Part shown: positions 1-39,091 of the stretch, one piece after another | Numbering within the stretch: position 1 is the first letter of the stretch | How the letters are laid out: each line of letters starts with the position of its first letter | DNA from: Escherichia phage vB_EcoP_LNA5 | Direction: 5' to 3' (one strand) | DNA length: 39,091 nt | Sequence record: MZ311861.1 | Made by a program: the position numbers and the translations under genes | Notes under the pieces: generated by a model | The model's database searches: none | Seen by the model: only the letters and a program-made list of their open reading frames with translations | Told to the model about the DNA's origin: nothing

Positions 1-77
1 CAAGACCGGGAGTCGGTCGGTGCCAAGATGTGGTAGCCAGCATGTAGAGATACGCTACTGGTTGACCTGAGACATCG
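1..77. repeat. 77-bp terminal overlap, identical to 39015..39091 (circular-assembly redundancy)
   Basis: Direct comparison of the first and last 77 bases of the window shows identity; both copies lie inside the gp7 coding frame. Confidence 0.95.
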
Positions 78-193
78 TAGATTGTGTACTCTTCACCGTC
101 GAACTCGTCAGCAATACGGTAAGTATGAGCCTTGAAGTCCTCGAATGACTTGAAGTTAGACTGCCCGTCTTCCCAGAGGCGACAGGCGCACAT
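1..193 (-). CDS. gp7-like virion/host-range protein, N-terminal part (continues across the window junction into 38821..39014)
   Basis: ATG at 193 with AAGG 7 nt upstream; frame continues through position 1 (= 39015) into the ORF ending at 38821; C-terminal half recalled as T7 gp7-like (..ATTSWHRP..GLDL..YSRVKHVSGSVDI..). An in-frame ATG at 229 is an alternative start. Confidence 0.6.
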   Translation of the reverse strand, partial: MCACRLWEDGQSNFKSFEDFKAHTYRIADEFDGEEYTIYDVSGQPVAYLYMLATTSWHRPTPGL

Positions 194-233
194 GTGGCGA
201 CCTTCGCGTGAGTTGAGATATGGTAGCATTGTC

Positions 234-458
234 TTACCCCATGTTTACGCCAGAGGCTCGCATAGCGCGGCTCACTGACGATTTATCTTTAGGTGCAGAC
301 TCCTTCTTAACCTTAAGGTCTTTGATACCTTTGGTCTCGTTGGTGTCCACATCCGATTCAGCCCCGATGTCAACTGACGCAACTTCCTCACTCAGAGGTG
401 CTGGTTCAGGTGCTTGGACCGAAGGCTTCGGAGTGCTAATCTTTGGACTGAAACACAT
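234..458 (-). CDS. gp6.7-like head-associated protein
   Basis: 74-aa ORF beginning MCFSPKI.. as recalled for T7 gp6.7; AGGAGG 5 nt upstream of ATG; position between 6.5 and 7. Confidence 0.8.
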   Translation of the reverse strand: MCFSPKISTPKPSVQAPEPAPLSEEVASVDIGAESDVDTNETKGIKDLKVKKESAPKDKSSVSRAMRASGVNMG

Positions 459-472
459 AGTCCCTCCTACAG

Positions 473-745
473 TTAATCGAACTGAACGGTATCTTTCAGC
501 TCACGACGCATAGCAATCGCAGAGTCGAGAGTGTCAGAACAATACTGGAGACCCTTGATGAACCCGGCAATGAACGCATCGCTGTAGCCTTGCTGCTTGA
601 GGAGACTGATAGCTCCCATCTTCTCAGCGTAGCTTGCGTTGAACAATACGTGCAGGAACTGGATGGCAGACTGTGAGATGTTCGGTACATCAAGTCTTTC
701 TTCCTGTAATTGCTTAACAACGTTTTCAATAGCATTAAGCGCCAT
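473..745 (-). CDS. gp6.5-like hypothetical protein
   Basis: 90-aa ORF directly downstream of a phage promoter, GAGGAG upstream of ATG; assigned by synteny. Confidence 0.65.
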   Translation of the reverse strand: MALNAIENVVKQLQEERLDVPNISQSAIQFLHVLFNASYAEKMGAISLLKQQGYSDAFIAGFIKGLQYCSDTLDSAIAMRRELKDTVQFD

Positions 746-809
746 CTTGAATCTCCTCTTTAAGTTAAGACTAAAGTCTATCTTATAGTCATATCTTAGG
801 TCCTAAAGT

Positions 810-828
810 CCCTATAGTGATAGTTTAG
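810..828 (-). promoter_or_regulatory. phage RNAP promoter (phi6.5 position)
   Basis: Plus strand ccctatagtgatagtttag, i.e. minus-strand CTAAACTATCACTATAGGG; one of 11 near-identical copies; T7-promoter-like CACTATAGG core. Confidence 0.85.
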
Positions 829-955
829 TGTTTCACCTATGGATGACTGTTGGATTGATAGGATATGACTATCGGCTAGACTCAGTGTTTAGGACGGTTG
901 TTCGACCCGAACCACTTGTACATGCAGTAAAGGGCCAGAAGTCCGACCCAGTAAA

Positions 956-1828
956 TTACATGGATGGTGTCCATAGGATGACCTCCTTGGACTTAGGGTC
1001 GTAGTCGGAGGCTCGGCAAATACGAGCGACCTGAGCTTGGACCAGAAGTTCCTCCTCGGTCATCCCAGCTTTAGCAGCCAGAGTCACCATGCAGTCCCAC
1101 AGCGTCATGTCGTCACGCTTTGGATACTTCTTCCACTCAGTCTTAATCTGGCCTTTGTTCTTACCAGTCTTAAGCTCACGGCTCTCCTGTACGAAGTAGT
1201 ACGGCTCGTCAAGGAACGCGCGTGTGGTATCCTCACCCATCCCCGGAATGCCACCGTAGCCATCTGTGGTGTCACCCTTGATGGTTTGCTCCATGTGCCA
1301 GTAGTCTGCCTCAGCAGTCGTATGACTCAGGATTTCACCAGTGGTTAACCAGAAGAACTCACAGTTCGGGATGGTCTTGAAGTCCTTATCACAGGACACC
1401 AGAACAGCATGGTCACAGCCTACAATCTGAGGTCTGGTCCCGATGATACCCATACAATCATCGCCTTCAAGCGTAGGACGCAGGAAGCTGTTGAACCGTG
1501 GGTCAGCCATCACTTCGGCTACGAACTTCTTGTAACCTACAGGCTTGCGAGAACCTTTACGGTTGGCCTTATAGGTAGGCAGGACGTCCTTACGCCAGTT
1601 GTAATCGTCAGTGAAGCACATCACAATCTTAGCGTCTTTCCACGCCTTGCGCTTCTTAACGATTTCAGCGATGGTGTTCTCAAGGATGCGACGAGCCTTC
1701 TCATGGTCGCAGATAAGGGTCCAGATGTCATCGCCCCAGTCAGTCTCGTCCTCGGCAGCAGCCATAGATGAAAACACTAAGTAGTCACCATCTAACACAA
1801 GAGCTATTTTCTTTTCGCTCACAGGCAT
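956..1828 (-). CDS. 5'-3' exonuclease gp6
   Basis: Recalled similarity to T7 gene 6 exonuclease (..LVLDGDYLVF.., ..VSCDKDFKTIPNC.., ..WDCMVTLAAKAGMTEE..). Start uncertain: ATG at 1828 (chosen) or the track's GTG at 1876. Confidence 0.9.
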   Translation of the reverse strand: MPVSEKKIALVLDGDYLVFSSMAAAEDETDWGDDIWTLICDHEKARRILENTIAEIVKKRKAWKDAKIVMCFTDDYNWRKDVLPTYKANRKGSRKPVGYKKFVAEVMADPRFNSFLRPTLEGDDCMGIIGTRPQIVGCDHAVLVSCDKDFKTIPNCEFFWLTTGEILSHTTAEADYWHMEQTIKGDTTDGYGGIPGMGEDTTRAFLDEPYYFVQESRELKTGKNKGQIKTEWKKYPKRDDMTLWDCMVTLAAKAGMTEEELLVQAQVARICRASDYDPKSKEVILWTPSM

Positions 1829-2028
1829 CCTCCATGTTGGTTCAGGAACTTGGTGCCAGCAGCGGTAATCTCCCACGCACCGTTGTTACGCCCGTCCATA
1901 GACAGACAGCTCAGATGTCCACGACTCGCAGCCTCAGCCACCAGTGCTGCATTGTTGCGCACGTAGTTGGACTGGAAGGTCTTCGGGCAGGACTTAAGGG
2001 CCGCTAGGACCCGTAAGTATTCACTCAT
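1819..2028 (-). CDS. gp5.7-like protein
   Basis: 69-aa ORF recalled as near-identical in pattern to T7 gp5.7 (MSEYL..KSCPKTFQSNYVRNNA..VAEAASRGH.SCLSM); ATG overlaps the 5.5 stop (ATGA). Confidence 0.85.
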   Translation of the reverse strand: MSEYLRVLAALKSCPKTFQSNYVRNNAALVAEAASRGHLSCLSMDGRNNGAWEITAAGTKFLNQHGGCL

Positions 2029-2309
2029 TGCTTGACCTCGAATCGCAGGTTAGATACTCCGAACTGGTCATAACCAAAGTCGTCTACCAGCTCCTCCTTG
2101 ATGGTCTTCTTGAGGGCAATTTCAAGGGCAGACTCAGGGCCTGACTCGATTGCGGTTTTGACCAGAGCCAACTGAAGACCATCCAGCTTCTCACCCTCAG
2201 CGTAGGCTTTAGTCATCTCAGCCAGTTGGCGACACATGGTATCTTCTTCCTTTGAGTTAACAACCATCTTCAGGTCAAAACTCACACGAATACGTTTAGT
2301 AATAGCCAT
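2025..2309 (-). CDS. gp5.5-like protein
   Basis: Start moved to ATG at 2309 (MAITKRIRVSFDL.., compare T7 gp5.5 MAMTKKFKVSFDV..); AAGGAG upstream; TAATG overlap with the gene 5 stop. Confidence 0.8.
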   Translation of the reverse strand: MAITKRIRVSFDLKMVVNSKEEDTMCRQLAEMTKAYAEGEKLDGLQLALVKTAIESGPESALEIALKKTIKEELVDDFGYDQFGVSNLRFEVKQ

Positions 2310-4480
2310 TAGTGACACTCCTTCCACGTTGGTCCAATCTTACCTTCGGTATCAAGGACACATTTAAAATTATAGAACTCACCCACCTTACGCATAGCAA
2401 GTTGAGCAATCTTGACGACTTCTTCGGCAATCTCCTGAGTACGACACGCAATCTGCAATTCATCATGGACCCATGCCATGTACGCAAAGTCTCCTTCCCA
2501 GCCGTGGACATACCCGGCCTCTTCGAGCATACGTTCAGTCTCGACAATCCAGTGCTTACAGACTACCGCACCATCGCCTTGAAGTAATGCGTTCAGTGCT
2601 GAGTGTGGAGACCGGATGTGGATACGGCGACCATCAAGTCCACGCAACCAACGGCGTTTCCACTTAACGATGTTCTCACCATCTACCCACTTAGAGTCTG
2701 AGATTAACGTATTACTCACAGCTTCCCTGAGGTCCTTGATGGCTGGTGTACCCTCAATGAATTTCTTCATGAGAGCCGAACCTTCCTTCTTACCACCTCC
2801 GACTATCAGTCCAATCTTAGCGGCCCCTGCACCATACAGGAACGCATAGATGAACGTCTTAGCGTTGTTACGGAAAGCATCATGGTCGTGGTTCGACTTA
2901 TCGCGTTTGACGTTAGGTGCTAACCCAGCGTTGACTGCGTTGGCCCAGTGGATGTCACCTTCTACCACAGTCTTCGCATAGGCACCACCATCAAACGGAG
3001 CTGCTCGGTTCCCCAGACAACGAAGCTCAAGACCTGAAGCATCCACACCCACTTGAATCCAAGGGTCTGGCTTACCATCCGTCTTGTTCCAAGCTGCACC
3101 GAAAGCACCACGGCAAATCTCACCATACGGAGCACCGTTAGCAGGGACCTGAGCCATGTTTGGTGAACTATGGGTCGCACGTCCGGTTACTGCACCGCAT
3201 GGGTTGATTGAACCGTGCATACGTCCGTCTGGACCTACAAGTTTCAACCATGCGTTCTTACCTTCAGCCGCCTGACCGATGCGCTTCTGGACTACCAGAT
3301 ACTCACGTACCAGCTCTACGCAAGCCTGAGCCTCTGCGTCTGGTAACTTAACGTGTTCTAACGTCTCGTCATCGACTACAGGTTTCCCGGTTTCAGTGAA
3401 GTCCACAGGCTCCCAGCCACGCTCCATCAAGACTTTCGCTAAGTGGTCTCCGCTTCCCGGATTAAACTCAACGTAAGTGATAGGTGTGAACGGTGCTCCC
3501 TCCATCGTATCTCGCGTATCACGCTCACAAGGTTCAAGACCTAAGCGTTGAGCTTTGTTCTTCGGCTTCTTAAAGATGCCACCGACCTTAGGATACACGA
3601 CTCGTGGATACTTCGGAAGGTCCTTGCCTGTCCGTGGATGCCTGAAGAACTCCTTACCACCCTTCGGTGCATACCAGCTACCGAAAGTCGAACGCAGCTT
3701 GTCCAGCAGCTCTGCACGTTTGACGGTGAGTTCACGATATAAGCCTTCGACCATCTCGGTGTTCATCGGATAGCCGTTACGTTCCATCTTCGCACAGGTC
3801 CACGCAGCATCATGTTCCAGACGCAACGCATAAATCTGGTCGAAAGCGAACTGTTCAGACTGGAAGTAATACTTGTCAGTCAGGAACTTCTTGAACAACG
3901 CCAGTGTGACCACAACGTCTTGAACGTTATAGTCCAGCATCTCCTGAGACGGGAACAACCATTCGTCCCCAGTCTTATATTCGATACCTTCAGCCTTGCA
4001 TTTGGCAACATAATCGTGTTTGTATTCACCTTTCATCTCACCGAGACGATAGCCCCAAGCCTCAAGAGACTGTCGTCCCATCATCTGAGGTGGCAGACGA
4101 CCAGCTTTCACAGCGCCCATGTCTGAGAACTTAATGTTTGGATACATCAAGCGGCCCAGCACCAAGGTATCAATCATCTTGTGTTTCGGGAAGTTAAAAC
4201 GCTTCCCAAAGTACAGACGCTTCAGCTTGTCGATAGCCGGTACGTCATAGTTGATACCGTTGTGGAATACCAGCATACCATCAGGCGATGCGGCAATCTC
4301 TTCCACTTTATGAACATACTCTTTGAAGCCACCGACGATACCGACCATCGGAGCTACCCCATACTTAAGGGTCTCATTCGACTCGGCGTTAATCAGGACC
4401 CCACAGTGAAACTGGGAGACTGTATCAAGGAGACCGTTGGTCTCGATGTCAGAACCCCAGATACTCTTAAGGTCAAACAT
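2309..4480 (-). CDS. DNA polymerase gp5
   Basis: Recalled collinear similarity to T7 DNA polymerase (..DIETNGLL.., ..KTFIYAFLYGAG.., ..YMAWVHDE.., C-terminal ..CH); start set to ATG at 4480 with GGAGGA 8 nt upstream (track start 4516 is GTG). Confidence 0.97.
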   Translation of the reverse strand: MFDLKSIWGSDIETNGLLDTVSQFHCGVLINAESNETLKYGVAPMVGIVGGFKEYVHKVEEIAASPDGMLVFHNGINYDVPAIDKLKRLYFGKRFNFPKHKMIDTLVLGRLMYPNIKFSDMGAVKAGRLPPQMMGRQSLEAWGYRLGEMKGEYKHDYVAKCKAEGIEYKTGDEWLFPSQEMLDYNVQDVVVTLALFKKFLTDKYYFQSEQFAFDQIYALRLEHDAAWTCAKMERNGYPMNTEMVEGLYRELTVKRAELLDKLRSTFGSWYAPKGGKEFFRHPRTGKDLPKYPRVVYPKVGGIFKKPKNKAQRLGLEPCERDTRDTMEGAPFTPITYVEFNPGSGDHLAKVLMERGWEPVDFTETGKPVVDDETLEHVKLPDAEAQACVELVREYLVVQKRIGQAAEGKNAWLKLVGPDGRMHGSINPCGAVTGRATHSSPNMAQVPANGAPYGEICRGAFGAAWNKTDGKPDPWIQVGVDASGLELRCLGNRAAPFDGGAYAKTVVEGDIHWANAVNAGLAPNVKRDKSNHDHDAFRNNAKTFIYAFLYGAGAAKIGLIVGGGKKEGSALMKKFIEGTPAIKDLREAVSNTLISDSKWVDGENIVKWKRRWLRGLDGRRIHIRSPHSALNALLQGDGAVVCKHWIVETERMLEEAGYVHGWEGDFAYMAWVHDELQIACRTQEIAEEVVKIAQLAMRKVGEFYNFKCVLDTEGKIGPTWKECH

Positions 4481-4500
4481 GGTTAATCCTCCGTTTAGTC

Positions 4501-4540
4501 TAATCATAAAGGCCACTCGATGTGAATGACCTTGAGTCTA
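4501..4540 (-). promoter_or_regulatory. RNase III-like processing hairpin, class A
   Basis: Minus-strand TAGACTCAAGGTCA..(11-nt loop)..TGGCCTTTATGATTA; flanks match the recalled T7 R0.5 site; 7-bp stem AAGGUCA/UGGCCUU; three copies in the window. Confidence 0.6.
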
Positions 4541-4543
4541 GAC

Positions 4544-4708
4544 CTATAAGTCTGTACGCAAGAAGTGGTACATGAACTTCCGGTTAGCTTTCTTCCATGC
4601 CTTAGAGTCGAACCTCTGGTCTCCAAGAATGTTGGACAGACAGGTTGCTTCATCACTCCACCATTTGTACATGAACCGATGGTAGCGAGCTTTAAGTTTC
4701 TTTAACAC
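4544..4708 (-). CDS. small basic protein (gene 4.3/4.5 position)
   Basis: GTG start at 4708 preceded by GGAGGA with 8-nt spacing; 54 aa; lies between gp4 and gp5 as the small 4.x genes do in T7. Confidence 0.4.
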   Translation of the reverse strand: MLKKLKARYHRFMYKWWSDEATCLSNILGDQRFDSKAWKKANRKFMYHFLRTDL

Positions 4709-4759
4709 TAATGGTGTCCTCCGTATGGTGACTTCCAATCGCACTCAGGGCATTGACAT

Positions 4760-6463
<1,704 letters not shown>

Positions 6464-6474
6464 TCACTCCTTAG

Positions 6475-6553
6475 TGGCGTCTCCACGGGGATTCGAACCC
6501 TAATCGCAATAGGCCATCACGACCCGCCGCTCTACCGTTTGAGCTATGGAGAC
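6475..6553 (-). ncRNA. tRNA-like element (pseudo-tRNA?): canonical acceptor stem, D-arm, T-loop and encoded CCA, but no foldable anticodon arm
   Basis: Minus strand GTCTCCA-TA-GCTCAAACGGTAGAGC-..-TTCGAAT-..-TGGAGAC-G-CCA: perfect 7-bp acceptor stem, D-arm GCTC/GAGC with GG, T-loop TTCGAAT. The 26 nt between the D and T arms do not form a 5-bp stem with a U33/R37 loop by hand folding. Confidence 0.35.
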
Positions 6554-6601
6554 ATTTCTTAATCTCAAATGCGAACAAAGGGACAAGACTCGTGGTCTCA
6601 T

Positions 6602-6620
6602 CCCTACGGTGATAGTTTAG
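6602..6620 (-). promoter_or_regulatory. variant phage promoter (CACCGTAGG core; phi3.8/4 position)
   Basis: ccctacggtgatagtttag: two substitutions at -4/-3 relative to the window consensus; overlaps the lysozyme stop as other copies overlap upstream gene ends. Confidence 0.45.
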
Positions 6621-7075
6621 CCTCGGTCGGAAGTGACCAGTTCATTGGTAGACAGCCAGCGTTGCAAGTCGAAACTTGGACACGCCTTTGGTGCTACGTC
6701 ATGATGTGCTTTGATTTCTGCCTGAGGATACAAGTCCTTCAGGTCAGCCAGCTTGTTGCGCAGGGAGTTCATCTGGGCCGGAGTGAAGTTAGCTTCAAAC
6801 TTGCCCTTAGCGTCAATTCCACCTACAAGGCAGACGCCTACAGACCGTGAGTTCCAGTCCTTAACGTGTGACCCTACGACATTGACCGGGCGTCCCTCTT
6901 CCACAGTGCCATCGCGCTTGATGATAAAGTGGTAGCCTACGTCCAGCCAGCCTTGCTGCTTGTGCCACATACGGATGGTCTCTACCCCGATGTCCATCTC
7001 TGGCTTGGTAGCCGAACAGTGAACGAAGATAGCGTCGGTCCGGGACCGTGGATTGAACTGTACCTTACTTACCAT
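6617..7075 (-). CDS. N-acetylmuramoyl-L-alanine amidase / T7-type lysozyme gp3.5
   Basis: Recalled similarity to T7 lysozyme (..TDAIFVHCSATKP.., ..GWLDVGYHFIIKRDGTVE.., ..HHDVAPKACPSFD.., C-terminal NELVTSDRG). Confidence 0.95.
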   Translation of the reverse strand: MVSKVQFNPRSRTDAIFVHCSATKPEMDIGVETIRMWHKQQGWLDVGYHFIIKRDGTVEEGRPVNVVGSHVKDWNSRSVGVCLVGGIDAKGKFEANFTPAQMNSLRNKLADLKDLYPQAEIKAHHDVAPKACPSFDLQRWLSTNELVTSDRG

Positions 7076-7556
7076 TGTACACCACCAATTCTACGACCAC
7101 CAGATTCAGGTGCTGGGTGAAGCGTTGTGCGTCCGTGGTGTGCATCTGGAGATGCTTATGGTTGAAGACGTGTGAGTTGCTAATCTTCACGTAAACTTCT
7201 TCAGGCTTTCCATGGACGATGAAAGTCTGGCCTACACCAATCTTGTCGATGGTCAGGACTTCACGCTTCAAAGTCACAGGCGGTACGCTCGAAGCTGGCA
7301 GGACTTGAGTGGTTTGGACACCAGTGAGTTTCTCTTCCGGCTTGATTTCCTCAAGTTTCCAATTAAGGACCCATGCTCCCCACATACCCTCAGGCTGAGT
7401 ATTGCAGCCGTTAGACCCATGTTTGTATGCGCCTGGAATCTGGCACTCAACTAGGGTCATTCTTGAATCTGGTACGGGGTCATTCTCACACTTGGTAACT
7501 ATAGTCCCACTAGGCCAGCCATGCGCATCTACTAACAGTTTAAACTTCTTGCTCAT
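7065..7556 (-). CDS. hypothetical protein (163 aa) inserted between endonuclease I and lysozyme
   Basis: ATG at 7556 overlaps the gene 3 stop (ATGA) with AAGGAG 7 nt upstream; no counterpart recalled at this position in T7; no recognisable motif. Confidence 0.6.
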   Translation of the reverse strand: MSKKFKLLVDAHGWPSGTIVTKCENDPVPDSRMTLVECQIPGAYKHGSNGCNTQPEGMWGAWVLNWKLEEIKPEEKLTGVQTTQVLPASSVPPVTLKREVLTIDKIGVGQTFIVHGKPEEVYVKISNSHVFNHKHLQMHTTDAQRFTQHLNLVVVELVVYNGK

Positions 7557-8008
7557 CACTTAACTCCTTTCTTCTTGGGGATGAGTATACCTGAAGGCAG
7601 ACGTACAGTCGCCTCTCGAAGCCACTCAACCGGGATGAATTTATCGGCATACTTATAGCCGTTCTTTTCGCACCATGCGCCATACGTGGTTGGAGACCCT
7701 TTGTATAACTTGGAGCGTGAACTTGAGAACACGAACCGGATGTCTAACTCTGGGTGCTGTTCTCGTACCAGAAGGTGCTTCTTACGGTCATCACTATCGA
7801 AGATACCTTTGGTCTCCACGATGATACCGTTAGGAAGAATAAAATCTGGTGTGTACTTGTGGTCGGAAGCCGGAATCACATAGTTGATATAATGGCTTTC
7901 GTACTCCGCTTTGACGCCGTTCTGTTCCAGCCACTGCTGGTTCTTGGCTTCAAGTCCAGAGCGGTAGGCACCCACAGAGTGCCCCCGTTTTGCAGACCAT
8001 TTGGCCAT
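7556..8008 (-). CDS. endonuclease I (Holliday junction resolvase) gp3
   Basis: Recalled similarity to T7 gp3 (..YVIPAS.H.YTPDF.LPNGI.VETKG..DSDDRKKHLL.REQHPELDIR.VFSSS..KLYKGSPT.YG). Confidence 0.95.
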   Translation of the reverse strand: MAKWSAKRGHSVGAYRSGLEAKNQQWLEQNGVKAEYESHYINYVIPASDHKYTPDFILPNGIIVETKGIFDSDDRKKHLLVREQHPELDIRFVFSSSRSKLYKGSPTTYGAWCEKNGYKYADKFIPVEWLREATVRLPSGILIPKKKGVK

Positions 8009-8709
8009 TAGAAGTCGTAATCGCCACCAGAGTTGGAGTCGTCACCACCTTCGTAACCATCGTCAGACCCAAAGTCATCACCACCGAAGTCACCAACGGT
8101 TGACGCTTTGTAACCAGTACCAAGGTCTTCATCATCACCCCAGCCACCATCGCCACCAGCACCATCACCTTTCCATTCCTTCAGTTCTACCAGAAGGCAG
8201 GACTCAAGCTGGAGCTTAACGCTTGCACCAGTCGCAGCGTTCCACTTGAACGGCAGGACTTTAAACTTGACCTTCAGCTTAGACCCAGCGCAGATATTCG
8301 GGACGTCACGGATGAGTTTAGCATCGGTGTCGTAGAACCGTAATACGATAGGCTCGGACTTGCCGTCTTTCAGGTAAGACGCAAAGCATTTAAACTTAAG
8401 GGTAACAGTACCGTCACCATTCTCAATCCACGGCATGTCGCCTTCTCGTGGTTCAATAGGCTTCTTGCCACGCTGAACCTGAGGTGGGTTCTTCTCGTGG
8501 TCTGCGAGTGCTTTTGCATACGCATCGTCGTGAATCTTCTGTAAGACATCAATCATCTTACGGACCTTATGGTTGCTCAGGTCGAATGTCAGGTTAACCT
8601 TATGCTCACCACGCTCGTTAAACTTGGTGTCTGCTTTGTTCAGCCATGCGTAAGGCTCAACGATACCAGCTACCGGAGTGGTGAAAGTCTTCAGTTGCTC
8701 TTTAGCCAT
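8008..8709 (-). CDS. single-stranded DNA-binding protein gp2.5
   Basis: Recalled similarity to T7 gp2.5 (..GKKP..P.EGDMP...NGDGT.T.KFKC.AS.., ..GSKLKVK..., ..GASVKLQLES..LVEL..) with acidic C-terminal tail ending in F. Confidence 0.95.
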   Translation of the reverse strand: MAKEQLKTFTTPVAGIVEPYAWLNKADTKFNERGEHKVNLTFDLSNHKVRKMIDVLQKIHDDAYAKALADHEKNPPQVQRGKKPIEPREGDMPWIENGDGTVTLKFKCFASYLKDGKSEPIVLRFYDTDAKLIRDVPNICAGSKLKVKFKVLPFKWNAATGASVKLQLESCLLVELKEWKGDGAGGDGGWGDDEDLGTGYKASTVGDFGGDDFGSDDGYEGGDDSNSGGDYDF

Positions 8710-8753
8710 CGGTGTAAATCTCCTAATTTAAAAGTTACTAACTGGACGTCTGT

Positions 8754-8771
8754 CCTACAGTGATAGTTTAG
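8754..8771 (-). promoter_or_regulatory. phage RNAP promoter variant (phi2.5 position; CACTGTAGG core)
   Basis: cctacagtgatagtttag: single substitution at -3; directly upstream of the SSB gene. Confidence 0.7.
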
Positions 8772-8926
8772 GTCTCAGGGCGAATCCGTCCGACCACAAA
8801 CCCAGCGTCCTCATACTCTTGGGACTTCAGGGTAGCCTCTTCAAGAGACTTTGCGTACAACGGAACCTCGAAGGACTGGGTACGTCCCTCAAGTTCCACG
8901 ATGTATTTCTTCTCTACGTCAGTCAT
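8768..8926 (-). CDS. gp2-like host RNA polymerase inhibitor (52 aa)
   Basis: Hand-translated ORF below the 60-aa track cutoff: [43 protein letters not shown], compare recalled T7 gp2 ..SFEVPIYAETLDEA..AGFEVTRVRP; AAGGAG 8 nt upstream. Confidence 0.7.
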
Positions 8927-9004
8927 AGACCACGCTCCTTCCATAAGTTGTAGAGCTGAAGGTAATCGACGTTACCTGTCTCCTCAAATTTACGCTCGCA
9001 CCAC

Positions 9005-9478
9005 TCACTCGGAAGCATAGCACTTACCTTTATGTAGGTCGAACAGCTCCTGATAGAAGGCTGCTTTGTTCAGGTCCTTCTCCATAGTAGCCAGCTCGGA
9101 CTTCTTACCAGCCCGGAGTCGATACTTCAGGACGTTACCCATGCAGAACCCACGGAACTCGCTGACAGTCATGGACCGAGCGATAATCTCAATGGACTCC
9201 ACTCCGTCAAATACCTGATAGTGGGACGGCTTGCGGACAGCGTCGATTGACTCAGTGGAAGGTTGGTCATCTGTAGGAGTTACCTCTGGTTTCTCCAGTT
9301 TAGGCTTACGTATGTCCATCGCTCGGATTTCACCTAAGGTTATCTTTTCATTGATATTTACAGGGCAGAGGAAGCAAGGGACAGTATGGCAGAAAATACT
9401 GCAGCCATTCAAATCATCTGGGCGACCTTCGTTATTATCTACCAACTTAATGATAACCTCTTGTTCAAGTGCGTTCAT
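9005..9478 (-). CDS. gp1.7-like nucleotide kinase
   Basis: Recalled similarity to T7 gp1.7 (..IIKL.DNNEGRPDDLNGC..KITLGEIRAMD.RKP.L.KPEVTPTDDQPS.., ..ARSMTV..F.G.C.GN.LKYRLRAGKKSELA..EKDL.KA.FY.ELF..HK.KCYA); shorter at the N-terminus than recalled T7 protein; AAGGAG upstream. Confidence 0.8.
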   Translation of the reverse strand: MNALEQEVIIKLVDNNEGRPDDLNGCSIFCHTVPCFLCPVNINEKITLGEIRAMDIRKPKLEKPEVTPTDDQPSTESIDAVRKPSHYQVFDGVESIEIIARSMTVSEFRGFCMGNVLKYRLRAGKKSELATMEKDLNKAAFYQELFDLHKGKCYASE

Positions 9479-9548
9479 ATTGTTAACTCCTTTATTACAG
9501 GTGTGTGTGGATAACGGTCATCCTTCTCTAAGCAAGCTATACATCCCA

Positions 9549-9803
9549 TCAGAACACCTCCTTCACGAACTCAACGAACAGACGAAAGCGAGGCCACTTA
9601 GTGTAGACCACAGGCACACTTGTCTCCTGCTTCTGTCGAGCCTCTTCAGCTTTGCCAGGAGTAATCAGAGCGAAGACTGTAGGTGACAGCTTAACGGCCT
9701 TCCCGAAGTATCCCATCTTCTCGTTGCGCTTAATGCAAGCTAATGGGTTGTGAGACAGGTGGAATGTACTGGTATAACGATTGAACATTAAGTTCTTAAA
9801 CAT
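9549..9803 (-). CDS. hypothetical protein (gene 1.6 position)
   Basis: 84-aa ORF, AAGGAGG 7 nt upstream of ATG, immediately downstream of a phage promoter; assigned by position only. Confidence 0.55.
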   Translation of the reverse strand: MFKNLMFNRYTSTFHLSHNPLACIKRNEKMGYFGKAVKLSPTVFALITPGKAEEARQKQETSVPVVYTKWPRFRLFVEFVKEVF

Positions 9804-9833
9804 GTCGGCCTCCTTAGGTCGAGTTATGGTTGT

Positions 9834-9851
9834 CCTATAGTGATAGCTTAG
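9834..9851 (-). promoter_or_regulatory. phage RNAP promoter (phi1.5/1.6 position)
   Basis: cctatagtgatagcttag, one mismatch to the window consensus. Confidence 0.8.
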
Positions 9852-9887
9852 GGTCTAACTGGTGGCCCAGACGATAGCTTGCTAGCA

Positions 9888-9924
9888 CAAAGCAAAGAAA
9901 CCCAGCAGTCCGAAGACCACTGGG
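9888..9924 (-). terminator. intrinsic terminator after the ligase gene (T7 TE position)
   Basis: Minus strand CCCAGTGGTC-TTCG-GACTGCTGGG (10-bp stem with two G.U pairs, UUCG loop) followed by TTTCTTTGCTTTG; sits 12 bp past the ligase stop. Confidence 0.7.
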
Positions 9925-9935
9925 TTGACGTTTAG

Positions 9936-11012
9936 TTAACTCTTAACGGTTGGGTTATCTTCCGTTCCACGCCAGCACTTGAAGCTAGGGTGACGAAGGG
10001 ATCCATCTGGGAACCGCTCCATGAAGAGGACTTCACACTGCCATCCTTCGTACGGATTGATTCCACCGAGAATATATGTATCAGTGTTACAGGCTTCCGT
10101 AAACTCATCCTTCTGTTCTTCAGTCAGACCACAAGCATTAACCACCATGCCATCCTCAAGCAGAACCTCAAAGCCAATCACCTTACCTTCGTTAGCCTTG
10201 CCCGTAGTCCCCCACACGAGGCCACACACGGTCCCGTCGATGGTCTCCTCAGGCTTCATTTTCCACATGCCTGACTTCTTGCCGCGCTTGTATTTACCCA
10301 GTGGGTCCTTGACTACCAGACCCTCATGTCCTTCCAGACGCTTCTGTTCGTACAGGGAGTTGAGCGACTCAAGGTCATAGACCGTGTGTGACTCAGACAG
10401 AACCCAGTCGATTTCAGGGAAGTATTTCTGGAGGAGAGGGACGATAGCTTCGGCCTTCAGGCGGGTTACGCTATGGATAGGACCTTCTGCTTTCGGGTCA
10501 AGTATGACGTTAAGGTCCACGATACCGTAGACCACCACGCGGATGTGGTCGGTTGCCAGATGGAAAGGGACCTTATGCTTCTTCTTGGTGTCGATGTCAG
10601 CATCTGGGTTGCCATTCCAAGCGTAGTTCTTAGTGTCTGACCACATGGTACGGATTAGACCTGAGGAAGTGTTGAAGTCGGTTGCAGGAACCATTACCTC
10701 ACCGTCAATCATCAGGCCAGTGCCTTCGTAGCCAGCTTGCTTCAGGAACCACCGCCAGTCGCTAGCCCTCTGTTGATCTTCCACGATGTTGTCGATGTTG
10801 GTCAGGACTGATAGCCAGCTCAGTGCCGGAAGAGGTTTAGACTCCCGGCTCAACCATTTGGCCTCACCAGTAGGGAAGACCGGGATGTTTATACGCACAC
10901 CGTCATACTTCACTTCAGCTTCGAGCGACCCGGCAGCTGCCAGTGCTTTCGTAACTCCTGACTCAGAGTAATCTACAGCGCGGTGCGGGTTAGTTTTAAT
11001 AGTCGTAGTCAT
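9936..11012 (-). CDS. ATP-dependent DNA ligase gp1.3
   Basis: Recalled collinear similarity to T7 ligase (IKTNP..AV, EIKYDGVR, ..MIDGE.., ..EGHEGL.VKDP...YKRGKKSG.WKMKPE.., ..GSLRHPSF...RGTEDNP); TAATG overlap with 1.2. Confidence 0.95.
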   Translation of the reverse strand: MTTTIKTNPHRAVDYSESGVTKALAAAGSLEAEVKYDGVRINIPVFPTGEAKWLSRESKPLPALSWLSVLTNIDNIVEDQQRASDWRWFLKQAGYEGTGLMIDGEVMVPATDFNTSSGLIRTMWSDTKNYAWNGNPDADIDTKKKHKVPFHLATDHIRVVVYGIVDLNVILDPKAEGPIHSVTRLKAEAIVPLLQKYFPEIDWVLSESHTVYDLESLNSLYEQKRLEGHEGLVVKDPLGKYKRGKKSGMWKMKPEETIDGTVCGLVWGTTGKANEGKVIGFEVLLEDGMVVNACGLTEEQKDEFTEACNTDTYILGGINPYEGWQCEVLFMERFPDGSLRHPSFKCWRGTEDNPTVKS

Positions 11013-11263
11013 TATTTCCAGCTCCTATAATCGTTCAATTGTTGTAAGCACCATTGCTCACAGCTAAAGATTTCATCTTCGGTAAATTCTCTGGATACCA
11101 GAAGCCTCCCACCATCTGCTTCAATTACTCTGACCAGAGTTTTTCCGTGGCACGGCGAGTAATCCATTAGGACATCAAGTCCTGCCTCACTCATCTCGCG
11201 GTGAGTCCGGCCTAACGCTGACCACTGGCTCGTGGATGCGTCGAATAACCAACGTTTACTCAT
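11012..11263 (-). CDS. gp1.2-like protein (dGTPase inhibitor family by position)
   Basis: 83-aa ORF with C-terminal pattern ..CEQWCLQQLNDYRSWK resembling recalled T7 gp1.2 ..CTDWLNHMYDQLKDWK; AGGAG upstream. Confidence 0.6.
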   Translation of the reverse strand: MSKRWLFDASTSQWSALGRTHREMSEAGLDVLMDYSPCHGKTLVRVIEADGGRLLVSREFTEDEIFSCEQWCLQQLNDYRSWK

Positions 11264-11274
11264 GGCTTACGCTC

Positions 11275-11448
11275 CTATGAAATACTTCTCTCGGTTGACC
11301 AGAGAGAGTCTTTGCCCTCAGCGTTACGGAAAGCACCCTTGACACCACCGCCACGCTTGGTCTTGTTCAGCTTGCGGCCCTTCGGAATGTAGTCTTCAGT
11401 CTGCTGACGTTCACGGATTCGCTCGAAGTTGATAGTGTTCTGATACAT
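11275..11448 (-). CDS. gp1.1-like small basic protein (57 aa)
   Basis: Hand-translated: MYQNTINFERIRERQQTEDYIPKGRKLNKTKRGGG..; GRKLNKTKR matches recalled T7 gp1.1; AGGAG upstream; below the track cutoff. Confidence 0.65.
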   Translation of the reverse strand: MYQNTINFERIRERQQTEDYIPKGRKLNKTKRGGGVKGAFRNAEGKDSLWSTERSIS

Positions 11449-11478
11449 GGTGTAGCTCCTGATTGAATGAGTTAGGGT

Positions 11479-11520
11479 TAATCATGAAGGCCACGACTTT
11501 GAGTCATGACCTTGAGTCTA
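11479..11520 (-). promoter_or_regulatory. RNase III-like processing hairpin, class A (R1.1 position)
   Basis: TAGACTCAAGGTCATGACTCAAAGTCGTGGCCTTCATGATTAA on the minus strand; lies between the phi1.1-position promoter and gene 1.1, as recalled for T7. Confidence 0.6.
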
Positions 11521-11522
11521 AT

Positions 11523-11540
11523 CCTATAGTGATAGTTTAG
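11523..11540 (-). promoter_or_regulatory. phage RNAP promoter (phi1.1 position)
   Basis: cctatagtgatagtttag exact consensus. Confidence 0.85.
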
Positions 11541-11541
11541 G

Positions 11542-11619
11542 TTAACCTCTTCTGCGTGGGATTAAAGTGAATAATGCGAGTGCTCCCAGCCACAAGGCCA
11601 GTAACTGTAGGTCTGTCAT
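11542..11619 (-). CDS. possible 25-aa hydrophobic micropeptide
   Basis: ATG overlaps the stop of the upstream ORF (ATGA); MTDLQLLALWLGALALFTLIPRRRG is a single TM-like helix with a basic tail. Very short; could be chance. Confidence 0.25.
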   Translation of the reverse strand: MTDLQLLALWLGALALFTLIPRRRG

Positions 11620-11831
11620 TTGGTCTGCTCCAGCTTGGTCACTGCGTCTTTCAGGTATTTCTCGTGGCTGGATTCCACAAGATAGACGAGTGTCTTGAAT
11701 GGGACGTTAAGCTGCTTTGACATCTCTGTAGGGATGACCGTGGTCTTCACCAGACCCTTGCCGTTGTGTTCTGTTACGGTCACGATTTGAGTCCCGCCCT
11801 TAACGCCAGACTGCTTGTGTGCAAATTTCAT
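11616..11831 (-). CDS. hypothetical protein (71 aa)
   Basis: AAGGAG upstream of ATG; tightly packed after the upstream ORF; no counterpart recalled between gene 1 and phi1.1 in T7. Confidence 0.6.
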   Translation of the reverse strand: MKFAHKQSGVKGGTQIVTVTEHNGKGLVKTTVIPTEMSKQLNVPFKTLVYLVESSHEKYLKDAVTKLEQTK

Positions 11832-11841
11832 AACTCTCTCC

Positions 11842-12072
11842 TTATTTAATCATAGGGAATGATGGATACTGAGTGCGCTCGTCTTCCATCCACGCGTTAA
11901 GCACTTCATCAATCGAAGCTATAAGGTTGTACTCGTTAGGTTGAATCCACCCAGTCACACCCTCTTGTAATCTGTCTCGGAGAATGACTAAATCCCTATA
12001 AGTCAGCTCTACATGGCAACGTCCCGACCCATCGTTGTATGTCCTGTTGTGTGCTACAAGTTTCATTGACAT
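11842..12072 (-). CDS. hypothetical protein (76 aa)
   Basis: AGGAGGAG 7 nt upstream of ATG, starting 15 nt after the RNAP stop; no recognisable motif. Confidence 0.6.
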   Translation of the reverse strand: MSMKLVAHNRTYNDGSGRCHVELTYRDLVILRDRLQEGVTGWIQPNEYNLIASIDEVLNAWMEDERTQYPSFPMIK

Positions 12073-12087
12073 ATACTTCTCCTCCTG

Positions 12088-14769
12088 TTAAGCGAATGCA
12101 AAGTCTGAAGACAAGATGTCTTCGATATTTAGTTTACCTTTCTTCGGAAGCTCAGGCAACTTGTCGCGCTGACTTTCATGAAGCTGGTATTCAAACTGCT
12201 CGTAGAAGTCAAGCAGCACATCGTTATCGCGGTAAGTCTCTACCATCGTCTCACGGACTCCACGGAACAGATACTCAGCGTCAGCCGGGATGGTCCCGAA
12301 GCTATCGTGAATCACTGCGAATGACATCACGCCATACTTTCGGTTAGTGTGGACTACAGTCTTGCGGAGGTGGCTACCATCTTGTGAGTGGACGAAGTTC
12401 GGGCTAATGCCTGACTCCTGCTTGTGCTTGTCCAGCTCTTTCTTCGTGCCTTTGTTGACGGTAGGCTGAAGGTTGAATGACCCTAAGAACATCAGGTTCA
12501 GACGAGTGGTGTCCTTCTTGCGGTATTCCTGCCAGACAGGGAAACCATCAGGTGTGACCCAGTGTACCGGAAGGCAAGGCTTCAGGATTTCTCCAGTCTT
12601 CTTGTCCTTCACCTCAGCAGCCAGCAGCTTGGCAGCACCTTGAAGCCACTTCATCGCGTCAACCGCAGCAACTACTGTCACACTCACAGCTTCCCAAATC
12701 ATCTTTGCCATGAAGCGAGACGCTTGGCTTGGTTCAGTGAACATAGCGCCAGACCCTGAGTCAATCGCTGGCATCACGATGTCCTCGTAAACTTGGTCTG
12801 CGAAGCCGTACTCTTTCGACCCGTATGCCAGAGTCATGACTGAACGCTTAGTGACCTTGCGTGACATACCGTATGTCAGCCACTGACGGGCCAGCTCTCG
12901 TGTCCCCAGCTTGATACGTTCGGTAATCTCACCAGTTTTCTTATCCTCGTGAGTGACCATCTCGTTGTCAGTGCCGTTAATCAGCAGTACTTTAAGCTGC
13001 TCCTCAATGCGGTCAGACACAATGCGGTAGATGTCTTGTACCTTACCGGATGGCGTCAGGTTTACTGCATGTCCACCGATGTGGTCACGAAGCATAGCGC
13101 TGAAGTGCTGAATCCCAGAGCAGGACCCATCGAACGCTATCGGCAGCGAGCAGGAGTAAGACAAGCCGTGGTGCATTACGCCAGCATACTCGAAGCAGAA
13201 CGCTAGGAAGCAGAACGGAGAGTCTAACTTGCCCCACCACTCAATGCTATCCATCGGTGCCTTGGCAGCAGCCATGATGTTGTCGTGGTTATCTTCCACC
13301 CACTTGATACGCTCCTCGAAGGTGACTTTATCGACACCCGCGCAGTTTGCACCGTGGACCTTCAGCCATTTGAAACCATCAGCACCAATAGGCTTACCGA
13401 CTGCCAGAGTCAGAAGACCCTTTTGCATGTCGTTACCCTGAGGGTTGAACATCGGCACAGCGTAGACGCGACCGCGCCAGTCCATGTTATACGGGAACCA
13501 GATGGCCTTGAACTGAGAGAACTTGTTCGCTTGGTTGACGATAAAGCTCAGTGACAATCTTCGTGACTGTCTGGCCTTCTCGCGGCGATAGATACCAGCA
13601 GCAGCCTTCTTCCATGCCTTGAGTTCTTCTTCAGTCTCACCCGCATAGTCCTCAGGCTTCAGCGGTTCCATCTGAGGGAGGTCATCAATAGGCGTGTTGT
13701 TCAGCTTCTCGACCTTGTTCACCACGTCCAATACCTTCTTGTTCACTTTCCAAGGTGTATTCTGGATGATATTCACAGCGTCATAGACTTCAGGCATGTA
13801 TACGTCTTCATAACGTGCTACCGCAGACTTAGACCCTAAGCGAATCAATGGTAACGGTCTGCGACCTTTGGCCCAGTACCCACCACCTACGACACCAGTC
13901 CACGGCTTAGGTGGAACGACGCAAGGCTGGTAGACTGGGGCGATACCCGCAAGGCTGAATCCTCGTTGTGCCATCTTCTTGACCCAGAAGTCTGACAGGT
14001 GGACCATCTCTACGTCAGCCGCTGCATTACCAGCACCGTACCGCTTAAGCTCGACCAGTTGTGTTGACTGGATGACAATCTCGAGCATCTTGATGCCAAC
14101 GTGGACGGCCTCTGTAGGACTCCAAGTCCCCCACGCATCTTCCAGTTGGCCTTGCTCCAGCATGGACGCCTCGACCGCTTGCATGTAGGCTTTCTTGTAT
14201 GACGCCCCGGCCCGCTTATTCAGGTTATCAGCTATCGCCTTCTTGAAGTGCTCTTTCTCTTTGTCACGGATGCGACCGAAGCGGATTTCGTCCTCAAGTG
14301 TGCGACCTATCGCTGAGGCCATAGGTGTAATCGGGATCCCTTCAGGCTTGACCAGCTTGGAGAGTATGACCTTCAGTACGATAACCGCAGCAGACTCACA
14401 GGAGATGCGCAGAGATCGTTCCTTTACGGCCTTCTCTTCAGTGCTCAACATGGTGAACGCTACACTCGGACGAGAGGTTGACAGCTTCCCGTCTTGGCCT
14501 TCGTGCCACTCCCTGACGGCTTGCGCAATCTTAGGGACCAGAGTCTGCATCAAAGGCTTGGCGACCTGATTGTCTGCCAGTTCCCCGCGCTCGGTCTGGC
14601 GCTCAAGGTTCTTGATGAAACGTCGCTCGCCTTCTGTATATGCCTCATGCTCAAGCTGAAGCTGTTTGACTGCAAGGTCTTGCCCGTAGTGGTCGGCCAG
14701 CAGGTTAAACGGCTCAATGGCGTTCGACACATCAGAGAAGTCGTGTTTGTCAATAGAGATGACGCTCAT
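12088..14769 (-). CDS. single-subunit DNA-directed RNA polymerase gp1
   Basis: 893-aa ORF collinear with recalled T7 RNA polymerase (..IPFNTLADHYG.., ..WFPYNMDWRGRVYAV.MFNPQGNDM.KGLLTLA.GKPIG.., ..HDSFGTIPADA.., C-terminal ..SDFAFA). Specificity-loop region reads ..QPTVNKGTKKELDKHKQESG.. versus recalled T7 ..QPTINTNKDSEIDAHKQESG... Confidence 0.98.
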   Translation of the reverse strand: MSVISIDKHDFSDVSNAIEPFNLLADHYGQDLAVKQLQLEHEAYTEGERRFIKNLERQTERGELADNQVAKPLMQTLVPKIAQAVREWHEGQDGKLSTSRPSVAFTMLSTEEKAVKERSLRISCESAAVIVLKVILSKLVKPEGIPITPMASAIGRTLEDEIRFGRIRDKEKEHFKKAIADNLNKRAGASYKKAYMQAVEASMLEQGQLEDAWGTWSPTEAVHVGIKMLEIVIQSTQLVELKRYGAGNAAADVEMVHLSDFWVKKMAQRGFSLAGIAPVYQPCVVPPKPWTGVVGGGYWAKGRRPLPLIRLGSKSAVARYEDVYMPEVYDAVNIIQNTPWKVNKKVLDVVNKVEKLNNTPIDDLPQMEPLKPEDYAGETEEELKAWKKAAAGIYRREKARQSRRLSLSFIVNQANKFSQFKAIWFPYNMDWRGRVYAVPMFNPQGNDMQKGLLTLAVGKPIGADGFKWLKVHGANCAGVDKVTFEERIKWVEDNHDNIMAAAKAPMDSIEWWGKLDSPFCFLAFCFEYAGVMHHGLSYSCSLPIAFDGSCSGIQHFSAMLRDHIGGHAVNLTPSGKVQDIYRIVSDRIEEQLKVLLINGTDNEMVTHEDKKTGEITERIKLGTRELARQWLTYGMSRKVTKRSVMTLAYGSKEYGFADQVYEDIVMPAIDSGSGAMFTEPSQASRFMAKMIWEAVSVTVVAAVDAMKWLQGAAKLLAAEVKDKKTGEILKPCLPVHWVTPDGFPVWQEYRKKDTTRLNLMFLGSFNLQPTVNKGTKKELDKHKQESGISPNFVHSQDGSHLRKTVVHTNRKYGVMSFAVIHDSFGTIPADAEYLFRGVRETMVETYRDNDVLLDFYEQFEYQLHESQRDKLPELPKKGKLNIEDILSSDFAFA

Positions 14770-14789
14770 ACTTAAAGTCCTTGTTATTA

Positions 14790-14830
14790 GTCTTTCACTT
14801 AAAGTCTCTTTGGTCTTTCACTTGGAGTCT
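14790..14830 (-). repeat. two 18-bp direct repeats in the RNAP 5' leader
   Basis: gtctttcacttaaagtct (14790..14807) and gtctttcacttggagtct (14813..14830), 16/18 identical, between the upstream phage promoter and the RNAP start. Confidence 0.6.
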
Positions 14831-14842
14831 TAGACCTTTAGT

Positions 14843-14860
14843 CCTATAGTGATAGTTAAG
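14843..14860 (-). promoter_or_regulatory. phage RNAP promoter immediately upstream of the RNAP gene
   Basis: cctatagtgatagttaag; about 75 bp upstream of the gene 1 ATG. Confidence 0.8.
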
Positions 14861-14866
14861 TCAGAA

Positions 14867-15193
14867 TCACTTGCATATCAGTGGGTTAGCGTGAAGATGA
14901 CTGAAGTCACCATGAGTCGTGTGCTTGATGGTTGACCGTTGGTCTATCGCCTTCCAGCCTGAGACTAAAAGTTTACCATCGTCAGTGATTGGTCGTCCAC
15001 CATACACCAGACACATCAGCTCGGACTTATGTCCCTCAGCCCGGAGTCTTGCTTGCAGTACCCGGTCCCGCTCCTGCTGTTGACGTGCGGAGTGACTTGA
15101 CGTTCCGTGACGATACCCGGTAGCCAGTAGGCTTAACATTTGCATGTCTGCGTCCATAGAGTGTACCAGATTAATCCCGTATGACTTGTTCAT
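14867..15193 (-). CDS. hypothetical early protein (108 aa)
   Basis: ATG overlaps the upstream ORF stop (TAATG); GGGAG upstream; no motif recognised; occupies the position where T7 has gene 0.7, but is not kinase-like. Confidence 0.55.
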   Translation of the reverse strand: MNKSYGINLVHSMDADMQMLSLLATGYRHGTSSHSARQQQERDRVLQARLRAEGHKSELMCLVYGGRPITDDGKLLVSGWKAIDQRSTIKHTTHGDFSHLHANPLICK

Positions 15194-15396
15194 TACAGTT
15201 TGCTCCCAAGTGTTGCTATATCCCAGACGTTCGCTAAGTTACGCATGAATCGTCCGTTAGGTTGACGTACAGTCCAGCTACCCAGACGTACATATTTGAA
15301 TTTGTAGACTTTACGCGCTTTGTTGATGTCTCTCACCAGCACGTAGGCGATAAGTCCATAGCCTATGGCTATCAATAGTGTGATACTCATAGTCAT
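15193..15396 (-). CDS. small membrane protein (67 aa), start uncertain
   Basis: Track ORF begins at GTG 15567 without a ribosome-binding site; an internal ATG at 15396 overlaps the stop of an upstream micro-ORF (ATGA) and yields MTMSITLLIAIGYGLIAYVLV.. with one predicted TM helix. Confidence 0.35.
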   Translation of the reverse strand: MTMSITLLIAIGYGLIAYVLVRDINKARKVYKFKYVRLGSWTVRQPNGRFMRNLANVWDIATLGSKL

Positions 15397-15497
15397 AAGC
15401 CCCATAACAGTTGAGTAAGGACCGGTAGTTTGCAGACTAGAGTAAACATTCCCCACGCTACGAAGCCTGAGATAGTCCAGATGATTGCAGTGCTCAT
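15393..15497 (-). CDS. possible 34-aa hydrophobic micropeptide
   Basis: AGGAG 7-8 nt upstream of ATG; MSTAIIWTISGFVAWGMFTLVCKLPVLTQLLWGL; translationally coupled to the downstream ORF. Confidence 0.3.
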   Translation of the reverse strand: MSTAIIWTISGFVAWGMFTLVCKLPVLTQLLWGL

Positions 15498-15629
15498 AGT
15501 TAACTCCTATCAATGTAAGTGGTAATCTTTGAGGCCACCTATCAGTCGATGACCTCTCGTCTATCACTCAGTACCATCACGTCAGTGTTATGGTCAAGCT
15601 ATGATTTGGTTCTCTCCTGTTTATTTAGG

Positions 15630-15857
15630 TTACTCGCCGTCTCCTTCTGTAAGGCTATCGTCTATTAATTCAAATTTACCGTTTGAGTGTTGGATAGCCT
15701 CTTGTCCGCAATGGTCGCAAACCACCAGTTTATCGAACCCGTCAAACTCGTCACCTGCTACGCAAGAAAGTACGAATTTATGATTGGTGCATACTTCTTG
15801 CGTTTCACCGAAAATTGCTCGAAAACCTTTGGTTATGGCACCAGTGATTGTGTTCAT
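15630..15857 (-). CDS. Cys-rich small protein (75 aa), possible zinc ribbon
   Basis: GAGGG upstream of ATG; paired Cys motifs (C..C, then CDHC) and an acidic C-terminus; sits downstream of an RNase III-like hairpin. Confidence 0.55.
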   Translation of the reverse strand: MNTITGAITKGFRAIFGETQEVCTNHKFVLSCVAGDEFDGFDKLVVCDHCGQEAIQHSNGKFELIDDSLTEGDGE

Positions 15858-15871
15858 ATCTTCCCTCTCAG

Positions 15872-15928
15872 TTGTTAATGACTATCAGTCAGGCCACCAG
15901 CATTGATGACCTGTAGTCTGTCACTTAG
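15872..15928 (-). promoter_or_regulatory. RNase III-like processing hairpin, class B
   Basis: Shares the gttaGtgactatcagtcaggcc...cctgtagt motif with 16602..16660 and 16919..16983; forms a long imperfect hairpin, as recalled for T7 R1. Confidence 0.5.
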
Positions 15929-16070
15929 CGTGTAAACTGTCGTGTATACGCTTGCGTCTCCTGTAGACCACTTTCAAGAGACGCATAGCCCAATCGTGGT
16001 CTAACTGCCCGGTCTTGACCATAAGCCGGGCGTTAGTGACGTGGTGCTGGCAGAGGCCATAAGTTACCAT
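15921..16070 (-). CDS. gp0.4-like small protein (49 aa)
   Basis: ATG overlaps the Ocr stop (TGATG), as 0.4 does with 0.3 in T7; MVTYGLCQHHVTNARLMVKTGQLDHDWAMRLLKVVYRRRKRIHDSLHAK shares the YGL..W..AM..L pattern with recalled T7 gp0.4. Confidence 0.45.
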   Translation of the reverse strand: MVTYGLCQHHVTNARLMVKTGQLDHDWAMRLLKVVYRRRKRIHDSLHAK

Positions 16071-16573
16071 CACTCGCAGTCCTCAGCCGCAGGGTCGAAC
16101 ACTACGTTATCATTGATGTCTTCCACCTTCAGGTGGCGACCTGCCGCATAGTTAACATTGGCACATGCAGTAGCGACCTCAAGAGCTACAGCTTGCACAA
16201 TTATTGCGCCTGTTTTAGCGTCAACTACCCAATATTCATCCTCTTCGTCTGCCTCTTCATCCTCAAACCAGACTACATCCAAGCTATTAGACACGTCGTT
16301 ATAAAGTGCCTCATAGATGCGAGCTTGTAGGATACGCGTTACGTCCTTGGTTTCAGGTATCATCCCAGAGTCTTCGAACTCGTTGTCTATACCATCAGCA
16401 GCCATCACCGTAAAAATCTCGTGGTAATAGTGTGGAACCTGACCGTCTACGACCTCATGCAGCGCAGCGCTGTAGTCGTCATCTTGAGTCAGGTGGTCGT
16501 ACTGAATACGCTCGATAAATGCCTCAACGGTTGCAGCCAGCAACTCATAGTATGCGTTAGCATTACGTTCCAT
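16070..16573 (-). CDS. ocr: Ocr-like DNA-mimic anti-restriction protein (gene 0.3) with about 50-aa C-terminal extension
   Basis: Residues 1-115 match recalled T7 Ocr (..VPHYY..IF.VMA..GID.EFEDSG..P.TKDV.RILQARIYE..); the ORF then continues past the acidic tail (..DEEADEEDEY) for about 50 more residues; GAGG upstream of ATG. Confidence 0.85.
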   Translation of the reverse strand: MERNANAYYELLAATVEAFIERIQYDHLTQDDDYSAALHEVVDGQVPHYYHEIFTVMAADGIDNEFEDSGMIPETKDVTRILQARIYEALYNDVSNSLDVVWFEDEEADEEDEYWVVDAKTGAIIVQAVALEVATACANVNYAAGRHLKVEDINDNVVFDPAAEDCE

Positions 16574-16601
16574 AGTTATATCCTCTCAAAGTTAATTATG
16601 T

Positions 16602-16660
16602 GTTAGTGACTATCAGTCAGGCCGCTATCAGTCTAACGACCTGTAGTTAATCACTCTCAG
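16602..16660 (-). promoter_or_regulatory. RNase III-like processing hairpin, class B
   Basis: gttagtgactatcagtcaggcc..cctgtagttaatcac: 7-bp outer stem plus CAGG/CCUG inner stem with internal loop; lies between the first early ORF and ocr. Confidence 0.5.
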
Positions 16661-16902
16661 TTAGTGAAATAAGGAGCTGAGACGCCCACTGTAGGACTCA
16701 CGGTTATCTGCGAGTCTATCAGGTATGTCTCGTTGTCTATACGCACAGTATCGACGCTGTAGTTGCTGAACTGCTTGCTTGATACCTTGCGCACTACCAC
16801 ACGGTGACGCGCTCCTGTCATCTCTTTAAGCTGAATCCACGCATAACCTTTAGTGTTCACGAATACTTCATTGCGATTAGTGATTGTGCTTAAGTGTTTC
16901 AT
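16657..16902 (-). CDS. first early gene: hypothetical protein (81 aa)
   Basis: ATG at 16902 with AAGGA 9 nt upstream (track ATG at 16911 has no spacing); first ORF downstream of the host-type promoter and RNase III-like hairpin; no motif recognised. Confidence 0.5.
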   Translation of the reverse strand: MKHLSTITNRNEVFVNTKGYAWIQLKEMTGARHRVVVRKVSSKQFSNYSVDTVRIDNETYLIDSQITVSPTVGVSAPYFTN

Positions 16903-16918
16903 AGTGTCCATCCTTTAA

Positions 16919-16983
16919 GTTAGTGACTATCAGTCAGGGCCTTTGAGTCTACATCTGAAGGCCCTGTAGTTAGTCGCTATCGG
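16919..16983 (-). promoter_or_regulatory. RNase III-like processing hairpin, class B (R0.3 position)
   Basis: agtgactatcagtcagggcc-(18-nt loop)-ggccctgtagttagtcgct, a long imperfect inverted repeat. Confidence 0.5.
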
Positions 16984-17088
16984 CGCACATTAAGAGTTTA
17001 TCCAGATTGTTAAAGAGCATTCCCTTCAGTCAGAGGACTTCAGGTAGACCATTCAGTGTTGGTCATCACCGTTGTTTCGATGTGGTAC

Positions 17089-17118
17089 ATATTACTTTAA
17101 GTCGTTACTGCCTGTCAA
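17089..17118 (-). promoter_or_regulatory. host sigma70-type early promoter
   Basis: Minus strand TTGACA-GGCAGTAACGACTTAAAG-TAATAT (18-bp spacer); resembles the recalled T7 A3 promoter; first gene follows about 190 bp downstream. Confidence 0.6.
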
Positions 17119-17370
17119 CTACTTTCTGTCGGTTGCCTGTTGTTCGTATGTCTTACAGGCTGACTACTTAACCGGACCGGACCGGCGTCTTCACTATCCG
17201 GTTGTTGCCGTGTCGTGTTGACGGAAGCTATTAGGCCATAGTCTGGACCTATAGTCAATAGGTAATTTGAAATAATATTGATTAAGCTATCGTCGGCCCC
17301 ATGGTGTAAGAGGATATAGTCTTTGACTAACATGTCTTAGACCTTAAGTCTATAGCCTTGTGTCTATTAA

Positions 17371-17491
17371 CTGTAGGTCTATGACTGTAGGTGTTGGTGT
17401 CTTATGGTTGAGACTGTAGGTTAGTGAGACTGTAGGTTATGACTTATGGTTGTGAGAGGTAGGCTGTGACCTATGGTTGTGACTTATGGTT
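17371..17491. repeat. array of short direct repeats in the genome-terminal region
   Basis: Plus-strand (g)actgtaggt four times and (ga)cttatggtt four times; on the phage strand ACCTACAGT / AACCATAAG, resembling the recalled T7 CCTAAAG repeats near the terminal repetition. Confidence 0.6.
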
Positions 17492-17718
17492 ATACAGATA
17501 GAGACTCAAAGAAGACCCATAGTCCCAACCTATCGTCCTTCCCTAAGCCATAGCCTCAGCCTATCGTTGACCTTAAGTCTTGACCATCTGTCCAACCTTA
17601 TGATAGACTGGCACGGGTAGGGCCTTTGGTCTGGACTGAAAGAGGGCCTATGGGGAGACTTGAGGTTCTTGAAGTGTGAGATGTGGTCTCAAACTTTTGG
17701 TCCAAAACTCATCGTCAC

Positions 17719-17760
17719 TACTGTAGGCCACAGCCACTGTAGGTCAAGGACCGTAGGTCA
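17719..17760. repeat. second cluster of CTGTAGG-type short repeats
   Basis: actgtaggcc, actgtaggtc, ccgtaggtca within 42 bp. Confidence 0.5.
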
Positions 17761-17918
17761 GGCGACACTAGGATAGACCAATAAGTAGGATGACCCTAAG
17801 TGAGCTTCTATTAAGGTGTTACCTAAAGTCCTTGACTACAGTAGCTAAGGTCAGTAGAGTAGCGTCAGCTATGAACTGACCTTAGGTCTTGCTTTCGTTG
17901 ATTGTTACCATTACGGCG

Positions 17919-18077
17919 TTAATTACACTGAGAGACCAGAGAACATACGAGAGTCTCGACCCACCCGACCCACTGACTTCCAGCAGTAGCGCCAGCAGCA
18001 AGTAGAACAGCAGCAAGAAACCTGTATGTAGCTCGATTGGTCGCCAGAGCTTTAAGTACAGCTTTGGTCTTTGCCAT
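17919..18077 (-). CDS. gp19.5-like small protein (52 aa)
   Basis: AGGAGG about 10 nt upstream of ATG; downstream of the phi-OR-position promoter, as gene 19.5 is in T7; hydrophobic segment FLAAVLLAAGATAG. Confidence 0.4.
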   Translation of the reverse strand: MAKTKAVLKALATNRATYRFLAAVLLAAGATAGSQWVGWVETLVCSLVSQCN

Positions 18078-18260
18078 ATGCTACATACCTCCTGTATCTA
18101 TGGTCGGTGACTATCTGTATTGGAGGGATTATGATTAATATCACCCTCCTTCCATCGGTGCAAGCCTTAGGTAAGAACTCGAAGTCTTCCTCCTAAGGTC
18201 TTGCATAAAGTCTGCATATGTATATTCACTACAGTAATACTATAAGTAACCGGGGGTCTT

Positions 18261-18279
18261 CCCTATAGTGATAGTTAAG
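18261..18279 (-). promoter_or_regulatory. phage RNAP promoter (phi-OR position)
   Basis: ccctatagtgatagttaag, about 95 bp past the large terminase stop. Confidence 0.8.
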
Positions 18280-18374
18280 TCCAAACTCCTTGTAAAACAG
18301 TATGTTAGACTGGTAGTAACTATAGGTTACTAACTGCTTATTCATGCAGCTTTCACCTATAGTTATTCATTCAG

Positions 18375-20138
18375 CTAGTGGAACGTAACGTATGACCCTA
18401 GTCCCAGCTCGTCGTCCGTATCGTGAGTTACCCGGACCCCATTGTCCCAGAACTCAGTGTGGATGGACTCGAAGCCTTTCCGTGGGTTCTCCATCTGTTC
18501 CTCCAGCCACTCCTCAGTGACTTCACGTTCGCCTTTGTTGGCATCCTTAGCCATAGACTCAACGAAGAACTGTACACCGATAGCCAGCGCATCAAGTCGG
18601 TCATCGTGTGCCAAGGCTCCACGTTCGCGAGATATACGTGTCATCTGGTAGAAGAGAGAGTAGATAGGGTTACGAACACCATCCTTATCAGAGGCCGACT
18701 GGTAGTCTTGGACGATAGCAGCAGCGTTAACGATAAGTCGGTGAGACCCCATGATAGGCTCCAGAACGTCACAGATGCGGAGTTCCTTCTGACCCTTACT
18801 CTTCACTTCAGTTACAGCAGCAGGATGGATACGGGCCGCTACAGGCTTGAATAGCTCAAGGTACATACCATCGCCGAAGTTACCCTCAATGACGTATTCG
18901 TTGACCTTCCACTTACGACCAATCTTAGCCAGTGCTTCCATCGTTGAGTCCTCATACCCACCGCGCATACCACCAGCTTCCATCACGAAGATGTAGCCGT
19001 TGAGCTGGTACAGAACAGCGTAGCCAGTCTCATCCTTACCACGACCACTAGGGTCAATGACCAGAATCTTCTGAGTGTACGCGCTGAAGGCAGAGCCTAC
19101 AGTCTGATACGTATGGTAGGAATCACCCATGAGTCCAACGTTAGGAACGTCCTCACGCTTGTTCTGAGGGTTCGGCAACCATTGGTAGACCATTGGGCTT
19201 GACTCTGGGTCCAAGTCGGCTACGATAAGGTCACGGAGCTTAAGAGGGTACTTCTCGGCATCACTCAGGTTCGGGTTAAGCATGAACTGTAGAGCGAAGC
19301 CAGCTTTACCGTAGGACAGCTCACGTTCCTTCAGGTCCGTATCATCGAAGCGTACTTCATCAGTCGGACGCCAGTAGAAGGACTCAGGGTCCTCTTCCAG
19401 CTCTGCCTGAAGCATAGGAGCCAGACGGTCGCCGTAAGACTGCCAGTCCTTCCTGTCGCGTGGATAACGAGCGGGCCAGATAGTAGTGGTGTACCCACGA
19501 CCTTCCAGCTCACGGTACAGGGTCATCTCGTTCTGAGGAGTGCCCAGATAGATGATTGTACCTCCCGGCTTCAGGATAGCGTCGAACTCTTTTACAAGCT
19601 CTGACAGACGGTCTCTCGCAGCCTGAGTAGCAGAGTTGTTTGGAACCTCCACGTCATCGGCAATCAGGATGTCAGCACGACTACCAGTCAACTGACCAGT
19701 GATACCAACGGACTTAACCGAAGGTGAGTGGTCTGGCTTGGCTGGACCAACGTCGAAGCTGATAACCGCATCTCGCTGTCCCTGCTTAGGTTTGAGTTCC
19801 TGAAGCTGAGGCATGAGGTCGATGATTCGCTTGATGAATATGGAGTTAGCATCGGCTCGTTCCTTTGAGGCCGACACAATCATGAACTTCAAGTCTGGGT
19901 TGTTCCATAGTTTCCAGACCACGAAACCACAGGTCAGAAACGACTTGCCAATACCACGGAACGCCTGAAGGATGAAGCGGCGATTATCCCCAGCAGCCAG
20001 CTTCTTACACATATCTATCTGGCAGCGGGTTGGAACCGGAAGGCTAAGAGCTTTCCAGAGAACGAAGATGAAGAACACGAAGTCTTCCTTCATACGTGCA
20101 GTCATTAGCGCCTGACGCGCCACTAAGTCTTTACTCAA
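18375..20138 (-). CDS. terminase large subunit gp19
   Basis: Recalled collinear similarity to T7 gp19 (..[39 protein letters not shown].., ..[26 protein letters not shown].., ..[31 protein letters not shown]..). Start codon is TTG (AGGAGGT 6 nt upstream), overlapping the 18.5 stop. Confidence 0.97.
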
Positions 20139-20584
20139 TGCGTCACCTCCTTATCTTGCTGTAAGGCTCTCACAGTGTCCTGAAGGGCCTTAATCCACTT
20201 GTCTCCTTTCACTCCGATGGCGATAAGACGTTTAGCATCTCGTTCATCAAGTTCGGCGTAGTCATCAATGACGCATCGACCGTCACTTTGCGTGGTTCCA
20301 CTCGTGGGCTTGACTCGGATGCGCAGCCGCTTATTGTCAGACTGAAGATCAGCAATAATCCTATCAGTGCTGCCTTCCAGCGAGGACATTTCGTCCTGAA
20401 ACCGTTTGGACACTTTGTTGACTTCAGCTTGGACAGCAAGCCTTGTATCTTCCGATGCCTTAAGATTCGAGGTGTATTCTTCATTTACCTTAGCCTCCCA
20501 CTTATTGTTAGCGGTGTGGTAGCCACCAGCAAACATCACTGCTGCAAGTAACCACGGAGCCGCTCTCTTTAAAAATTCGAGCAT
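20135..20584 (-). CDS. gp18.5 i-spanin (Rz-like)
   Basis: Recalled similarity to T7 gp18.5 (MLEFL..., ..[21 protein letters not shown].., ..ELD.RDAKR..A...KGD.WI.ALQDT.R.LQ); N-terminal TM segment; GGGAGGG upstream. Confidence 0.9.
20209..20484 (-). CDS. gp18.7 o-spanin (Rz1-like) embedded in the +1 frame of 18.5; start uncertain
   Basis: Embedded ORF with hydrophobic signal and lipobox (..[14 protein letters not shown]..); the track start gives an implausibly long leader, so the true start is probably an internal or non-ATG codon. Confidence 0.5.
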   Translation of the reverse strand: MKNTPRILRHRKIQGLLSKLKSTKCPNGFRTKCPRWKAALIGLLLIFSLTISGCASESSPRVEPRKVTVDASLMTTPNLMNEMLNVLSPSE

Positions 20585-20640
20585 AGTTGCCCTCCCGGTT
20601 TATCAGATTGCACGTAGAGTCTCCTCCACTAGTTAGTGTT

Positions 20641-20680
20641 AACCATAAAGGCCACTACATACAGTAATGACCTTGAGTAT
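20641..20680 (-). promoter_or_regulatory. RNase III-like processing hairpin, class A (R18.5 position)
   Basis: ATACTCAAGGTCA-(13-nt loop)-TGGCCTTTATGGTT on the minus strand; same conserved stem as 4501..4540 and 11479..11520. Confidence 0.55.
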
Positions 20681-20685
20681 AACAC

Positions 20686-20949
20686 TTATTGAACGCCATA
20701 CCCGGTGTCATTATCCTCAGTCGCTGAAAGCACCTTATCGTACTCTGCGTTCAGGGCCTCCATATCAGCCAGCGTCTTCTCGTCAACAGACACCTTGCTT
20801 ATCACAAAGTTGTGACGAGCAAGCAGCTTCTCAATGGCGTTGTAGAGCTGAGGTGAACGCTTAGTGTCATCCCGCAAGTCTTGCAGCATAAGTCGAGCAC
20901 GCTCAGTATCAAGCATCAAGAGGAACTTCTCTAAGTCCATCTGCGTCAT
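20686..20949 (-). CDS. terminase small subunit gp18
   Basis: 87-aa ORF with ..F..MLDT.....ML.DL.D...RSPQLYNAIEKLL.RH.F.ISK.. as recalled for T7 gp18; AAGGAGG upstream; ATGA overlap with the holin stop. Confidence 0.85.
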   Translation of the reverse strand: MTQMDLEKFLLMLDTERARLMLQDLRDDTKRSPQLYNAIEKLLARHNFVISKVSVDEKTLADMEALNAEYDKVLSATEDNDTGYGVQ

Positions 20950-21140
20950 GTTTTACCACCTCCTTTAATCGTTTTATAGACTAGCACACCAATCTGGACA
21001 ACGGTGTACGCGATAGCTGCAACGTAGAACCATTCGTTCAGTGTAAGTCCGAAGAAGAACCGACTGGCACCATCAGCCGCAGCGGTCCCGACGATAGGAG
21101 AGGCTTTAAGGACCTCATTCTTGAAGTCTAACTCAATCAT
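20946..21140 (-). CDS. holin gp17.5
   Basis: 64-aa ORF; ..DF.NE..KA.PIVGT..AD...R.FFGL.LNEWFYVAAIAYTVVQIG matches recalled T7 gp17.5; one TM segment; GGAGG upstream. Confidence 0.9.
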   Translation of the reverse strand: MIELDFKNEVLKASPIVGTAAADGASRFFFGLTLNEWFYVAAIAYTVVQIGVLVYKTIKGGGKT

Positions 21141-21284
21141 AAAACCTCCAGTTTAAAGCGGGTCGTCCGTGACCCAAAGTTGTTATCATACGTTGGTCAA
21201 CGTGTAGTTAGCCTCTACCTCCACAACCTTCGATGATTCAATACCGTTCTGATGATAAATAACCCGCTTCGGCTGAGGTTGTTT

Positions 21285-23465
21285 TTATGATAACGACATC
21301 CTTGAATTGGCGAAAGATAAAGCCTGAGCTTGCGTCGTAAACTCAGCGATGAAAAAGTCACTGAATCTGACCGTAGCTCCCGAACCTCCTCCTGTGGAAA
21401 CGTATAGCGCTACAGTGCCAGTGGTAGATGCCTTTCCTACACCGAAAGTGCTAATCCACTCCCCCTGCTTTGTGTAAACACTACCCATGGTAATACCTGA
21501 CGTTATACTAATATCCGCCGAGCCAGATTGTAGGCGTGAGTTAACTCCCCACACGTACCATCTACCGGATGTAATGGTTGTTCTTGTCGATACCATTTCA
21601 TATAAACCGGCTCCGGGGAATGAAAATTCTGTACATGTAGCGGCATGAAGTCCGTCAGATACAGTCGAACCGTTAACGGTGCCGCTGCCAGAAAAATTAT
21701 AGCTACCTGAGTCAAATGTGATAGCCATTAATTTATTCCCTGTCGGCGTATTAAATACTCTCCCTCTTGTTAAGTTGCCCCTCAGAGATAAGTTTGTGGT
21801 AGCTATCGTTGCAGATTGCGATGCGACGGACTCCACAATAACGTCCTTTCCAGAACTGCCGTTTAAATACACGTCATGGGCTACAATGGTGCTTTGTGCA
21901 TCCACGACAATATCCTGATTGCCATCAGCGTTGTCAAAACGGCAACCATAAGTTACTAAGTTGGAGTTGGATAGCTCGATGTTGTTGAGATAAGAATACT
22001 CAGCAAAGAATATCGCTGTGTCTACCAACTTGAGAACTCGCGGTTTTTGCGCCACGCCGTCTACCTGAACAGCCGGTGATGTTGCGATCGCTTCCATCCA
22101 TATATTGGATACCCCGCATGGAGATGTAGGACAGTCGCCCGATTTACTTTTTAAGTATATCCCGCCACCTCCGGAAGCCTCAATAATGGAGTCTTTAAGC
22201 CACCATGCGCCCCCCCCGCCATTATCGACAGTGCCGTCCAGATAGACTGCATAGGTGGAGATGCCATCGAAGTGGATATTGTAGAGGGTATCGGCCCCGC
22301 AATGCATCTCTGAGCCACTAATCGCGTAATACCCCCAATCACACGTAGATATCCCAATATTTCTCCAAGTATTGCCGATGTTCCCGGAAGGCTTCTGAAT
22401 GGCCTTGTTGATGTTGTGGATGTATACATCACTAAAATTATGACGTCCGGAATATTGGTCTGACGGGTCAAAACTAATACCTACGGCCCCGGTTGTCCCG
22501 GAACCATCTATAGCAAAACCACCACTATGGCGGAATTGCCAATGAGGTGTAGCTAAATTAACCTGAACAGTGTTTGTAAAGTCTGCCGGAGTTTTTAGTA
22601 CCGTGGCCCCGCCAACACCTTTTAACTGCGCGTTTCCAATAGTAACTTTTTCAGTATAATTGCCAGGAGACACCAGTAGATCATTTTTTTGCAAAGATGC
22701 ATCTATAGCTGCCTGCAGTGTTGGAAAGTCTTTTGAGTGCAAAACATCATTGTTGTGCTCAAGTAATGTCCTTTCTCCACTGCCTATGTATTTAGCGCCA
22801 TCGCTATCAGACAGGTTTGCTCTAAGTGACGCATCACCAACACTAACCCACGCACTCATCCCAATACCACCAGATGATTCAGGAGTTGAACCAGCGGGAA
22901 CGTTCTTTGGAAGCATACCATCCCAGCGGTAATAATCACCATCCTCTTCCCATAGCAGGACCTCGTTCCATGTTGTAACGTTGAAGCCTTTCTCGAAGGA
23001 GCTACGGGTAATATAGCCAATTTTACCAGCTGCCTTGATACTCGCAGCGATTCGGCGTGCTTCGTCCTCGCTATCCTTAGCGTTGCCAGCAGAGCTACCA
23101 GCAGCATCGGCATATTCCTTCGCTAAGTCAACCGTTTGGTCTCGACCTTCTTCTGCAATATGGATAGCCTGAAGCTCTGAATTGGTAAGGTCACTAGCTG
23201 TCAACACTGAGCCATTCCTGAAGTCTACCACTAAGTCAGTTCCAGTCTGACGGTGAATACGAACGATGTCGAAACCTGATTGGTCAGCCAACATCTCAAT
23301 CATCGTTGGATTAAGGAATCGGTAATCTCGACCAACTTCCAGTACACGGTTCAGGGTAGGGTTAGAGCTATTCACCAGCGTAACAACAACAAACGTTCTG
23401 GCTAGGTAGTCGAACTCTATCCTGTACTGAGTGTTTCCTGAAGGGAATTGTGTAATCGTGGACAT
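21285..23465 (-). CDS. tail fibre / tailspike gp17: T7-like N-terminal adaptor plus divergent beta-helix-like C-terminal domain
   Basis: N-terminal about 150 aa recalled as T7 gp17-like (..FEYLAR.FVVVTL.., ..DGS.L.A.DLN..Q..H.AEE.RD); remainder is Gly/Ser/Thr/Asn-rich with repetitive strands, typical of right-handed beta-helix tailspikes; AAGGAGG upstream; more AT-rich than flanking genes by eye. Confidence 0.85.
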   Translation of the reverse strand: MSTITQFPSGNTQYRIEFDYLARTFVVVTLVNSSNPTLNRVLEVGRDYRFLNPTMIEMLADQSGFDIVRIHRQTGTDLVVDFRNGSVLTASDLTNSELQAIHIAEEGRDQTVDLAKEYADAAGSSAGNAKDSEDEARRIAASIKAAGKIGYITRSSFEKGFNVTTWNEVLLWEEDGDYYRWDGMLPKNVPAGSTPESSGGIGMSAWVSVGDASLRANLSDSDGAKYIGSGERTLLEHNNDVLHSKDFPTLQAAIDASLQKNDLLVSPGNYTEKVTIGNAQLKGVGGATVLKTPADFTNTVQVNLATPHWQFRHSGGFAIDGSGTTGAVGISFDPSDQYSGRHNFSDVYIHNINKAIQKPSGNIGNTWRNIGISTCDWGYYAISGSEMHCGADTLYNIHFDGISTYAVYLDGTVDNGGGGAWWLKDSIIEASGGGGIYLKSKSGDCPTSPCGVSNIWMEAIATSPAVQVDGVAQKPRVLKLVDTAIFFAEYSYLNNIELSNSNLVTYGCRFDNADGNQDIVVDAQSTIVAHDVYLNGSSGKDVIVESVASQSATIATTNLSLRGNLTRGRVFNTPTGNKLMAITFDSGSYNFSGSGTVNGSTVSDGLHAATCTEFSFPGAGLYEMVSTRTTITSGRWYVWGVNSRLQSGSADISITSGITMGSVYTKQGEWISTFGVGKASTTGTVALYVSTGGGSGATVRFSDFFIAEFTTQAQALSFANSRMSLS

Positions 23466-23515
23466 TATGCCTCCTTTGTGATTTAAACGGAGACCTATGG
23501 TAGCGCCTCCAGTTT

Positions 23516-23533
23516 CCTATAGTGATAGTTTAG
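23516..23533 (-). promoter_or_regulatory. phage RNAP promoter (phi17 position)
   Basis: cctatagtgatagtttag, overlapping the gp16 stop and about 50 bp upstream of the gene 17 ATG. Confidence 0.85.
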
Positions 23534-26500
23534 TCCTTGATGTGGATGCCCTGCTCCTCAAACGTTCCAAGCAGCAACTTCTGGGTAATCGGGTCATTCG
23601 GTACAAGTTCACGGAACGTGTTATACATCCCGGTCATGTAGTCTCGCTCGTTGACACGGGTATCAGCCTTGAGGTATCCCGCCAAGTTGTAAGCCGTCGC
23701 ACCAACGTTAGCAGCATAGCCGAAAGCCGGGACCTGCTCAAGGAAGTTGCCGACAACATTCATTACCGGACCACTGGAAGCAGCACCAAAGGCGATTGGC
23801 TTCTCCGTCTTCTCGGTAGGTGATCGCGGAAGGATTGACGAGCGGAGCATCTTAGTGTCCTCATATCCAGCGATGCCTCCCAGAATGTTGGCGACCCCAA
23901 GAGGACCACCTAAGTGGGAGCTACGGGACAGCGCCGCATAGCCAATCATTGTTGGGTTAAGGGCTTGCTTCAGATACTCTCGGTCACGACCGTCCTGCAT
24001 AGCGTAAGCCTTTATGTGCGCCTGAGCCATGTAGTACATTCCAGCCAGACCCATAGACATAACCGTTGATAGCGCAGCGTCCATAGCTCGGTTGTTCTTG
24101 GTGGCATTGTAGAAGGTACGCATGGTTCGACCGTTGATAGACTTGATAACGAAGTTCTTAAACTGCAAGACAGTCTTCGCTATCGGACCATAAGCCTTGG
24201 CGTCCATGTTGCTCAGCTTGTGGGGGCGGAGCAGGGTCTCATCAGCGATGGTGTCACCCATACGCCAGAGGTCCATAGCCCTTGGGTCCTGACTGAACGC
24301 CTTCTTATCCTTGATGGTGTACTTCCCGTCTGGACCACGAGTCACTGACTCACGGATTAGGGACTTAATGCCCTTCCACTGCTCGTCAGAGATACCAGCG
24401 GTCTTCAGCCAGCGGTCATCGAACTTACGCTTACTACCAGTCAGGCTATGCTCCACGATGTCAGACAGGAAGCCCTGACGTCCAGCATCTAACAGGTAGT
24501 TGGTCGTACCGTTGAGGACTTTAGTGAACGGAGAGCGTACTGCAAGTTCGCCAGTGTAATACTTGGCAGTCCCCAGAGCTGTAGCTGTACCACGACCGAG
24601 GTCACTGTAAGATCGCAGACGGTCAATGACATCCTGTTTAGACGGACGGATTGAGTCATCCAGTTCCTTACCGAAGATAACATTGTGCAGGTCCTTAATC
24701 TCTGAGGCCCCAACCTTCTTGTTACGGAAGGCTAGGTCACGGAAAATTGGGACTCCATGAAGCATTGCACGAACGTTACCACGAGCCAGCATACCACCAA
24801 TCTCCGTTAAGTTCTGAACACCCATGTAGGCATTCTTAGCGAAGAACGATAGGTCTGTCATTGTGCGCATCACGGTAGCGAAGGCCGCATCATCAGCACC
24901 ATCACGTCGAGCACGACCAGTTAGAATCTTCAAAGTGTCACGTAAGGTAGATACTTCACCTTTCAACTTACCGTCATCCCCAGCCTTGTTCATCAGGGTC
25001 TCAACCAAGTCCTTCATGTCCTTCGTGGTCTTGCCTGTACCAGCCATGATAGCAATATCGCCATTAACTCGACGGTTGTAGGCCGGGACAATCTTGTCCA
25101 TGTCCCACTCACGCAGGTTGTTGACACTGAAGGTCTGACCGTTAGGTAGGACGATTGACATATCGCTATCGAACAGGTTACGAGCCTCAAGGAAGCTGTT
25201 GTTCTCCAGACCCACCAGACCATTGATGTTCTCTTCCATTACGGATGAACGCTCGAACTGCTCGGTGTGAGAGATACCATAAGCCTTATCGTTGGCGTAC
25301 TTATCAACCGCAGCCGCAAGTCCTTCTGGAGTCAACGTAGGGTCAGCCTCTAAGAGTGCCTCGTCCACACGTTTCTTGACTTCAGGTCGAGACGCATAGC
25401 TGGTCAACCATGACTTCTTGATGGCCTCCTGTAGTGCCTCTGGACTCCCAAGCTCCTTGATGTACAGCTCCTTCATCTGGTTGCTATACACATGCGGGAC
25501 GTATGTTCCCTTGAAGCGGCTACCCGGAAAGATAGACTGAGCGTCTGGGCGACCAAACATCGCCGGGTTCTCCATCATCTCACGCTTGGCGTCAAACTGG
25601 TTCTTCAGCAGGTCATAGACTTTCAGTTCTCCCGGAGTCAATTCAGCCTTCAGGTTTCCGCTACCATCTTCGATAGCCATAGACACGCGCTGATAGATGT
25701 CTTGACGGAATGCGCCAGAGTCTCGCCAGAATGCTGTCTGGAAGTACGGGTCCTTTAGTGCCTCAGTAACCGCATCGTCGATGTCATTGTAGAACCGATG
25801 GTCCACAGCACGAAGTCTCTCGAATACGTCTGACGCAGTTGTCCCTATTTTACCTGAGGCCCCAGACTGCATACCAGTCGGTGAACGTACTAAGTCAGCA
25901 GCTACTCCACGAATCTCAGGGTTCTCGGACCGAAGCAGCTTCAGGCCAATCTCAGTCAGCCCACCAAGGTTCACACCAGCAGCGGCACGTTCAGGCTCAA
26001 TCACTTCGTCAAAGACTTTACGTGTCTTAGGGTTCAGAGGATTCTCACCAATCAGGATTGAACCATCTTCCAGTCGTACACTACCCGGCTCGTTCGGAAC
26101 GTCTGCGAACTTAACACCTTGATGACTAAAGGTCTCCTCTCCTTCACGGATTGGCATACGCGACAGGTCCTGACCATCAACATTACGTGCAGTCTCACGG
26201 GCTTCCAGACGTGTGGCTGGTCCGGCGAACTCGTTGGTTGACTTGCCTAAGGCCTTGCCGATAGCGTCCCCGATAGCTGTCATTCCCCCACCGAAGAGAG
26301 CACCGCCCATAATTGCCTCAGCCACATGAGCGTCCCCACCAGCAACTGAGGTTCGAGCAATCTCGGATGCCCCAGCCATAGCACCAGACTGAGCAGCCAC
26401 AGTGAACATCTTGTTGACTAGCTTCCCACCTTTACCTACCTGCCCAGCAATAGGAACGTAGGTCAGAGGGTCCACGCCAGCACCAATCACACCAGCCGCC

Positions 26501-27417
26501 AGTTGAGCACCAGTCCCGGCCTTGGCCTTCTCTTGGTCCAACTTCTGGTTCTCAAGCGCCAAGTTAATCAGCTCAGTCAGGTTCTGAGGGGAACCACCAG
26601 TGATGACTCCGTAATACTGAGGCAGAACCCCAGCGTTACGAATCTGGTCCAGCTCCTCACGAGACCACTTATGGTTATTCCATCGGGTTGGGTTGAACAC
26701 ATCGCCAATGACATCCAGTGAGTCCTCAGTCTGACCAGCTCTGATAGCCACGCCGACCATAGAGTTCTTCACTTCAGCTTCTGTAGCCGCACCGAAACCG
26801 AACCACGTAGAGCGATCCTCTCGTTCCTGCATGGTCTCGCCAGTAGCCTTATAGAACATCTCACCGAACGATTCGTTGGGAGCTTCAGGTGCTTGACCCT
26901 CAATGTTTAGACCAGCAGCGGTCGGAAGGTTCTCACCCAGAGCTACTTTAGGTTTAGCCTTGAGTCCTTCCGTGAGTGCGTCAAATACGTTAGCGCTTAC
27001 TGGTGGAGTCTTTGGGCTAATGCCATTGAGTGCTCGTGCGACTCCCTTCTGATAGACTTCAGGGTCGTACCGTGAGCCTGTCTCATGGTAGCCGATAGCC
27101 TCAGACAGAGAGGCGAGGACATCAGGGTTCGTCAGGTCGATACTTTGTGTTGCCGGGATGCCCGTAGCCGAAGCCACTGACTGAATGTACGCCTGAGTGT
27201 CGTTCTCGTTAGGCGGTGCCCAGCGGGTGATAATCTTCTCGATAGAGTCATAACCTTGGCGACCATAGCTTTGAAGGTTTTTAGCTAAGGCTCGGACCCC
27301 AGATTCAGGACTATCGAAGATAACGAACGCACCATCATCACCTATAGCACCTTCCCATTGGTCTTTGGACTTACGGAGGTTCCCGGGGTTTGAGTTCCTT
27401 ACTCCACGTGTTGCCAT
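23530..27417 (-). CDS. internal virion protein D gp16 with non-T7 N-terminal domain
   Basis: 1295 aa; from about residue 200 onward collinear with recalled T7 gp16 (..TWFGF..A.EAE..NS.., ..GVDPL.YVP..G.., ..RLEARETARN.., ..DLVRSPTGMQSGASGK.., ..AMDLWR.., C-terminal ..NDP.TQ.L.L..); N-terminal about 130 aa (MATRGVRNSNPGNLRKSKDQWEGA..WAPPNENDT..) differ from the recalled T7 transglycosylase domain; GAGGAG upstream. Confidence 0.93.
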   Translation of the reverse strand: MATRGVRNSNPGNLRKSKDQWEGAIGDDGAFVIFDSPESGVRALAKNLQSYGRQGYDSIEKIITRWAPPNENDTQAYIQSVASATGIPATQSIDLTNPDVLASLSEAIGYHETGSRYDPEVYQKGVARALNGISPKTPPVSANVFDALTEGLKAKPKVALGENLPTAAGLNIEGQAPEAPNESFGEMFYKATGETMQEREDRSTWFGFGAATEAEVKNSMVGVAIRAGQTEDSLDVIGDVFNPTRWNNHKWSREELDQIRNAGVLPQYYGVITGGSPQNLTELINLALENQKLDQEKAKAGTGAQLAAGVIGAGVDPLTYVPIAGQVGKGGKLVNKMFTVAAQSGAMAGASEIARTSVAGGDAHVAEAIMGGALFGGGMTAIGDAIGKALGKSTNEFAGPATRLEARETARNVDGQDLSRMPIREGEETFSHQGVKFADVPNEPGSVRLEDGSILIGENPLNPKTRKVFDEVIEPERAAAGVNLGGLTEIGLKLLRSENPEIRGVAADLVRSPTGMQSGASGKIGTTASDVFERLRAVDHRFYNDIDDAVTEALKDPYFQTAFWRDSGAFRQDIYQRVSMAIEDGSGNLKAELTPGELKVYDLLKNQFDAKREMMENPAMFGRPDAQSIFPGSRFKGTYVPHVYSNQMKELYIKELGSPEALQEAIKKSWLTSYASRPEVKKRVDEALLEADPTLTPEGLAAAVDKYANDKAYGISHTEQFERSSVMEENINGLVGLENNSFLEARNLFDSDMSIVLPNGQTFSVNNLREWDMDKIVPAYNRRVNGDIAIMAGTGKTTKDMKDLVETLMNKAGDDGKLKGEVSTLRDTLKILTGRARRDGADDAAFATVMRTMTDLSFFAKNAYMGVQNLTEIGGMLARGNVRAMLHGVPIFRDLAFRNKKVGASEIKDLHNVIFGKELDDSIRPSKQDVIDRLRSYSDLGRGTATALGTAKYYTGELAVRSPFTKVLNGTTNYLLDAGRQGFLSDIVEHSLTGSKRKFDDRWLKTAGISDEQWKGIKSLIRESVTRGPDGKYTIKDKKAFSQDPRAMDLWRMGDTIADETLLRPHKLSNMDAKAYGPIAKTVLQFKNFVIKSINGRTMRTFYNATKNNRAMDAALSTVMSMGLAGMYYMAQAHIKAYAMQDGRDREYLKQALNPTMIGYAALSRSSHLGGPLGVANILGGIAGYEDTKMLRSSILPRSPTEKTEKPIAFGAASSGPVMNVVGNFLEQVPAFGYAANVGATAYNLAGYLKADTRVNERDYMTGMYNTFRELVPNDPITQKLLLGTFEEQGIHIKD

Positions 27418-27848
27418 GTCTTTCTCCTCAAGATATTTCTAATAGAAACCGTACTCACTCCATAGCGTTCCGCCAAGAGTGAAACCTTTAGGCCGCTGGA
27501 CCTTATGTCTCTCACAGTTTCCTCAGTGAGCTTAGACACTCCTATGGAGCATCCTGACGCTTGGCGACCTCTATTCACCTTATCCTTTATGTTATCGGCT
27601 TGGGTGCCGACTTCAAGGTGTCTGGGGTTTATACAGGACGGGTTGTCACACTTGTGGCGGACAACGTACCCATCGGGTATAGGACCGTTAGCAAGCTCGT
27701 AAGCAAGTCTGTGCGCTCCATACTTTACCCTATTAATCATTATCCTTCCATAGCCGGACTTCTCAATGCTTCCGGTGAAGCGGATACAGCCAGACTCTTC
27801 TGTTACTGACAGTTCTGCCAGTCTCTCACTGGCTGTCCCGTTCTTCAT
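27399..27848 (-). CDS. HNH homing-type endonuclease
   Basis: 149-aa ORF with HNH signature ..GYVVRHKCDNPSCINPRHLEVGTQADN.. and helix-turn-helix-like C-terminal region; AAGGAG 6 nt upstream; starts 2 nt after the gp15 stop and overlaps the gp16 start by 19 nt. Confidence 0.85.
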   Translation of the reverse strand: MKNGTASERLAELSVTEESGCIRFTGSIEKSGYGRIMINRVKYGAHRLAYELANGPIPDGYVVRHKCDNPSCINPRHLEVGTQADNIKDKVNRGRQASGCSIGVSKLTEETVRDIRSSGLKVSLLAERYGVSTVSIRNILRRKTWQHVE

Positions 27849-27850
27849 GT

Positions 27851-30133
27851 TTACTCCTTACCTATTAAGGTGTTTGCGATACCTTCCAGTGAGACATCAG
27901 AGTACAGGCCTCCACGATTCTGGATGTTGCCCTCGCGTTCAGCTCGACGCTTATCGCCAGCCGCTTTAGTCTCGACAATGCGAGCGCGGGTGTTGGCTTT
28001 ACGTTCTGCCTCAGCGTATGCTTTATCCTCAGCCTGTTTCTGCTGTTCACGGTACAGTTTGCCTACCACGTCCTTATCGTACTTGATACGAATAGTCCCC
28101 GTAGCGTCTTGGAGGAAGATAGAGCCGTTCTGTTCAACGACGGACAACTGAGAGTTCACTACCCAAGGGTTGGCCTTAATGAGCTGCTGACGAGCGGTGT
28201 CGATAATGTCTCTACCCACCTGCCACGACTCTGGGTTATCCCCGACCATAAGCTGGTGTTTGGAAACCATGCCGATGGACTTACCGTCAGAACCTTCAGA
28301 CTGGAACGTTACGGTGTTCTCATTCAGCCAGCGTTGAGTCTGCTGCGTTGCAGCGTCAGCGTTACCTGTACGATAGTACCATGAGTCCCAGACCTTACGA
28401 GCACTTGAGTCTAGAGACGTAGGAAGACGCGAAAGGTCCTTATTCCGAGAGTCGTTCTTCAACTCCTGCCACGCCTTGTCTGACTCCATGCGCATCTCAC
28501 GGCTTTGACTTGCAGCTTGCTTATCAGCTTCAATCATCGTCTGAGGGTCCAGGCCCATCTTGTCCATCTGGTCGAACGTAGAGAACAACTGAGCTTGGTC
28601 AGGATACAGAGCAGCGAAACTTGAAGGGTCCTGAGTGTAGGCACGACGAAGAGACTCGAAGCGTTTCATCTTGTCTGGGTCGTACTGTCCACGGATGACA
28701 GCAGCTTGCCACTCACCAGCAGCGTCCTGAGTAAGCGTCTGGAAGGCATTACGGAACGGACCGTTGTTAGTGTCAGCTCTTAACAATGCCACCTTCTGGG
28801 CGTCCTTAGCAGCCTCAGGGATGTCCATCTGGTCAATCTGCTGTAGCTTAGAAGACGCATAGTTGTTCATGTCTGAACGCTTGAACTCTCCTGTGGATTC
28901 AGAGACCGGAAGGTCCTCATAGTTGGTGGACACGTTGTCTCCAGCCAGACGTCGCTGATAAACTTGGTCAATGACCAGTTGCTTGTTCTGGGTCTGGATT
29001 AACTTCGTGTTCTCCTTCGCCTGTTCAGCAGACTTACGCTTGACCGCTTCCAGTAAGCTGGCTTCGGCATTAATAAGCATCTGACGCTGAGGCGTAAGTT
29101 CTTCACCCGGCTGAAGCAGGTTGTTCTGCTCCTTGAGTTTCTGAATCTGGGCAAGACCGATGGTTGGGTCGTCCTGAAGAATCGCAGACTGAACTCCTAA
29201 CGCTAAGTCTTCCTGATACTTAGCAACCAGCTTGTACTCAGTTCCTTGTGCCTCAACAATAGCAGCGTTGAAGACATCAGGTCCTACAATCTCTTCGACT
29301 GTAGCGTCCACGCCGTTAAGGGTGATTCTCTCGCCTCGTACTTGCTGTAGGAAGTTTGAGCCGCCGGACTTCTGGATTGCGTCACGGACCGTCTGGGTAA
29401 TGACCTCCCGTGCTCTCTGGTCCGAAGGTATAGCAGCAGTCGTCAATCCATCCCGAAGGTAGGCCATGAATGTCTTGCCAGACTCAGGTGAACGCATCAG
29501 GTCGCCATCGTTCAGGAATGAGTTCATCTCAATACGAGTGTTCAACATTGCTGTCTCTTCAGACTGCTTGCTGAAATACTTATTGAAAGACCCATAGATA
29601 GCGATGTTTCTGTCCGTGATGTTATCGTTGAAGCCACGCTGGAAGAACTCGTCGGTAGGGTTAATACCTGCCTCTTCAGCATAGGACTTAGCGGCATCCT
29701 GAAGTCGCTGGTGGCGATACTCTTCCATGTCCTGACGTGTACGGAACTCACCGTTCTGAATCTTAACGTTAATCTCGTCGTCTACAGCAAAGGCAGCATT
29801 ACGACCAGTCTTGACTCGAAGTGCTTCCATAGCGTAAGGGTCATCCTGATACAGCAATGTACCATTCTGGATAGCCTCACGTCTTTGCTGAGGTGTCAGC
29901 TTACGGATAATCTCGTTAGACCTATCGTCGGCCCGTGTCTTTTCATCGTCCTTGAACTGCTTGTACAATCCTGTCCCAGACTCAACGAAGTTGGTTAACG
30001 CACGAGCCAGACCGGAGTCACCAGTCGGAGCCTGAACGCTGGCTGCTTGATAGTTGACGGCGATAGTTTTACCCGGCGCTCTGCCGCGACCCATAGTCCG
30101 ATTAGCCAGAGCTGATTCAATATTACTAGCCAT
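27851..30133 (-). CDS. internal virion protein C gp15
   Basis: Recalled collinear similarity to T7 gp15 (..ERSNEIIRKLTP.QRREA..NGTLLYQDDPYAMEALRVKTGRNAA.., ..EEYRH.RLQ.., ..NPW..N.QL..). Confidence 0.95.
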   Translation of the reverse strand: MASNIESALANRTMGRGRAPGKTIAVNYQAASVQAPTGDSGLARALTNFVESGTGLYKQFKDDEKTRADDRSNEIIRKLTPQQRREAIQNGTLLYQDDPYAMEALRVKTGRNAAFAVDDEINVKIQNGEFRTRQDMEEYRHQRLQDAAKSYAEEAGINPTDEFFQRGFNDNITDRNIAIYGSFNKYFSKQSEETAMLNTRIEMNSFLNDGDLMRSPESGKTFMAYLRDGLTTAAIPSDQRAREVITQTVRDAIQKSGGSNFLQQVRGERITLNGVDATVEEIVGPDVFNAAIVEAQGTEYKLVAKYQEDLALGVQSAILQDDPTIGLAQIQKLKEQNNLLQPGEELTPQRQMLINAEASLLEAVKRKSAEQAKENTKLIQTQNKQLVIDQVYQRRLAGDNVSTNYEDLPVSESTGEFKRSDMNNYASSKLQQIDQMDIPEAAKDAQKVALLRADTNNGPFRNAFQTLTQDAAGEWQAAVIRGQYDPDKMKRFESLRRAYTQDPSSFAALYPDQAQLFSTFDQMDKMGLDPQTMIEADKQAASQSREMRMESDKAWQELKNDSRNKDLSRLPTSLDSSARKVWDSWYYRTGNADAATQQTQRWLNENTVTFQSEGSDGKSIGMVSKHQLMVGDNPESWQVGRDIIDTARQQLIKANPWVVNSQLSVVEQNGSIFLQDATGTIRIKYDKDVVGKLYREQQKQAEDKAYAEAERKANTRARIVETKAAGDKRRAEREGNIQNRGGLYSDVSLEGIANTLIGKE

Positions 30134-30144
30134 TAGTCCTCCTC

Positions 30145-30732
30145 TTAGCTATGACCTGTAGGTGTGCCTTTAGCAGCACTAATTGGTGCAGCACCACCAG
30201 AGCTTGACGCTCCAGAGATTGACTTACCAGCGGCGTAACCTTGCATCCCTGCTGTAGCAACATTAAGTGCATGAGCCAGTGGGCTGGTCTTGATGATTTT
30301 ACCTTGACCACGGATAGCAGACTTTGTGTTCTCAATGTTGGCGATACGGTTCCCGAAGATAGCCGCATAGTCGCGGTTGTAACTTTCGGTAATCCCTGCT
30401 CGCTCCTTGACTGTATCTCCTGCGACCTGACGTTCAATCCTGTCCATAGAGTTACCTTCCAGACCGGACTCAGCCACCGCAGCTCGGACCATACCCTGAT
30501 TGCGGATACCGTTGAGCGTGGTCTCTGTCAGTTCAGCCATCTGCTGCTCCTTCAGGTCTCGCTCCTGCATCCTCAGGTTGGCGTCAGAGTAGTTCATCTG
30601 CTTAACCATTTCCTGAGCCTGTCGGTTCTGAGCGTCAATTGCTGCACCTTCGGCCTTGGCCTGTTGGGATGCGGACATAGTGGCCCCGGCTACAGACAGT
30701 ACACCCATGCCTATGCTAATTGGCTCGCACAT
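30145..30732 (-). CDS. internal virion protein B gp14
   Basis: 195-aa ORF; recalled T7 gp14-like features (N-terminal MC.., ..LEG.SMDRI.R.., ..NYRRDY.AIF..); synteny between gp13 and gp15. Confidence 0.85.
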   Translation of the reverse strand: MCEPISIGMGVLSVAGATMSASQQAKAEGAAIDAQNRQAQEMVKQMNYSDANLRMQERDLKEQQMAELTETTLNGIRNQGMVRAAVAESGLEGNSMDRIERQVAGDTVKERAGITESYNRDYAAIFGNRIANIENTKSAIRGQGKIIKTSPLAHALNVATAGMQGYAAGKSISGASSSGGAAPISAAKGTPTGHS

Positions 30733-31187
30733 ACGTCCTCCTTAGAGATAGTGAATAATTGAAAACGCTCACCAGTTACCGGGCTTACAGCCCAATCATC
30801 ATGGAATTTAGCGCCAAGCAACTTCAAGAATTTAATGTGAGACTTATTGCCTGACCACACGTAGTTCCAGATGGTCCCGTATTGGTCTAACATTAAGTCC
30901 CTGTACTCAGAGATACACTTTATGAACTCTCTCTTCTCTTTAGGCACCAGCTTGTAGACCAGACCAGAAGTCAAGAACCATACGTTATCCCCTTGGTTTC
31001 CACCATAGGCAAACACTTCACCTACACCGTTCGTTAAAACCACAGATGATGGAGATAGGTGCTTAAGCAGTCTCTCTGAGAGACCCACGGTTGACCCGTA
31101 GTTTGCTTTGCATTCATTAACATCATCTGCTGAAAGATGCCACAGAAAGTAGTGGACATCTGGTTCCGTAGCCTTGCGAATATACAT
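30711..31187 (-). CDS. internal virion protein gp13 (by synteny)
   Basis: 158-aa ORF directly downstream of the phi13-position promoter with AAGGAG upstream; overlaps the gp14 start; assigned by position. Confidence 0.7.
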   Translation of the reverse strand: MYIRKATEPDVHYFLWHLSADDVNECKANYGSTVGLSERLLKHLSPSSVVLTNGVGEVFAYGGNQGDNVWFLTSGLVYKLVPKEKREFIKCISEYRDLMLDQYGTIWNYVWSGNKSHIKFLKLLGAKFHDDWAVSPVTGERFQLFTISKEDVCASQLA

Positions 31188-31219
31188 AAAGTCTCCTTAT
31201 AACCTTAAGGGCCTATAGT

Positions 31220-31238
31220 CCCTATAGTGATAGTTAAG
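31220..31238 (-). promoter_or_regulatory. phage RNAP promoter (phi13 position), flanked by a 12-bp inverted repeat
   Basis: ccctatagtgatagttaag; flanked by aagggcctatag (31207..31218) and ctataggccctt (31245..31256). Confidence 0.85.
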
Positions 31239-31263
31239 GTAAATCTATAGGCCCTTCAATAAG

Positions 31264-33621
31264 TTAGACGGAACGAGCTTTCTTAGCGTATGACGCCTCC
31301 CAGCCACACCCAACGATGGACACCGGGGTAGGATAGTCGGACTCTAAGGTTAGACTCGTGGTTAATGCGTTACCATTCATAGCGAAGCGATACTGACCGT
31401 CACCAATGTTGGTAGTCCCAATGGTCTGCTGACCAAGGGTGTACCCATTAAAGGTATTCACGAACTCCCGCTCACCGTTTCTGACAATGAGTCTAAGAGC
31501 GCCAGTGTCCTTGTAGTTGACCCAAGCCCGACGAAGTTGTAGACGACCAGTGTCTTCAGACTGAGTGCCACTCTCGTCTTCAATCTTAATCAGGAACCGT
31601 GAGAACTTGTAGGACATCAGATAAGACCGTCCGATGAACACTGTACGTCCTGACCAATCACCATTGAGTACAGCCACAGTTGAGATGTCGGTCAATTCAC
31701 CAAGGTCCACGTAGGCACCCTGACTGTCAATCAGATAGTACCTACCGGGAGACGGAGCGTTTCCACCATAAGCAGAACCAATGTCAACCGTAGTCTTATA
31801 GGTGTCAGCGTTGTATGAGCCAATTGGGATTACCATAGACACCTTGGAGTCAACGTGGAGTCTATATGGCTCTAACGGAAAGTCAGTTGCCTCCTTGATG
31901 AACTTAAGGTGCTCAAGGTCCACGCCGCCTTGGTGCTGACGAACAATGAACATGGTAGAGCCAATCGACGCAGACGCCAGAATCTTATCAGCTTTAGGGA
32001 ACTCCCAGTGCGACCAAGAGGCTTGAAGCTGTACGCCGTCCTTAAACAAGAACTTGTAGAGGTAGATTCGGTTGTATGCACCTGTAGAGTTGACGCAGAT
32101 GTAGTTCTCAGTCCCTGTCCCCTGAATGTCAAACACCCCGTTAGGGATATAGGACAGTACGTGACCAGTGGTATCATCGGCATCCTTCACGTCAGACACA
32201 TCTGCTACAGCGAAGTATCGCTTAATGCTGGTGAATGACCCACGAGGCGCTGAGAAGAAGACTGAGCGTCCTACAGCGAACGGTCTGGCATTATCTCCTA
32301 AAGCAAACTCTGAGCCTACATCAAGCTGGATAGACTTCGAGGTAAGGACCCCAGAGCTTGTCATCACGAACTGCACCTCATCCGACCAAAGTAGTAGCTG
32401 CTCGCTAAACGGAACGGCATACTTAAGGATTGAGATTCTAGGATGACTTACAGCTACGTCAATAGGATCATCATCACTCAGTGTAGCCACACTCTTAGGG
32501 AAGAACGCAAAGTAGCTGGCTGAACGGCTCATGATTACGTTCTCGCCTGACAAGAACCCCAGCCTATTCCTGTAGAAGAACACATCGTTAATCGTAGCAT
32601 CCACGAAGCTAGGCATAGGGTTTGTGTCATCATTACCAGCACCACGATTAGACCAGTCCAGAGTCTTGAACTCAAAGGAGCCGTCAGATTGTCTCACCAG
32701 AGCATGAGGCATTGTGGTGTTATCGAACCCAGTGACCACTCCCGGCTCTACTGTCTCCTTCCACGTCTTAGTGTTGGAGTCATACATCACGTAATATTCA
32801 TCGGCGCTACTGTTGGTCTCACCTTGAATCTTAATGATGTACCCATTTGGAGCTGCAAGAGGCAACTTAGAGATTGTTTGCACCGTGTCGAGTACTGGGC
32901 TGATTAGCTGGTTAGCATAGCCATCCTCCGTCTCCACTGAGTTAATGTCAGTCCCTGAAGGGGCAGTGATTAACAGGAATCCAGACCCAAGGTCGAACGT
33001 GAAGGTAGGGTAAGCAGCAACAAGAAGGTCTCTCAGAGCTGCACCGATTGCTTGAGCGTCCACCTTAGGTGGGTCATTCTCGGCATCATTACCTGCTGGT
33101 AGCTTATGCGAGACCTTAACGCCACCGTTGATTCCCACCTTAAGGGTTCGACCATACTGTCCGCCACGCAGGTTAATTAAAGCTCGTGCTTTGCGGTTAT
33201 AACCAGAGTGTGACTTCTCGCTTCCACCTTTAACGACAACCTTACGGTTCACGATGAACGTATAGTCTGCAACAGTAACGACACGGATGTCATCTCGCGG
33301 GTTGGACGACTTAACGTAATCTACCGCACCGGAAACTGAGTATTGATTACCACTCAAGTCAACTACCTGAATGTTTGACCCGTTGAACACGATGTAATAC
33401 TGCTCATGCTCGTCACGGTTAATCAGGTGGAACTTAGGGTTGCTCCCAACGTCGATGTTAAGACGTCTCTTGAAGACTGTAGGTGGACGCTTCTGTAGGC
33501 CATCACTCTCTGATGACCAGCAGTTTACCTGTTCCTCGCCTTGGTCCGAGAACCTCAGGATGTCTGGCTGCTGGCTAATGCCACCTTTAAGGTTCTTGAT
33601 TGATTGAGTAATTAGTGGCAT
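31264..33621 (-). CDS. tail tubular protein B gp12
   Basis: Recalled collinear similarity to T7 gp12 (M.LI.QSIKNLKGGISQQPDILR.., ..HLINRDEHEQYY.VF.GS.I.V.DLSGN.., ..RLQLRRAWVNY.., ..IIGCGWE..Y); AAGGAGGG upstream. Confidence 0.95.
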   Translation of the reverse strand: MPLITQSIKNLKGGISQQPDILRFSDQGEEQVNCWSSESDGLQKRPPTVFKRRLNIDVGSNPKFHLINRDEHEQYYIVFNGSNIQVVDLSGNQYSVSGAVDYVKSSNPRDDIRVVTVADYTFIVNRKVVVKGGSEKSHSGYNRKARALINLRGGQYGRTLKVGINGGVKVSHKLPAGNDAENDPPKVDAQAIGAALRDLLVAAYPTFTFDLGSGFLLITAPSGTDINSVETEDGYANQLISPVLDTVQTISKLPLAAPNGYIIKIQGETNSSADEYYVMYDSNTKTWKETVEPGVVTGFDNTTMPHALVRQSDGSFEFKTLDWSNRGAGNDDTNPMPSFVDATINDVFFYRNRLGFLSGENVIMSRSASYFAFFPKSVATLSDDDPIDVAVSHPRISILKYAVPFSEQLLLWSDEVQFVMTSSGVLTSKSIQLDVGSEFALGDNARPFAVGRSVFFSAPRGSFTSIKRYFAVADVSDVKDADDTTGHVLSYIPNGVFDIQGTGTENYICVNSTGAYNRIYLYKFLFKDGVQLQASWSHWEFPKADKILASASIGSTMFIVRQHQGGVDLEHLKFIKEATDFPLEPYRLHVDSKVSMVIPIGSYNADTYKTTVDIGSAYGGNAPSPGRYYLIDSQGAYVDLGELTDISTVAVLNGDWSGRTVFIGRSYLMSYKFSRFLIKIEDESGTQSEDTGRLQLRRAWVNYKDTGALRLIVRNGEREFVNTFNGYTLGQQTIGTTNIGDGQYRFAMNGNALTTSLTLESDYPTPVSIVGCGWEASYAKKARSV

Positions 33622-33630
33622 AGGCCCTCC

Positions 33631-33858
33631 TTAAATCATACTCATTAGGACGTATCCCTCAGCGATGTCACCAACGTCAGCAATGTGGACAACCTTACGT
33701 GCTACCTGTTGTCCAGTATACCCGTTGTCCCACTCATTCAGGATAAGCCAGTCGCCAACCTTAAAGTCCCGGTCGTTAAGTCTCAGCTCTGCTGTCTTTA
33801 GACCCAGTTGTACCGGACCAAAGTGCTGGCGGTGAATCTTCAGGTTGTGACTAGCCAT
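33631..33858 (-). CDS. DUF3850/ASCH-like small protein inserted between tail tubular genes A and B
   Basis: 75-aa ORF (MASHNLKIHRQHFGPVQLGLKTAELRLNDRDFKVGDWLILNEWD..YTGQQV..V) fits the recalled DUF3850 pattern; GGGAGGG upstream; TAATG overlap with the gp11 stop. Confidence 0.7.
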   Translation of the reverse strand: MASHNLKIHRQHFGPVQLGLKTAELRLNDRDFKVGDWLILNEWDNGYTGQQVARKVVHIADVGDIAEGYVLMSMI

Positions 33859-34424
33859 TAGTCCCTCCCGATGTCGGACATCATGTTGTAGCGACCAGTG
33901 TCCATCTCGTACTCCATCACCTGCTGGTAGAGTTCTGCTTCCTGCTCACGAAGGTACAGTTCAGACTCTGGGCTACCGAAGAACTTAGCGTTGAACTCAC
34001 GGCTAGCCTTGGTAACGATGTAGTCACGGAATACTACAGGCATCTCAGCGAACGGTTTCATCTCCACCAGTTCGACTGTAATTGGTCCAGTGAAGGTCGT
34101 GGACTGAGTGGACAGGTCATAGAGATAGCCCCCCATGTTGCTGTAGTAACTGGTAGCACCAGCAGTCATGACCCGAAGGTAAGACGGCAGGAATCGAATC
34201 CTGTTGTCTTGGACATCAGGCGTCAGGACAGCAGCTTCGTTGATGTTAAAGTTCCAGCCTTTAGCTTGGACCTGACGATTAACACGATGCAGGATACGTT
34301 GAGCGTTCGAGACGTCAGCGTTACCTTCGTCAAGCTGTAGGACTGCTGGTTCACCAATAGCAGCTAACATATCGTTGATGGCATCTAAGTCATCGTTAGC
34401 ATTAAGTGGAATGTATTGAGACAT
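33858..34424 (-). CDS. tail tubular protein A gp11
   Basis: Recalled similarity to T7 gp11 (..L.A.NDILA.IGEP.V..L.., ..A.RIL...NRQ.Q..GW.FNI.E.., ..IVTKASR.FN..FFG.PE.., ..MEYEMD.G.YNM); AAGGAG upstream. Confidence 0.93.
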   Translation of the reverse strand: MSQYIPLNANDDLDAINDMLAAIGEPAVLQLDEGNADVSNAQRILHRVNRQVQAKGWNFNINEAAVLTPDVQDNRIRFLPSYLRVMTAGATSYYSNMGGYLYDLSTQSTTFTGPITVELVEMKPFAEMPVVFRDYIVTKASREFNAKFFGSPESELYLREQEAELYQQVMEYEMDTGRYNMMSDIGRD

Positions 34425-34435
34425 AGGTTTACTCC

Positions 34436-34525
34436 TTAGCGGTCATAGGGGCTAGACGGTGAGCTGGGCAGCAGGTACGCACAGAATAAGACGAATAGTG
34501 CTAACCCTGTGTAAATAAGGAACAT
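34436..34525 (-). CDS. possible 29-aa hydrophobic leader peptide between the T-phi-like terminator and gene 11
   Basis: AAGGAGGG 4 nt upstream of ATG; MFLIYTGLALFVLFCAYLLPSSPSSPYDR; its stop overlaps the gene 11 ribosome-binding site. Confidence 0.3.
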   Translation of the reverse strand: MFLIYTGLALFVLFCAYLLPSSPSSPYDR

Positions 34526-34540
34526 AGTCCCTCCTTAAGC

Positions 34541-34577
34541 AAAAAAACCCCTCAAGCACCCGAAGGCACCCAAGGGG
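34541..34577 (-). terminator. T-phi-like late terminator after the capsid gene
   Basis: Minus strand CCCCTTGGGTGCC-TTCG-GGTGCTTGAGGGG followed by TTTTTTT; closely resembles the recalled T7 T-phi sequence; 7 bp past the 10B stop. Confidence 0.85.
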
Positions 34578-34583
34578 TTTCAA

Positions 34584-34874
34584 TTAGTTTGTGAAAGATA
34601 CGTTGAAGGAACGCACAGGCGTACCGTCATACCCAACAATCACCAGACCTTCCACGCCAGAGGTGGCCTTGAAGTAGAGACTGTTGGTTCTACGGGAGTA
34701 GCTAACACCATCAGGCGTAGTCACCTCAAGCAGCGACCAATCGGTCACATCTGAAAGCTCAGGGAAGTCAACCTTCAGGCTGGTTCCCACCGTAGAACTA
34801 TACGTCTCTAAGGTAGGACCCTCTGTAGAGAGGGCCTTAAAGGTCGTTAACCCGCTGACGCCGCTGTGAAAACC
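34584..34874 (-). CDS. capsid 10B C-terminal extension reached by -1 frameshift from 10A
   Basis: The -1 frame is open from the GGTTTTC heptamer (34868..34874), 19 nt before the 10A stop, to a TAA at 34584; T7 makes 10B by a -1 shift at a comparable site near the end of 10A. Confidence 0.6.
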   Translation of the reverse strand, partial: GFHSGVSGLTTFKALSTEGPTLETYSSTVGTSLKVDFPELSDVTDWSLLEVTTPDGVSYSRRTNSLYFKATSGVEGLVIVGYDGTPVRSFNVSFTN

Positions 34875-35896
34875 AGTGCGCCTGCTGCTTCTGGACGCAG
34901 ACCACCGTGACCCATAGCGTACTTACCAACAATCAGGTCGCCCTGAGCATCGACGTCACGGTCACGTTCCAGCGCCAAGTCACGCAGCTTAACAGTACCT
35001 ACAGCAGAACGGTGAGAGAACAGGCCCACAACGTTGTCCAGAGCAACTTTAACATCACCAGTAGCAGTAGCTGGGAAGGCGTGCTTCTGACCAGTCGCAA
35101 TAGTGATACCATCGGCACCACGAGTTTCCCCAGCACCACCCTGAGTCAAGTGTGGAACTTCAACAACCACGAAGCCCATTACGTTACGGATGTTACCAGT
35201 CTCTGGGTCAATCAGCGCAGCATAGTTAGCAGCGTTCGGCATCAGAGCCGCGAGGATTGCAGAGTAGTTGTCCGGCGTGGTGTAGAAGTAACGGTCGCCA
35301 GCAGGAACGTAGTTGGATGTCAGCTTCGCACGAGCAATGGTCAGTTGACCGATGATTGCTTCACCCAGCTTAGCCGGAGTGTTCAGGTCTGCTTTAGTAC
35401 CAACTTCCAGCACAGACGCTTTGCCAAGACCAGCGATGTTTTCATCAGATGCAGCCGGTAGGTTACACAGAATAGCCATCTCAGCCAGTACCGCACCATC
35501 GGCAGCGATAGCCAGAGCTTCGCCCAACTGGTTGGAGTACTCGCCAGCCACGTCATAGTGGTTCATCGCGTCTTCAATGTCGAAAATCATCACATCGGCA
35601 GTCAGCAGACCATCAATGGTAATCACTTTCTCGGTATGTTTGATACCTTTACGCTTATCGGACAGTCGCTCACCCGGAGCCAGATACACCCCAGAGGTGC
35701 GTCCCATGACCGGGAACTGAGCAGACTTACCGTTCTGAATGGTACGGACAATATGCTTGTCAGCAGTTACAGAGCGGCGAGTGAATGCGGTCAGGACTTC
35801 ACCAGCAAAGACCTTCAGGAACAACGCCAGAGCGTCGGAACCAGATTTGCCTTTACCTTGGTCTGTACCAACTTTCTGACCCGGAACGTTTGCCAT
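34847..35896 (-). CDS. major capsid protein gp10A
   Basis: Recalled collinear similarity to T7 gp10A (..GTDQGKG.., ..LALFLKVF.GEVLTAF.R.SVT.., ..KSAQFPV.GRT...YLAPGE.L.DKRK.IKHTEKVITIDGLLTADV.I.DIEDAMNHYDV.., ..KYAMGHGGLRPEAAGA.VF); AGGAG 9 nt upstream. Confidence 0.97.
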   Translation of the reverse strand: MANVPGQKVGTDQGKGKSGSDALALFLKVFAGEVLTAFTRRSVTADKHIVRTIQNGKSAQFPVMGRTSGVYLAPGERLSDKRKGIKHTEKVITIDGLLTADVMIFDIEDAMNHYDVAGEYSNQLGEALAIAADGAVLAEMAILCNLPAASDENIAGLGKASVLEVGTKADLNTPAKLGEAIIGQLTIARAKLTSNYVPAGDRYFYTTPDNYSAILAALMPNAANYAALIDPETGNIRNVMGFVVVEVPHLTQGGAGETRGADGITIATGQKHAFPATATGDVKVALDNVVGLFSHRSAVGTVKLRDLALERDRDVDAQGDLIVGKYAMGHGGLRPEAAGALVFTAASAG

Positions 35897-36001
35897 ATGA
35901 TAATTCTCCTATTCAATTGAAAGATAAAGTTTATTACTTACTGTACGCCCAATCCGTATGGACTGAAGTAATAGGGAAACCTTGAGTCTTTCTCTTGGTC
36001 T

Positions 36002-36020
36002 CCCTATAGTGATAGTTTAG
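36002..36020 (-). promoter_or_regulatory. phage RNAP promoter (phi10 position)
   Basis: ccctatagtgatagtttag, about 105 bp upstream of the capsid ATG. Confidence 0.85.
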
Positions 36021-36022
36021 TC

Positions 36023-36910
36023 CTACAGGCTTGAGGCAGCTACCTTAGCGCGAACTTCCATCGTGTATTTAGCGTCACGCAGGTATCGCGGGTCACTCAT
36101 AGCCTTAATCATGTCATCCTTGGAGCTGAATGCTTCGGTCTGAGGAGCCTTAGGTGCGACCACAGGTTTAGCCTGAGTGGTGATGGTACGCTGAGGTTTA
36201 ACACCCACAGCTTTACCCAGAGTCTTGCCAGCCAGATTCAGCAGAGCTTTGGTAGTCGCAATGTCCTTACGAACGATGGCAGCTTCCAATGCTTCACGAG
36301 TTGACGGGTCGTTGGACTCAAGGTGTGACAGGATGCGATTAAACTGTTCAGCACCACCAGCGTAGCGAACCACACCAGCGGCATACTGTTCAGCCAGAGC
36401 TTCCTGACCACGGACAAACGAATCTACGAAGCGCTTGGTGTAACCTGCTTCCTGCAACTTAGCGTAGGATGCGTCAGACAGCTTACCGTCCTTGGCGTAT
36501 TCAGCCTTGATAGCGGTAATTTCATCAGCAGTGACCTTGCCAGCTTCTACAGCAGAAGACACCATGTCGTCAAATGCAGCTTCGTTTTCATCCAGAGCGG
36601 TGACACTTTCGGTCAGCTCTTTCGGTGCATCACCCAGTTCAATGAACTCAGGCTGCTCACCATCGGTCTCAGACTCTTCATCGTCATCGGACTCGTTGTC
36701 TTCAGCACCCTCCGTCTCTTCGACGTTCTCGTCTTCTTCGGTCGCCTCTTCGTTTTCGGCTTCCAGTTGCTTGAAGGTAATAGCGTCATCGCCATCACGA
36801 ACAGCTACGTCCTGTTCAAGCATAGACTTCTGGTGTTCGTTCAGGTCCTCAACGGAACCAGTGATTGCATTAGAGCTAACGCCGAACTCGGCATAAACTG
36901 ATTGAGACAT
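36023..36910 (-). CDS. scaffolding protein gp9
   Basis: Acidic ORF recalled as T7 gp9-like (..VYA.FGV.S.., ..ARDGDDAI.., ..SYAKL.E.GYTK.F.DS..RGQEAL.EQY.., ..MIKAMSDPRY..DA.Y); start set to ATG at 36910 with AAGGAG 9 nt upstream (track start is TTG at 36946). Confidence 0.9.
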   Translation of the reverse strand: MSQSVYAEFGVSSNAITGSVEDLNEHQKSMLEQDVAVRDGDDAITFKQLEAENEEATEEDENVEETEGAEDNESDDDEESETDGEQPEFIELGDAPKELTESVTALDENEAAFDDMVSSAVEAGKVTADEITAIKAEYAKDGKLSDASYAKLQEAGYTKRFVDSFVRGQEALAEQYAAGVVRYAGGAEQFNRILSHLESNDPSTREALEAAIVRKDIATTKALLNLAGKTLGKAVGVKPQRTITTQAKPVVAPKAPQTEAFSSKDDMIKAMSDPRYLRDAKYTMEVRAKVAASSL

Positions 36911-36985
36911 TGAGTCATTCTCCTTTGATTGAAATGGTAGGAACAACTGGACTAGAAACCTACAAATTGTAGACCAGACGTTGTT

Positions 36986-37003
36986 CCTATAGTGATAGTT
37001 TAG
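36986..37003 (-). promoter_or_regulatory. phage RNAP promoter (phi9 position)
   Basis: cctatagtgatagtttag, overlapping the portal stop. Confidence 0.85.
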
Positions 37004-38568
37004 GCTTGAGCCATGTCCTCACCAGCTCCCTGACCCACAGCAGCACCCATGTTAGCACCAGCAGCAGACGCACCATTGACCACAGCTCCTTGAGCGGATT
37101 GTTCAGCCATGCGTTGCAACTTCTCGTCCTGAGTCAGTAGCAGACCAGCGGTGTCAATGCCTAAGGCATTCAGCAGTCGCAGCTTCAGTGTAGGCAAGTT
37201 AATGTCTGGGTCCTGTTGTAGAGGCTGTAGCCCGGTCATCATGTTGACTGCCTGAGTCAGCTTCTCTAAGTCCTGACCACGACCTAACGCTTCCAGACCA
37301 GTGGAGACCGTAGGCTCTACCGCTTCTTTCGGAAGGTCTGGAATCATGCCAGCAGACTGAAGTTGGTTCATCAGCACACGGACGATAGGCAACTGAAGCT
37401 CTTGTGACTGTACTGAGTACACGCCACCTAAGGTCGCCTCCAGTTCGCCAGCAACATAACGAATCTCTTCAGCAGTGACACGCTCGGCATTACGCTGAAC
37501 AGCACTATTAAGAAGGAAGGCCCAGCCTAAACGTTGCTCGATAGCGTCAGCCACCGACTTAGCAATCGTAAAGTCCTGACCTTTCGTCAGTTGCAGGAAG
37601 TTGATGTCCTCAACTCGACCAGCCACGAACTCACCTGTAGCCGCCTTGTTCAGACGTCTAGGTTGCGTGATACCGTTCGGGTTAACGAGGCCCACCACCT
37701 TGGAGGCTACCTTAGCCATTTTTGTGATAGCTTCTGTAATCGTCTCCAGCGAGTTGAGGTCGCCCAGATACTCCTCGCAGTAAGAACGACCGTAGTCTTC
37801 ACCATCCAGTCGAACCATTCGTACCGGGATGTATGGACATGCAGTCAGCGGGTAGGAACCATCGGTCCCTGTTACCTCAATTCCTTCCACTTCCTCGTAG
37901 CGCAGATACTCGTCGTCCTGACGGTAGATGTGCGTATACACTTCCAGCTCGGTGTCAGGCTCATAGTCGTCTGCATTGAGTTGAGACTTCACGTCTTCCG
38001 GTAGAGCACTGAAAGCTACCTTGTCGAGAGTCACAATCTGCAAGATGTTACCGAACGCATCACGTTGAACAACGTAAGACACTAATCGGTACATCCGCAT
38101 CGGACTGTAAGTACCCTGTTCAGGCTCTGGAATGTAAAGCAGACAGTTACCGGAGACGATAAGCTGCTTCAGAGCTTCGAACAATGGCACACGGAAACTG
38201 TTAGTCTCCATGTAGGCCATCAACACACGCTCGACCATAGCAAGCCCTTCGTCAACACGAGCAGCAGCCTCTGAGTCCTGACTCAAGGTCTTGGCCTCAT
38301 ATTCGGAGACTGTCAGTCGCATCCACGGTGACTGAGGGAATAACGCCAACATCAGCTTTGCAGCCAAGTTGTTCAAGCAGCGAGCACCTACAGCTTGCCA
38401 CGGAGTGGTATATTCAGTAGACGAGTTGTCTGATTCCTTAGGAAACAGTGACGGGATAGTGACAGCAGCACAGTTCTGAGCGCGTGTCTCATATGGCTGT
38501 CTACCGTTCTTCAGTCGGTCATAGACCGCTTTGGCTCCTTCAGCAGCGAACCCTTCACGTTCAGCCAT
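37000..38568 (-). CDS. portal (head-tail connector) protein gp8
   Basis: Recalled collinear similarity to T7 gp8 (MAE.., ..YETRAQNCA..TIPSLFPK.SDN.ST.Y.TPWQAVGAR.LNNLA.KLMLALFP.., ..YRLVSYVVQRDAFGN.LQ.VT.., ..ACPYIP.RMVRLDGE.YGRSY.EEYLGDL.SLE..); AAGGAGG upstream. Confidence 0.97.
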   Translation of the reverse strand: MAEREGFAAEGAKAVYDRLKNGRQPYETRAQNCAAVTIPSLFPKESDNSSTEYTTPWQAVGARCLNNLAAKLMLALFPQSPWMRLTVSEYEAKTLSQDSEAAARVDEGLAMVERVLMAYMETNSFRVPLFEALKQLIVSGNCLLYIPEPEQGTYSPMRMYRLVSYVVQRDAFGNILQIVTLDKVAFSALPEDVKSQLNADDYEPDTELEVYTHIYRQDDEYLRYEEVEGIEVTGTDGSYPLTACPYIPVRMVRLDGEDYGRSYCEEYLGDLNSLETITEAITKMAKVASKVVGLVNPNGITQPRRLNKAATGEFVAGRVEDINFLQLTKGQDFTIAKSVADAIEQRLGWAFLLNSAVQRNAERVTAEEIRYVAGELEATLGGVYSVQSQELQLPIVRVLMNQLQSAGMIPDLPKEAVEPTVSTGLEALGRGQDLEKLTQAVNMMTGLQPLQQDPDINLPTLKLRLLNALGIDTAGLLLTQDEKLQRMAEQSAQGAVVNGASAAGANMGAAVGQGAGEDMAQA

Positions 38569-38579
38569 TCGTCACCTCC

Positions 38580-38828
38580 TTAAATAGAAATACCGCCACC
38601 AGAGGTACGAGAGACCTGAAGGCTACGCTTACCTGAACGCTTCACTTTCTTCTCATCAGATGCGGTTGTTTCAGTATTCACATCCTCCACTTTGTCGTTC
38701 GGTACTTCCACTGGTGCTGCTGGGGTCTGAGCCTCAACAACCTTAGGTGCATCGTTAGAACCAAGACCAACGGTCCCTAAAGCACCTTTTACTACTTTAC
38801 TGAAGGCCTTACTGATTGATTTACCCAC
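38580..38828 (-). CDS. gp7.3-like tail protein
   Basis: 82-aa ORF with ..SGKRSL.VSRTSGGGI.I C-terminus as recalled for T7 gp7.3; GTG start with AAGGAG 8 nt upstream. Confidence 0.8.
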   Translation of the reverse strand: MGKSISKAFSKVVKGALGTVGLGSNDAPKVVEAQTPAAPVEVPNDKVEDVNTETTASDEKKVKRSGKRSLQVSRTSGGGISI

Positions 38829-39014
38829 GGTTAATCTCCTTGTTCGTGCTAACGCACTTGGTTGTTACGATGTCTACCGACCCGGAAACATGCTTGACAC
38901 GAGAATACCAGCCAAGACCCCAACGCTTGCACTCTTCGTCTATGATGTACCTGACAGTCTCAAGAACCTTGCGGGAGGACTGCGAGTCACGACGAATAGC
39001 GACGATTGAAAGGT
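38821..39014 (-). CDS. gp7-like virion/host-range protein, C-terminal part (5' part is 1..193; 39015..39091 duplicates 1..77)
   Basis: Same reading frame as 1..193 across the junction; ..LATTSWHRPTPGLDLSIVAIRRD..RYIIDEEC.R.G..WYSRVKHVSGSVDIVTTK resembles recalled T7 gp7. Confidence 0.65.
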
Positions 39015-39091
39015 CAAGACCGGGAGTCGGTCGGTGCCAAGATGTGGTAGCCAGCATGTAGAGATACGCTACTGGTTGACCTGAGACATCG

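Follow-up and report, generated by a model that had tools for sequence, protein, structure and literature searches.

The closest described counterparts of the gene analysed here are gp3.2 of Escherichia phages K1F and EcoDS1 and the equivalent gene of Citrobacter phage CR44b, annotated as 3.01, which belong to the same family, share with it the slot, the overlaps with the neighbouring genes and a two-module architecture (type A, see below), and show no essential difference from it. The family corresponds to PHROG 16385 and part of it to PHROG 15211, both annotated as function unknown, and in the literature we found gp3.2 named only in table entries, with no functional work. Phages of the K1F-like group, including LM33_P1, are used as therapeutic and engineering chassis. 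Among better known phage proteins, a comparison can be made with T7 gp2 (an inhibitor of RNA polymerase), gp4.5 (of Lon), gp5.9 (of RecBCD) and with gp5.7, which gp3.2 resembles in size, in early or middle expression among DNA-metabolism genes, in its restriction to a lineage and in having no enzymatic motif. The likeness is one of genomic context, as gp3.2 shares no sequence similarity with any of the four. We know of no T7 protein that combines a constant with a swappable module.

The gp3.2 locus and its family

The window, i.e. the whole stretch of 39,091 nucleotides analysed (Escherichia phage vB_EcoP_LNA5, MZ311861.1), appears to be a full genome, circularly permuted and given as its reverse complement; all its T7 homologues are on the minus strand. 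The gp3.2 coding sequence occupies positions 7065–7556 of this strand, starting with an ATG at 7556–7554 and coding for 163 amino acids before a TAA stop at 7067–7065; an in-frame GTG one codon upstream (7559) is an alternative start that would give 164 amino acids. Upstream lies gene 3, endonuclease I (7556–8008, minus strand; Pfam Phage_endo_I, E 4e-81; 64% identity to T7 gp3), and downstream gene 3.5, the amidase/lysozyme (6617–7075, minus strand; Pfam Amidase_2, E 8e-17; 70% identity to T7 gp3.5). At the first junction the minus strand reads AAAGGAGTTAAG TGA TGA GC. The first TGA (7558–7556) is the endonuclease I stop and has one base in common with the gp3.2 ATG, while a second in-frame TGA generates the ATGA motif, so that tandem gene 3 stops (TGATGA, 7553–7558) overlap the start of gp3.2. 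The ribosome-binding site, AAGGAG (7564–7569), is located inside the end of gene 3, 7 nt 5' of the ATG. Judging from the sequence, this overlap is a case of translational coupling from gene 3 to gp3.2. At the other end, the last 11 nt of gp3.2 (7065–7075) overlap the start of gene 3.5 (ATG 7075–7073), for which the Shine-Dalgarno sequence is a weak GGTGGTG (7080–7086) built from gp3.2 codons. A programmed frameshift fusion of gp3.2 and gp3.5 was considered and rejected, since a +1 shift would be required and the sequence offers no slippery site.

A scan with the phage RNA polymerase promoter consensus TAAACTATCACYRTAGG gave 11 matches in the window where chance predicts 0.01, and every match is on the minus strand. 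One is located before gene 2.5 (8754–8770), at a site that is also annotated as a promoter in CR44b, and the next one at the end of gene 3.5 (6603–6619), where it would drive the gene 4 leader. No phage promoter was found by the consensus scan between these two, and no convincing terminator either, the sites given by the terminator scan being no more numerous than those of shuffled sequence. Lying between the promoters at 8770–8754 and 6619–6603, genes 2.5, 3, 3.2 and 3.5 form one promoter-free unit of middle genes, and the transcription unit of gp3.2 is predicted to start at the promoter before gene 2.5. These results bear out most of what a sequence-only reading had claimed for the locus: a 163-aa ORF between endonuclease I and lysozyme, at the coordinates given but on the minus strand, coupled by ATGA to the gene 3 stop, preceded by a ribosome-binding site and sharing 11 nt with the lysozyme start. 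Its view that the gene is built into the operon is supported by the coupling on both sides and by the absence of an internal promoter or convincing terminator. Its statement that T7 has no gene between 3 and 3.5 agrees with the T7 record, where the end of gene 3 and the start of gene 3.5 are both at 10706.

By profile, by position and by its invariant residues, the ORF is the gp3.2 of K1F-like (Kayfunavirus) phages and, as a gene, was already known. It matches phrog_16385 over residues 1–163 (E 5.4e-95) and phrog_15211 over residues 94–163 (E 4.3e-39), and all the residues that define the C-terminal part of the family (V-G..F, Y..SNSH.F, QMH.T and RF) are present. Over the 1.8-kb segment compared, the window is 98.5% identical to LM33_P1, its nearest relative. 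The term orphan, used in the sequence-only reading, has to be dropped in view of the gene names in K1F, EcoDS1 and CR44b, the assignment to PHROG 16385 and the tblastn matches of the protein in 220 phage records. That reading had also held that homology to a routine known protein would speak against its claim, and here the outcome is divided: homologues exist, which goes weakly in this direction, and all of these gene 3.2 relatives are uncharacterised, none being of known function. Its statement that no motif could be recognised stands as far as curated collections are concerned. Profile searches of Pfam, NCBIfam, PADLOC and PDB returned nothing beyond a chance-level match to HAS1 (E 0.97); in Pfam the window protein had no family at E≤1, ten relatives had none at E≤5, and PADLOC-DB gave no family at E≤10. 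HMMs of the two modules, run against every six-frame ORF in T7 and in the window, revealed neither a T7 counterpart nor a paralogue in the window. One apparent functional label was discarded. The record OR594184.1 (vB_EcoM_SHAK9454) carries the labels 'Endonuclease VII' and 'DNA polymerase I' over the gp3.2 region, but it is marked UNVERIFIED and its feature table seems misregistered, so its annotation is not to be trusted.

The gp3.2 region matches 225 phage records, essentially all of them K1F-like (genus Kayfunavirus). In a database of 5.8 billion clusters (90% identity) there were 255 clusters related to gp3.2, and a profile search of 1.84 billion representatives recovered only the gp3.2 family itself, in 17 clusters at 50% identity. 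The setting of every locus inspected was a T7-like contig, and in all of them the slot was directly after endonuclease I (K1F, CR44b, Dev2, STP-SP6, SP7, EPr2, PSTCR2 and metagenomic contigs). Within the databases searched, the family is closed and lineage-restricted. Its absence from T7 and the recovery of only 17 clusters at 50% identity, in T7-like loci, show gp3.2 to be accessory. It is a middle (class II) gene, carried by K1F-like phages and by a few relatives among the unclassified Studiervirinae.

The two borders of the slot behave differently. The overlap with endonuclease I is 1 or 4 nt in most homologues inspected (4 nt in K1F, Dev2, STP-SP6 and EPr2; 47 nt in the P0135 contigs), and the 11-nt overlap with gp3.5 is also found in Dev2, CR44b, K1F, SP7 and EPr2. 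Where the slot contains extra genes, these always lie between gp3.2 and the amidase: a homing endonuclease in Salmonella phage STP-SP6 (HNH_3, Pfam E 1e-14; L004, 1784–2233), an ORF of 118 aa in the P0135 contigs and a pair of ORFs in PSTCR2. The inserted genes are thus an HNH homing endonuclease and proteins without a family, and the gp3.2/gp3.5 junction is a recurrent insertion site. As insertions occur on the gp3.5 side only, the link of gp3.2 to gene 3 is tighter than that to gene 3.5. Nevertheless, such tight coupling is weak functional evidence because overlaps are common in T7-like genomes.

Modular architecture and divergence of gp3.2

Comparison with its relatives divides the window protein into an N module of type A (residues 1–72; 7341–7556, minus strand), a linker (residues 73–94; 7275–7340, minus strand) and a C module (residues 95–163; 7068–7274, minus strand). 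The C module is the constant part of the family and corresponds to PHROG 15211. It is basic (pI 9.2), contains VG..F, YVKISNSHVFN, QMHTT and RF, and has a mean column entropy of 0.20 over 115 clusters; beyond the QMHTT strand, invariance is limited to R and F. On its own it makes up a 74-aa protein in Cronobacter phage Dev2, in Citrobacter phages SH3–SH5 and in many IMG/VR contigs. In Dev2 and SH3–SH5 this stand-alone form is 77% identical to residues 94–163 of the window protein and has the same slot and the same 11-nt overlap with gp3.5, without the N module and the PASSVPP motif of the linker, which makes the N module of the window an add-on. Since it can exist alone, the C module is the functional core of gp3.2. 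In the tblastn search, 160 of the 220 records fell in the 60–80% identity band, where the sampled rows span the C part only, and the match covered at least 80% of the query in 54.

Some relatives have another module in place of this N module, some have it doubled with a middle module, and some lack it. Four types could be counted, A (about 54 records), B (about 21, Salmonella phages), M (about 27) and E (about 4), each found only in the gp3.2 slot, and at least three further ones exist (P0124, P0130 and P0135); at least five unrelated modules replace type A. Type M sits in the middle of three-module forms of 221–227 aa. None of types A, B, M and E has a match in Pfam or to an annotated PHROG, and there is no clean correspondence between N-module type and host genus. 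The type-A linker ends in an invariant, proline-rich PASSVPP (residues 87–93; the end of the linker was noted at 7275–7295, minus strand, residues 88–94), which is kept behind the unrelated N modules A, B, M and P0124 and which neither the stand-alone C form nor type E has. From this distribution PASSVPP may mark a recombination boundary or may be an internal ligand of the SH3-like module. An origin of the modules by internal duplication was not upheld: the hhalign comparison of M with C gave a full-length P of 0.03, which hints at a relation without reaching significance, and nothing was found for N against C or M against N.

Structure prediction, which the sequence-only reading had proposed as a check, succeeded for one module and failed for the other. 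In the full-length AF2 model only the N module is resolved (pLDDT 87–95), as a predicted five-stranded SH3-like barrel; the linker has a pLDDT below 50, and the C module, with a pLDDT of 58, gave no resolved structure. The SH3-like barrel is a classic binding fold. With SH3, SH3b, KOW and Tudor barrels the N module shares a likeness of fold only, no SH3, SH3b or KOW profile in Pfam matching at E≤1, and its sequence identity to the structural matches is 4–20%, mostly 4–17%. Against viral models, Foldseek retrieved only uncharacterised small phage proteins. The fold as such is too common to specify a function. For the C module, the invariant His and Asn raised the possibility of an HNH or beta-beta-alpha-Me nuclease, which was rejected since the motif does not fit and no member of the family matches an HNH profile, unlike the neighbouring ORF of STP-SP6 with its HNH_3 match (1e-14).

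ORFs of 163-aa length are also present in non-coding frames of the window, so that ORF length alone proves nothing and the evidence for coding has to come from conservation. Two independent isolates, LM33_P1 and vB_EcoP-101118UKE1, encode a gp3.2 with 100% identity to that of the window, and the reading frame is intact in the nucleotide sequences of 11 type-A genes and in 115 full-length type-A protein clusters. Pooled over pairwise Nei-Gojobori estimates for the 11 genes, dN/dS is 0.11 in the C module, with a value of 0.18 in the core of the N module. All this indicates that gp3.2 is a real gene under selection. The pooled pS of the C module (about 0.16) is close to that of the flanking genes (0.06–0.19), and with such ordinary synonymous divergence the constraint must act on the protein and not on an overlapping DNA element.

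The N module behaves in a very different way. Its pS ranges from 0.24 to 0.78, compared with 0.06–0.19 in endonuclease I and the amidase, and between the window and CR44b the synonymous difference is 0.72 for the N module and 0.41 for the C module, as against 0.06 for endonuclease I and 0.17 for the amidase. In these comparisons the N module stands out as an island of divergence within a well-conserved block of replication genes. Some pairs (K1F and Providencia phage EPr2, L008 and L009, L035 and L036) have a near-identical N module (pS 0–0.03) and a C module with a pS of 0.15–0.27, from which it follows that the two modules have separate histories. The pattern indicates that recombination exchanges the N module separately from the C module.

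Type-A modules combine a rigid core (G13, W14, C23 and G57-M-W-G-A-W62, i.e. GW, C23 and GMWGAW) with hypervariable surface positions, of which 11, 28, 30, 31, 43, 64 and 66 take 14–18 residue types each. The 22 most variable positions have a pooled pN/pS of about 1.2, a value that is biased upward because the positions were picked by their amino-acid variability and that is no proof of positive selection. In the closest informative pair, the window and SP7, pN at the variable positions was 0.26 and pS 0.09. The window protein has its own set of residues at these positions. It is 72–100% identical to the type-A records listed and 66% identical to CR44b; its length is 163 aa, compared with 157 aa in K1F, the linker being 6 residues longer in the window copy.

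Possible roles of gp3.2

We tentatively favour, as the first among several possibilities, that gp3.2 is a host-directed factor acting in takeover or counter-defence. What inclines us to this reading is the combination of presence/absence polymorphism, cassette swapping and hypervariable surfaces, which are typical of conflict interfaces. The protein would be transcribed from the promoter before gene 2.5, translated in coupling with endonuclease I and, with no catalytic motif, would act by binding. Its C module would dock on a conserved partner, present either throughout the Enterobacterales hosts or within the phage, and a second, fast-changing specificity would come from the N module. The window phage has no BLAST-detectable T7 gp0.7, 1.2, 4.5, 5.5 or 5.9, and host-directed functions may hence rest with unrecognised proteins. 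The role is deduced solely from the evolutionary pattern and the genomic neighbourhood, nothing tying gp3.2 to a host factor or a defence system. Counter-defence in particular has to face the extreme conservation of the C module, which is unusual for such proteins and fits a partner in the phage's own machinery equally well.

The main competitor takes up this last point and is rather unlikely, if worth keeping in mind. gp3.2 would be an accessory of DNA metabolism working with endonuclease I or with replication and recombination proteins, its basic C-terminal barrel binding DNA, perhaps branched, or endonuclease I itself, and the N module modulating or targeting the activity. The tight coupling to gene 3, the basic C module and a near-invariance matching that of the surrounding phage machinery are all in line with it. 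Yet T7, T3 and other Studiervirinae have the same endonuclease I without gp3.2, and adjacency is weak evidence when T7-like genomes in general keep the same gene order and overlaps. A partner such as phage DNA or a conserved phage enzyme would hardly account for an N module that is hypervariable and swapped wholesale, and a basic character is not general in the family, the P0135 protein being acidic overall (pI 5.8), unlike the basic C module of the window protein. An accessory of lysis is improbable, whether as an SH3b-like cell-wall-binding subunit of the gp3.5 amidase or as a modulator of the inhibition of the phage RNA polymerase by the amidase. The link to gp3.5 breaks easily, an HNH gene or one to two others being inserted in STP-SP6, in the P0135 contigs and in PSTCR2. 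The peptidoglycan of enterobacteria is uniform in its chemistry, giving no reason for swapped or hypervariable binding modules; no SH3b profile of Pfam matches, and T7 lysozyme works alone.

We consider it highly improbable that gp3.2 is a selfish or functionless remnant, such as the DNA-binding part of a homing-endonuclease gene that has otherwise decayed, retained only for the translation signals it carries for its neighbours. Its slot is indeed a landing site for HNH homing endonucleases and its last codons hold the Shine-Dalgarno sequence and the start of gp3.5. Against this, purifying selection extends over the whole C module (dN/dS 0.11) and not only over the last codons, the reading frame is intact with the constraint on protein rather than DNA, and there is neither a nuclease motif nor a Pfam HNH match. 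The remaining weight falls to something else, and no result here links gp3.2 to any specific partner.

Returning to the host-directed reading, a more specific version of it, possible although doubtful, is that gp3.2 represents an undescribed modular class of phage host-interaction proteins, with a constant effector barrel and a swappable, hypervariable SH3-like barrel. If so, the constant barrel would hit a conserved enterobacterial target, exchange of the N cassette between co-circulating phages would serve to recognise or escape a host factor that varies, e.g. a component of a defence system, and the gene 3/gene 3.5 junction of Kayfunavirus would be a hotspot of the arms race. What appears to be new here is the modular hypervariable design, of which we found no description in the literature, and not the gp3.2 gene call itself. 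With this evolutionary signature, gp3.2 is a sensible candidate for a strain-level determinant of host range or defence evasion in K1F-like phages.

Other features of the window

A tRNA-like gene (6475–6553, minus strand) is located in the 143-nt leader between the 6619–6603 promoter and the start of gene 4 at 6460, in the slot occupied by gene 3.7 in K1F and CR44b. ARAGORN identifies it as tRNA-Thr(CGT), and the Rfam tRNA model scores it at 36.7 bits (gathering threshold 29). The acceptor, D and T arms are good and the anticodon region is 21 nt long, compared with 17 in the model. The 156-nt spacer at this place has matches in 177 phage records, 34 of which cover at least 80% of it, and is annotated elsewhere as tRNA-Thr, tRNA-OTHER, pseudo-tRNA or nothing. 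It may be a functional tRNA, a processing signal or a mimic; to our knowledge, carriage of tRNAs is not generally attributed to T7-like phages.

Compared with T7, the window has no BLAST-detectable homologue of genes 0.4–0.7, 1.1, 1.2, 1.4–1.6, 4.1, 4.3, 4.5, 4.7, 5.3, 5.5, 5.9, 6.3, 7, 19.3 and 19.5. Between the homologues of genes 15 and 16 there is a 149-aa ORF (27399–27848, minus strand) with 49% identity to T7 gp7.7 and 37% to T7 gp2.8, which are HNH endonucleases. It resembles an inserted homing endonuclease within the block of internal virion proteins, where T7 has none. The tail protein has 726 aa (21285–23465), and only about 110 aa at its N-terminus match T7 gp17, which fits a tailspike with a swapped receptor-binding part.

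Follow-up and report, generated by a model that had tools for sequence, protein, structure and literature searches.

In phage T7, the primary origin of replication is formed by the promoters phi1.1A and phi1.1B, and every T7 origin requires a phage promoter (PMC8373140). The T7 sequence record places the end of gene 1 at position 5822, phi1.1A at 5848, phi1.1B at 5923 and the start of gene 1.1 at 6007. Only 26 nt separate the gene 1 stop codon from phi1.1A, and there are no genes between them, as an earlier sequence-only reading of the present locus had stated. The T3 record places phi1.05 and the annotated primary origin after gene 1; next come gene 1.05 and phi1.1, and then the RNase III site R1.1 ahead of gene 1.1.

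The corresponding interval holds three small open reading frames in the 39,091-nt stretch of DNA analyzed here (the window), which is the complete genome of a Kayfunavirus, a K1F-like relative of T7. NCBI lists exactly these ORF71 and ORF76 proteins on a contig of 39,091 bp, in agreement with a whole phage genome. An 801-nt query spanning the interval matched 216 phage records at 80-98% DNA identity, with IME177 the best at 98.1%, and the matched records that were inspected are classified as Kayfunavirus (K1F-like, Studiervirinae). Every long ORF is on the minus strand, and so are the features of this region described below. Gene 1 (12088..14769), taken from the ORF list, encodes a T7-type single-subunit RNA polymerase of 893 aa and is annotated as RNA polymerase in relatives whose DNA is 92-98% identical. 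After a 15-nt spacer come ORF76 (11842..12072, 76 aa), ORF71 (11616..11831, 71 aa) and ORF25 (11542..11619, 25 aa), all three also present in the ORF list. These are followed by a phage RNA polymerase promoter (11519..11541), an R1.1-like hairpin with a conserved 3′ flank (11476..11513) and a homologue of T7 gene 1.1 that is called gp1.15 in K1F (11275..11448).

The interval was read in 32 related loci from IMG/VR and GenBank, which together with the window make 33 sequences. Across these loci the order is RNA polymerase gene, ORF76 (in a subset), ORF71, ORF25, gp1.05 (in about half of the relatives, and missing from this genome), promoter, hairpin and gp1.15. We conclude that ORF76, ORF71 and ORF25 are very probably genuine small early genes that encode proteins and are characteristic of the genus Kayfunavirus, rather than origin DNA. 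The gene and expression anatomy proposed for them below is, in our judgment, slightly more secure still.

Promoter, hairpin and the origin question

The promoter (CCTAAACTATCACTATAGGATTA) contains, at 11523-11539, an exact match to the core TAAACTATCACTATAGG. It is one of 11 core matches in the 39,091-nt genome, where 0.07 are expected by chance. In ASO2B and EcoDS1 the site is annotated as a promoter that matches the K1F consensus. It also aligns with T7 phi1.1A and T3 phi1.1 in both position and sequence, and the phi1.1 promoter named in the sequence-only reading is thus real.

Immediately downstream lies a hairpin with a 12-bp stem (11487-11513), whose fold energy of -16.1 kcal/mol (z -3.6) was equaled by none of 200 shuffled sequences. 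The block ACTcAAGGTCAT...GTGGCCTT.ATGATT.ACC is shared without change by the window, K1F and T7 and by the R1.1 site annotated in T3. This alignment makes the hairpin and its flank (11476-11513) a homologue of R1.1, the site that RNase III processes in T7 and T3, and a predicted cleavage site here. The hairpin is annotated as a terminator in ASO2B, an assignment that we reject because the structure has no U-tract, as an intrinsic terminator would, and is homologous to R1.1. A scan of positions 10900-12300 against Rfam at a relaxed threshold returned chance-level matches only.

The first gene after the promoter (11275..11448) matches the Pfam family PF08200 (Phage_1_1) with an E value of 1.2e-10 and a score of 42.1 bits, where the cut-off is 21. 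Alignment shows that its C-terminus has been altered in this genome through a frameshift caused by a 2-nt expansion of a CT repeat. On the strength of the Pfam match, gp1.15 of K1F, and not the K1F protein named ‘gp1.1’, is the true homologue of T7 gene 1.1.

Since the promoter and hairpin of this genome align with the phi1.1A-R1.1 segment of T7, the three ORFs are inserted upstream of phi1.1A and not in the origin. The earlier proposal that they fill the site of the T7 primary origin is therefore incorrect, as phi1.1B and the AT-rich block of T7 lie downstream of phi1.1A. This genome shares with T7 and T3 a promoter, the element that every T7 origin requires, with an RNase III-type hairpin directly behind it, both ahead of the gene 1.1 homologue. 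It differs from T7, however, in having neither the second promoter phi1.1B nor the AT-rich block, and from T3 in having neither phi1.05 directly after gene 1 nor the origin that accompanies it. Specifically, a search for a second tandem promoter found only one match between 9850 and 14843, the one that aligns with phi1.1A and not with phi1.1B, and no phage promoter was found directly after gene 1. AT content is 57% over the 74 nt from the promoter to gene 1.15 and peaks at 62% in a 60-nt stretch. In the DNA after T7 phi1.1B it is 71% and peaks at 78%, and in the origin annotated in T3 it is 77%. Thus the AT-rich, origin-like sequence that might have been expected near phi1.1 was not found in that segment, and the suggestion that origin architecture differs here holds at the sequence level.

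These comparisons indicate that the genus retains the phi1.1A/R1.1 module without phi1.1B, the AT-rich part or the T3 phi1.05 origin. Given that the origin elements of both T7 and T3 are missing, the location of the Kayfunavirus replication origin is not inferable by analogy. Among the most AT-rich 60-mers of the genome, three were picked as lying just downstream of a phage promoter. One (35886-35945, 73% AT) follows a phi10-like promoter at 36003-36019, another (759-818, 70% AT) a phi6.5-like promoter at 811-827, and the third the promoter upstream of gene 1 (14752-14811, 68% AT).

The T3 gene 1.05 product does have a counterpart in the genus, as the T3 and EcoDS1 gp1.05 proteins are 34% identical over 77 aa (E 2e-9). 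When this family (PHROG 8103) was compared with the three ORFs, ORF76 and ORF71 gave only negative-score phmmer matches and ORF25 gave none.

Selection on the three reading frames

The length of these ORFs is by itself no evidence of coding, because the ORF list holds many spurious frames of 50-120 aa elsewhere in the genome. Their coding status is concluded instead from conservation. The Shine-Dalgarno sequence of ORF76 is AGGAGGAG, approximately 7 nt upstream of its ATG, and that of ORF71 is AAGGAGAGAG, approximately 4 nt upstream of its start codon. The ATG of ORF25 overlaps the TGA stop codon of ORF71 in the sequence ATGA, with GGAG located 8 nt upstream. The sequence-only reading had described these features correctly, both the strong ribosome-binding sites of the 76-aa and 71-aa ORFs and the possibly coupled 25-aa ORF (11542-11619).

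All three ORFs are under frame-specific purifying selection. Pooled pN/pS values are 0.14-0.16 for ORF71, 0.37 for ORF76 and 0.26-0.28 for ORF25. When substitutions were counted by parsimony on neighbor-joining trees, the ratio of synonymous to non-synonymous changes was 69/41 and 181/110 for ORF71, 71/74 for ORF76 (P=1.5e-12) and 50/26 for ORF25 (P=7e-12). In every case the non-synonymous fraction falls far below the neutral expectation of 0.72-0.78, with P values between 1e-12 and 1e-44.

These data weigh heavily against the reading in which the interval serves as an origin or in regulation without coding for protein, and the ORFs have arisen by chance. The T7 and T3 primary origins do sit between gene 1 and gene 1.1, and random ORFs of this size are frequent in the genome. 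Nevertheless, chance frames would not be expected to display strong frame-specific purifying selection together with Shine-Dalgarno sites and membership in PHROG families, and the GC content of approximately 45-55% leaves no AT-rich block. Moreover, ORF76 is absent from most relatives, K1F included, and nothing replaces it, which marks this segment as dispensable DNA and not as an origin. We therefore consider the non-coding reading scarcely credible, and retain the conclusion that the three ORFs are genes.

ORF71 and ORF76 are not new genes. ORF71 matches PHROG 8082 with an E value of 5.1e-42, its residues 1-66 aligning with positions 1-66 of 66, and it occupies the position after gene 1 in all 33 sequences. 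By tblastn it was found in 219 phage records, and it is represented in 158 protein clusters, mostly on contigs of approximately 39-40 kb. ORF71 is thus a core gene of the genus Kayfunavirus. The K1F protein gp1.1 is 90% identical to it and is encoded at the same site, where its gene is the first core gene to follow that for RNA polymerase. Homologues are named 1.05 in CR44b and gp1.1 in Dev2, and nothing substantive sets ORF71 apart from this family, of which it is a plain member.

ORF76 is a narrowly distributed accessory gene, carried by a subset of E. coli Kayfunaviruses. It matches PHROG 28104 over residues 1-76 of 76 (E 7.2e-53) and was found by tblastn in 39 phage records, as compared with 219 for ORF71; K1F does not have it. 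The protein forms 9 clusters among 5.8e9 proteins, and an exhaustive phmmer search of 1.84e9 representatives recovered 5 real relatives of about 75-86 aa. Two long proteins that matched at E values of 1e-4 to 8e-4 in phmmer were discarded as spurious. A tblastn search with the most distant relative returned the identical 39 phage records and nothing further. In all eight sequences in which it was read (the window and seven related loci), ORF76 lies between gene 1 and ORF71. Likewise, in EcoDS1 an ORF annotated as ‘unknown product’ (ACF15786.1), 88% identical to ORF76, lies between gene 1 and the homologue of K1F gp1.1.

Both genes are therefore known, long-annotated members of K1F-like phage genomes, and finding them here is ordinary. 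ORF71 is annotated in K1F, CR44b and Dev2, and ORF76 in EcoDS1, ASO2B and IME177, in each case as hypothetical. Accordingly, the earlier suggestion that the ORFs are additions is correct relative to T7, with its 26-nt gap, but not in the sense that they are new, as these six phages and GA2A carry annotated hypothetical versions. The earlier reading had also allowed that the same ORFs might be conserved and annotated with a known function in close relatives. Conserved and annotated they are, but as hypothetical proteins, and the homology searches yielded relatives in PHROG 8082 and PHROG 28104 but no family of known function. What is added for these two genes is the distinction between core and accessory status, and that neither has a recognizable fold. 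What is modestly new is the conservation throughout the genus of the mostly unannotated ORF25, along with the recognition that the name ‘gp1.1’ is misleading.

A conserved 25-codon gene next to the promoter

The peptide encoded by ORF25 (MTDLQLLALWLGALALFTLIPRRRG) begins with MTD, continues with a 17-residue hydrophobic core (residues 4-20), and ends with RRRG. Its GRAVY value is 0.79 and its 15-residue hydropathy maximum is 2.5, although a core of 17 residues is on the short side for a membrane span. This anatomy is that of a predicted single-pass membrane peptide with its N-terminus outside. No Pfam family matched ORF25 at E<=1.

The gene is intact in all 33 sequences, always with 25 codons, and begins with ATG in 32 of these and with GTG in one. 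The start of the GTG variant still overlaps the upstream stop codon, and one variant ends in RRSG. Searches by blastn (>=80% query cover) found ORF25 DNA in 219 phage records, which equals the count for ORF71. Conservation of ORF25 thus extends across the genus. When scanned with a degenerate DNA pattern for the gene, IMG/VR yielded 20 matches, each on a contig of about 39-40 kb, and 185,579 bacterial and archaeal genomes yielded 0; these scans found no sequence relatives outside Kayfunavirus.

Selection acts on ORF25 in its own frame, where pN/pS is 0.29; the two remaining sense frames give 1.25 and 0.99. The ORF25 frame is free of stop codons in 25 of 25 sequences. The pS value is 0.30, as high as that of ORF71, so that conservation appears to act on the protein and not on the DNA. 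Variable columns are distributed over codon positions 1, 2 and 3 as 8, 8 and 16. Replacements within the core mostly stay hydrophobic, for example L/W, G/A, A/F, V/I/L, F/Y/L and T/I.

Two features of the locus indicate that part of this conservation may not stem from the peptide. The 3′ end of ORF25 (AGAAGAGG) serves also as the Shine-Dalgarno site of gp1.05 where that gene is present, and in genomes without gp1.05 the ORF25 stop codon lies directly against promoter position -17, at the deletion joint. One could therefore propose that ORF25 is a short relay that moves ribosomes from ORF71 to gp1.05 and yields no functional peptide, being kept for the Shine-Dalgarno site of gp1.05 and for the sequence flanking the promoter. 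Indeed, the only Shine-Dalgarno site of gp1.05 is provided by the last codons of ORF25, AGA AGA GGT TAA, at a distance of 4-8 nt from the gp1.05 ATG, and gene callers almost never call ORF25, two common variants of which are missing from a collection of 15 billion proteins. ORF25 DNA is also 95-97% identical in genomes where the neighboring ORF71 alleles share only about 45% amino-acid identity, a pattern that a recombination block fits as well as selection does. However, a relay would not readily produce purifying selection specific to the ORF25 frame, and the high pS argues against constraint at the nucleotide level. The excess of variation at third codon positions and the hydrophobic nature of most core replacements likewise point to a peptide, as does the intact 25-codon length in every sequence, including those that have no gp1.05. 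On balance we regard the relay as rather unlikely, and favor the interpretation that ORF25 encodes a peptide that is maintained as such.

The alleles of ORF25 and ORF71 do not co-segregate, from which we infer that recombination occurs between the two genes; this weakens the idea that they form an obligate pair. A programmed frameshift that fuses ORF71 to ORF25 was also considered. This candidate was rejected because the sequence that precedes the ATGA overlap varies (accaaATGA, acgaaATGA, gaacaATGA, aagaaATGA) and contains no slippery heptamer.

Small single-pass membrane peptides include the type I toxins TisB, ShoB and Ibs, and the regulators AcrZ and MgtS. ORF25 is similar to these in its size of 25 aa, its single hydrophobic helix and its charged end, but differs from them in residing in the early operon of a lytic phage.

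Expression, possible roles and annotation

Within the early unit, the three ORFs lie between gene 1 and the early terminator TE (9899..9926), which marks the end of the class I unit transcribed by host polymerase. A terminator scan identified TE, immediately behind the ligase gene, as a 12-bp stem with a T-run after it, and a terminator is also annotated at this position in EcoDS1 and ASO2B. Between gene 1 and ORF76 there is no promoter and no terminator-like site on the gene strand. Only one phage promoter can drive transcription of gene 1 along with ORF76, ORF71 and ORF25; it is located approximately 75 nt upstream of gene 1 (14843..14859) and has 1 mismatch to the core. A ‘phi’ promoter is annotated at the equivalent place in EcoDS1.

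This arrangement suggests that the three ORFs are distal cistrons of the gene 1 mRNA, which would be made first by host RNA polymerase and later by the phage enzyme, starting at the promoter ahead of gene 1. The 3′ end of this mRNA would then lie where RNase III cuts at R1.1. Translation of ORF25 would be coupled to that of ORF71 by termination and reinitiation at the ATGA overlap, and the product could insert into the inner membrane so that its N-terminus faces outward and the RRRG tail lies in the cytoplasm.

Most class I products of T7, such as Ocr, gp0.4, gp0.7 and gp1.2, serve in host takeover or counter-defence. By analogy, the three ORFs may act in the same processes, a functional assignment that we offer as tentative. 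It draws on position, size and distribution only, because none of the three belongs to a fold or family of known function, and a literature search found no functional studies of ORF76, ORF71 or ORF25.

On this view, ORF71 and ORF25 may function as a pair, one soluble and the other in the membrane. ORF76 would be the strain-specific element, probably one of counter-defence, which fits its patchy distribution and higher pN/pS. The ORF76 protein is mildly acidic (pI 5.2) and its AlphaFold2 model is poor (pLDDT 64), with structural matches to generic helical hairpins and thus no meaningful fold match. It also has no Pfam match at E<=1.

ORF71 is a basic protein (pI 9.65) whose family, PHROG 8082, occurs in two lengths, 71 aa and 66 aa, which have diverged in the C-terminal helices and share an N-terminal stretch of 47 nearly invariant residues. 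Its AlphaFold2 model (pLDDT 77) has the topology beta1-beta2-beta3-alpha1-alpha2-alpha3, and is confident in the three strands and first two helices and weak in the last helix. Foldseek comparison of this model with BFVD returned nothing at E<=0.001. A ‘VIPTEMSKQLNV’ motif prompted consideration of an AbrB/MazE-like protein, which was rejected, as Pfam gave no support and the model displays a beta-meander followed by helices and not a swapped hairpin. No Pfam family matched ORF71 at E<=1, and hence PF08200 (Phage_1_1) did not either. ORF71 is therefore not a homologue of T7 gp1.1, and the K1F name ‘gp1.1’ is positional only. When the ORF71 and ORF76 families were compared with PDB sequence profiles, nothing fell under E 0.3.

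One specific possibility is that ORF71 is a regulator that binds host RNA polymerase, like P7 of phage Xp10, and thereby offsets the absence from the genus of a host shut-off protein of the T7 gp0.7 type. The topology of P7, however, is beta1-beta4-alpha1 (PMC3985653), and the combination of a beta1-beta2-beta3-beta4-alpha1 fold with a significant structural match was not found for ORF71. Since the P7 topology differs from that of the ORF71 model, the likeness is a lead and not a match, and we judge this role to be quite improbable.

A somewhat less remote idea, though still a long shot, is that ORF71 and the coupled ORF25 make up a Kayfunavirus-specific early module of two parts that serves in host takeover, in which a soluble protein is paired with a membrane peptide. 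The basic beta3-alpha3 protein and the single-pass inner-membrane peptide might then act together against a membrane-associated component of the host, which could be a defence system, a protease or the division machinery. If true, then ORF25 would be a microprotein that is universally conserved in a well-studied group of phages and yet hardly ever annotated.

These observations bear on the annotation and engineering of K1F-type therapeutic phages. The protein called ‘gp1.1’ in K1F should not be treated as the T7 gene 1.1 homologue, a designation that belongs to gp1.15. Furthermore, most records for these phages either lack the conserved 25-codon gene or replace it with an ORF in the wrong frame. 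Several GenBank records annotate a 38-aa ORF that occupies another frame and reads through the promoter, and in this frame no coding constraint is seen. As an annotated CDS or protein, ORF25 was found only in GA2A, as the 25-aa hypothetical protein gp10 (YP_009324944.1). This protein shares with ORF25 its length, the ATGA overlap with the upstream gene and the RRRG ending, and differs from it in allele (MTDLKWLALWLAFLAVYTLIQRRRG).

Transcription signals ahead of gene 1 and AT-rich stretches

A phage-type promoter (TTAACTATCACTATAGG) is present on the minus strand at 14843-14859, approximately 75 nucleotides upstream of the RNA polymerase gene, and the record for the related phage EcoDS1 carries an annotated promoter at the equivalent site ahead of gene 1. 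T7 is not known to have a phage promoter at this position, just upstream of gene 1. The location of this element implies that gene 1 and the three small ORFs that follow it (ORF76, ORF71, and ORF25) are under positive feedback. In the early region of the window (14867-18260), no ORF is comparable in length to the T7 gp0.7 kinase/shut-off protein; the longest has 167 amino acids. Similarly, the early region of K1F carries only small genes, 0.1 to 0.38.

Among the 60-mers with the highest AT content in the genome (68-73% AT), three closely follow a phage promoter: 35886-35945 after the phi10-like promoter, 759-818 after the phi6.5-like promoter, and 14752-14811 after the one ahead of gene 1. The phi1.1-like promoter is not followed by any such stretch. 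In T7, phi6.5 is a known secondary origin, and the source for this also mentions an origin phi10 (PMC8373140).

The joint between ORF25 and the phi1.1-like promoter

In about half of the relatives (loci L001, L007-L009, and L014-L022), a gp1.05 gene of 156-160 amino acids (PHROG 8103) is situated between ORF25 and the promoter, at the equivalent of window positions 11541-11545. Its product is related to T3 gp1.05. Where the gene is present, its ribosome-binding site is formed by the last codons of ORF25 (AGAAGAGG). The window lacks gp1.05, and at the joint the ORF25 stop codon directly abuts the promoter.

Two GenBank records annotate a 38-amino-acid ORF in place of the conserved 25-amino-acid ORF (MZ234024.1, L025 382-498; PV615262.1, L026 379-495). 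This longer ORF occupies a frame other than that of ORF25 and reads across the phage promoter, and no coding constraint was seen in its frame. The SHAK7854 and SHAK9454 records tag features under the small ORFs as 'similar to nucleotide kinase', a label that looks like an annotation artefact.

A relative, Enterobacter phage 04_vB_Eclo_IJM (OP272493.1, L029, approximately 1398-1660), has neither the promoter nor the R1.1 hairpin, and its gp1.15 starts 2 nucleotides past the ORF25 stop codon (ggttaaccATG). The assembly quality of this record is doubtful because its RNA polymerase gene is in fragments.

Variation in gp1.15 and the gene 1.2 slot

Within gp1.15 (11275-11448, minus strand), the homologue of T7 gene 1.1, a CT repeat at 11300-11310 is 2 nucleotides longer in the window than in its relatives (gactctctctgg versus gactctctgg). 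Alignment with the relatives reveals that this expansion puts the last 10 or so codons out of frame, yielding a protein of 57 amino acids ending in LWSTERSIS rather than the 59-amino-acid form ending in LVNQEKYFVGA. The expansion could be genuine variation or else an error in the sequencing.

The gene 1.2 slot (11012-11263, minus strand), between gp1.15 and the ligase gene, was compared in the window and at the equivalent position of L002, L005, L008, L014, and L017. At least five apparently unrelated alleles occur among the relatives: MSKRWLFDAS.. (83 amino acids), MGRLYSGNLNAF.. (87), MGMFSRAHSGNL.. (95), MNHYELKDFAK.. (86 or 91), and MFEGSLTDQ.. (75). Such cassette-like hypervariability is a pattern typical of counter-defence loci.

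Follow-up and report, generated by a model that had tools for sequence, protein, structure and literature searches.

The polymerase/promoter pairs closest to the one described here are those of phages K1F and Ro45lw. A hairpin graft spanning Q744-I761 converted T7 RNA polymerase (RNAP) into T7(K1F), with 17-fold induction and orthogonality (Temme 2012; PMC3458549). The graft is listed as 754S/756N/761V and recognises ACTAT (PMC11880802, Table 2); according to published work, these three changes are enough to redirect T7 RNAP. The listing of T7(K1F) in that table omits 744T; T7 position 744 is Thr in K1F and in the enzyme studied here. The graft leaves the TAATA of T7 and the N-terminal domain of T7 in place. 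The K1FR sigma fragment was derived from T7(K1F), and expression and mutator systems built on the native K1F RNAP and PK1F work in Halomonas and in E. coli (PMC12218169). Work on the purified Ro45lw RNAP defined ACTTAACTATCACTATAGGGA as its minimal promoter, with G at +1 (PMC12272871).

The window, i.e. the whole stretch of 39,091 nucleotides from Escherichia phage vB_EcoP_LNA5 (MZ311861.1) that was analysed, can be compared directly with these systems. It is, with a very high degree of confidence, a K1F-group genome in which gene 1 codes for a K1F-type single-subunit RNAP and 11 repeats are the middle and late promoters of this enzyme, with a specificity of the T7 style.

Genome placement

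The window is a complete genome of the genus Kayfunavirus (K1F-group T7-like coliphages), circularly permuted and reverse-complemented. Placement in the genus was judged by similarity to the type phage K1F, with a usual threshold of about 70%, and by conserved gene order. Genome-wide nucleotide similarity to K1F is 82.5% (one-way identity x coverage), above this threshold, and 40 of the 42 K1F proteins queried have matches in the window, collinear except for the HNH protein of the K1F DNA polymerase insert. At the species level (Kayfunavirus LM33P1 or another named species), where at least 95% genome-wide nucleotide similarity applies, the one-way and non-reciprocal similarity to LM33_P1, 22664BS1 and SHAK9454 is 91.7-93.7%, four genomes having been compared in full. 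The window differs from the K1F genome by an LM33_P1-type tailspike where K1F has an endosialidase, by extra HNH and DUF3850 genes and by the absence of the DNA polymerase insert. T7 has its terminator T-phi between gene 10 and gene 11. A T-phi-like intrinsic terminator after the capsid gene is common to T7 and the window, and its position between these two genes agrees with the T7 layout (Table 1).

The RNA polymerase

Residues 1-893 of the gene 1 product align end to end with residues 1-883 of T7 RNAP (E=0 against T7 RNAP structures), and the protein contains the Pfam domains RNA_pol (PF00940, E=1.9e-106) and RPOL_N (PF14700, E=8.7e-15). It was aligned with the RNAPs of T7 (sequence from NC_001604), T3, K11 and SP6. 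Its D547/K641/D822 correspond to the catalytic D537/K631/D812 of T7, which are thus kept, and fold and domain order are common to both enzymes; unlike the T7 enzyme, that of the window has 11 additional residues inserted behind position 108 (T7 numbering). Judged by domains and catalytic residues, i.e. from its sequence, the protein is a T7-like single-subunit RNA polymerase. Identity is 64% with T7 RNAP, 64% with T3 and 60% with K11, but reaches 94% (839/893) with Ro45lw and 98.5% (880/893) with K1F (NC_007456), whose enzyme is also 893 aa long.

The 13 substitutions that separate the window enzyme from K1F RNAP all lie outside the recognition elements, and the interval T7 735-780 has none. 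Only residue 92, Q in the window and Pro in K1F, adjoins the AT-rich recognition loop. This proximity, together with the differences in temperature optimum and end homogeneity reported among related enzymes (PMC12272871), could suggest that some of these substitutions subtly alter promoter preference or biochemical properties. Such an effect is improbable: the promoters, positions -17 to -13 included, are the same as those of K1F, and residue 92 varies among relatives, since the enzyme of phage 22664BS1 has Pro there like K1F. By analogy, the window enzyme would initiate at these promoters, and discriminate against those of T7 and T3, in the same way as its relatives, i.e. the T7(K1F) graft, the native K1F RNAP and the Ro45lw RNAP.

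The specificity hairpin and its promoter bases

The promoter-specificity beta-hairpin (T7 744-761) is the element that would read promoter positions -12 to -7 in the major groove. The base-contacting T7 residues R746/N748/R756/Q758 correspond to R756/N758/N766/Q768 of the window, so that the four columns read R/N/N/Q in the alignment with T7, T3, K11 and SP6. The window hairpin, TTRLNLMFLGSFNLQPTV, is that of K1F without any difference. Compared with T7 it carries Q744T, Q754S, R756N and I761V and keeps R746, N748 and Q758; R756 to N is the sole change of a base-contacting residue. The hairpin also matches the mutation list published for T7(K1F) (754S/756N/761V; PMC11880802, Table 2), and 132 phage records contain a 62-aa loop segment with at least 99% identity to that of the window. 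The Ro45lw RNAP has the same base-contacting residues as the window enzyme; its 54 substitutions include M750L and T765S (T7 numbering) in or just past the hairpin.

On the DNA side, positions -12 to -8 read ACTAT in ten of the 11 sites and GCTAT in the remaining one, as in K1F, where T7 has CGACT; the preliminary description had correctly reported ACTA in place of CGAC. T3 and K11 belong to the same family and recognise promoters in the same mode. Like the window promoters, that of T3 has A at -12 and C at -11, but it continues with CC at -10/-9 (ACCCT at -12 to -8; AACCC in annotated records), and the K11 promoter reads GGGCA (AGGGC or AGGAC in annotated records). The polymerase columns 748/756/758 differ likewise: N/N/Q in the window, N/R/Q in T7, D/R/Q in T3 and K/N/K in K11. 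None of the combinations of promoter -12 to -8 and residues 748/756/758 that define T7 (Teseptimavirus), T3 and K11 specificity is found in the window, and the earlier statement that the promoter is neither that of T3 nor that of K11 is borne out by comparison with the promoters of annotated records. As far as sequence comparison can assign it, the RNAP with its promoters fits the K1F-type specificity class, by the identity of the hairpin, S754/N756/V761, the retained N748 and Q758 and the ACTAT promoters.

The polymerase and its promoters are a co-varied pair whose specificity is distinct from those of T7, T3, K11 and SP6, and this pair is the already known K1F-type polymerase/promoter system, already used as an orthogonal system. 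It is highly improbable that it represents a previously undescribed specificity supplying a new orthogonal expression system. The promoter is indeed unlike those of T7, T3 and K11 at -12 to -9, and the enzyme is just 64% identical to T7 RNAP; against novelty stand a hairpin and promoters identical to those of K1F, the presence of the same loop in the 132 phage records, the engineering of the K1F system since 2012 and the characterisation of the native K1F and Ro45lw enzymes. The preliminary description had proposed a co-varying pair usable as an orthogonal system: specificity and usability hold, whereas the implied novelty does not. That novelty had been made conditional on the same promoter and loop being absent from any well-characterised phage polymerase. 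K1F matches in both, Ro45lw uses this promoter and, because T7(K1F)/PK1F, the native K1F RNAP and the purified Ro45lw RNAP are already characterised, the novelty is refuted on its own terms.

The switch had also been related to a changed residue in the column of T7 N748. The classical determinant of the switch from T7 to T3 specificity is N748D (cited in PMC3458549), and this column holds D in T3 and K in K11. A cause of this kind has almost no chance of being correct for the window: three independent alignments place Asn at the T7-748 column in the window (N758), in K1F and in Ro45lw, and it is R756 that changes. Both peptide strings on which the claim was built are present and had been correctly aligned with each other; the segment quoted as the specificity-loop stretch, TVNKGTKKELDKHKQESG, is equivalent to T7 760-777, and the N748 position lies outside it.

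In the mechanism proposed for the K1F-type pair, the retained R746 and Q758 would match the common T at -8 and C at -7, N748 being retained too, and the combination of R756N, Q754S and I761V would retarget recognition from CGACT to ACTAT. We infer these contact details of hairpin-promoter recognition, including the bases contacted by N766. N748 is kept although promoter positions -11/-10 shift from GA to CT. A simple code in which N756 recognises A at -9 was considered and rejected, K11 having N756 as well and yet C at -9. A code of one residue for one base therefore fails to explain the switch.

The promoter set

The 18-mer CTAAACTATCACTATAGG occurs 11 times in the window, always on the minus strand (five exact copies, five with one mismatch and one with two), against 0.01 occurrences expected by chance (mean over shuffles, up to two mismatches); the eleven minus-strand copies initially reported are confirmed. 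Scored with a 23-bp weight matrix, the 11 sites reach 29-37 bits and the next best site of the window 15 bits, a separation that is partly by construction as the matrix was built on the same 11 sites. A relaxed core search and the weight matrix revealed no convincing additional or cryptic promoter in the window: the best extra candidate, at 778-800, has only 15 bits, and the upstream half is missing from the core-like matches at 17248, 18317 and 18356.

From -8 to +2 (TCACTATAGG), eight of the 11 sites are the same as T7, in line with the T7-like core described previously. Further upstream, positions -17 to -9 read (A/C)CT(A/T)AACTA, in contrast with TAATACGAC in T7. All sites are located on the coding strand, in intergenic stretches or where a gene terminates, so placed that each putative promoter would lie just 5' of a gene block. 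Transcription is predicted to start with the first of the two terminal G residues, by analogy with the +1 mapping on the Ro45lw ortholog.

The window consensus is the same as the consensus CTWAACTATCACTATAGG published for another Kayfunavirus, and exact copies of the 18-mer occur in 77 IMG/VR stretches, whose source genomes measure about 39-40 kb. Each of the 11 promoters has a syntenic counterpart in K1F, where the consensus is the same, and eight of the 11 23-mers are identical; the three other window promoters differ by one or two bases, at -17, -3 or +3 to +6. Even the unusual bases, G at -12 and G at -3, occur at the same promoters in both phages, and K1F 10867, the ortholog of the weakest window promoter, is likewise variant at -4/-3. 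The Ro45lw minimal promoter is found exactly at window positions 18260-18280, and the promoter that precedes gene 1 in Ro45lw differs by an A at -2. The promoter ACTAAACTATCACTATAGGGAGA is equal from -13 to +6 to the engineered PK1F design (T7 promoter with CGACT changed to ACTAT), PK1F having been reconstructed from PMC11880802 Table 2 with ACTAT at -12 to -8 and the remainder of the wild-type T7 promoter.

That the repeats are another dispersed element (packaging, replication or recombination sites) is hardly conceivable, as nothing specific speaks for it beyond the fact that repeats by themselves are no proof of promoter function, and it conflicts with the T7 core, with the single orientation and location 5' of gene blocks, with the annotation of identical sequences as promoters in Ro45lw and with the in vitro transcription of the same 21-mer by Ro45lw RNAP.

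Table 1. Predicted features of the polymerase/promoter pair and of its surroundings in the window
Feature	Position	Strand	Remarks
Gene 1, T7-like single-subunit DNA-dependent RNA polymerase, K1F type, 893 aa	12088..14769	-	exact ORF
Promoter-specificity beta-hairpin codons, TTRLNLMFLGSFNLQPTV (aa 754-771, T7 744-761)	12457..12510	-	same as K1F
Segment quoted in the preliminary description, TVNKGTKKELDKHKQESG (aa 770-787, T7 T760-G777)	12409..12462	-	past the base-contacting residues
AT-rich recognition loop equivalent codons, DGKLSTSRPSV	14461..14493	-	alignments with K1F and T7
Promoter (-17..+6) ACTTAACTATCACTATAGGACTA, 75 nt upstream of gene 1 ATG	14839..14861	-	ortholog K1F 2475
Promoter CCTAAACTATCACTATAGGATTA, downstream of gene 1 and gp06 homolog	11519..11541	-	identical: K1F 5553, annotated Ro45lw promoter
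Promoter CCTAAGCTATCACTATAGGACAA, upstream of gene 1.6	9830..9852	-	identical: K1F 7184, Ro45lw phi1.6
Promoter CCTAAACTATCACTGTAGGACAG, gene 2 end, upstream of gene 2.5	8750..8772	-	identical: K1F 8500, Ro45lw phi2.5
Promoter GCTAAACTATCACCGTAGGGATG, weakest match, gene 3.5 end, upstream of gene 4	6599..6621	-	ortholog K1F 10867
Promoter ACTAAACTATCACTATAGGGACT, upstream of gene 6.5	807..829	-	identical: K1F 17178
Promoter CCTAAACTATCACTATAGGAACA, portal gene 8 end, upstream of scaffold gene 9	36982..37004	-	identical: K1F 19999
Promoter ACTAAACTATCACTATAGGGAGA, upstream of major capsid gene (phi10 equivalent)	35999..36021	-	identical: K1F 20998
Promoter CCTTAACTATCACTATAGGGACT, upstream of gene 13	31217..31239	-	identical: K1F 25322
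Promoter ACTAAACTATCACTATAGGAAAC, gene 16 end, upstream of tailspike gene 17	23512..23534	-	identical: K1F 32598
Promoter ACTTAACTATCACTATAGGGAAG, near right genome end (phiOR equivalent)	18258..18280	-	contains ACTTAACTATCACTATAGGGA
T-phi-like intrinsic terminator, 17-bp stem then T run	34544..34581	-	downstream of capsid gene

The AT-rich recognition loop and the gene 1 promoter

The N-terminal AT-rich recognition loop is the element that would read promoter positions from about -17 to -13. Its equivalent in the window, DGKLSTSRPSV, is two residues longer and less basic than KAKRGKRPT of T7, and is identical to that of K1F apart from the flanking residue 92. C at -16 and T at -15 are invariant (11 of 11 sites) and co-occur with this loop. 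Gene 1 of the window is preceded by a phage promoter, for which the T7 record has no annotated counterpart; this promoter is kept in all 14 of the 14 Kayfunavirus loci examined. It is possible, though rather doubtful, that the AT-rich loop forms a second co-varying module reading C-16/T-15 and, as a separate matter, that the gene 1 promoter establishes a positive-feedback loop on polymerase synthesis.

Significance

The finding is real but ordinary, because the RNAP and its 11 promoters match the characterised K1F pair, and as new knowledge it counts for little. Among the specificities mapped for T7-like polymerases, that of the K1F pair is a known class, and synthetic biology already employs the pair as a part. 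The analysis is useful in that it corrects one point: N748 is unchanged in the K1F class, whose hairpin signature is R756N with Q754S and I761V. The window enzyme, 13 substitutions away from that of K1F, adds one natural variant to an orthogonal polymerase that is already validated, and it could be paired with existing PK1F parts. Should the AT-rich loop prove to be a second module, it could extend orthogonality past the hairpin graft; should the promoter 75 nt 5' of gene 1 sustain polymerase synthesis, Kayfunavirus would possess a feedback that is absent in T7.

Promoter repeats

The polymerase/promoter pair of the window is of the known K1F type, named here after the Kayfunavirus type phage K1F (NC_007456). 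The 39,091-bp window contains 11 copies of the 18-mer CTAAACTATCACTATAGG, always on the minus strand (five are exact, five carry a single mismatch and one carries two), against a mean of 0.01 matches expected from dinucleotide-preserving shuffles. Alignment of the flanked sites defines a 23-bp element, (A/C/G)CT(A/T)A(A/G)CTATCAC(T/C)(A/G)TAGG(G/A)(A/C/T), with an information content of about 36 bits. The 11 sites score 29-37 bits against 15 bits for the best other position on either strand, a gap that is partly by construction since the weight matrix was derived from the sites it scores, and that leaves exactly 11 credible promoter copies. One lies near the right end, and the others lie directly 5' of genes 1, 1.1-1.3, 1.6, 2.5, 4, 6.5, 9, 10, 13 and 17. 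A promoter-like but degenerate copy, CCTAAGATATGACTATAAGATAG, scores 15 bits (real sites, 29-37); it is located 30 bp downstream of one of the promoters and may be a decayed duplicate.

From -8 to +2 (TCACTATAGG) the promoter is the same as that of T7, whereas at positions -12 to -9 it has ACTA in place of the CGAC of T7, and its upstream half reads (A/C)CT(A/T)A where T7 has TAATA. C-16 and T-15 are invariant (11/11 sites). The preliminary description was correct in separating this repeated element from the T7, T3 and K11 promoters: those extracted from annotated records (CAATACGACTCACTATAG..., CATTAACCCTCACTAAC... and AATTAGGGCACACTATAGG..., respectively) are all unlike it.

Features of the window
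Feature	Position (strand)	Remark
Site of K1F DNA polymerase insert	2284-2465 (-)	insert absent
Degenerate promoter copy	778-800 (-)	
Promoter next to degenerate copy	807-829	
Stretch downstream of the 11519-11541 promoter	11007-11266	~250 bp
Gene 1, RNA polymerase	12088-14769 (-)	893 aa
11-aa insertion EEKAVKERSLR	14407-14439 (-)	after T7 residue 108
AT-rich recognition loop codons	14461-14493 (-)	
Gene 1 promoter	14839-14861 (-)	75 nt upstream of start codon at 14769
sigma-70-like match	17118-17089	TTGACA-18-TAATAT
Overlap of mapped K1F ends	17501-17681	181 bp
Exact match to Ro45lw minimal 21-mer	18260-18280	
Tailspike	21285-23465 (-)	726 aa; Phage_T7_tail, Tail_spike_N
HNH_3 homing-endonuclease ORF	27399-27848 (-)	149 aa; between genes 15 and 16
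Segment around HNH_3 ORF	27387-27850	
DUF3850/ASCH-domain ORF	33631-33858 (-)	75 aa; inserted between tail genes 11 and 12
T-phi-like terminator	34544-34581 (-)	strong; 3' of capsid gene; 17-bp stem then T run
Small ORF	34584-34790 (-)	68 aa; between capsid gene and terminator

The polymerase and its recognition elements

The assignment of gene 1 to a phage RNA polymerase is confirmed: it is exactly one ORF, whose product aligns over its full length with T7 RNA polymerase structures (E=0) and carries the Pfam domains RNA_pol and RPOL_N. The window enzyme was aligned with the translations from the T7 (NC_001604), T3, K11, SP6, K1F and Ro45lw records, the last being a Kayfunavirus whose polymerase has been purified. 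The four base-specific contact residues of T7, R746, N748, R756 and Q758 (PMC11880802), sit in QTRLNLMFLGQFRLQPTI, whose window counterpart is TTRLNLMFLGSFNLQPTV. It follows from this alignment that the N748 equivalent is an unchanged Asn (window N758), and the R746 and Q758 equivalents are likewise conserved. The segment in which a change at N748 had been read, TVNKGTKKELDKHKQESG (window residues 770-787), corresponds to T7 T760-G777, past the contact residues. At T7 position 756 Asn (window N766) stands in place of Arg, accompanied in the hairpin by Q754S, I761V and Q744T. HMMER with the PDB chain as target and an independent MAFFT alignment both return this register. The interpretation proposed earlier is right in spirit and wrong about N748.

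A simple code of one residue for one base fails: K11 shares the Asn at T7 position 756 yet has C at -9, and N748 is kept while -11 and -10 change. Compared with that of T7, the AT-rich recognition loop has 2 additional aa and is less basic. The 11-aa insertion is found in K1F-type polymerases.

Relation to published K1F-type systems

The K1F polymerase is identical to the window enzyme at 880/893 residues (98.5%). None of the 13 substitutions falls within T7 735-780, and one flanks the AT-rich recognition loop (window Q92, Pro in K1F). The K1F genome holds 11 matches to the 18-mer, one per syntenic position; 8/11 of the 23-mers are identical, and the two phages share odd variants before genes 1.6 (G at -12), 2.5 (G at -3) and 4 (-4/-3). 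The Ro45lw polymerase is 94% identical. More widely, 132 phage records carry the 62-aa segment that spans the loop at 99% identity or higher, and 77 IMG/VR stretches, taken from contigs of some 39-40 kb, contain the exact 18-mer.

Polymerase subfamilies were defined through this beta-hairpin, with one promoter binding-region consensus for each (Temme et al. 2012, PMC3458549). When the K1F hairpin took the place of T7 Q744-I761, and the K1F consensus that of T7 promoter positions -12 to -7, the result was T7(K1F), with 17-fold induction and orthogonality to the T7, T3 and N4 variants (PMC3458549). The graft, 754S/756N/761V, reads ACTAT (PMC11880802, Table 2) and coincides with the hairpin differences and promoter bases of the window. 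The 'K1F cluster' is one of nine natural specificity clusters (PMC11880802), and the K1FR sigma fragment derives from T7(K1F) (Segall-Shapiro et al. 2014). Native K1F polymerase and its promoter PK1F serve in expression and targeted-mutagenesis systems with low cross-talk in Halomonas and E. coli (PMC12218169). For purified Ro45lw polymerase, +1 was mapped to G and the minimal promoter is ACTTAACTATCACTATAGGGA, which the window contains; full activity survived the removal of 3' bases only (PMC12272871), consistent with the importance of upstream bases. For another Kayfunavirus, a genome report from 2026 lists the consensus CTWAACTATCACTATAGG and describes its copies as promoters. Since the T7(K1F), native K1F and Ro45lw systems are published, the pair is already known, and the supposed absence of its hairpin and promoter from well-characterised polymerases does not hold.

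Genome identity and other features

The polymerase gene shows 95-98.8% nucleotide identity to dozens of E. coli Kayfunavirus phages. Against K1F, one-way identity times coverage reaches 82.5%; against the related phages LM33_P1, 22664BS1 and SHAK9454 it is 91.7-93.7%. Among the queried K1F proteins 40/42 have a match. These are collinear and on the minus strand, the sole exception being the HNH of the DNA polymerase insert (~600 bp, K1F 14937-15534); this insert is absent, so the window DNA polymerase gene is uninterrupted. Both K1F genome ends map to one overlap, in which the direct terminal repeat is collapsed to a single copy. The window thus represents the entire genome as its reverse complement, circularly permuted by assembly and with its physical ends within that overlap.

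Some records show oddities. In OR594184 (SHAK9454, marked UNVERIFIED) the polymerase sequence matches at 5552-8233 and the RNAP-like annotation, displaced by 2775 bp, stands at 2777-5458; NC_031937 (LM33_P1 RefSeq) divides the polymerase into two CDSs, and several RefSeq records label this T7-like enzyme 'N4-like RNA polymerase'.

Only the N-terminal 224 aa of the tailspike are common with the K1F endosialidase, and the C-terminal 501 aa match the tail fibre of LM33_P1, an O25b-specific phage, at 99% identity; from this sequence likeness, the host receptor is probably not the K1 capsule. The segment around the HNH_3 ORF has no counterpart in K1F, LM33_P1, 22664BS1 or SHAK9454 and so looks like a recent mobile insertion. 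The stretch 11007-11266 has no match in the same four genomes. The DUF3850/ASCH ORF is missing in K1F and present in LM33_P1-type relatives, annotated 'RNA-binding protein'. The 68-aa ORF has no Pfam match; LM33_P1 and 22664BS1 have annotated small ORFs homologous to it.

Transcription

The evidence supports a standard T7-type mechanism. Beginning at the left end, host RNA polymerase would transcribe the early region; the window has sigma-70-like matches, in a number not above chance. The phage polymerase would then start at the 11 promoters, with a T-phi-like terminator beyond the capsid gene. Specificity at -12 to -8 would be set by the hairpin signature, which is sufficient in a T7 background according to graft experiments (PMC3458549); the base contacts of N766 are inferred.

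The gene 1 promoter is of full strength and phage type. In 14/14 distinct Kayfunavirus loci examined, K1F and Ro45lw included, a promoter lies 75-81 nt from the polymerase ATG (that of Ro45lw has A at -2), whereas only an E. coli promoter is annotated there in the T7 and T3 records. A phage promoter directly 5' of the polymerase gene suggests positive feedback on polymerase synthesis.

Follow-up and report, generated by a model that had tools for sequence, protein, structure and literature searches.

The RNA polymerase gene (gene 1) of this Escherichia phage is directly preceded by a sequence, hereinafter phi1, that is likely to be a working promoter of the very polymerase that the gene encodes, furnished with a leader of its own. 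This layout is genuine, but all of the genus to which the phage belongs has it as standard, and it constitutes an incremental refinement rather than a new principle. Already known are the promoter as an annotation and the idea of feedback from other phages. New are the evidence from co-variation of the promoter with the polymerase, the conservation of the leader together with its affinity to the leader of T7 phi1.1B, and a reciprocal pattern of phages with phi1 but no phiOL as against phages with phiOL but no phi1, the latter having R1 in its place where representatives were read.

Genomic Context of Gene 1

The window (i.e., the whole stretch of DNA that was analysed, 39,091 bp) is a complete T7-like genome, which is given in reverse complement and circular permutation and has its genes on the minus strand. 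The phage is K1F-like and belongs to the genus Kayfunavirus, its gene 1 region being 98% identical to those of Escherichia phage Peacock, LM33_P1 and others. The features in and around this region are the following:

17089..17118, minus strand: strong sigma-70-type early promoter (TTGACA-18-TAATAT) from the promoter scan, the putative source of the earliest gene 1 transcripts, made by the host
14867..15193, minus strand: ORF of 108 aa, the last of the early ones ahead of gene 1, in the position of the ORF annotated as gp0.38 in PE3-1
14839..14861, minus strand: candidate phage-RNAP promoter phi1 (-17..+6), ACTTAACTATCACTATAGGACTA, a full match to the genome's own multi-copy consensus
14770..14844, minus strand: predicted 5′ leader, 75 nt, of transcripts from phi1, contained in the early transcript of the host RNAP as well
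14778..14782, minus strand: Shine-Dalgarno sequence AAGGA, 8 nt before the ATG, invariant in all aligned Kayfunavirus leaders
12088..14769, minus strand: gene 1, single-subunit RNA polymerase, 893 aa, 98–99% identical to Kayfunavirus RNAPs and 62.6% to that of T7
11275..11535, minus strand: next phage promoter (core 11535..11523), R1.1-type hairpin sequence and true gene 1.1 homologue
11275-11448, minus strand: the true gene 1.1 homologue itself, 57 aa, containing KGRKLNKTKR, which it has in common with T7 gp1.1

On the minus strand the sequence reads into gene 1 as ...TGA ttctg ACTTAACTATCACTATAGGACTA AAGGTCTAAGACTCCAAGTGAAAGACCAAAGAGACTTTAAGTGAAAGACTAATAACAAGGACTTTAAGT ATG, such that phi1 is intergenic and oriented as the genes are, beginning 5 nt past the stop codon of the 108-aa early ORF (TGA, 14869..14867). 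Alignment with T7-type promoters places the +1 on the G at 14844, and with the ATG of gene 1 at 14769..14767 of the minus strand the leader is exactly 75 nt long. The sequence-only reading had put a full-consensus phage promoter about 75 bp before gene 1, and its coordinates are right. The scan further recovered sigma-70-type promoters near 17118 and ~17262, and on the coding strand between these and gene 1 it found no terminator-like site; hence, the host polymerase can make the first gene 1 mRNA. On the other side of gene 1, the 57-aa gene 1.1 homologue falls under the 60-aa threshold of the ORF listing; it is preceded by a single promoter and the R1.1-type hairpin sequence, without the A-rich leader of its T7 counterpart. 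The ORF right after gene 1, in the position that PE3-1 labels gp1.1, is unrelated to T7 gp1.1.

Sequence and Position of phi1

With an extent of about 23 bp, a CACTATAGG-type core and a G at +1, phi1 has the makeup of a promoter of the T7-group single-subunit-RNAP kind, and its 13-nt core is exact. This core, CTATCACTATAGG, occurs in 9 exact copies on the minus strand of the window and, when up to two mismatches are allowed, in 12 matches as against 0.84 expected, all but one of the 12 being on the minus strand. All 11 minus-strand sites are in gene orientation and each precedes a gene or gene block. On a PWM of the window's own promoters phi1 scores 33.7 bits, alongside the site at 18263. Its start, GGACTA, groups with the GGA-starting promoters found on the left of the genome, from gene 1 to gene 2.5, and not with the GGGAGA capsid promoter. 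A terminator scan and folding detected neither a terminator-like site nor a stable hairpin in the 75 nt between phi1 and the ATG. The arrangement is thus that expected of an autoregulated polymerase gene, with the cognate promoter ahead of the gene and no terminator in between.

We also considered whether the site might be a sigma-70 promoter, its label in PE3-1 naming the host RNAP, and rejected this, the scan of the minus strand having returned no sigma-70 promoter at the position of phi1. In the GenBank record of PE3-1 (L166, KJ748011), the 23-bp phage-type promoter before gene 1 (2874-2896) is labelled ‘host RNAP promoter’. This is probably a mislabel or an analogy with the E. coli promoter ‘C’ of T7, which in the T7 record lies at 3113, just before gene 1 at 3171.

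Co-Variation of phi1 with the Polymerase

We fetched 80 loci encoding relatives of the polymerase, derived the promoter motif of each de novo and scored each locus with its own motif. The window and all of the Kayfunavirus and Caroctavirus loci (21/21, defined as those whose RNAP is at least 78% identical to that of the window) display a full-score cognate promoter with its +1 74–92 nt upstream of the gene 1 ATG, and direct reading finds a promoter before gene 1 likewise in K1F, Dev2 and PE3-1. These promoters come in three specificities: AACTATCACTATAGG in the K1F type, AACCCTCACTATAGG in two loci close to Cronobacter phage GW1 (L016 and L038) and GGTACACTATAGG in Citrobacter phage CR8 of the genus Caroctavirus (L014). 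The specificity loop of the polymerase comes in three types as well, namely TRLNLMFLGSFNLQPT (..RLNL..FNLQ..) in the K1F type, TRLDLMFLGTFRLQPT (..RLDL..FRLQ..) in L016 and L038, and TRIKLMFMG-VQYRPT (..RIKL..VQYR..) in CR8. The second of these has the D and R of T3, as found in the T3-like locus, and it is paired with a T3-like CCCT promoter. The specificity region of the promoter (-8 to -12) therefore co-varies with the specificity loop, three promoter types matching three loop types. That the position of phi1 is kept while its sequence follows the changing specificity of the enzyme indicates that the site is used by that enzyme. We take this co-variation as strong comparative evidence for use of phi1 by the phage RNAP, and phi1 is very probably functional. 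As phi1 appears to be in use and neither a terminator nor a hairpin interrupts the leader, the natural reading of the layout is that gene 1 is probably transcribed by its own product in a positive feedback. The sequence-only reading had proposed that a phage promoter here gives autoregulation of the polymerase; the promoter is upheld by its full consensus and its co-variation with RNAP specificity, and the feedback is what the layout suggests.

The T7-, T3- and K11-like loci present the reciprocal pattern. In none of the 51 do the 600 nt ahead of gene 1 hold a cognate promoter; the closest one is at -616 in the T3-like locus L036. Most have a phiOL-type promoter 2.1–3.4 kb upstream of gene 1, and the representatives that were read have, where phi1 would be, the conserved R1 hairpin sequence (an RNase III site). 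Conversely, phiOL is absent in Kayfunavirus and CR8, in which just one further promoter precedes gene 1, namely the phiOR-type site ahead of gene 19.5. A few loci outside Kayfunavirus have full-score cognate promoters in the early region, at positions counted from the RNAP start of -616 and -1568 (L036), -971 (L040) and -1329 (L060). The phage RNAP may transcribe into gene 1 in more phages than the textbook view of T7 would suggest. For T7 itself, the sequence-only reading stated that gene 1 is transcribed only by the host RNAP. This is roughly right, in that no phage promoter lies beside gene 1; phiOL, at 405 in the T7 record, lies ahead of the whole early region and has the same direction, such that it can in principle be read toward gene 1.

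Composition and Conservation of the Leader

The leader has 36% GC and 44% A in a genome of 50% GC, and its GC content is the lowest among the eleven promoter leaders of the window, that of the promoter at 823 coming close with 37%. Folding does not point to structure in the RNA: the minimum free energy has a z-score of +0.66 for the leader alone and -0.17 for the surrounding 251 nt, neither being significant, the consensus fold of seven diverse leaders reaches -2.2 kcal/mol with no compensatory pairs, and the leader matches no Rfam family. The search for RNA structure in the repeats that the sequence-only reading had suggested, which covered the leader, the 251-nt context, the seven-sequence consensus and Rfam, came back empty. 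A riboswitch, an attenuator and an RNase III site are ruled out by the folding, the consensus fold and Rfam. An R1-type RNase III site before gene 1 was rejected in particular on the 251-nt fold and on the absence of the T7-, T3- or K11-like hairpin sequence.

Despite this, the sequence is remarkably stable between relatives. The leader is 89–99% identical to those of L020 (74/75), L016 (68/76) and L038 (70/76), as against 54–58% at the four-fold degenerate sites of gene 1 in the same three loci, and in these comparisons it is the best conserved of five promoter leaders. It is under what comparison of these sequences indicates to be clear purifying selection, although recombination of the segment between phages could account in part for the high conservation. 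In CR8 the leader is 93 nt long and 61% identical to that of the window. Translation signals occupy the downstream end of the gene 1 leader in the window, where the final 15 nt, AGGACTTTAAGTATG, match the T7 gene 1.1 initiation region without a difference. The heptamer ACUUUAA occurs twice in this leader, with one copy between the Shine-Dalgarno sequence and the ATG; it resembles but does not equal the epsilon enhancer of T7 gene 10, whose exact 9-nt element UUAACUUUA is, by reading, absent upstream of the Shine-Dalgarno sequence.

The promoter and leader vary in a sub-lineage typified by Dev2 (L167, 2389-2476; also L010, L011, L012, L018 and L019). About 35 Dev2-type records have a stable T-to-A change at -2 (CACTAAAGG) that is confined to the gene 1 promoter, and the Dev2-type leader (Dev2, L010) is 81 nt long and 76% identical to that of the window. 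Thus, neither promoter strength nor leader sequence is fixed, and the -2 change suggests that promoter strength is tuned. In the Dev2-type leader a GTG with an AGGA Shine-Dalgarno sequence lies 15 codons upstream of the gene 1 ATG, in frame with it and with no stop codon in between; hence, a short N-terminal extension of the polymerase is possible in this type. Mini-ORFs in the leader (in the K1F type, GTG AAA GAC TAA from inside the second repeat copy) were discarded as a general feature, as the reading frame differs between leader types: in the Dev2 type, the GTG matching the start of the K1F-type mini-ORF runs in frame into gene 1.

Repeats in the Leader

The leader contains a small family of direct repeats:

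14826..14843, minus strand: weak copy (72%), GACTAAAGGTCTAAGACT, beginning at +2 of the predicted transcript
14810..14830, minus strand: copy A, 21 nt, AGACTCCAAGTGAAAGACCAA, 86% identical to copy B
14787..14807, minus strand: copy B, 21 nt, AGACTTTAAGTGAAAGACTAA, the reference copy of the family
14762..14779, minus strand: weak copy (72%), GACTTTAAGTATGAGCGT, forming the translation initiation region and including the gene 1 ATG

In their best register, copies A and B are identical at 18 of 21 positions, start 23 nt apart and share an exact 11-nt core, AAGTGAAAGAC (minus strand), of which there is no further copy in the genome; taken as 18-nt copies (14789-14806 and 14812-14829) they agree at 15 of 18. 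The description of two near-identical tandem 18-bp repeats in the sequence-only reading is therefore sound as to the repeats and slightly generous in its wording, with 83–86% identity and a few bases in between. The repeat exceeds chance: in 3000 dinucleotide shuffles of the leader, an exact 11-nt repeat arose 6 times and an 18/21 pair never, and the autocorrelation of the leader peaks at a lag of 23 (z=3.2). Tandem Repeats Finder at a score of at least 30 does not call it, the repeat being short and interrupted.

In L016 and L038 the two copies have diverged from each other. What selection seems to preserve is the overall sequence, and seemingly not the identity between the copies. Copy B also resembles a second version of the translation initiation region (AAGAGACTTTAAGTGA vs AAGGACTTTAAGTATG); a scan of viral contigs with the 16-mer AAGGACTTTAAGTATG gave mostly chance matches in unrelated contigs. 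Each of the three leader types, that of CR8 included, has four to six GAC..AAGT units. A regular 14-nt periodicity, which by eye appears as about six GACTNNAAGTNNAA units and is clearer in the Dev2 type, was not accepted, as the autocorrelation at lag 14 is only z=1.9. Nor is GACTNNAAG a leader-specific site, for it is enriched about four times genome-wide on both strands (32 vs 7.6 expected). Sequences of the GACTCAAGGTC type are found after several promoters, both in the window genome and in T7-like relatives. As regards the proposal in the sequence-only reading that the repeats are a control element, purifying selection on the leader speaks for it, and the lack of RNA structure, the lack of a candidate binding factor and the divergence of the copies in relatives speak against it.

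Proposed Mechanism and Alternatives

We propose that the host RNA polymerase would start at the sigma-70 promoters at ~17.1–17.3 kb and cross the early genes to provide the first gene 1 mRNA, as the layout implies, and that the first polymerase molecules would then start at phi1 (+1 at 14844) and transcribe their own gene along with the genes downstream. Gene 1 would in this manner join the regulon of the phage RNAP, which would provide both positive feedback and transcription that continues after the shut-off of the host enzyme. As the GGACTA start resembles those of the GGA-starting left promoters and not that of the GGGAGA capsid promoter, phi1 may be expected, by analogy with T7 class II promoters, to be of moderate strength and to be damped later, e.g., by phage lysozyme. 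The leader would be a selected, structure-free and A-rich ribosome-loading region, with the repeats as putative degenerate copies of the initiation block GACTTTAAGT(A/G)TG/A. In the weakest step of this scheme, we posit that the repeats most likely promote translation initiation and do not constitute an on/off switch, because they look like copies of the initiation block and because the leader has the T7 gene 1.1 block AGGACTTTAAGTATG and the epsilon-like ACUUUAA.

It may be asked instead whether phi1 and its AT-rich leader are mainly a T7-type replication origin whose transcripts prime DNA synthesis, the cassette having been relocated upstream of gene 1 and the transcription of gene 1 being a side effect or a second function. 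We regard this as unlikely. Replication of T7 starts at phi1.1A/phi1.1B, its primary origin, and a phage promoter is required at each of its origins (PMC8373140; PMC12796468); phiOR and phi6.5 are named as origins besides the primary one (PMC8373140). The sequence in the window has the corresponding succession of a phage promoter and an AT-rich stretch that stands out against the genome and is the most GC-poor of the eleven leaders. The T7 origin is said to take in, beyond the promoters, the AT-rich stretch after phi1.1B, as reportedly found by Saito in 1980 and by Fuller and Richardson in 1985. The best T7 match of the leader is specifically the stretch from phi1.1B to gene 1.1 (z=7.5, equalled in 0/1000 shuffles; z=8.9 for the T7-like locus L026), all other T7 leaders having z≤1.6. 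Further, phiOL, a secondary origin in T7, is missing from these genomes, and the phi1.1 region of the window has one promoter and no AT-rich leader. T7 having an A-rich leader before gene 1.1 and the window before gene 1, the cassette with this leader is differently placed in the two. However, phi1 is single and not tandem as at the primary origin of T7, the leader of the promoter at 823 is nearly as AT-rich, and most of the likeness to T7 comes from the ribosome-binding block, a translation signal: without the last 18 nt it is weak (z=2.4, 38/1000 shuffles). An origin role is in any case compatible with transcription of gene 1. A bolder version, which we hold to be quite improbable, is that the cassette is the relocated phi1.1B origin cassette of T7 and serves in Kayfunavirus and Caroctavirus at once as the primary origin, the leftmost entry of the phage polymerase and the self-amplifying promoter of gene 1, with the repeats setting the balance between these roles. 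If this were true, the start of replication, the takeover of transcription and the dosage of the polymerase would form one coupled switch, wired unlike that of T7.

The conservation of the leader in the absence of structure speaks in turn for the possibility that the repeated 18–21-nt units are RNA or DNA binding sites at which a factor from phage or host would control the feedback loop, be it a translational repressor, the polymerase itself or a host protein of the CsrA or S1 type. The recurrence of the GAC..AAGT units in every leader type is consistent with such an operator, as is the overlap of the last unit with the Shine-Dalgarno sequence and the ATG, which is the usual geometry of translational repression. 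We nevertheless deem it very unlikely: there is no known candidate factor, the best two copies diverge in L016 and L038, the spacing of the units is irregular, as the weak lag-14 signal indicates, and the genome-wide enrichment of GACTNNAAG makes part of the motif a compositional habit of these phages. That the promoter and repeats are merely a neutral relic of recombination or duplication, with no selected role in polymerase expression, is extremely improbable and is disfavoured here. T7-group genomes are indeed mosaic, promoter cassettes are placed differently between genera and most T7-like genera thrive without a promoter at this position; but the specificity of phi1 has changed together with that of the polymerase at least twice while the position was kept, where a relic would have decayed, the leader is conserved far above silent sites, and none of the 218 records found to carry the segment lacks the element.

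Other Features of the Genome

A tRNA-like gene (6475-6553, minus strand) lies between a promoter variant, CTATCACCGTAGG (6615..6603), and the primase/helicase gene; it matches the Rfam tRNA family with 36.7 bits, is called by ARAGORN as tRNA-Thr(CGT) and has an encoded 3′ CCA. To our knowledge, T7-like phages are normally without tRNAs. The tRNA-like stretch is found in only 34/178 related phage records, and in the 12 records listed a tRNA is annotated there in none (0/12). Elsewhere, short tandem repeats with periods of 13–27 and units like ACCTACAGTC and ACCATAAGTC occupy 17362-17491, flanked at one end by the phiOR-type promoter and gene 19.5 and at the opposite end by the early promoters of the host RNAP. 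This block is presumably the terminal-repeat or concatemer-junction zone; the CR8 record has similar repeats annotated at its left end.

Significance and Relation to Known Systems

T7 is the textbook case in which the polymerase gene is strictly early and transcribed by the host. The comparisons above suggest that a whole, heavily sampled genus, that of the K1F-like phages, has a direct feedback promoter in place of this scheme, as does the neighbouring CR8, and that this promoter was kept through at least two changes of specificity. K1F-like phages matter in practice, many being in therapy use and the K1F RNAP and promoter serving as orthogonal parts, and they offer a natural system in which to ask what positive feedback on a single-subunit RNAP gains a lytic phage. 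For engineering, removal or relocation of the ~100-bp segment should alter polymerase dosage.

The genome of K1F, in which the arrangement is present, was sequenced in 2005. Occurrence as a routine matter and prior description in close relatives, which the sequence-only reading had itself counted against its proposal, largely hold true: the arrangement is found in 218 phage records, K1F included, of which 172 are at least 95% identical over the 100-nt segment, and GenBank has a promoter at the position of phi1 in CR8 (‘predicted promoter’) and PE3-1 (‘promoter’). A 2026 paper on Sparklingdew lists, without comment, one promoter repeat at the end of the gene preceding the RNAP gene. We found no literature discussing the consequences of a gene 1 promoter for Kayfunavirus.

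Among characterized systems, the region upstream of gene 1 in T7 has the same position, from the last early gene to gene 1, and phiOL in principle lets the phage RNAP read through to gene 1. In the T7-, T3- and K11-like loci, however, no phage promoter is found at this position and those that were read have an R1-type hairpin sequence instead, in contrast to the window with neither such a hairpin nor phiOL. The phi1.1B region of T7 resembles phi1 in its GGA-starting promoter, its ~80-nt A/T-rich leader, in which there are CTTAAG/ACTTTAAG motifs, and the block AGGACTTTAAGTATG, which is the same in both, at the start codon; it differs in lying downstream of gene 1, serving gene 1.1 and having two tandem promoters, where the window has a single one upstream of gene 1, and outside the ribosome-binding block the likeness in sequence is weak.

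Beyond T7, autoregulation has been proposed for two other phages. In Vibrio phage phiA318 a predicted promoter, phi-A8, lies upstream of the polymerase gene and its authors explicitly suggested autoregulation; however, phi-A8 precedes the kinase gene too and thus does not directly abut the RNAP gene, phiA318 is an SP6/K1E-like relative and the promoter is a prediction only (PMC4099482). In SP6 itself, we found no consensus promoter near the RNAP gene. Pseudomonas phage LUZ100 has a cognate single-subunit-RNAP promoter, likewise named phi1, immediately before the polymerase gene, whose start site was mapped by ONT-cappable-seq and for which positive feedback was proposed, host read-through coming first and self-amplification following (PMC10134795). 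LUZ100 is, however, a distant relative with temperate features, and a MarR-like repressor has been suggested to gate its loop (PMC10134795). The phage in the window differs from it in having the standard T7 gene order on one strand and no repressor or integrase noted, and in having a promoter with a predicted start site. The same circuit logic, a polymerase gene behind its own promoter, has also been built by hand: in the ‘autogene’ reportedly engineered by Dubendorff and Studier in 1991, T7 gene 1 was cloned behind a T7 promoter. That construct is synthetic and resides on plasmids under the control of a repressor and lysozyme, whereas the arrangement described here is natural and genus-wide.

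Follow-up and report, generated by a model that had tools for sequence, protein, structure and literature searches.

Do the small genes that Escherichia phage vB_EcoP_LNA5 carries ahead of its RNA polymerase gene replace a T7-like gp0.7 kinase, and are they the place to look for anti-defence functions? The first-pass annotation had described them as orphan genes standing in place of the kinase. We analysed the whole 39,091-nucleotide stretch (the window), which is a circularly permuted Kayfunavirus genome with 99% identity to LM33_P1 (NC_031937) over 2,631 bases; DNA identity is also 99% over the whole small-gene block, and the gene order is identical. With high confidence, positions 14867–16902 (minus strand) can be read as the class I (early) operon of an LM33_P1-type Kayfunavirus. 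The block is ordinary for a K1F/LM33_P1-type T7-like phage, and its small genes are real.

Layout and coding status of the early block

Every ORF listed in the first-pass annotation is present on the minus strand, at the coordinates given there (Table 1).

Table 1. Features of the early block and its flanks (window coordinates).
Feature	Position	Strand	Description
Sigma-70-type early promoter	17089..17118	-	TTGACA-18 nt-TAATAT; scores 10/12; upstream of all early ORFs
RNase III-type hairpin before A81	16921..16979	-	-22.8 kcal/mol, z -3.65
A81	16657..16902	-	81-aa basic protein, phrog_10124; accessory first early gene; RBS AAGGA
RNase III-type hairpin before Ocr	16601..16659	-	-23.8 kcal/mol, z -4.51; repeat family D2 member
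Ocr (gp0.3)	16070..16573	-	DNA mimic, 167 aa, 54-aa C-terminal extension; PF08684, PDB 1s7z
C49	15921..16070	-	49-aa divergent T7 gp0.4 homologue; start overlaps Ocr stop
RNase III-type hairpin, 5' edge of D75 cassette	15877..15925	-	-19.0 kcal/mol, z -2.70
Captured D75 cassette	15604..15877	-	RBS, D75 ORF and vestigial RBS of the donor's next gene
D75	15630..15857	-	75 aa; ORF inside the cassette
RNase III-type hairpin before E34	15516..15570	-	within -25.9 kcal/mol fold, z -3.05
E34	15393..15497	-	34-aa hydrophobic membrane peptide; RBS TAGGAG 7 nt upstream
F67	15193..15396	-	67-aa single-pass membrane protein, basic tail; T3/K11 gp0.6 family
G108	14867..15193	-	108-aa Kayfunavirus backbone protein, phrog_7066, 'gp0.38'
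Phage-RNAP promoter core	14843..14857	-	AACTATCACTATAGG; directly upstream of gene 1
Gene 1	12088..14769	-	T7-type RNA polymerase, 893 aa; end of small-gene block

Each of the seven ORFs has a ribosome-binding site or a start/stop overlap. The AAGGA of A81 lies 8 nt upstream of its ATG at 16902, and an alternative upstream ATG at 16911 lacks usable spacing; the ATG of C49 at 16070 overlaps the Ocr TGA, just as T7 0.4 begins on the last base of 0.3; and the starts of F67 and G108 overlap the stops of E34 (ATGA) and F67 (TAATG), respectively. All seven show purifying selection, with dN/dS values of 0.28–0.38 for A81, 0.05 for D75 and 0.03–0.5 for G108 against relatives, and 0.17–0.9 for F67 against close relatives. 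The notion that these are chance open frames or annotation artefacts draws on their shortness and on their uneven annotation in several public records (the K1F record lacks A81 and G108, that of LM33_P1 lacks C49 and E34). It is nevertheless almost certainly wrong, given the start signals and selection, and given that each ORF has homologues of 40–70% identity in other genera. On the sequence evidence, this conservation refutes it for all seven, and it holds only for a separate 'gp0.1' ORF outside the block (17115–17333, annotated in LM33_P1), which has a dN/dS of 0.4–1.5, overlaps the promoter region and is probably not a gene; we treated it as non-coding.

The term ‘orphan’ was apt only in part. 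No family or fold could be recognised for A81, D75, E34 or G108, and searches of Pfam, NCBIfam, PADLOC and PDB, together with fold searches, returned no functional homologue for any of them; NCBIfam and PADLOC gave nothing meaningful for the early ORFs. F67, however, belongs to the T3/K11 gp0.6 family (571 phage records), and G108 is a conserved backbone gene, present in 14 of 14 Kayfunavirus loci and in 221 phage records.

The description of the region as host-transcribed is borne out by a sigma-70-type promoter upstream of the block and by a motif scan that found no phage promoter between the genome left end and 14857. The sigma-70 scan recovered the annotated T7 A2/A3 and T3 A1–A3 promoters as a positive control. 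Of the 14 Kayfunavirus sequences compared (this genome and 13 other loci), 10 have an equivalent site. Here it is the only strong site in the early region, whereas T7 has three. The phage-RNAP promoter core is one of 11 copies on that strand of the window, where chance alone would yield 0.9.

Four hairpins partition the block into A81, Ocr-C49, D75 and E34-F67-G108. At all four sites the fold comprises a lower stem, an asymmetric internal loop and an upper stem of ~9–11 bp (z -2.7 to -4.5), in the dot-bracket pattern that is also obtained for R0.3/R0.5 as annotated in T3 and for the R0.3 region of T7. The hairpin before A81 shares this architecture, with an upper stem of ~9 bp, and its 3' arm belongs to a three-copy repeat family (D2) whose reference copy is the hairpin at the edge of the D75 cassette. 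The latter is missing from a CR44b-like genome that lacks D75; the hairpin before E34 is kept in the CR44b-like locus L017. A further RNase III site between G108 and gene 1 was rejected, as the 97-nt spacer there folds no better than shuffled sequence (z -0.15). By analogy with T7 and T3, we infer that host RNA polymerase would produce a single long transcript from the one promoter, to be cut by RNase III into four hairpin-bounded units. A literature search found no Kayfunavirus transcriptome.

Shared backbone and a candidate FtsZ blocker

A presence/absence matrix of 46 loci, with slot contents compared in 13 Kayfunavirus loci, separates a genus-shared backbone (Ocr, the gp0.4 homologue, a small membrane peptide, the T3-type gp0.6 F67, and G108) from two hot spots with genome-specific cassettes, located upstream of Ocr and between 0.4 and 0.6. 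Here the hot spots hold A81, D75 and E34, all three of which vary between genomes. As originally framed, the finding matters little, since early regions of this standard kind have already been sequenced in a genus with many known members. The resulting gene map, with Ocr, gp0.4, gp0.6 and G108 fixed and A81, D75 and E34 exchangeable, nevertheless offers concrete handles to engineers of K1F/LM33_P1-type therapeutic phages, for whom the two hot spots are natural payload sites.

The class I region of T7 and T3 has the same plan: a host sigma-70 promoter, Ocr followed by a gp0.4 homologue whose start overlaps the end of 0.3, a small membrane peptide coupled to its downstream neighbour, gp0.6 of the T3 type, hairpins of the RNase III type that separate the gene blocks, and then gene 1. 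The present genome differs in its extra cassettes A81 and D75, in the unrelated G108 at the position of the gp0.7 kinase, and in the phage promoter before gene 1; at that point T7 and T3 have the C promoter of E. coli, with the annotated R1 site behind it in T3. K1F (NC_007456) shares A81, Ocr with its extension, C49, F67 and G108, likewise without gp0.7, and has a 55-aa two-helix membrane peptide at the position of D75 and E34.

The assignment of Ocr was confirmed by Pfam (PF08684, 5e-28, 98 bits against a cut-off of 25, residues 8–94) and by the solved T7 Ocr structure (PDB 1s7z, 1.2e-23, residues 11–113); identity to K1F gp0.3 is 79%. The 54-aa extension lies outside the family model and is found in just 6 of 14 Kayfunavirus loci. 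Through DNA mimicry, the protein would be expected to block type I restriction and BREX.

That C49 is a 0.4-like peptide also proved correct. T7 gp0.4 has ~50 aa and directly follows 0.3, the position in which C49 is found, and the two show full-length profile similarity despite only 37% identity. PHROG matches are reciprocal (C49 to phrog_7202, 4.5e-4; T7 gp0.4 to phrog_5058, 9e-5), and hhalign gives a probability of 86% (E 4.8e-6, 43 columns). Metagenomic proteins with precomputed matches to PF26807 (Phage_T7_GP04) are 61% and 40% identical to C49, which is basic and His-rich (pI 10.6); PF26807 is absent from the Pfam copy searched, since T7 gp0.4 itself gave no match there. T7 gp0.4 is an FtsZ inhibitor according to Kiro et al. 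2013, as cited in PMC9372555. That 2022 paper reports that K1F infection blocks FtsZ, with the same filamentous multi-ring phenotype as seen with T7 gp0.4, and states that K1F has no 0.4 homologue. K1F does carry a 49-aa ORF 82% identical to C49. By homology, C49 would block FtsZ ring assembly, and C49 or its K1F counterpart is likely the missing K1F FtsZ blocker; this provides a named candidate for a factor that the literature calls unknown.

The two small membrane peptides were also correctly recognised, with Kyte-Doolittle maxima (19-residue window) of 1.82 for E34 and 2.22 for F67 (residues 3–21), both in the transmembrane range. E34 occurs in 33 phage records. F67 combines this N-terminal hydrophobic helix with a basic tail (pI 10.8) and matches phrog_2385 (1.9e-32), as does T3 gp0.6 (9e-30); it is 91% identical to K1F gp0.6 and 40% to T3 gp0.6 (blastp E 1e-8). 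A weak Pfam hint of Ninjurin was discarded, the match having come from an over-long 124-aa frame. Both peptides are predicted to insert into the inner membrane, and the ATGA and TAATG overlaps suggest that E34, F67 and G108 may be made in a fixed ratio.

Exchangeable cassettes and the anti-defence question

D75 is acidic (pI 4.5), with four Cys and three His, and matches no PDB sequence. Its cassette is 87% identical in DNA over 275 bp to the Kagunavirus Bas70, ribosome-binding site included, and the match breaks off precisely where the following Bas70 gene has its start codon. At the protein level, identity between Kayfunavirus and Kagunavirus copies is 92–93% (93% to Bas70_0048). The family is small, with just 6 clusters in a 5.8-billion-protein database and 56 phage records, all from Kayfunavirus or Kagunavirus-type siphoviruses. 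D75 was acquired from a Kagunavirus-like siphovirus in the form of this 275-bp piece. In Kagunavirus (Guernseyvirinae), Bas70_0048 belongs to the replication/recombination module, where a divergent transcriptional regulator immediately precedes it; here, D75 lies behind a phage-type RNase III hairpin, between two such hairpins of a T7-type early operon. C23, H26, C32, C47 and C50 are invariant in six of six family members, and two pairs of these residues, C23-x2-H26 and C47-x2-C50, have zinc-knuckle spacing. From the invariant Cys/His spacing alone, we infer a zinc-ribbon-like protein, which could act as an acidic CxxH...CxxC binder of a host factor.

A81 (pI 9.7) is more widely dispersed, with 41 clusters in the same database and 118 phage records that include Klebsiella T7-likes, Gamaleyavirus (N4-like) early regions and a 151-kb phage; within Kayfunavirus it occurs in 5 of 14 loci. 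Neither Pfam nor PDB gave a match. A hit to DUF7864 (E 0.08) recurred in just 2 of 26 family members and was set aside as chance.

The first-pass annotation pointed to early genes as the usual home of host-takeover and anti-defence functions; the reading that the unassigned small genes are mainly anti-defence proteins against host immunity is one that we regard as possible but doubtful for the set as a whole. Sporadic or mobile spread, a place in Ocr-side hot spots, and small, acidic proteins under selection are typical of known anti-defence genes. Both D75 and A81 occur sporadically, pass between phage lineages that are not related and lie beside Ocr in early-gene hot spots, and D75 is in addition small, acidic and under strong purifying selection. 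On the other hand, no similarity beyond Ocr emerged from Pfam, NCBIfam, PADLOC or PDB, libraries of which none is anti-defence-specific; as an anti-defence comparison, PHROGs placed the early ORFs other than Ocr only in families of unknown function. The backbone status of G108, F67 and C49 is more in keeping with host takeover than with a counter-defence that differs from strain to strain. BASEL Kagunavirus isolates are described as highly sensitive to restriction-modification systems (PMC11990801), and D75 is present in Bas70 and Bas73 at least; it is therefore not a broad anti-restriction factor. An anti-defence role is plausible only for the mobile cassettes D75 and A81, as candidates. These two would be accessory, strain-specific genes and the best anti-defence candidates of the block; being small, mobile and strongly selected, they are reasonable first picks for host-specific functions.

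G108 and the absent kinase

No T7-like 0.7 kinase is present, as the first-pass annotation had said: tblastn searches with T7 and T3 gp0.7 against all 39,091 bases gave a best E of 1.2. That the small genes stand in its place does not follow. gp0.7 is missing from 14 of 14 Kayfunavirus loci, K1F included, making its absence a genus trait, which was already published for the Kayfunavirus CR44b in 2014 (PMC4038870). Moreover, the Citrobacter phage CR8 (Caroctavirus) has the E34/F67/G108 trio alongside a 242-aa gp0.7 kinase domain. Its genes 0.705, 0.71 and 0.38 (47, 80 and 45% identical to E34, F67 and G108) make up the same, identically ordered module and lead straight into an annotated predicted phage promoter and gene 1; CR8 further differs from the present genome in its T7-type gp0.4 and in the end of its G108 homologue (HSGRNELR, against ANPLICK here).

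G108 directly precedes gene 1 in 14 of 14 Kayfunavirus loci, and this synteny holds even in members that are only ~50% identical. The family comprises 144 clusters, with 13 representatives among 1.84 billion proteins. An initial AlphaFold run on a shallow alignment reached a pLDDT of 63; adding divergent members raised the core to ~88 and left the tail low. The model (mean pLDDT 68.7, moderate confidence) shows three helices over residues 33–88, with 71–90 per ten-residue block, and a tail from ~residue 89 that scores 50–55, yet is the most conserved part of the protein. A metal site or a fold that the prediction failed to capture may lie behind this low confidence. Sequence and structure searches found no analogue of G108, and its fold matches nothing informative. 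G108 would be a soluble three-helix protein, with a highly conserved, flexible C-terminal peptide (TTxGDFSHLHANPLICK) that may dock onto a host or phage protein.

Could G108, alone or with E34 and F67, substitute for gp0.7 in function, through host transcription shut-off or re-tuning of RNase E/III? G108 is strongly conserved and fills the slot before gene 1 in every Kayfunavirus locus, the slot in which Ocr-bearing phages outside the genus carry gp0.7. The C-terminal third of T7 gp0.7 has the assigned shut-off function, and it is this third that CR8 gp0.7 lacks, its kinase domain aligning only to T7 gp0.7 residues 55–222. We still consider such a substitution unlikely. The CR8 argument depends on a single genome, the only one with both G108 and gp0.7, the mutual exclusion of G108 and gp0.7 is confounded by phylogeny because it is based on one genus, and structural analogues suggest no target for G108. 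Nor does G108 resemble gp0.7 in sequence or profile: when tested as a diverged piece of gp0.7, it scored an hhalign probability of 0.1% against a 13-member gp0.7 alignment, and a relationship to T3 gp0.65 was rejected at 1.5%. Slightly less likely still is the joint proposal that the trio is an undescribed host-takeover device doing the job of the gp0.7 shut-off domain and that D75 is a new acidic zinc-ribbon anti-defence protein. In that scheme, the two membrane peptides would position the three-helix protein, whose conserved C-terminal peptide would plug a host enzyme, and D75 would travel between siphoviruses and podoviruses of encapsulated E. coli.

Another proposal holds that conservation of some ORFs, above all of E34 and of G108 in its 3' half, preserves not the protein but nucleic-acid signals embedded in the same DNA (a promoter, a leader or processing sites that serve gene 1). 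Between G108 codon ~69 and the start of gene 1, DNA identity is 94–98% in 12 of 14 aligned Kayfunavirus loci (82% in L008, 72% in L010), and synonymous divergence is 2.5-fold lower in the 3' 40 codons of G108 than upstream (0.17 against 0.43). However, pN/pS in this stretch is still 0.15, and the C-terminal motif persists in members 40–52% identical overall and in a protein (P0178) whose N-terminal part is unrelated to G108. E34 holds its length of 34 codons, with a dN/dS of 0.08–0.25 and saturated synonymous sites. As a general account the proposal is therefore improbable, and the early operon of protein-coding genes remains our preferred reading; part of the G108 3' conservation may nevertheless act at the DNA or RNA level. 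Immediately downstream, the promoter core before gene 1 is conserved across Kayfunavirus loci and altered in L010. The N-terminal 300 residues of gene 1 are 97–99% identical in most of these loci; in L010, the RNAP N-terminus is only 78% identical.

Genomic setting and coding content of the early region

The vB_EcoP_LNA5 record represents an entire T7-like genome in circularly permuted form, whose genes lie on the minus strand. Its T7-type left end (TCTCACAC...) is found near 17680. Given the positions of gene 19 and of gene 1, the phage RNA polymerase gene, the studied stretch is flanked by the early promoters and gene 1. The segment 14770–17400 shares 99.0% identity with Escherichia phage LM33_P1 (genus Kayfunavirus) and matches 244 phage records. 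The first-pass annotation was right in what it observed but overstated how unusual the region is: the early operon at 14867–16902 is an ordinary one for its genus, which is well sampled, and lies in a block 99% identical to a deposited genome. After the terminal repeat, an array of short direct repeats (ACCATAAGTCACA and CCTACAGTCTCA types) resembles the left-end repeat array of T7. In the RefSeq annotation of LM33_P1 (L001 2925–5606), the RNA polymerase is cut into two CDS labelled ‘N4-like RNA polymerase’; its counterpart in the window is a single intact T7-type polymerase.

Every ORF listed previously was found, namely Ocr (gp0.3) and the ORFs named here by length in amino acids (A81, C49, D75, E34, F67 and G108). 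All seven have a Shine-Dalgarno sequence or a start overlapping the preceding stop. Nei-Gojobori comparison with relatives (dN/dS) shows that these small ORFs are under purifying selection. The ratios were 0.28–0.38 for A81, 0.12–0.68 for C49, 0.03–0.5 for G108 and, among close relatives, 0.17–0.9 for F67, which keeps 40% identity to T3 gp0.6. E34 retains a constant 34 codons in five genomes of two genera (dN/dS 0.08–0.25, with synonymous sites near saturation), and D75 differs from a siphovirus copy by 20.5 synonymous and only 5.5 non-synonymous changes (dN/dS 0.05). The hydrophobic windows of E34 and F67 lie within the transmembrane range, in agreement with their description as small membrane peptides.

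One further ORF corresponds to the 72-aa ‘gp0.1’ that was manually added to the LM33_P1 annotation; it overlaps the promoter region. With a dN/dS of 0.4–1.5 and its end lying on the -35 element of the strong early promoter, it is probably non-coding.

Features of the early region and homologues of A81 in other phages
Feature	Coordinates	Strand	Remark
Gene 19 (terminase)	end at 18375		
Direct-repeat array	17380–17500	-	
‘gp0.1’ ORF	17115–17333	-	
Early host-type promoter	17118–17089	-	TTGACA-18-TAATAT
A81	16657–16902	-	second ATG has properly spaced AAGGA
Ocr	16070–16573	-	167 aa
Ocr residues 114–167	16070–16231	-	C-terminal extension
C49	15921–16070	-	Ocr/C49 overlap GTGATG
D75	15630–15857	-	
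Vestigial AGGAGA	15604–15629	-	3′ of D75
E34	15393–15497	-	
F67	15193–15396	-	E34/F67 overlap ATGA
G108	14867–15193	-	F67/G108 overlap TAATG
Phage promoter before gene 1	14843–14857	-	AACTATCACTATAGG core; spacer without folding signal
Gene 1 (RNA polymerase)	12088–14769	-	893 aa
A81 homologue, L054 (Gamaleyavirus SP5M)	2885–3118		
A81 homologue, MN850571 (151-kb phage)	70715–70957		

Promoters and RNase III-type hairpins

The early host-type promoter has an equivalent site in most Kayfunavirus loci; as a control, the promoter scan picked out the A promoters annotated in T7 and T3. The window has 11 copies of the phage promoter core AACTATCACTATAGG, always on the minus strand, against 0.9 expected by chance. 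None was found from 14858 to 18261, indicating that the small early genes depend on the host polymerase.

Four intergenic hairpins, one before each of A81, Ocr, D75 and E34 (z -2.7 to -4.5), have an upper stem of ~9–10 bp separated from the lower stem by an asymmetric internal loop, and three of them have a 30-nt repeat in common. Their fold pattern matches that of R0.3 and R0.5, RNase III sites annotated in T3, and of the T7 R0.3 region. By analogy with T7 and T3, the transcript would be cut into the units A81, Ocr-C49, D75 and E34-F67-G108.

The spacer before gene 1 gave no folding signal (z -0.15). The phage promoter within it is kept in all Kayfunavirus loci, in altered form in L010, where the N-terminus of the polymerase shows only 78% identity. 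Its position directly upstream of the phage’s own polymerase gene implies positive autoregulation of gene 1. T7 and T3 are without such autoregulation at this position, whereas Citrobacter phage CR8 (Caroctavirus) has a predicted promoter annotated at the same place.

Conserved backbone, variable slots and the absent kinase

Early proteins were scored in 41 Ocr-bearing viral contigs and in reference genomes. As noted before, no T7-like gp0.7, the early kinase with a C-terminal shut-off domain, is present: T7 and T3 gp0.7 queries against the window gave a best E of 1.2. The protein is likewise absent from 14/14 Kayfunavirus loci, and the lack of gene 0.7 in Kayfunavirus CR44b was published in 2014 (PMC4038870), so that this is a known trait of the genus.

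The idea that small genes had replaced the kinase has to be set against gene order. In most non-Kayfunavirus loci gp0.7 occupies the position of G108, which lies directly before gene 1 in all 14 Kayfunavirus loci. CR8, however, has both: a 242-aa gp0.7 (L053 1875–2603), aligning only to the kinase part of the T7 protein (residues 55–222), and, downstream of it, homologues of E34 (47%), F67 (80%) and G108 (45%), then the predicted phage promoter and gene 1. E34, F67 and G108 are thus a conserved module able to adjoin a kinase, and on this gene order the kinase is not ‘replaced’ by the trio. Metagenomic relatives of G108 (~50% identity) also keep the order F67-like, G108-like, RNA polymerase. 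Split forms of gp0.7 occur: only the kinase domain is left in CR8, and only a C-terminal remnant of 71 aa, immediately before gene 1, in L040 (1769–1984).

Around the backbone, gene content varies by slot. A C49 homologue is found in 14/14 and an F67 homologue in 13/14 Kayfunavirus loci; the CR44b-like locus L017 is without F67 and has its E34 homologue just 5′ of G108. Before Ocr, the slot is filled by A81 or by an ORF of 58 or 52 aa, or is empty; between C49 and F67 it contains D75, an ORF of 41 or 115 aa, or others. A small hydrophobic peptide (E34, or one of 29, 45 or 55 aa) sits just 5′ of F67 in 12 of the 13 listed loci. Judged by gene content, A81, D75 and E34 are the only accessory genes of the block. 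F67 and C49 are members of T3/T7 families, and the label ‘orphan’ does not suit G108, a conserved backbone gene; sequence, profile and fold searches gave no function for the three accessory proteins or G108. In the K1F genome, homologues of A81 and G108 are present but unannotated.

At the profile level, C49 is a divergent gp0.4. It matches the PHROG containing T7 gp0.4 (4.5e-4), T7 gp0.4 matches the C49 PHROG (9e-5), both over the full length, and hhalign of two small alignments gave a probability of 86% (E 4.8e-6, 43 columns). C49 relatives have precomputed matches to Pfam PF26807 (Phage_T7_GP04), and C49 and T7 gp0.4 alike start on the 0.3 stop codon. Dhanoa et al. (2022) observed filamentous multi-ring cells from K1F, as from T7, and described K1F as having no 0.4 homologue and an unknown FtsZ-blocking peptide (PMC9372555). 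Given this homology to T7 gp0.4, the 49-aa ORF after K1F Ocr (L004 1623–1772; 82% identity to C49) is the likely candidate for the FtsZ-blocking peptide of K1F. In the window, Ocr is extended at its C-terminus by 54 aa that include a hydrophobic stretch (Kyte-Doolittle 1.65 at residues 122–140); T7 Ocr and 8/14 Kayfunavirus loci lack this extension.

G108 and the accessory genes D75 and A81

G108 belongs to a narrow family (144 clusters in a set of 5.8 billion proteins; a profile search of 1.84 billion gave 13 representatives) present in 221 phage records. Its conserved core spans residues ~24–108, and a variable N-terminus gives forms of 83–139 aa. No relation to gp0.7, T3 gp0.65, Pfam, PDB or any solved fold was found, and a viral structure library returned only its own family, including ‘Gp0.38’ of EcoDS1. 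The AlphaFold model, with divergent members added, has helices at 33–52, 56–63 and 71–88 (per-block pLDDT 71–90). The last ~20 residues score only 50–55, yet are the most conserved part; their motif, TTxGDFSHLHANPLICK, is kept in a 70-aa member of otherwise unrelated sequence. In the model the core is structured whereas the tail, although highly conserved, is flexible, which suggests a docking peptide.

From about codon 69 of G108 to the start of gene 1 (14770–14990, minus strand), the DNA of 12 out of 14 aligned Kayfunavirus loci is 94–98% identical; the exceptions are L008 (82%) and L010 (72%). Pooled synonymous divergence in the last 40 codons of G108 is 0.17 versus 0.43 upstream, 2.5-fold lower than in the 5′ part, while pN/pS there is still 0.15. 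This low divergence points either to a recombination boundary or to an additional constraint at the nucleic-acid level.

D75 occurs in only six protein clusters and 56 phage records, from LM33_P1-type Kayfunaviruses and 43–45-kb siphoviruses that include the BASEL isolates Bas70 and Bas73 (Kagunavirus). Copies from the two groups share 92–93% amino-acid identity. The DNA shared with Kagunavirus covers 275 bp at 87% identity, from the RBS to the exact start codon of the next Kagunavirus gene, and the window thus retains a useless AGGAGA with no ORF behind it, which serves that gene in the Kagunavirus donor. In a CR44b-like genome without D75, C49 runs almost directly into the E34 hairpin. The vestigial RBS and this D75-less genome make transfer from siphovirus to podovirus the most likely direction; the insert would then have gained an upstream RNase III hairpin of phage type.

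D75 is acidic (pI 4.5), and its invariant C23-x2-H26, C32 and C47-x2-C50 point to a zinc-ribbon-like protein. The Kagunavirus isolates of BASEL are reported to be highly sensitive to restriction-modification systems (PMC11990801), making a general anti-restriction role of D75 unlikely. For D75 and A81, the anti-defence role proposed for the early genes is a reasonable guess that makes them candidates only.

A81 is basic and spans 41 clusters and 118 phage records, with no informative family or PDB match. Its carriers include Klebsiella T7-like phages, N4-like Gamaleyavirus, where it lies in the early region at the left end (35–47% identity), and a 151-kb phage, indicating a small gene that moves between unrelated phage families.

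One of the six D75 clusters is an Ocr-D75 fusion on a short contig (P0126; 1,867 bp, labelled E. coli), a 129-aa chimera in which Ocr residues ~1–105 are joined to the final 24 residues of D75. It comes from an LM33_P1-like phage, as either a deletion variant or an assembly artefact.

Follow-up and report, generated by a model that had tools for sequence, protein, structure and literature searches.

Ocr is the textbook DNA-mimic anti-restriction protein; it blocks BREX and triggers PARIS, and in the structure of the T7 protein the long helix at the C-terminus of the core is directed towards the dimer tips. To our knowledge, all the mechanistic work on Ocr has been carried out with the 117-aa protein of T7. 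The Ocr core dimerizes through the F54 interface, mimics bent DNA, blocks type I restriction-modification systems and the BREX protein PglX, and can be sensed by PARIS (PMC3439906, PMC7261183, PMC11341690, PMC9122126). F54, a residue of the dimer interface, is required for dimerization and for full activity against restriction-modification and BREX, and F54V is a PARIS-escape mutation (PMC9122126). A longer gene 0.3 has been in the databases since the genome of K1F, the type phage of the genus Kayfunavirus, was deposited (gp0.3, 510 nt), and is routine for the genus. What appears to be new here is the extra domain as such, together with its optional nature, for neither of which, nor for any function of the extension, could we find a description in the literature (the original K1F genome description was outside the scope of this search); no published inhibition test of any long-form Ocr was found in the literature either.

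Gene identity and genomic context

The window analyzed here, the whole 39,091-nt stretch of Escherichia phage vB_EcoP_LNA5 (MZ311861.1), is the complete, circularly permuted genome of a K1F-like podovirus of the genus Kayfunavirus, in which the minus strand carries all genes. Its gene 0.3 (ocr) is a complete CDS at 16070..16573 (minus strand) that starts with ATG and encodes 167 aa plus a stop, as established from the ORF listing, from a match of the 167-aa protein to PHROG 2568 'ocr-like anti-restriction' (E = 1.2e-51) and from the annotated copies in LM33_P1 and 101118UKE1. The first-pass annotation had described a protein of 167 aa against 117 in T7 which matches Ocr over its first part and then runs on in frame, and all of this is correct: the ORF has that length, Pfam PF08684 'ocr' covers residues 8-94 (E = 5e-28; 98 bits against a cut-off of 25), and residues 11-116 of T7 Ocr (1s7z) align to residues 11-113 of the query (E = 1.2e-23, phmmer versus PDB). 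The DNA-mimic core, delimited by PF08684, the 1s7z alignment and the AlphaFold2 (AF2) helices, comprises residues 1-103 (16265..16573, minus strand) and is all-helical, with helices at 2-26, 35-69 and 75-95 and no strands in residues 1-95 of a model of moderate confidence (pLDDT 49-90). It has a net charge of -16 over its 103 residues (pI 4.1), and F54, which corresponds by alignment to F54 of T7, is invariant in 35 homologues. The protein resembles T7 Ocr in this acidic homologous core and in F54, and also in its setting, as the first early gene, which follows the early promoters, precedes the RNA polymerase gene and lies between RNase III-like hairpins. Judged by its sequence, it is a member of the Ocr family and an ordinary allele of K1F gp0.3. 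By extension from what is known of the family, the core of the window protein would be expected to dimerize, to block type I restriction-modification and BREX, and to be sensed by PARIS.

Read along the minus strand, the large terminase subunit (18375-20138) comes first, followed by the non-coding left end of the genome with the early promoters, a gp0.2-like ORF of 84 aa (16657-16911), ocr, gp0.35, further small ORFs and the T7-type RNA polymerase (12088-14769). The ocr locus is syntenic with K1F genes 0.2, 0.3 and 0.35, which places it at the gene 0.3 position of a T7-like early region, and over 15600-17000 the genome shows 98.6-99.3% identity with the Escherichia phages vB_EcoM_SHAK9454, LM33_P1 and vB_EcoP-101118UKE1. 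The next gene after ocr, a small gene of the K1F gp0.35 type (15921-16073, minus strand), was assigned from the K1F annotation, the ORF listing and Pfam searches on homologous ORFs, and it is from these homologous ORFs that the assignment to PF26807 Phage_T7_GP04 (the T7 gp0.4 family) is taken. Its start ATG overlaps the ocr stop codon (TGATG), and a Shine-Dalgarno-like GAGGA lies inside the EDCE codons of ocr. The gene is predicted from this arrangement to be translationally coupled to ocr, which would constrain the 3' end of Ocr.

Several other features of the genome were noted. Three related intergenic hairpins on the minus strand flank gene 0.3 and its neighbours (15866-15935, 16594-16668 and 16911-16990); they have minimum free energies of -20 to -24 kcal/mol (z -2.3 to -4.3) and share a conserved lower stem (GUGAnUAACUAC ... 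GAUAGUCAC), while their upper stems differ yet stay paired. By analogy, they look like RNase III processing sites of the kind found in T7 early mRNA. The motif TTAACTATCACTATAGG has 11 matches, on the coding strand only, against 0.14 expected by chance, and these eleven sites are evidently phage RNA polymerase promoters, as far as their sequence tells. One perfect copy, at 14843-14859 (minus strand), is located approximately 75 nt upstream of the start of the RNA polymerase gene (14769) and would let the polymerase transcribe its own gene. Directly downstream of another promoter-like site (6603-6619), between the amidase and primase/helicase genes, there is a tRNA-like element (6475-6553, minus strand) that scores 36.7 bits with the Rfam tRNA model (gathering score 29) and is called tRNA-Thr(CGU) by ARAGORN; 109 phage records contain it, conserved to 99% or more, and these annotate it variously as tRNA-Thr, as tRNA-OTHER, as a pseudo-tRNA or not at all. 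Lastly, four copies of short direct repeats similar to GTGACTTATGGTTGTGA occupy non-coding DNA between the terminase and the early genes (17390-17495), near the expected position of the genome ends and concatemer junction of a T7-like phage.

The extension is real coding sequence

Past the Ocr core, the frame stays open through YWVVDAKTGAIIVQAVALEVATACANVNYAAGRHLKVEDINDNVVFDPAAEDCE (YWVVDAKTG...FDPAAEDCE, residues 114-167). An open frame of 54 codons has a probability of about 0.07 of arising by chance, and its presence is not significant by itself. The same 504-nt CDS is annotated, however, in the independently sequenced phages LM33_P1 and vB_EcoP-101118UKE1, and in a collection of 5.8 billion protein clusters at least 118 of the 120 best clusters cover the whole query with proteins 162-179 aa long, the two exceptions among these 120 being deletion or fusion variants themselves. 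When the 54-residue extension alone was used as the query (tblastn), it was found in 70 phage records, each time within a gene annotated as Ocr or antirestriction. The extension has a median pairwise dN/dS of 0.28 (Nei-Gojobori, 12 long alleles) where the core has 0.15, at nearly equal dS (0.59 versus 0.53), and this equality of dS indicates that the constraint acts on the protein and not on the DNA. The conservation among clusters, the 70 records and a dN/dS of about 0.28 together establish the extension as real coding sequence.

The first-pass annotation had considered, besides a fusion, that two genes might have been joined by a frameshift artefact. In that case a frameshift or assembly error, namely an indel in the acidic tail, would connect gene 0.3 to a separate small gene downstream. 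Metagenome assemblies of three sequencing runs do in fact contain a one-nucleotide insertion (TGGG to TGGGG) that falls precisely on the domain boundary and produces ORFs of 117 and 59 aa, so frameshifts at this position do occur, or at least get called. This split form is the rare exception, though, when set against the in-frame form of 166-169 aa present in at least 70 independent phage genomes, K1F among them, and in no fewer than 118 of the 120 best clusters. Furthermore, the 59-aa ORF of the split form begins at an ATG internal to the linker that lacks proper spacing to a ribosome-binding site, and a stand-alone homologue of the domain was found nowhere else in the searches run. The occurrence of the same CDS in independent genomes and the purifying selection at the protein level refute the artefact, which is ruled out by conservation across genomes and to which we assign a practically negligible probability.

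A folded domain on a variable acidic linker

The region following the core can be divided into three parts. Residues 104-113 (EDEEADEEDE; 16235..16264, minus strand) are a poly-acidic linker, recognized by alignment indels, the lowest pLDDT and the highest entropy. Residues 114-161 (YWVVD...VVFDP; 16091..16234, minus strand) constitute the C-terminal accessory domain, also acidic, which was delimited using AF2, dN/dS, motifs and divergent homologues. The gene ends with an acidic tail, AAEDCE, and the stop codon (16070..16090, minus strand), defined by direct reading of the sequence and by a codon comparison of long and short genes. T7 Ocr, by contrast, ends at 117 aa in a short disordered acidic tail, and the window protein adds to this plan a folded domain of 48 residues. 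Modelled alone with AF2 from an alignment of 20 sequences, the extension gave a pLDDT of 93 and a pTM of 0.76, with strands at 2-5, 11-13, 35-38 and 44-46 and a helix at 18-30 (extension numbering) arranged in a compact beta-beta-alpha-beta-beta fold. In the full-length model the domain has a pLDDT of 84-90, residues 107-110 fall below 50 and the pTM is 0.50; this low confidence at the linker and low pTM are what two independent domains joined by a flexible tether should give. The extra C-terminal domain suggested in the first-pass annotation, which had pointed to structure prediction as a way of recognizing it, is thus borne out: the extension is modelled as a separate domain that folds alone, with a low-confidence acidic linker between it and the core. 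We predict with high confidence, on the strength of these models, that the extension is an independently folded, acidic beta-beta-alpha-beta-beta domain.

The linker is made up almost entirely of Asp and Glu, and its length varies from about one residue (CLB_P1) to about 30 (P0098 and P0117). A domain attached by a linker of such variable length is tethered, not rigid, and this bears on the possibility that the domain prolongs the DNA mimic rigidly, so that a longer acidic surface would imitate a longer duplex or reach subunits of the HsdR or PglZ type. In favour of an extended mimic, all lineages have an acidic domain (net charge -3 to -11, pI 4.0-5.1), and it follows the long C-terminal helix of the core. 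No geometry could be fixed, however, by a linker that is predicted to be disordered and measures anywhere from about 1 to about 30 residues, and at -0.06 per residue the domain copy in the window is far less densely charged than T7 Ocr (-0.24). A rigid mimic extension is consequently an improbable explanation.

Within the domain, the YWVVD motif, a TG turn, A134, Y142, G145 and VEDINDNVVFDP are near-invariant. Entropy is highest in the linker (0.89 bits) and higher in the domain (0.64 bits) than in the core (0.31 bits), with the variation of the domain concentrated in the helix and the loop that follows it, notably at positions 123, 132, 141 and 144. A comparison of the window with LM33_P1 found no amino acid differences in the core (dS 0.016) and four in the 48-residue domain (dN 0.047, dS 0.094), all of them at the end of the helix and in the following loop, which could represent either a recombination patch or local diversification. 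The higher variability of the domain and the restriction of the changes to it in this comparison are a hint of an arms race.

Distribution and relatives of the domain

The Ocr core was detected in 572 phage records and the domain in 70 of them. Ten further records contain a divergent domain (28-35% identity), each time fused to an Ocr core, in the phages Stenotrophomonas IME15, Aeromonas PZL-Ah1, Ah152 and avDM11, Escherichia Ebrios and Kosakonia Kc166A. T7 and about 85% of the Ocr-carrying records lack the domain (70-80 of the 572 carry it). Its fold-defining pattern is kept across genera down to 28-35% identity. The existence of Ocr-fused copies this divergent in other genera implies that the fusion is older than the genus. 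Among the closest relatives, K1F gp0.3, LM33_P1 YP_009324477 and CLB_P1 gp0.3 have the same two-domain layout (162-169 aa, 69-98% identity) and the same gp0.2/gp0.35 synteny, and there is no essential difference between the Kayfunavirus 'ocr-like anti-restriction' proteins and the window protein, which is one more allele. The first-pass annotation would, by its own account, be refuted if the extension were known and routine in Ocr homologues; it is indeed routine in Kayfunavirus, K1F included, and in several related genera.

The domain had no family match in Pfam, PHROGs (searched with the domain alone), PADLOC or NCBIfam, and Foldseek found nothing significant in BFVD or the PDB. A DpiA-like helix-turn-helix (PF20714) was considered and rejected, as it reached only 15.3 bits against a cut-off of 27, the corresponding NCBIfam model (DpiA, PRK10046) had E = 0.14, and the predicted fold has a single helix; faint matches of homologues to PepSY, DUF6172 and LEA_3b all fell short of the threshold and did not agree with one another. 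When 1.84 billion representative proteins were searched with a profile of the domain, the only three matches were to repetitive or low-complexity proteins in many short stretches, and we regard them as spurious; since this search missed the long Ocr itself, presumably because a short Ocr is the representative of its 50%-identity cluster, the negative result covers other clusters only. Word-index searches with narrow and broad alignments of the domain recovered split or remnant ocr genes and nothing else, and among the 3892 ORFs of all retrieved loci a local HMM detected those of Ocr only, with no stand-alone copy in the phages that have a short Ocr. The domain was thus found only attached to Ocr.

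The nearest neighbours in fold are the T4 antitoxin Dmd, the ClpS / L7-L12 C-terminal domain and AcrIF9, all of them partial matches without sequence relationship and with scores below the level of homology, from which a functional inference for the domain is not justified. A further candidate is a separate small inhibitor that acts on a host toxin or nuclease in the manner of Dmd or of an Acr protein, and that is fused to Ocr simply for joint expression. The Foldseek probabilities of 0.06-0.07 and identities of 9-18% are, however, in the noise range for an alpha/beta fold of 54 residues, ClpS and L7/L12 score as well or better, and sequence similarity is lacking, all of which makes such an antitoxin or inhibitor quite improbable, a little more so than the rigid mimic considered above.

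Short alleles and rearrangements of the ocr 3' end

A scan of IMG/VR showed that many Ocr genes encode only 110 or 114 aa, with a core 80-85% identical to that of the window; short alleles are also present in phages vB_EcoP_F, PE3-1/JSS1, CR44b and Bas105 ElsieAttenhofer. The short Ocr proteins of Kayfunavirus are similar to the long ones in the core (80-89% identity), in the EEDCE tail and in the downstream gene, and differ from them by the lack of residues ~112-163, a clean in-frame gap flanked by GAGGA-type microhomology. At the codon level, the short gene is the long gene minus the domain, with the EDCE tail and the TGATG overlap with the next gene kept, probably because the GAGGA and TGATG signals of gp0.35 lie within those codons. 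The 114-aa genes end in ...GAA GAG AGT GAC GAG GAG GAC TGC GAG TGA, and the 110-aa genes in ...GCT GAG GAG GAC TGC GAG TGA or ...GAG GGC GAC GAG TGA. There are at least three types of junction, located between short GAGGA-type repeats of acidic codons, although part of this diversity could be ordinary variation in the length of the acidic tail. In one case (L015), the linker of the window (WFEDEEADEE) is followed directly by DCE, so that the protein is in effect the Ocr of the window without the domain. In the best 60 phage records that span the junction, the match runs through unbroken in 25 (short alleles) and is interrupted by the domain segment of about 160 nt in the other 35 (long alleles).

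Long and short alleles are interspersed in the tree of the core, a neighbour-joining tree of 309 nt that has no support values and covers a region of frequent recombination. We saw no fixed differences between the cores of long and short alleles, and no early genes co-varying with the long or short state of Ocr. The history that makes the fewest assumptions is that Ocr and the domain were fused in the distant past, that the domain was then deleted in frame repeatedly through microhomology, and that recombination spread both alleles; there has been at least one independent deletion of the domain, and probably several. The many viable phage isolates without the domain show that it is dispensable.

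The 3' end of ocr is a hotspot for deletion and fusion, in keeping with the classical behaviour of the T7 early region. Rearrangements were observed in L003-L005 (2667-3180 of L003), L068-L070, P0099, P0120, P0127, L036 and L058. Variants at this end of the gene include the +1 G frameshift that separates the domain, an in-frame deletion in which MERNTNAYYD is joined to half of the domain (in three unrelated runs), and fusions of the Ocr core to gp0.35 or to a 75-aa downstream ORF.

A locus of this kind could also harbour a functionless relic of an old gene fusion, drifting along with Ocr and in the process of being lost. Such a relic would agree with the many viable relatives that lack the domain, with the deletions and fusions at the 3' region of the gene (P0099, P0120, P0127, L036 and L058) and with the faster evolution of the domain compared with the core. 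It is difficult to reconcile, on the other hand, with a dN/dS of about 0.28 at a dS equal to that of the core, with a fold-defining pattern that survives at 28-35% identity between genera, with YWVVD and VEDINDNVVFDP motifs that are nearly invariant, or with a confident and compact AF2 fold obtained from a shallow alignment. We consider a relic as improbable as a rigid mimic. The domain is a real facultative accessory domain on a known protein, maintained under purifying selection.

Discussion

Our results make it very probable that the Ocr of K1F-like phages is a two-domain protein, composed of the core, a flexible linker and a folded domain that is optional in these phages. As for the function of the domain, we favour, tentatively, a tethered protein-binding accessory to anti-defence; the variable linker, the lack of co-adaptation with the core, the faster evolution in one patch and the presence/absence polymorphism all point to a tethered accessory role, but at this stage the assignment to a functional class is a possibility and should be taken as such. 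The second function that the first-pass annotation thought a fusion might add to the DNA mimic is, in the same sense, plausible. The explanation as a whole, with the architecture, the optional nature and the proposed accessory role taken together, stands at somewhat better than even.

If the domain acts as such an accessory, two copies would be carried by each Ocr dimer, tethered at its distal tips, and would serve as protein-binding modules through which Ocr gains a wider or altered anti-defence activity. The domain might engage a second host factor, or it might shield Ocr from abortive-infection systems that sense Ocr, such as PARIS. The benefit of the domain could be limited to some hosts, and a benefit of this kind would account for a domain that is both maintained and missing from many alleles. 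A bolder and less probable version, although more plausible in our opinion than the relic, the rigid mimic or the Dmd-like inhibitor, is that the domain is an unrecognized anti-defence effector carried on Ocr, either evading or neutralizing PARIS-like sensing of Ocr or inhibiting a second, unrelated defence. If this were the case, the presence/absence polymorphism and the variable patch on the helix would be the record of an ongoing arms race.

In a sizeable group of coliphages that are candidates for therapeutic use (K1F, LM33_P1, CLB_P1 and their relatives), Ocr is longer by a folded domain, which is selectively maintained. Even if this domain proves not to alter the target range of Ocr or its evasion of sensors, the idea of an assembly error is corrected and a deletion-prone locus is documented. 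If it does, the domain would be a compact new anti-defence module, and the long and short alleles together would amount to a natural experiment on how counter-defence is built from modules.

Follow-up and report, generated by a model that had tools for sequence, protein, structure and literature searches.

The tail fibre of phage T7, gp17, binds the tail through its N-terminal domain; a coiled-coil shaft follows, and then the pyramid and tip domains, as reportedly described by Garcia-Doval and van Raaij (2012; cited in PMC7885116). The fibre is not known to have enzymatic activity. The tailspikes P22 gp9, Sf6, HK620, Det7 and CBA120 TSP1-4 have a modular N-terminal adaptor, a right-handed parallel beta-helix with conserved carboxylates on adjoining rungs, and a C-terminal beta-sandwich, and those of P22, Sf6 and HK620 are O-antigen endoglycosidases. 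Within Kayfunavirus, LM33_P1 (Kayfunavirus LM33P1) is a published therapeutic candidate against ST131-O25b:H4 and is described as targeting ST131-O25b. Infection by LM33_P1 is reportedly LPS-dependent (Dufour et al. 2016), and the papers citing that study do not reproduce its analysis of the LM33_P1 tail fibre or LPS. Outside the genus, the fibre of Kuravirus ES17 (QPL11059.1, 1021 aa) is the sole relative of the protein studied here with published biochemistry (PMC7885116).

The window analyzed here is the whole 39,091-nt stretch of Escherichia phage vB_EcoP_LNA5 (MZ311861.1), and in it the gene 17 position is flanked by the genes for the gp16 internal core protein and the holin, as in LM33_P1. 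The product, a spike of the LM33_P1 type, serves host recognition in a K1F/T7-like podophage of E. coli (Kayfunavirus). To judge from the alignments, this tailspike is already known, being near-identical to the spike of LM33_P1 (SBT28132.1 / YP_009324518.1): 716 of 726 residues are the same, and the genes are 99.2% identical in nucleotides (99.2-99.4% when vB_EcoP-101118UKE1 is considered along with the LM33_P1 'Phage tail fibers' gene). The two share length, module order and neighbourhood (gp16 upstream; holin, gp18, Rz and gp19 downstream) and differ, with the LNA5 residue first, by A136S, S155R, M184T, M203L, S219A, T556A, Y589H, S626A, Q667P and S717A; the 5.2-kb stretch around the gene is approximately 96% identical, which is below the gene itself. 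The profile phrog_27367, the LM33_P1-type O25b receptor module, is matched over the full length (1329 bits, aa 1-726 on profile positions 1-736). At the level of the whole genome, vB_EcoP-22664BS1 has the closest backbone.

Positions 21285-23030, to which the sequence-only reading was attached, make up the C-terminal 581 codons of a single ORF (Table 1). Two plus-strand ORFs within the gene (66 and 90 aa) were discarded as mechanical by-products of the conserved coding region. Sigma-70 promoter-like sites do not exceed their frequency in shuffled sequence, and the excess of terminator-like sites (5 against 2.1 ± 1.5) is not a clear one.

Table 1. Features of the tailspike gene and its junctions, in window positions.
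Feature	Residues	Positions	Strand	Basis or remark
Whole tail-fibre/tailspike gene, gene 17 position	726 codons + stop	21285..23465	-	ORF list
T7 gp17-type N-terminal tail-attachment module	1-145	23031..23465	-	Pfam match aa 10-115 = 23121-23438
Tail_spike_N (TSP1/Gp66-type) small beta domain	152-211	22833..23012	-	PF18668
Flexible linker holding the 5' crossover	211-230	22776-22835	-	pLDDT <50 at model residues 66-85
5' crossover zone	214-222	22800..22826	-	Three-way nucleotide alignment; breakpoints of other records
Capping helices and predicted right-handed parallel beta-helix	234-256 and ~257-585	21711..22766	-	Boundaries approximate
Most conserved beta-helix core; candidate active site	340-460	22086..22448	-	Family conservation
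C-terminal beta-jelly-roll (CBM-like) with short terminal helix	586-726	21288..21710	-	
3' junction zone of the exchanged cassette, non-coding, directly after the stop codon		21234..21284	-	phiEc4/IMEP24 breakpoints

A conserved adaptor and a predicted beta-helix

The protein consists of four modules: a T7 gp17-type domain, a Tail_spike_N domain, a beta-helix and a CBM-like jelly-roll. The first scores 59.9 bits against PF03906 (Phage_T7_tail) in the Pfam search, above the curated cut-off of 25.2 bits, and in a PDB sequence search the T7 gp17 chains 7boz, 8dsp and 8e4g match aa 6-116 with E values of about 1e-16 to 1e-17. As the sequence-only reading had claimed, the resemblance to T7 gp17 is limited to the N-terminus: the tail-binding domains are homologous and the genes occupy the same position, but past aa 116 the LNA5 spike has no similarity to T7 and is predicted to form a beta-helix. 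All PDB sequence matches are confined to aa 1-233, and the solved 'Tail spike protein' 9vvr_A is near-identical to residues 1-225. The second module scores 71.4 bits against PF18668 (curated cut-off 25 bits), matches the N-terminal domains of CBA120 TSP1/3/4 (5w6h, 4oj5, 6nw9) and has beta strands at residues 7-63 of the AlphaFold2 model. It is kept at 93-97% nucleotide identity in approximately 160 Kayfunavirus records and belongs with the genus-conserved adaptor, not with the receptor module. The boundary near aa 150 that had been proposed earlier is therefore a genuine domain boundary, but it is not the mosaic junction, which lies at the crossover zone of Table 1.

For aa 226-726, searches of Pfam (E up to 10), NCBIfam and the PDB (sequence and profile) returned no recognized family or structure apart from a sub-threshold pectinesterase match (E 0.11), so the fold had to come from structure prediction; neither a sialidase beta-propeller nor a Peptidase_S74 chaperone was matched in Pfam at E up to 1. 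The AlphaFold2 monomer model (pLDDT 87.9) predicts a right-handed parallel beta-helix for the central domain, with Foldseek E values of 1e-15 to 1e-6 against the CBA120, Sf6, Det7 and K2-2 tailspikes and of about 1e-5 to 4e-4 against those of HK620 and P22. The LNA5 spike shares with P22 gp9, Sf6, HK620, Det7 and CBA120 TSP1-4 the order of modular adaptor, beta-helix and C-terminal beta-sandwich, at a sequence identity of just 9-17%. In the model of aa 146-726, long helices are absent and the chain folds as beta-helix plus jelly-roll, which agrees with the proposed tailspike-like domain and not with a T7-like shaft and tip. However, the beta-helix does not extend through the whole remainder as had been supposed, because the C-terminal 141 aa form the jelly-roll. 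The spike is presumed to be homotrimeric, by analogy, since both its solved relatives and the T7-type adaptor are trimeric.

The compositional bias that had first drawn attention to this region is real: Gly, Ser, Thr and Asn make up 38.8% of aa 226-726 and 36.2% of the whole protein, more than in any other of the 25 ORFs that reach 100 aa, whose length-weighted mean is 25.0% (sd 4.2). The repeats that had been read into it are not, at least at the level of sequence, where Tandem Repeats Finder returned just a 19-nt chance match in the gene; the periodicity is structural and resides in the rungs of the beta-helix.

Sharp junctions and spread of the cassette

The 5' breakpoint was located by a three-way nucleotide alignment. 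Homology to the Kayfunavirus IMEP24 ends at gene nt 639, and homology to the Kagunavirus phiEc4 starts at nt 664. Among other records, further Kayfunavirus genomes cease to match at nt 633-646, and siphophage records begin to match at nt 664-677. The approximately 160 Kayfunavirus records share only nt 1 to ~640 with the gene, at 93-97% identity, and then diverge. K1F, IMEP24, the K5-lyase alleles and phages of Salmonella Typhi and Enterobacter all have the same adaptor (nt 1 to ~635-646, 93-97%) and the same junction. Behind it they carry different receptor modules. K1F has an endosialidase, and LNA5 homology to its sia gene stops at nt 635, whereas IMEP24 has a receptor module that is a member of the same beta-helix family as that of LNA5 but only ~39% identical to it in protein. 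The 3' breakpoint is equally well defined, with phiEc4 homology stopping at gene nt 2183, 2 nt beyond the stop codon, and IMEP24 homology resuming at nt 2232, 51 nt after it. The linker in which the 5' crossover falls is a recombination hotspot.

Between these breakpoints lies a cassette of ~1.5 kb which, to judge from its relatives, circulates among phages of unrelated types. These are siphophages (Kagunavirus), podophages (Kuravirus) and P22-like prophages, and each type supplies an adaptor of its own. The Kagunavirus tailspikes (vB_EcoS-Golestan, phiEc4, phiEc3, 22664BS2, fEg-Eco06) contain the same cassette from aa 222 to the stop, beta-helix and jelly-roll included, at 86-88% nucleotide and 89-92% amino acid identity. 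They differ in being 661 aa long, with an adaptor of their own that has a Tail_spike_N domain but lacks the T7 gp17 domain, and they belong to phages with a long non-contractile tail and an otherwise unrelated genome. In Kuravirus, the C-terminal 518 aa of the ES17 fibre are 64% identical to aa 218-725, while the 500-aa N-terminal part is unrelated. In an E. coli prophage, the same cassette is fused to a P22 Head_binding domain, at 82% protein identity. This prophage version was found in draft and read-archive assemblies alone (for example SRR14303836), and searches of 5,426 complete E. coli genomes and of the GTDB species-representative genomes did not return the receptor-module DNA. Phylogroup B2 strains such as SK1144 match the flank of the cassette-bearing prophage at 100% identity; the literature consulted gave no serotype for these strains, and a link from the prophage host to ST131 was dropped.

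The AT-rich look of the downstream part of the gene had originally been called consistent with horizontal acquisition. The module is indeed modestly low in GC, at 0.464 where the genome as a whole has 0.500 (z = -1.9, and the 4.5th percentile when windows of equal length are compared), and its GC content stays at 0.466-0.472 whether the surrounding genome has 0.51, 0.52 or 0.42. The GC3 of the gene, 0.439, is the lowest of the 25 ORFs (mean 0.549, sd 0.044). However, the N-terminal 225 codons are likewise low (GC 0.481, GC3 0.440), and the GC minimum of the window is found outside the gene, at ~16-17.5 kb. The module is below the genome value, as expected by the sequence-only reading, but there is no step at the junction. 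Because the deviation is small and shared by the adaptor, we give GC little weight as evidence of transfer. The same observations could be taken to mean that the low GC and mosaic appearance reflect chance or selection in a gene that was inherited vertically and has not been exchanged recently. To this explanation we assign practically no credence: it would have to accommodate a 1.5-kb stretch at 88% nucleotide identity in siphophages that are otherwise unrelated, breakpoints that are sharp on both sides, and congeneric phages that are 92-97% identical at both flanks yet have no DNA-level similarity inside the cassette. The breakpoint alignments and the comparison of Kayfunavirus with siphophage records refute it, and they establish acquisition far more strongly than base composition does.

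Ligand, candidate active site and competing explanations

Phages bearing the module were isolated on O25b strains, in keeping with the host-range role that had been proposed for it, and the cassette sets the host range. Specifically, O25b-positive strains served as isolation hosts for 22664BS1, 101118UKE1, 101136BS1 and the siphophage 22664BS2, whose plaquing host ranges are nearly alike at 41-44% (PMC8614997, the supplement of which lists no per-strain host ranges). The siphophage 22664BS2 has both the same O25b isolation host and the same host-range percentage. The allele most likely recognizes the O25b O-antigen of ST131-type E. coli. The host data alone do not separate O-antigen from capsule, since the isolation hosts may also bear a capsule, K5 or another.

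The candidate active site is the most conserved part of the beta-helix, which holds R341, K358, the motif GNIGN (361-365), H388, D392, E429, W456 and E458. Across 134 family representatives with a median identity of 29%, E458 is conserved in 100%, W456 in 92%, E429, H388 and R341 each in 90%, K358 in 88% and D392 in 77-84%; D522 is conserved in 81%. The O25B repeat unit is built from Glc, GlcNAc, Rha and Rha2OAc and lacks uronic acid (PMC9516715), which excludes lyase chemistry for an O25b substrate. With Glu429 and Glu458 conserved family-wide on a beta-helix, the receptor module is thus probably an O-antigen endoglycosidase, and a catalytic role for residues of the core is suggested by this conservation pattern. 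A literature search found no cleavage assay for the module.

Taken together, we consider it about 75% probable that the gene encodes the single receptor-binding tailspike of a Kayfunavirus, in which a genus-wide adaptor is joined to an exchangeable beta-helix and jelly-roll cassette that recognizes O25b and probably cleaves it by hydrolysis. The T7 gp17-type domain would dock the spike on the tail, as part of an adaptor formed by the first ~213 residues and including Tail_spike_N; the linker would then lead into the cassette. The beta-helix would bind the O25b O-antigen, which would be hydrolyzed in a groove lined by Glu429, Glu458, His388 and Asp392, and this cleavage would let the virion advance down to the outer membrane.

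Two other accounts of the module must be set against O25b hydrolysis. It could target a capsule or heparosan-like glycan (K5 of ST131, with mammalian heparan sulfate bound by mimicry), either binding it or degrading it in the manner of a K5 lyase. When ~860 glycans were arrayed, the purified ES17 fibre showed strong binding to those of the heparan-sulfate type; this fibre, 64% identical to the module over its C-terminal ~500 aa, was modelled on the K5 lyase 2X3H (PMC7885116). Some O25b isolation hosts also support a sister Kayfunavirus with a K5-lyase spike (PMC8614997). However, that array displayed mammalian glycans and O25b LPS was not among them (PMC7885116), and ligand specificity can differ at 64% identity. 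Moreover, 2x3h ranks just 33rd among generic beta-helix matches to the module, at 13% identity, so that the resemblance is one of fold and not of family, and with a separate K5-lyase allele present in the same genus and on the same host, a second, unrelated spike for K5 would be less parsimonious. Since the phages bearing the module also track the O25b serotype, we regard a capsular target as unlikely. A slightly less likely account still is that the beta-helix is a non-catalytic adhesin that binds O25b reversibly, its conserved residues serving binding or folding. No family member is known to have activity, and heparan-sulfate binding was the sole interaction that the ES17 authors could detect (PMC7885116). 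Against this, the invariant Glu458 together with Glu429, His388 and Asp392 resembles an active site, because residues that merely contact the ligand would be expected to vary by serotype. The top Foldseek phage tailspikes include the O-antigen endoglycosidases of P22, Sf6 and HK620 as well as PDB entries labelled depolymerases. In addition, a podophage with a short tail generally must clear long O-antigen to reach the membrane, as in P22-type infection.

With O25b hydrolysis as the preferred reading, the practical value of the analysis lies in annotation and host-range prediction: the spike is of the LM33_P1 type, and the host is therefore predicted to be E. coli O25b of the ST131 type, which is among the major multidrug-resistant lineages. 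For engineering, the crossover zone in the flexible linker marks a natural swap point among podophages, siphophages and P22-like prophages, and E429, E458, H388 and D392 form a shortlist of candidate residues for O-antigen hydrolase activity. The locus is a textbook example of tailspike modularity and leaves current understanding unchanged.

A further, rather improbable extension is that the module has a second ligand in mammalian heparan-sulfate proteoglycans, as for the ES17 fibre, or, in a related version, an uncharacterized specificity on the highly branched O25b repeat. A second ligand of this kind would position the phage on mucosal surfaces where ST131 resides, and one mobile cassette would then confer both host specificity and tissue localization across several phage morphotypes.

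Gene position and boundaries of the receptor cassette

The interval 21285..23030 covers the last four-fifths (3′ side) of one ORF on the minus strand, which the ORF list gives as 21285..23465 (726 codons). This ORF occupies the gene-17 position, matching the annotation of the Kayfunavirus LM33_P1, with the gp16 gene on one side and the holin, small-terminase, Rz and large-terminase genes on the other. The window is T7-like, and its nearest backbone is that of Kayfunavirus vB_EcoP-22664BS1 (∼96% identity). Its nucleotides 1–77 recur unchanged as 39015–39091, a circularisation overlap left by the assembler (k = 77), so that the contig represents the entire genome (39,014 unique bases) in reverse complement and circularly permuted; it carries no marking of the true T7-type terminal repeats.

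The whole gene is 99.0–99.4% identical in nucleotide sequence to eight records, including LM33_P1, and matches three others at 98.9%, 98.7% and 96.2%. In ∼160 other Kayfunavirus-type records, among them the K1F endosialidase gene and phages of Salmonella Typhi and of Enterobacter, only gene nt 1 to 633–646 are matched (93–97% identity; counted from the start codon). From gene nt 664–677 onward the sequence is 86–88% identical to tailspikes of Kagunavirus siphophages (Golestan, phiEc3, phiEc4, 22664BS2, fEg-Eco06); this identity ends 2 nt beyond the stop codon, and homology to Kayfunavirus IMEP24 picks up again 51 nt after it. By three-way alignment, the 5′ crossover falls at gene nt ∼640–665 (aa 214–222, window 22800–22826), exactly coincident with the low-confidence linker of the structural model. 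The sharp breakpoints, with Kagunavirus identity inside the cassette, bear out the proposal of horizontal acquisition made in the sequence-only reading, and rule out that the gene was inherited vertically without exchange.

Over its first 1000 nt (window 22466–23465) the gene is 100% identical to OR594184.1 (vB_EcoM_SHAK9454), whereas over its whole length it reaches only 96.2%, a pattern suggesting a further recombination point inside the receptor module. The annotation of OR594184.1 under the match is shifted, naming a terminase and a spanin.

Likeness to T7 gp17 is, as proposed, confined to the N-terminus: Pfam Phage_T7_tail covers aa 10–115 (59.9 bits, cut-off 25.2), and T7 gp17 chains align to aa 6–116 (E ∼1e-16 to 1e-17). 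The mosaic boundary, suggested at ∼aa 150, has to be moved to aa 214–222. A second Pfam domain, Tail_spike_N (PF18668), spans aa 152–211 (71.4 bits), making ∼aa 150 a domain boundary within the conserved adaptor. The PDB and the searchable literature appear to lack a solved structure of the receptor module, PDB sequence matches ending at aa 233. An AlphaFold2 model of aa 146–726, with 38 homologues as input, had a mean pLDDT of 87.9. It does not show a T7-like shaft and tip without a beta-helix, and the interpretation as a beta-helix receptor domain therefore stands. The tailspike architecture comprises four modules.

Features of the tailspike, its neighbour gene and a prophage copy of the module
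Feature	Position	Basis or remark
gp16 internal core protein gene	23530..27417	neighbour of the tailspike ORF
Small beta domain	aa 152–208	AlphaFold2 model
Low-confidence linker	aa 211–230	AlphaFold2 model, pLDDT below 50
Short capping helices	aa 234–256	AlphaFold2 model
Long regular run of short strands	∼aa 261–582	AlphaFold2 model
Compact all-beta C-terminal domain, helix at end	from ∼aa 590	AlphaFold2 model
Conserved residues	R341, K358, H388, D392	90%, 88%, 90%, 77–84% of 134 representatives
Conserved residues	E429, W456, E458	90%, 92%, 100% of 134 representatives
GNIGN motif	aa 361–365	134-representative alignment
Module copy (82% identical) behind P22 Head_binding domain	8001–9935	L005 (Logan SRR14303836 contig)

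Base and residue composition

The receptor part had been described as Gly/Ser/Thr/Asn repeats. The richness is real, at 38.8% in aa 226–726 and 36.2% in the whole tailspike, the highest among the 25 ORFs encoding 100 aa or more (length-weighted mean 25.0%, sd 4.2), but a search of the tailspike gene found no sequence repeats. The claim that the downstream part is more AT-rich fares similarly. The C-terminal module has a GC content of 0.464 against 0.500 for the genome (z = −1.9, 4.5th percentile), and the GC3 of the gene, 0.439, is the lowest of the 25 ORFs (mean 0.549), which favours it weakly. However, the conserved N-terminal 225 codons are low too (GC 0.481, GC3 0.440), so there is no GC step at the junction, and GC in the window is lowest at ∼15500–18400 (0.43–0.45, minimum at 16–17.5 kb). 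GC is thus weak evidence for acquisition, and sequence comparison decides the matter much more clearly. Among compositional arguments, a better one for mobility is that module GC stays at 0.466–0.472 across genome backgrounds of 0.51, 0.52 and 0.42. The region ∼15500–18400, more AT-rich than the tail-fibre gene singled out earlier, lies between the large terminase and RNA polymerase genes, holds small ORFs only, and presumably represents the genome ends and early region.

Host range, ligand and candidate active site

Near-identical modules are found in LM33_P1, 22664BS1, 101118UKE1 and 101136BS1. LM33_P1 reportedly targets the ST131-O25b:H4 complex, and its infection is said to depend on O25b LPS. 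The DSM isolation hosts of the other three are all O25b-positive by PCR, and the otherwise unrelated siphophage 22664BS2, whose module is 90% identical, shares its isolation host with 22664BS1 (PMC8614997). Of 79 strains, 41–44% are plaqued by these three Kayfunaviruses and 22664BS2, compared with 19% to 61% for sister Kayfunaviruses bearing other spikes (PMC8614997). The O25b hosts and the near-equal host range across unrelated backbones support the view that the receptor part sets host range, and the host data point to O25b as the target. Host DSM22664 gave three phages (PMC8614997 Table 1; MZ234009, MZ234011, MZ234010): a Kayfunavirus and a Kagunavirus that both have the present spike, and another Kayfunavirus whose spike is apparently a K5 lyase. 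Such a host offers a natural setting for cassette exchange of this kind.

That the ligand is instead capsule or heparosan we consider unlikely, even though the fibre of ES17, the only relative with biochemistry, showed heparan-sulfate binding in a glycan-array experiment and had K5 lyase as its modelling template (PMC7885116), and a Kayfunavirus with a K5-lyase spike came from the same host (PMC8614997). Glc, GlcNAc, Rha and 2-O-acetyl-Rha make up the branched pentasaccharide repeat of O25B, which has no uronic acid (PMC9516715); this absence rules out beta-eliminative lyase chemistry if O25b is the substrate. In an alignment of 134 family representatives (median identity 29%), conserved residues concentrate in aa 340–460, and E429 and E458 are spaced 29 residues apart, approximately one beta-helix rung. 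Carboxylate pairs are present in the P22, HK620 and Sf6 endoglycosidases, which the E429–E458 pair would resemble. The searchable literature appears to contain no demonstrated enzymatic activity of the receptor module; a purely adhesive, non-catalytic beta-helix nevertheless strikes us as quite improbable, and we infer a putative O-antigen endoglycosidase. The C-terminal jelly-roll of such an enzyme may serve trimer stability or a secondary glycan contact.

Distribution and previous descriptions of the module

Proteins of 644–646 aa carry the 500-aa module (62–83% identical) C-terminal to a P22 Head_binding domain; one of them is encoded in a P22-like prophage adjoining yfdC/mlaA/fadL of E. 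coli. This prophage, on contig L005, contains gp7, gp20 and gp16 homologues, an antirepressor and an integrase, and its flank is 100% identical to the phylogroup B2 E. coli strains SK1144, SA186 and 4/1-1. In the 1021-aa fibre of Kuravirus ES17 the module forms the C-terminus (64% identity). An exhaustive HMMER search returned 302 representatives of 50%-identity clusters at E ≤1e-3 and 75 at ≤1e-30; most matches span the whole module and their N-termini vary. Judged by these matches, the module represents a moderately large tailspike family.

Ten of the 726 residues distinguish the tailspike from LM33_P1 gp17, and its match to phrog_27367 is full-length; receptor-domain exchange behind conserved adaptors is textbook knowledge, and a 'pectinesterase-like' domain common to LM33_P1, Golestan, myPSH1131 and myPSH2311 was already described with ES17 (PMC7885116). 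The feature is therefore already known; the original observation is partly confirmed, and its interpretation is supported with the corrected junction. A 24.9-kb record labelled as a Microviridae mycobacteriophage (MZ417522.1, 'UNVERIFIED: Mycolicibacterium phage J1') encodes a fibre product 71% identical to the E. coli-type receptor module in a Kuravirus-like neighbourhood, and looks mis-assigned or contaminated.
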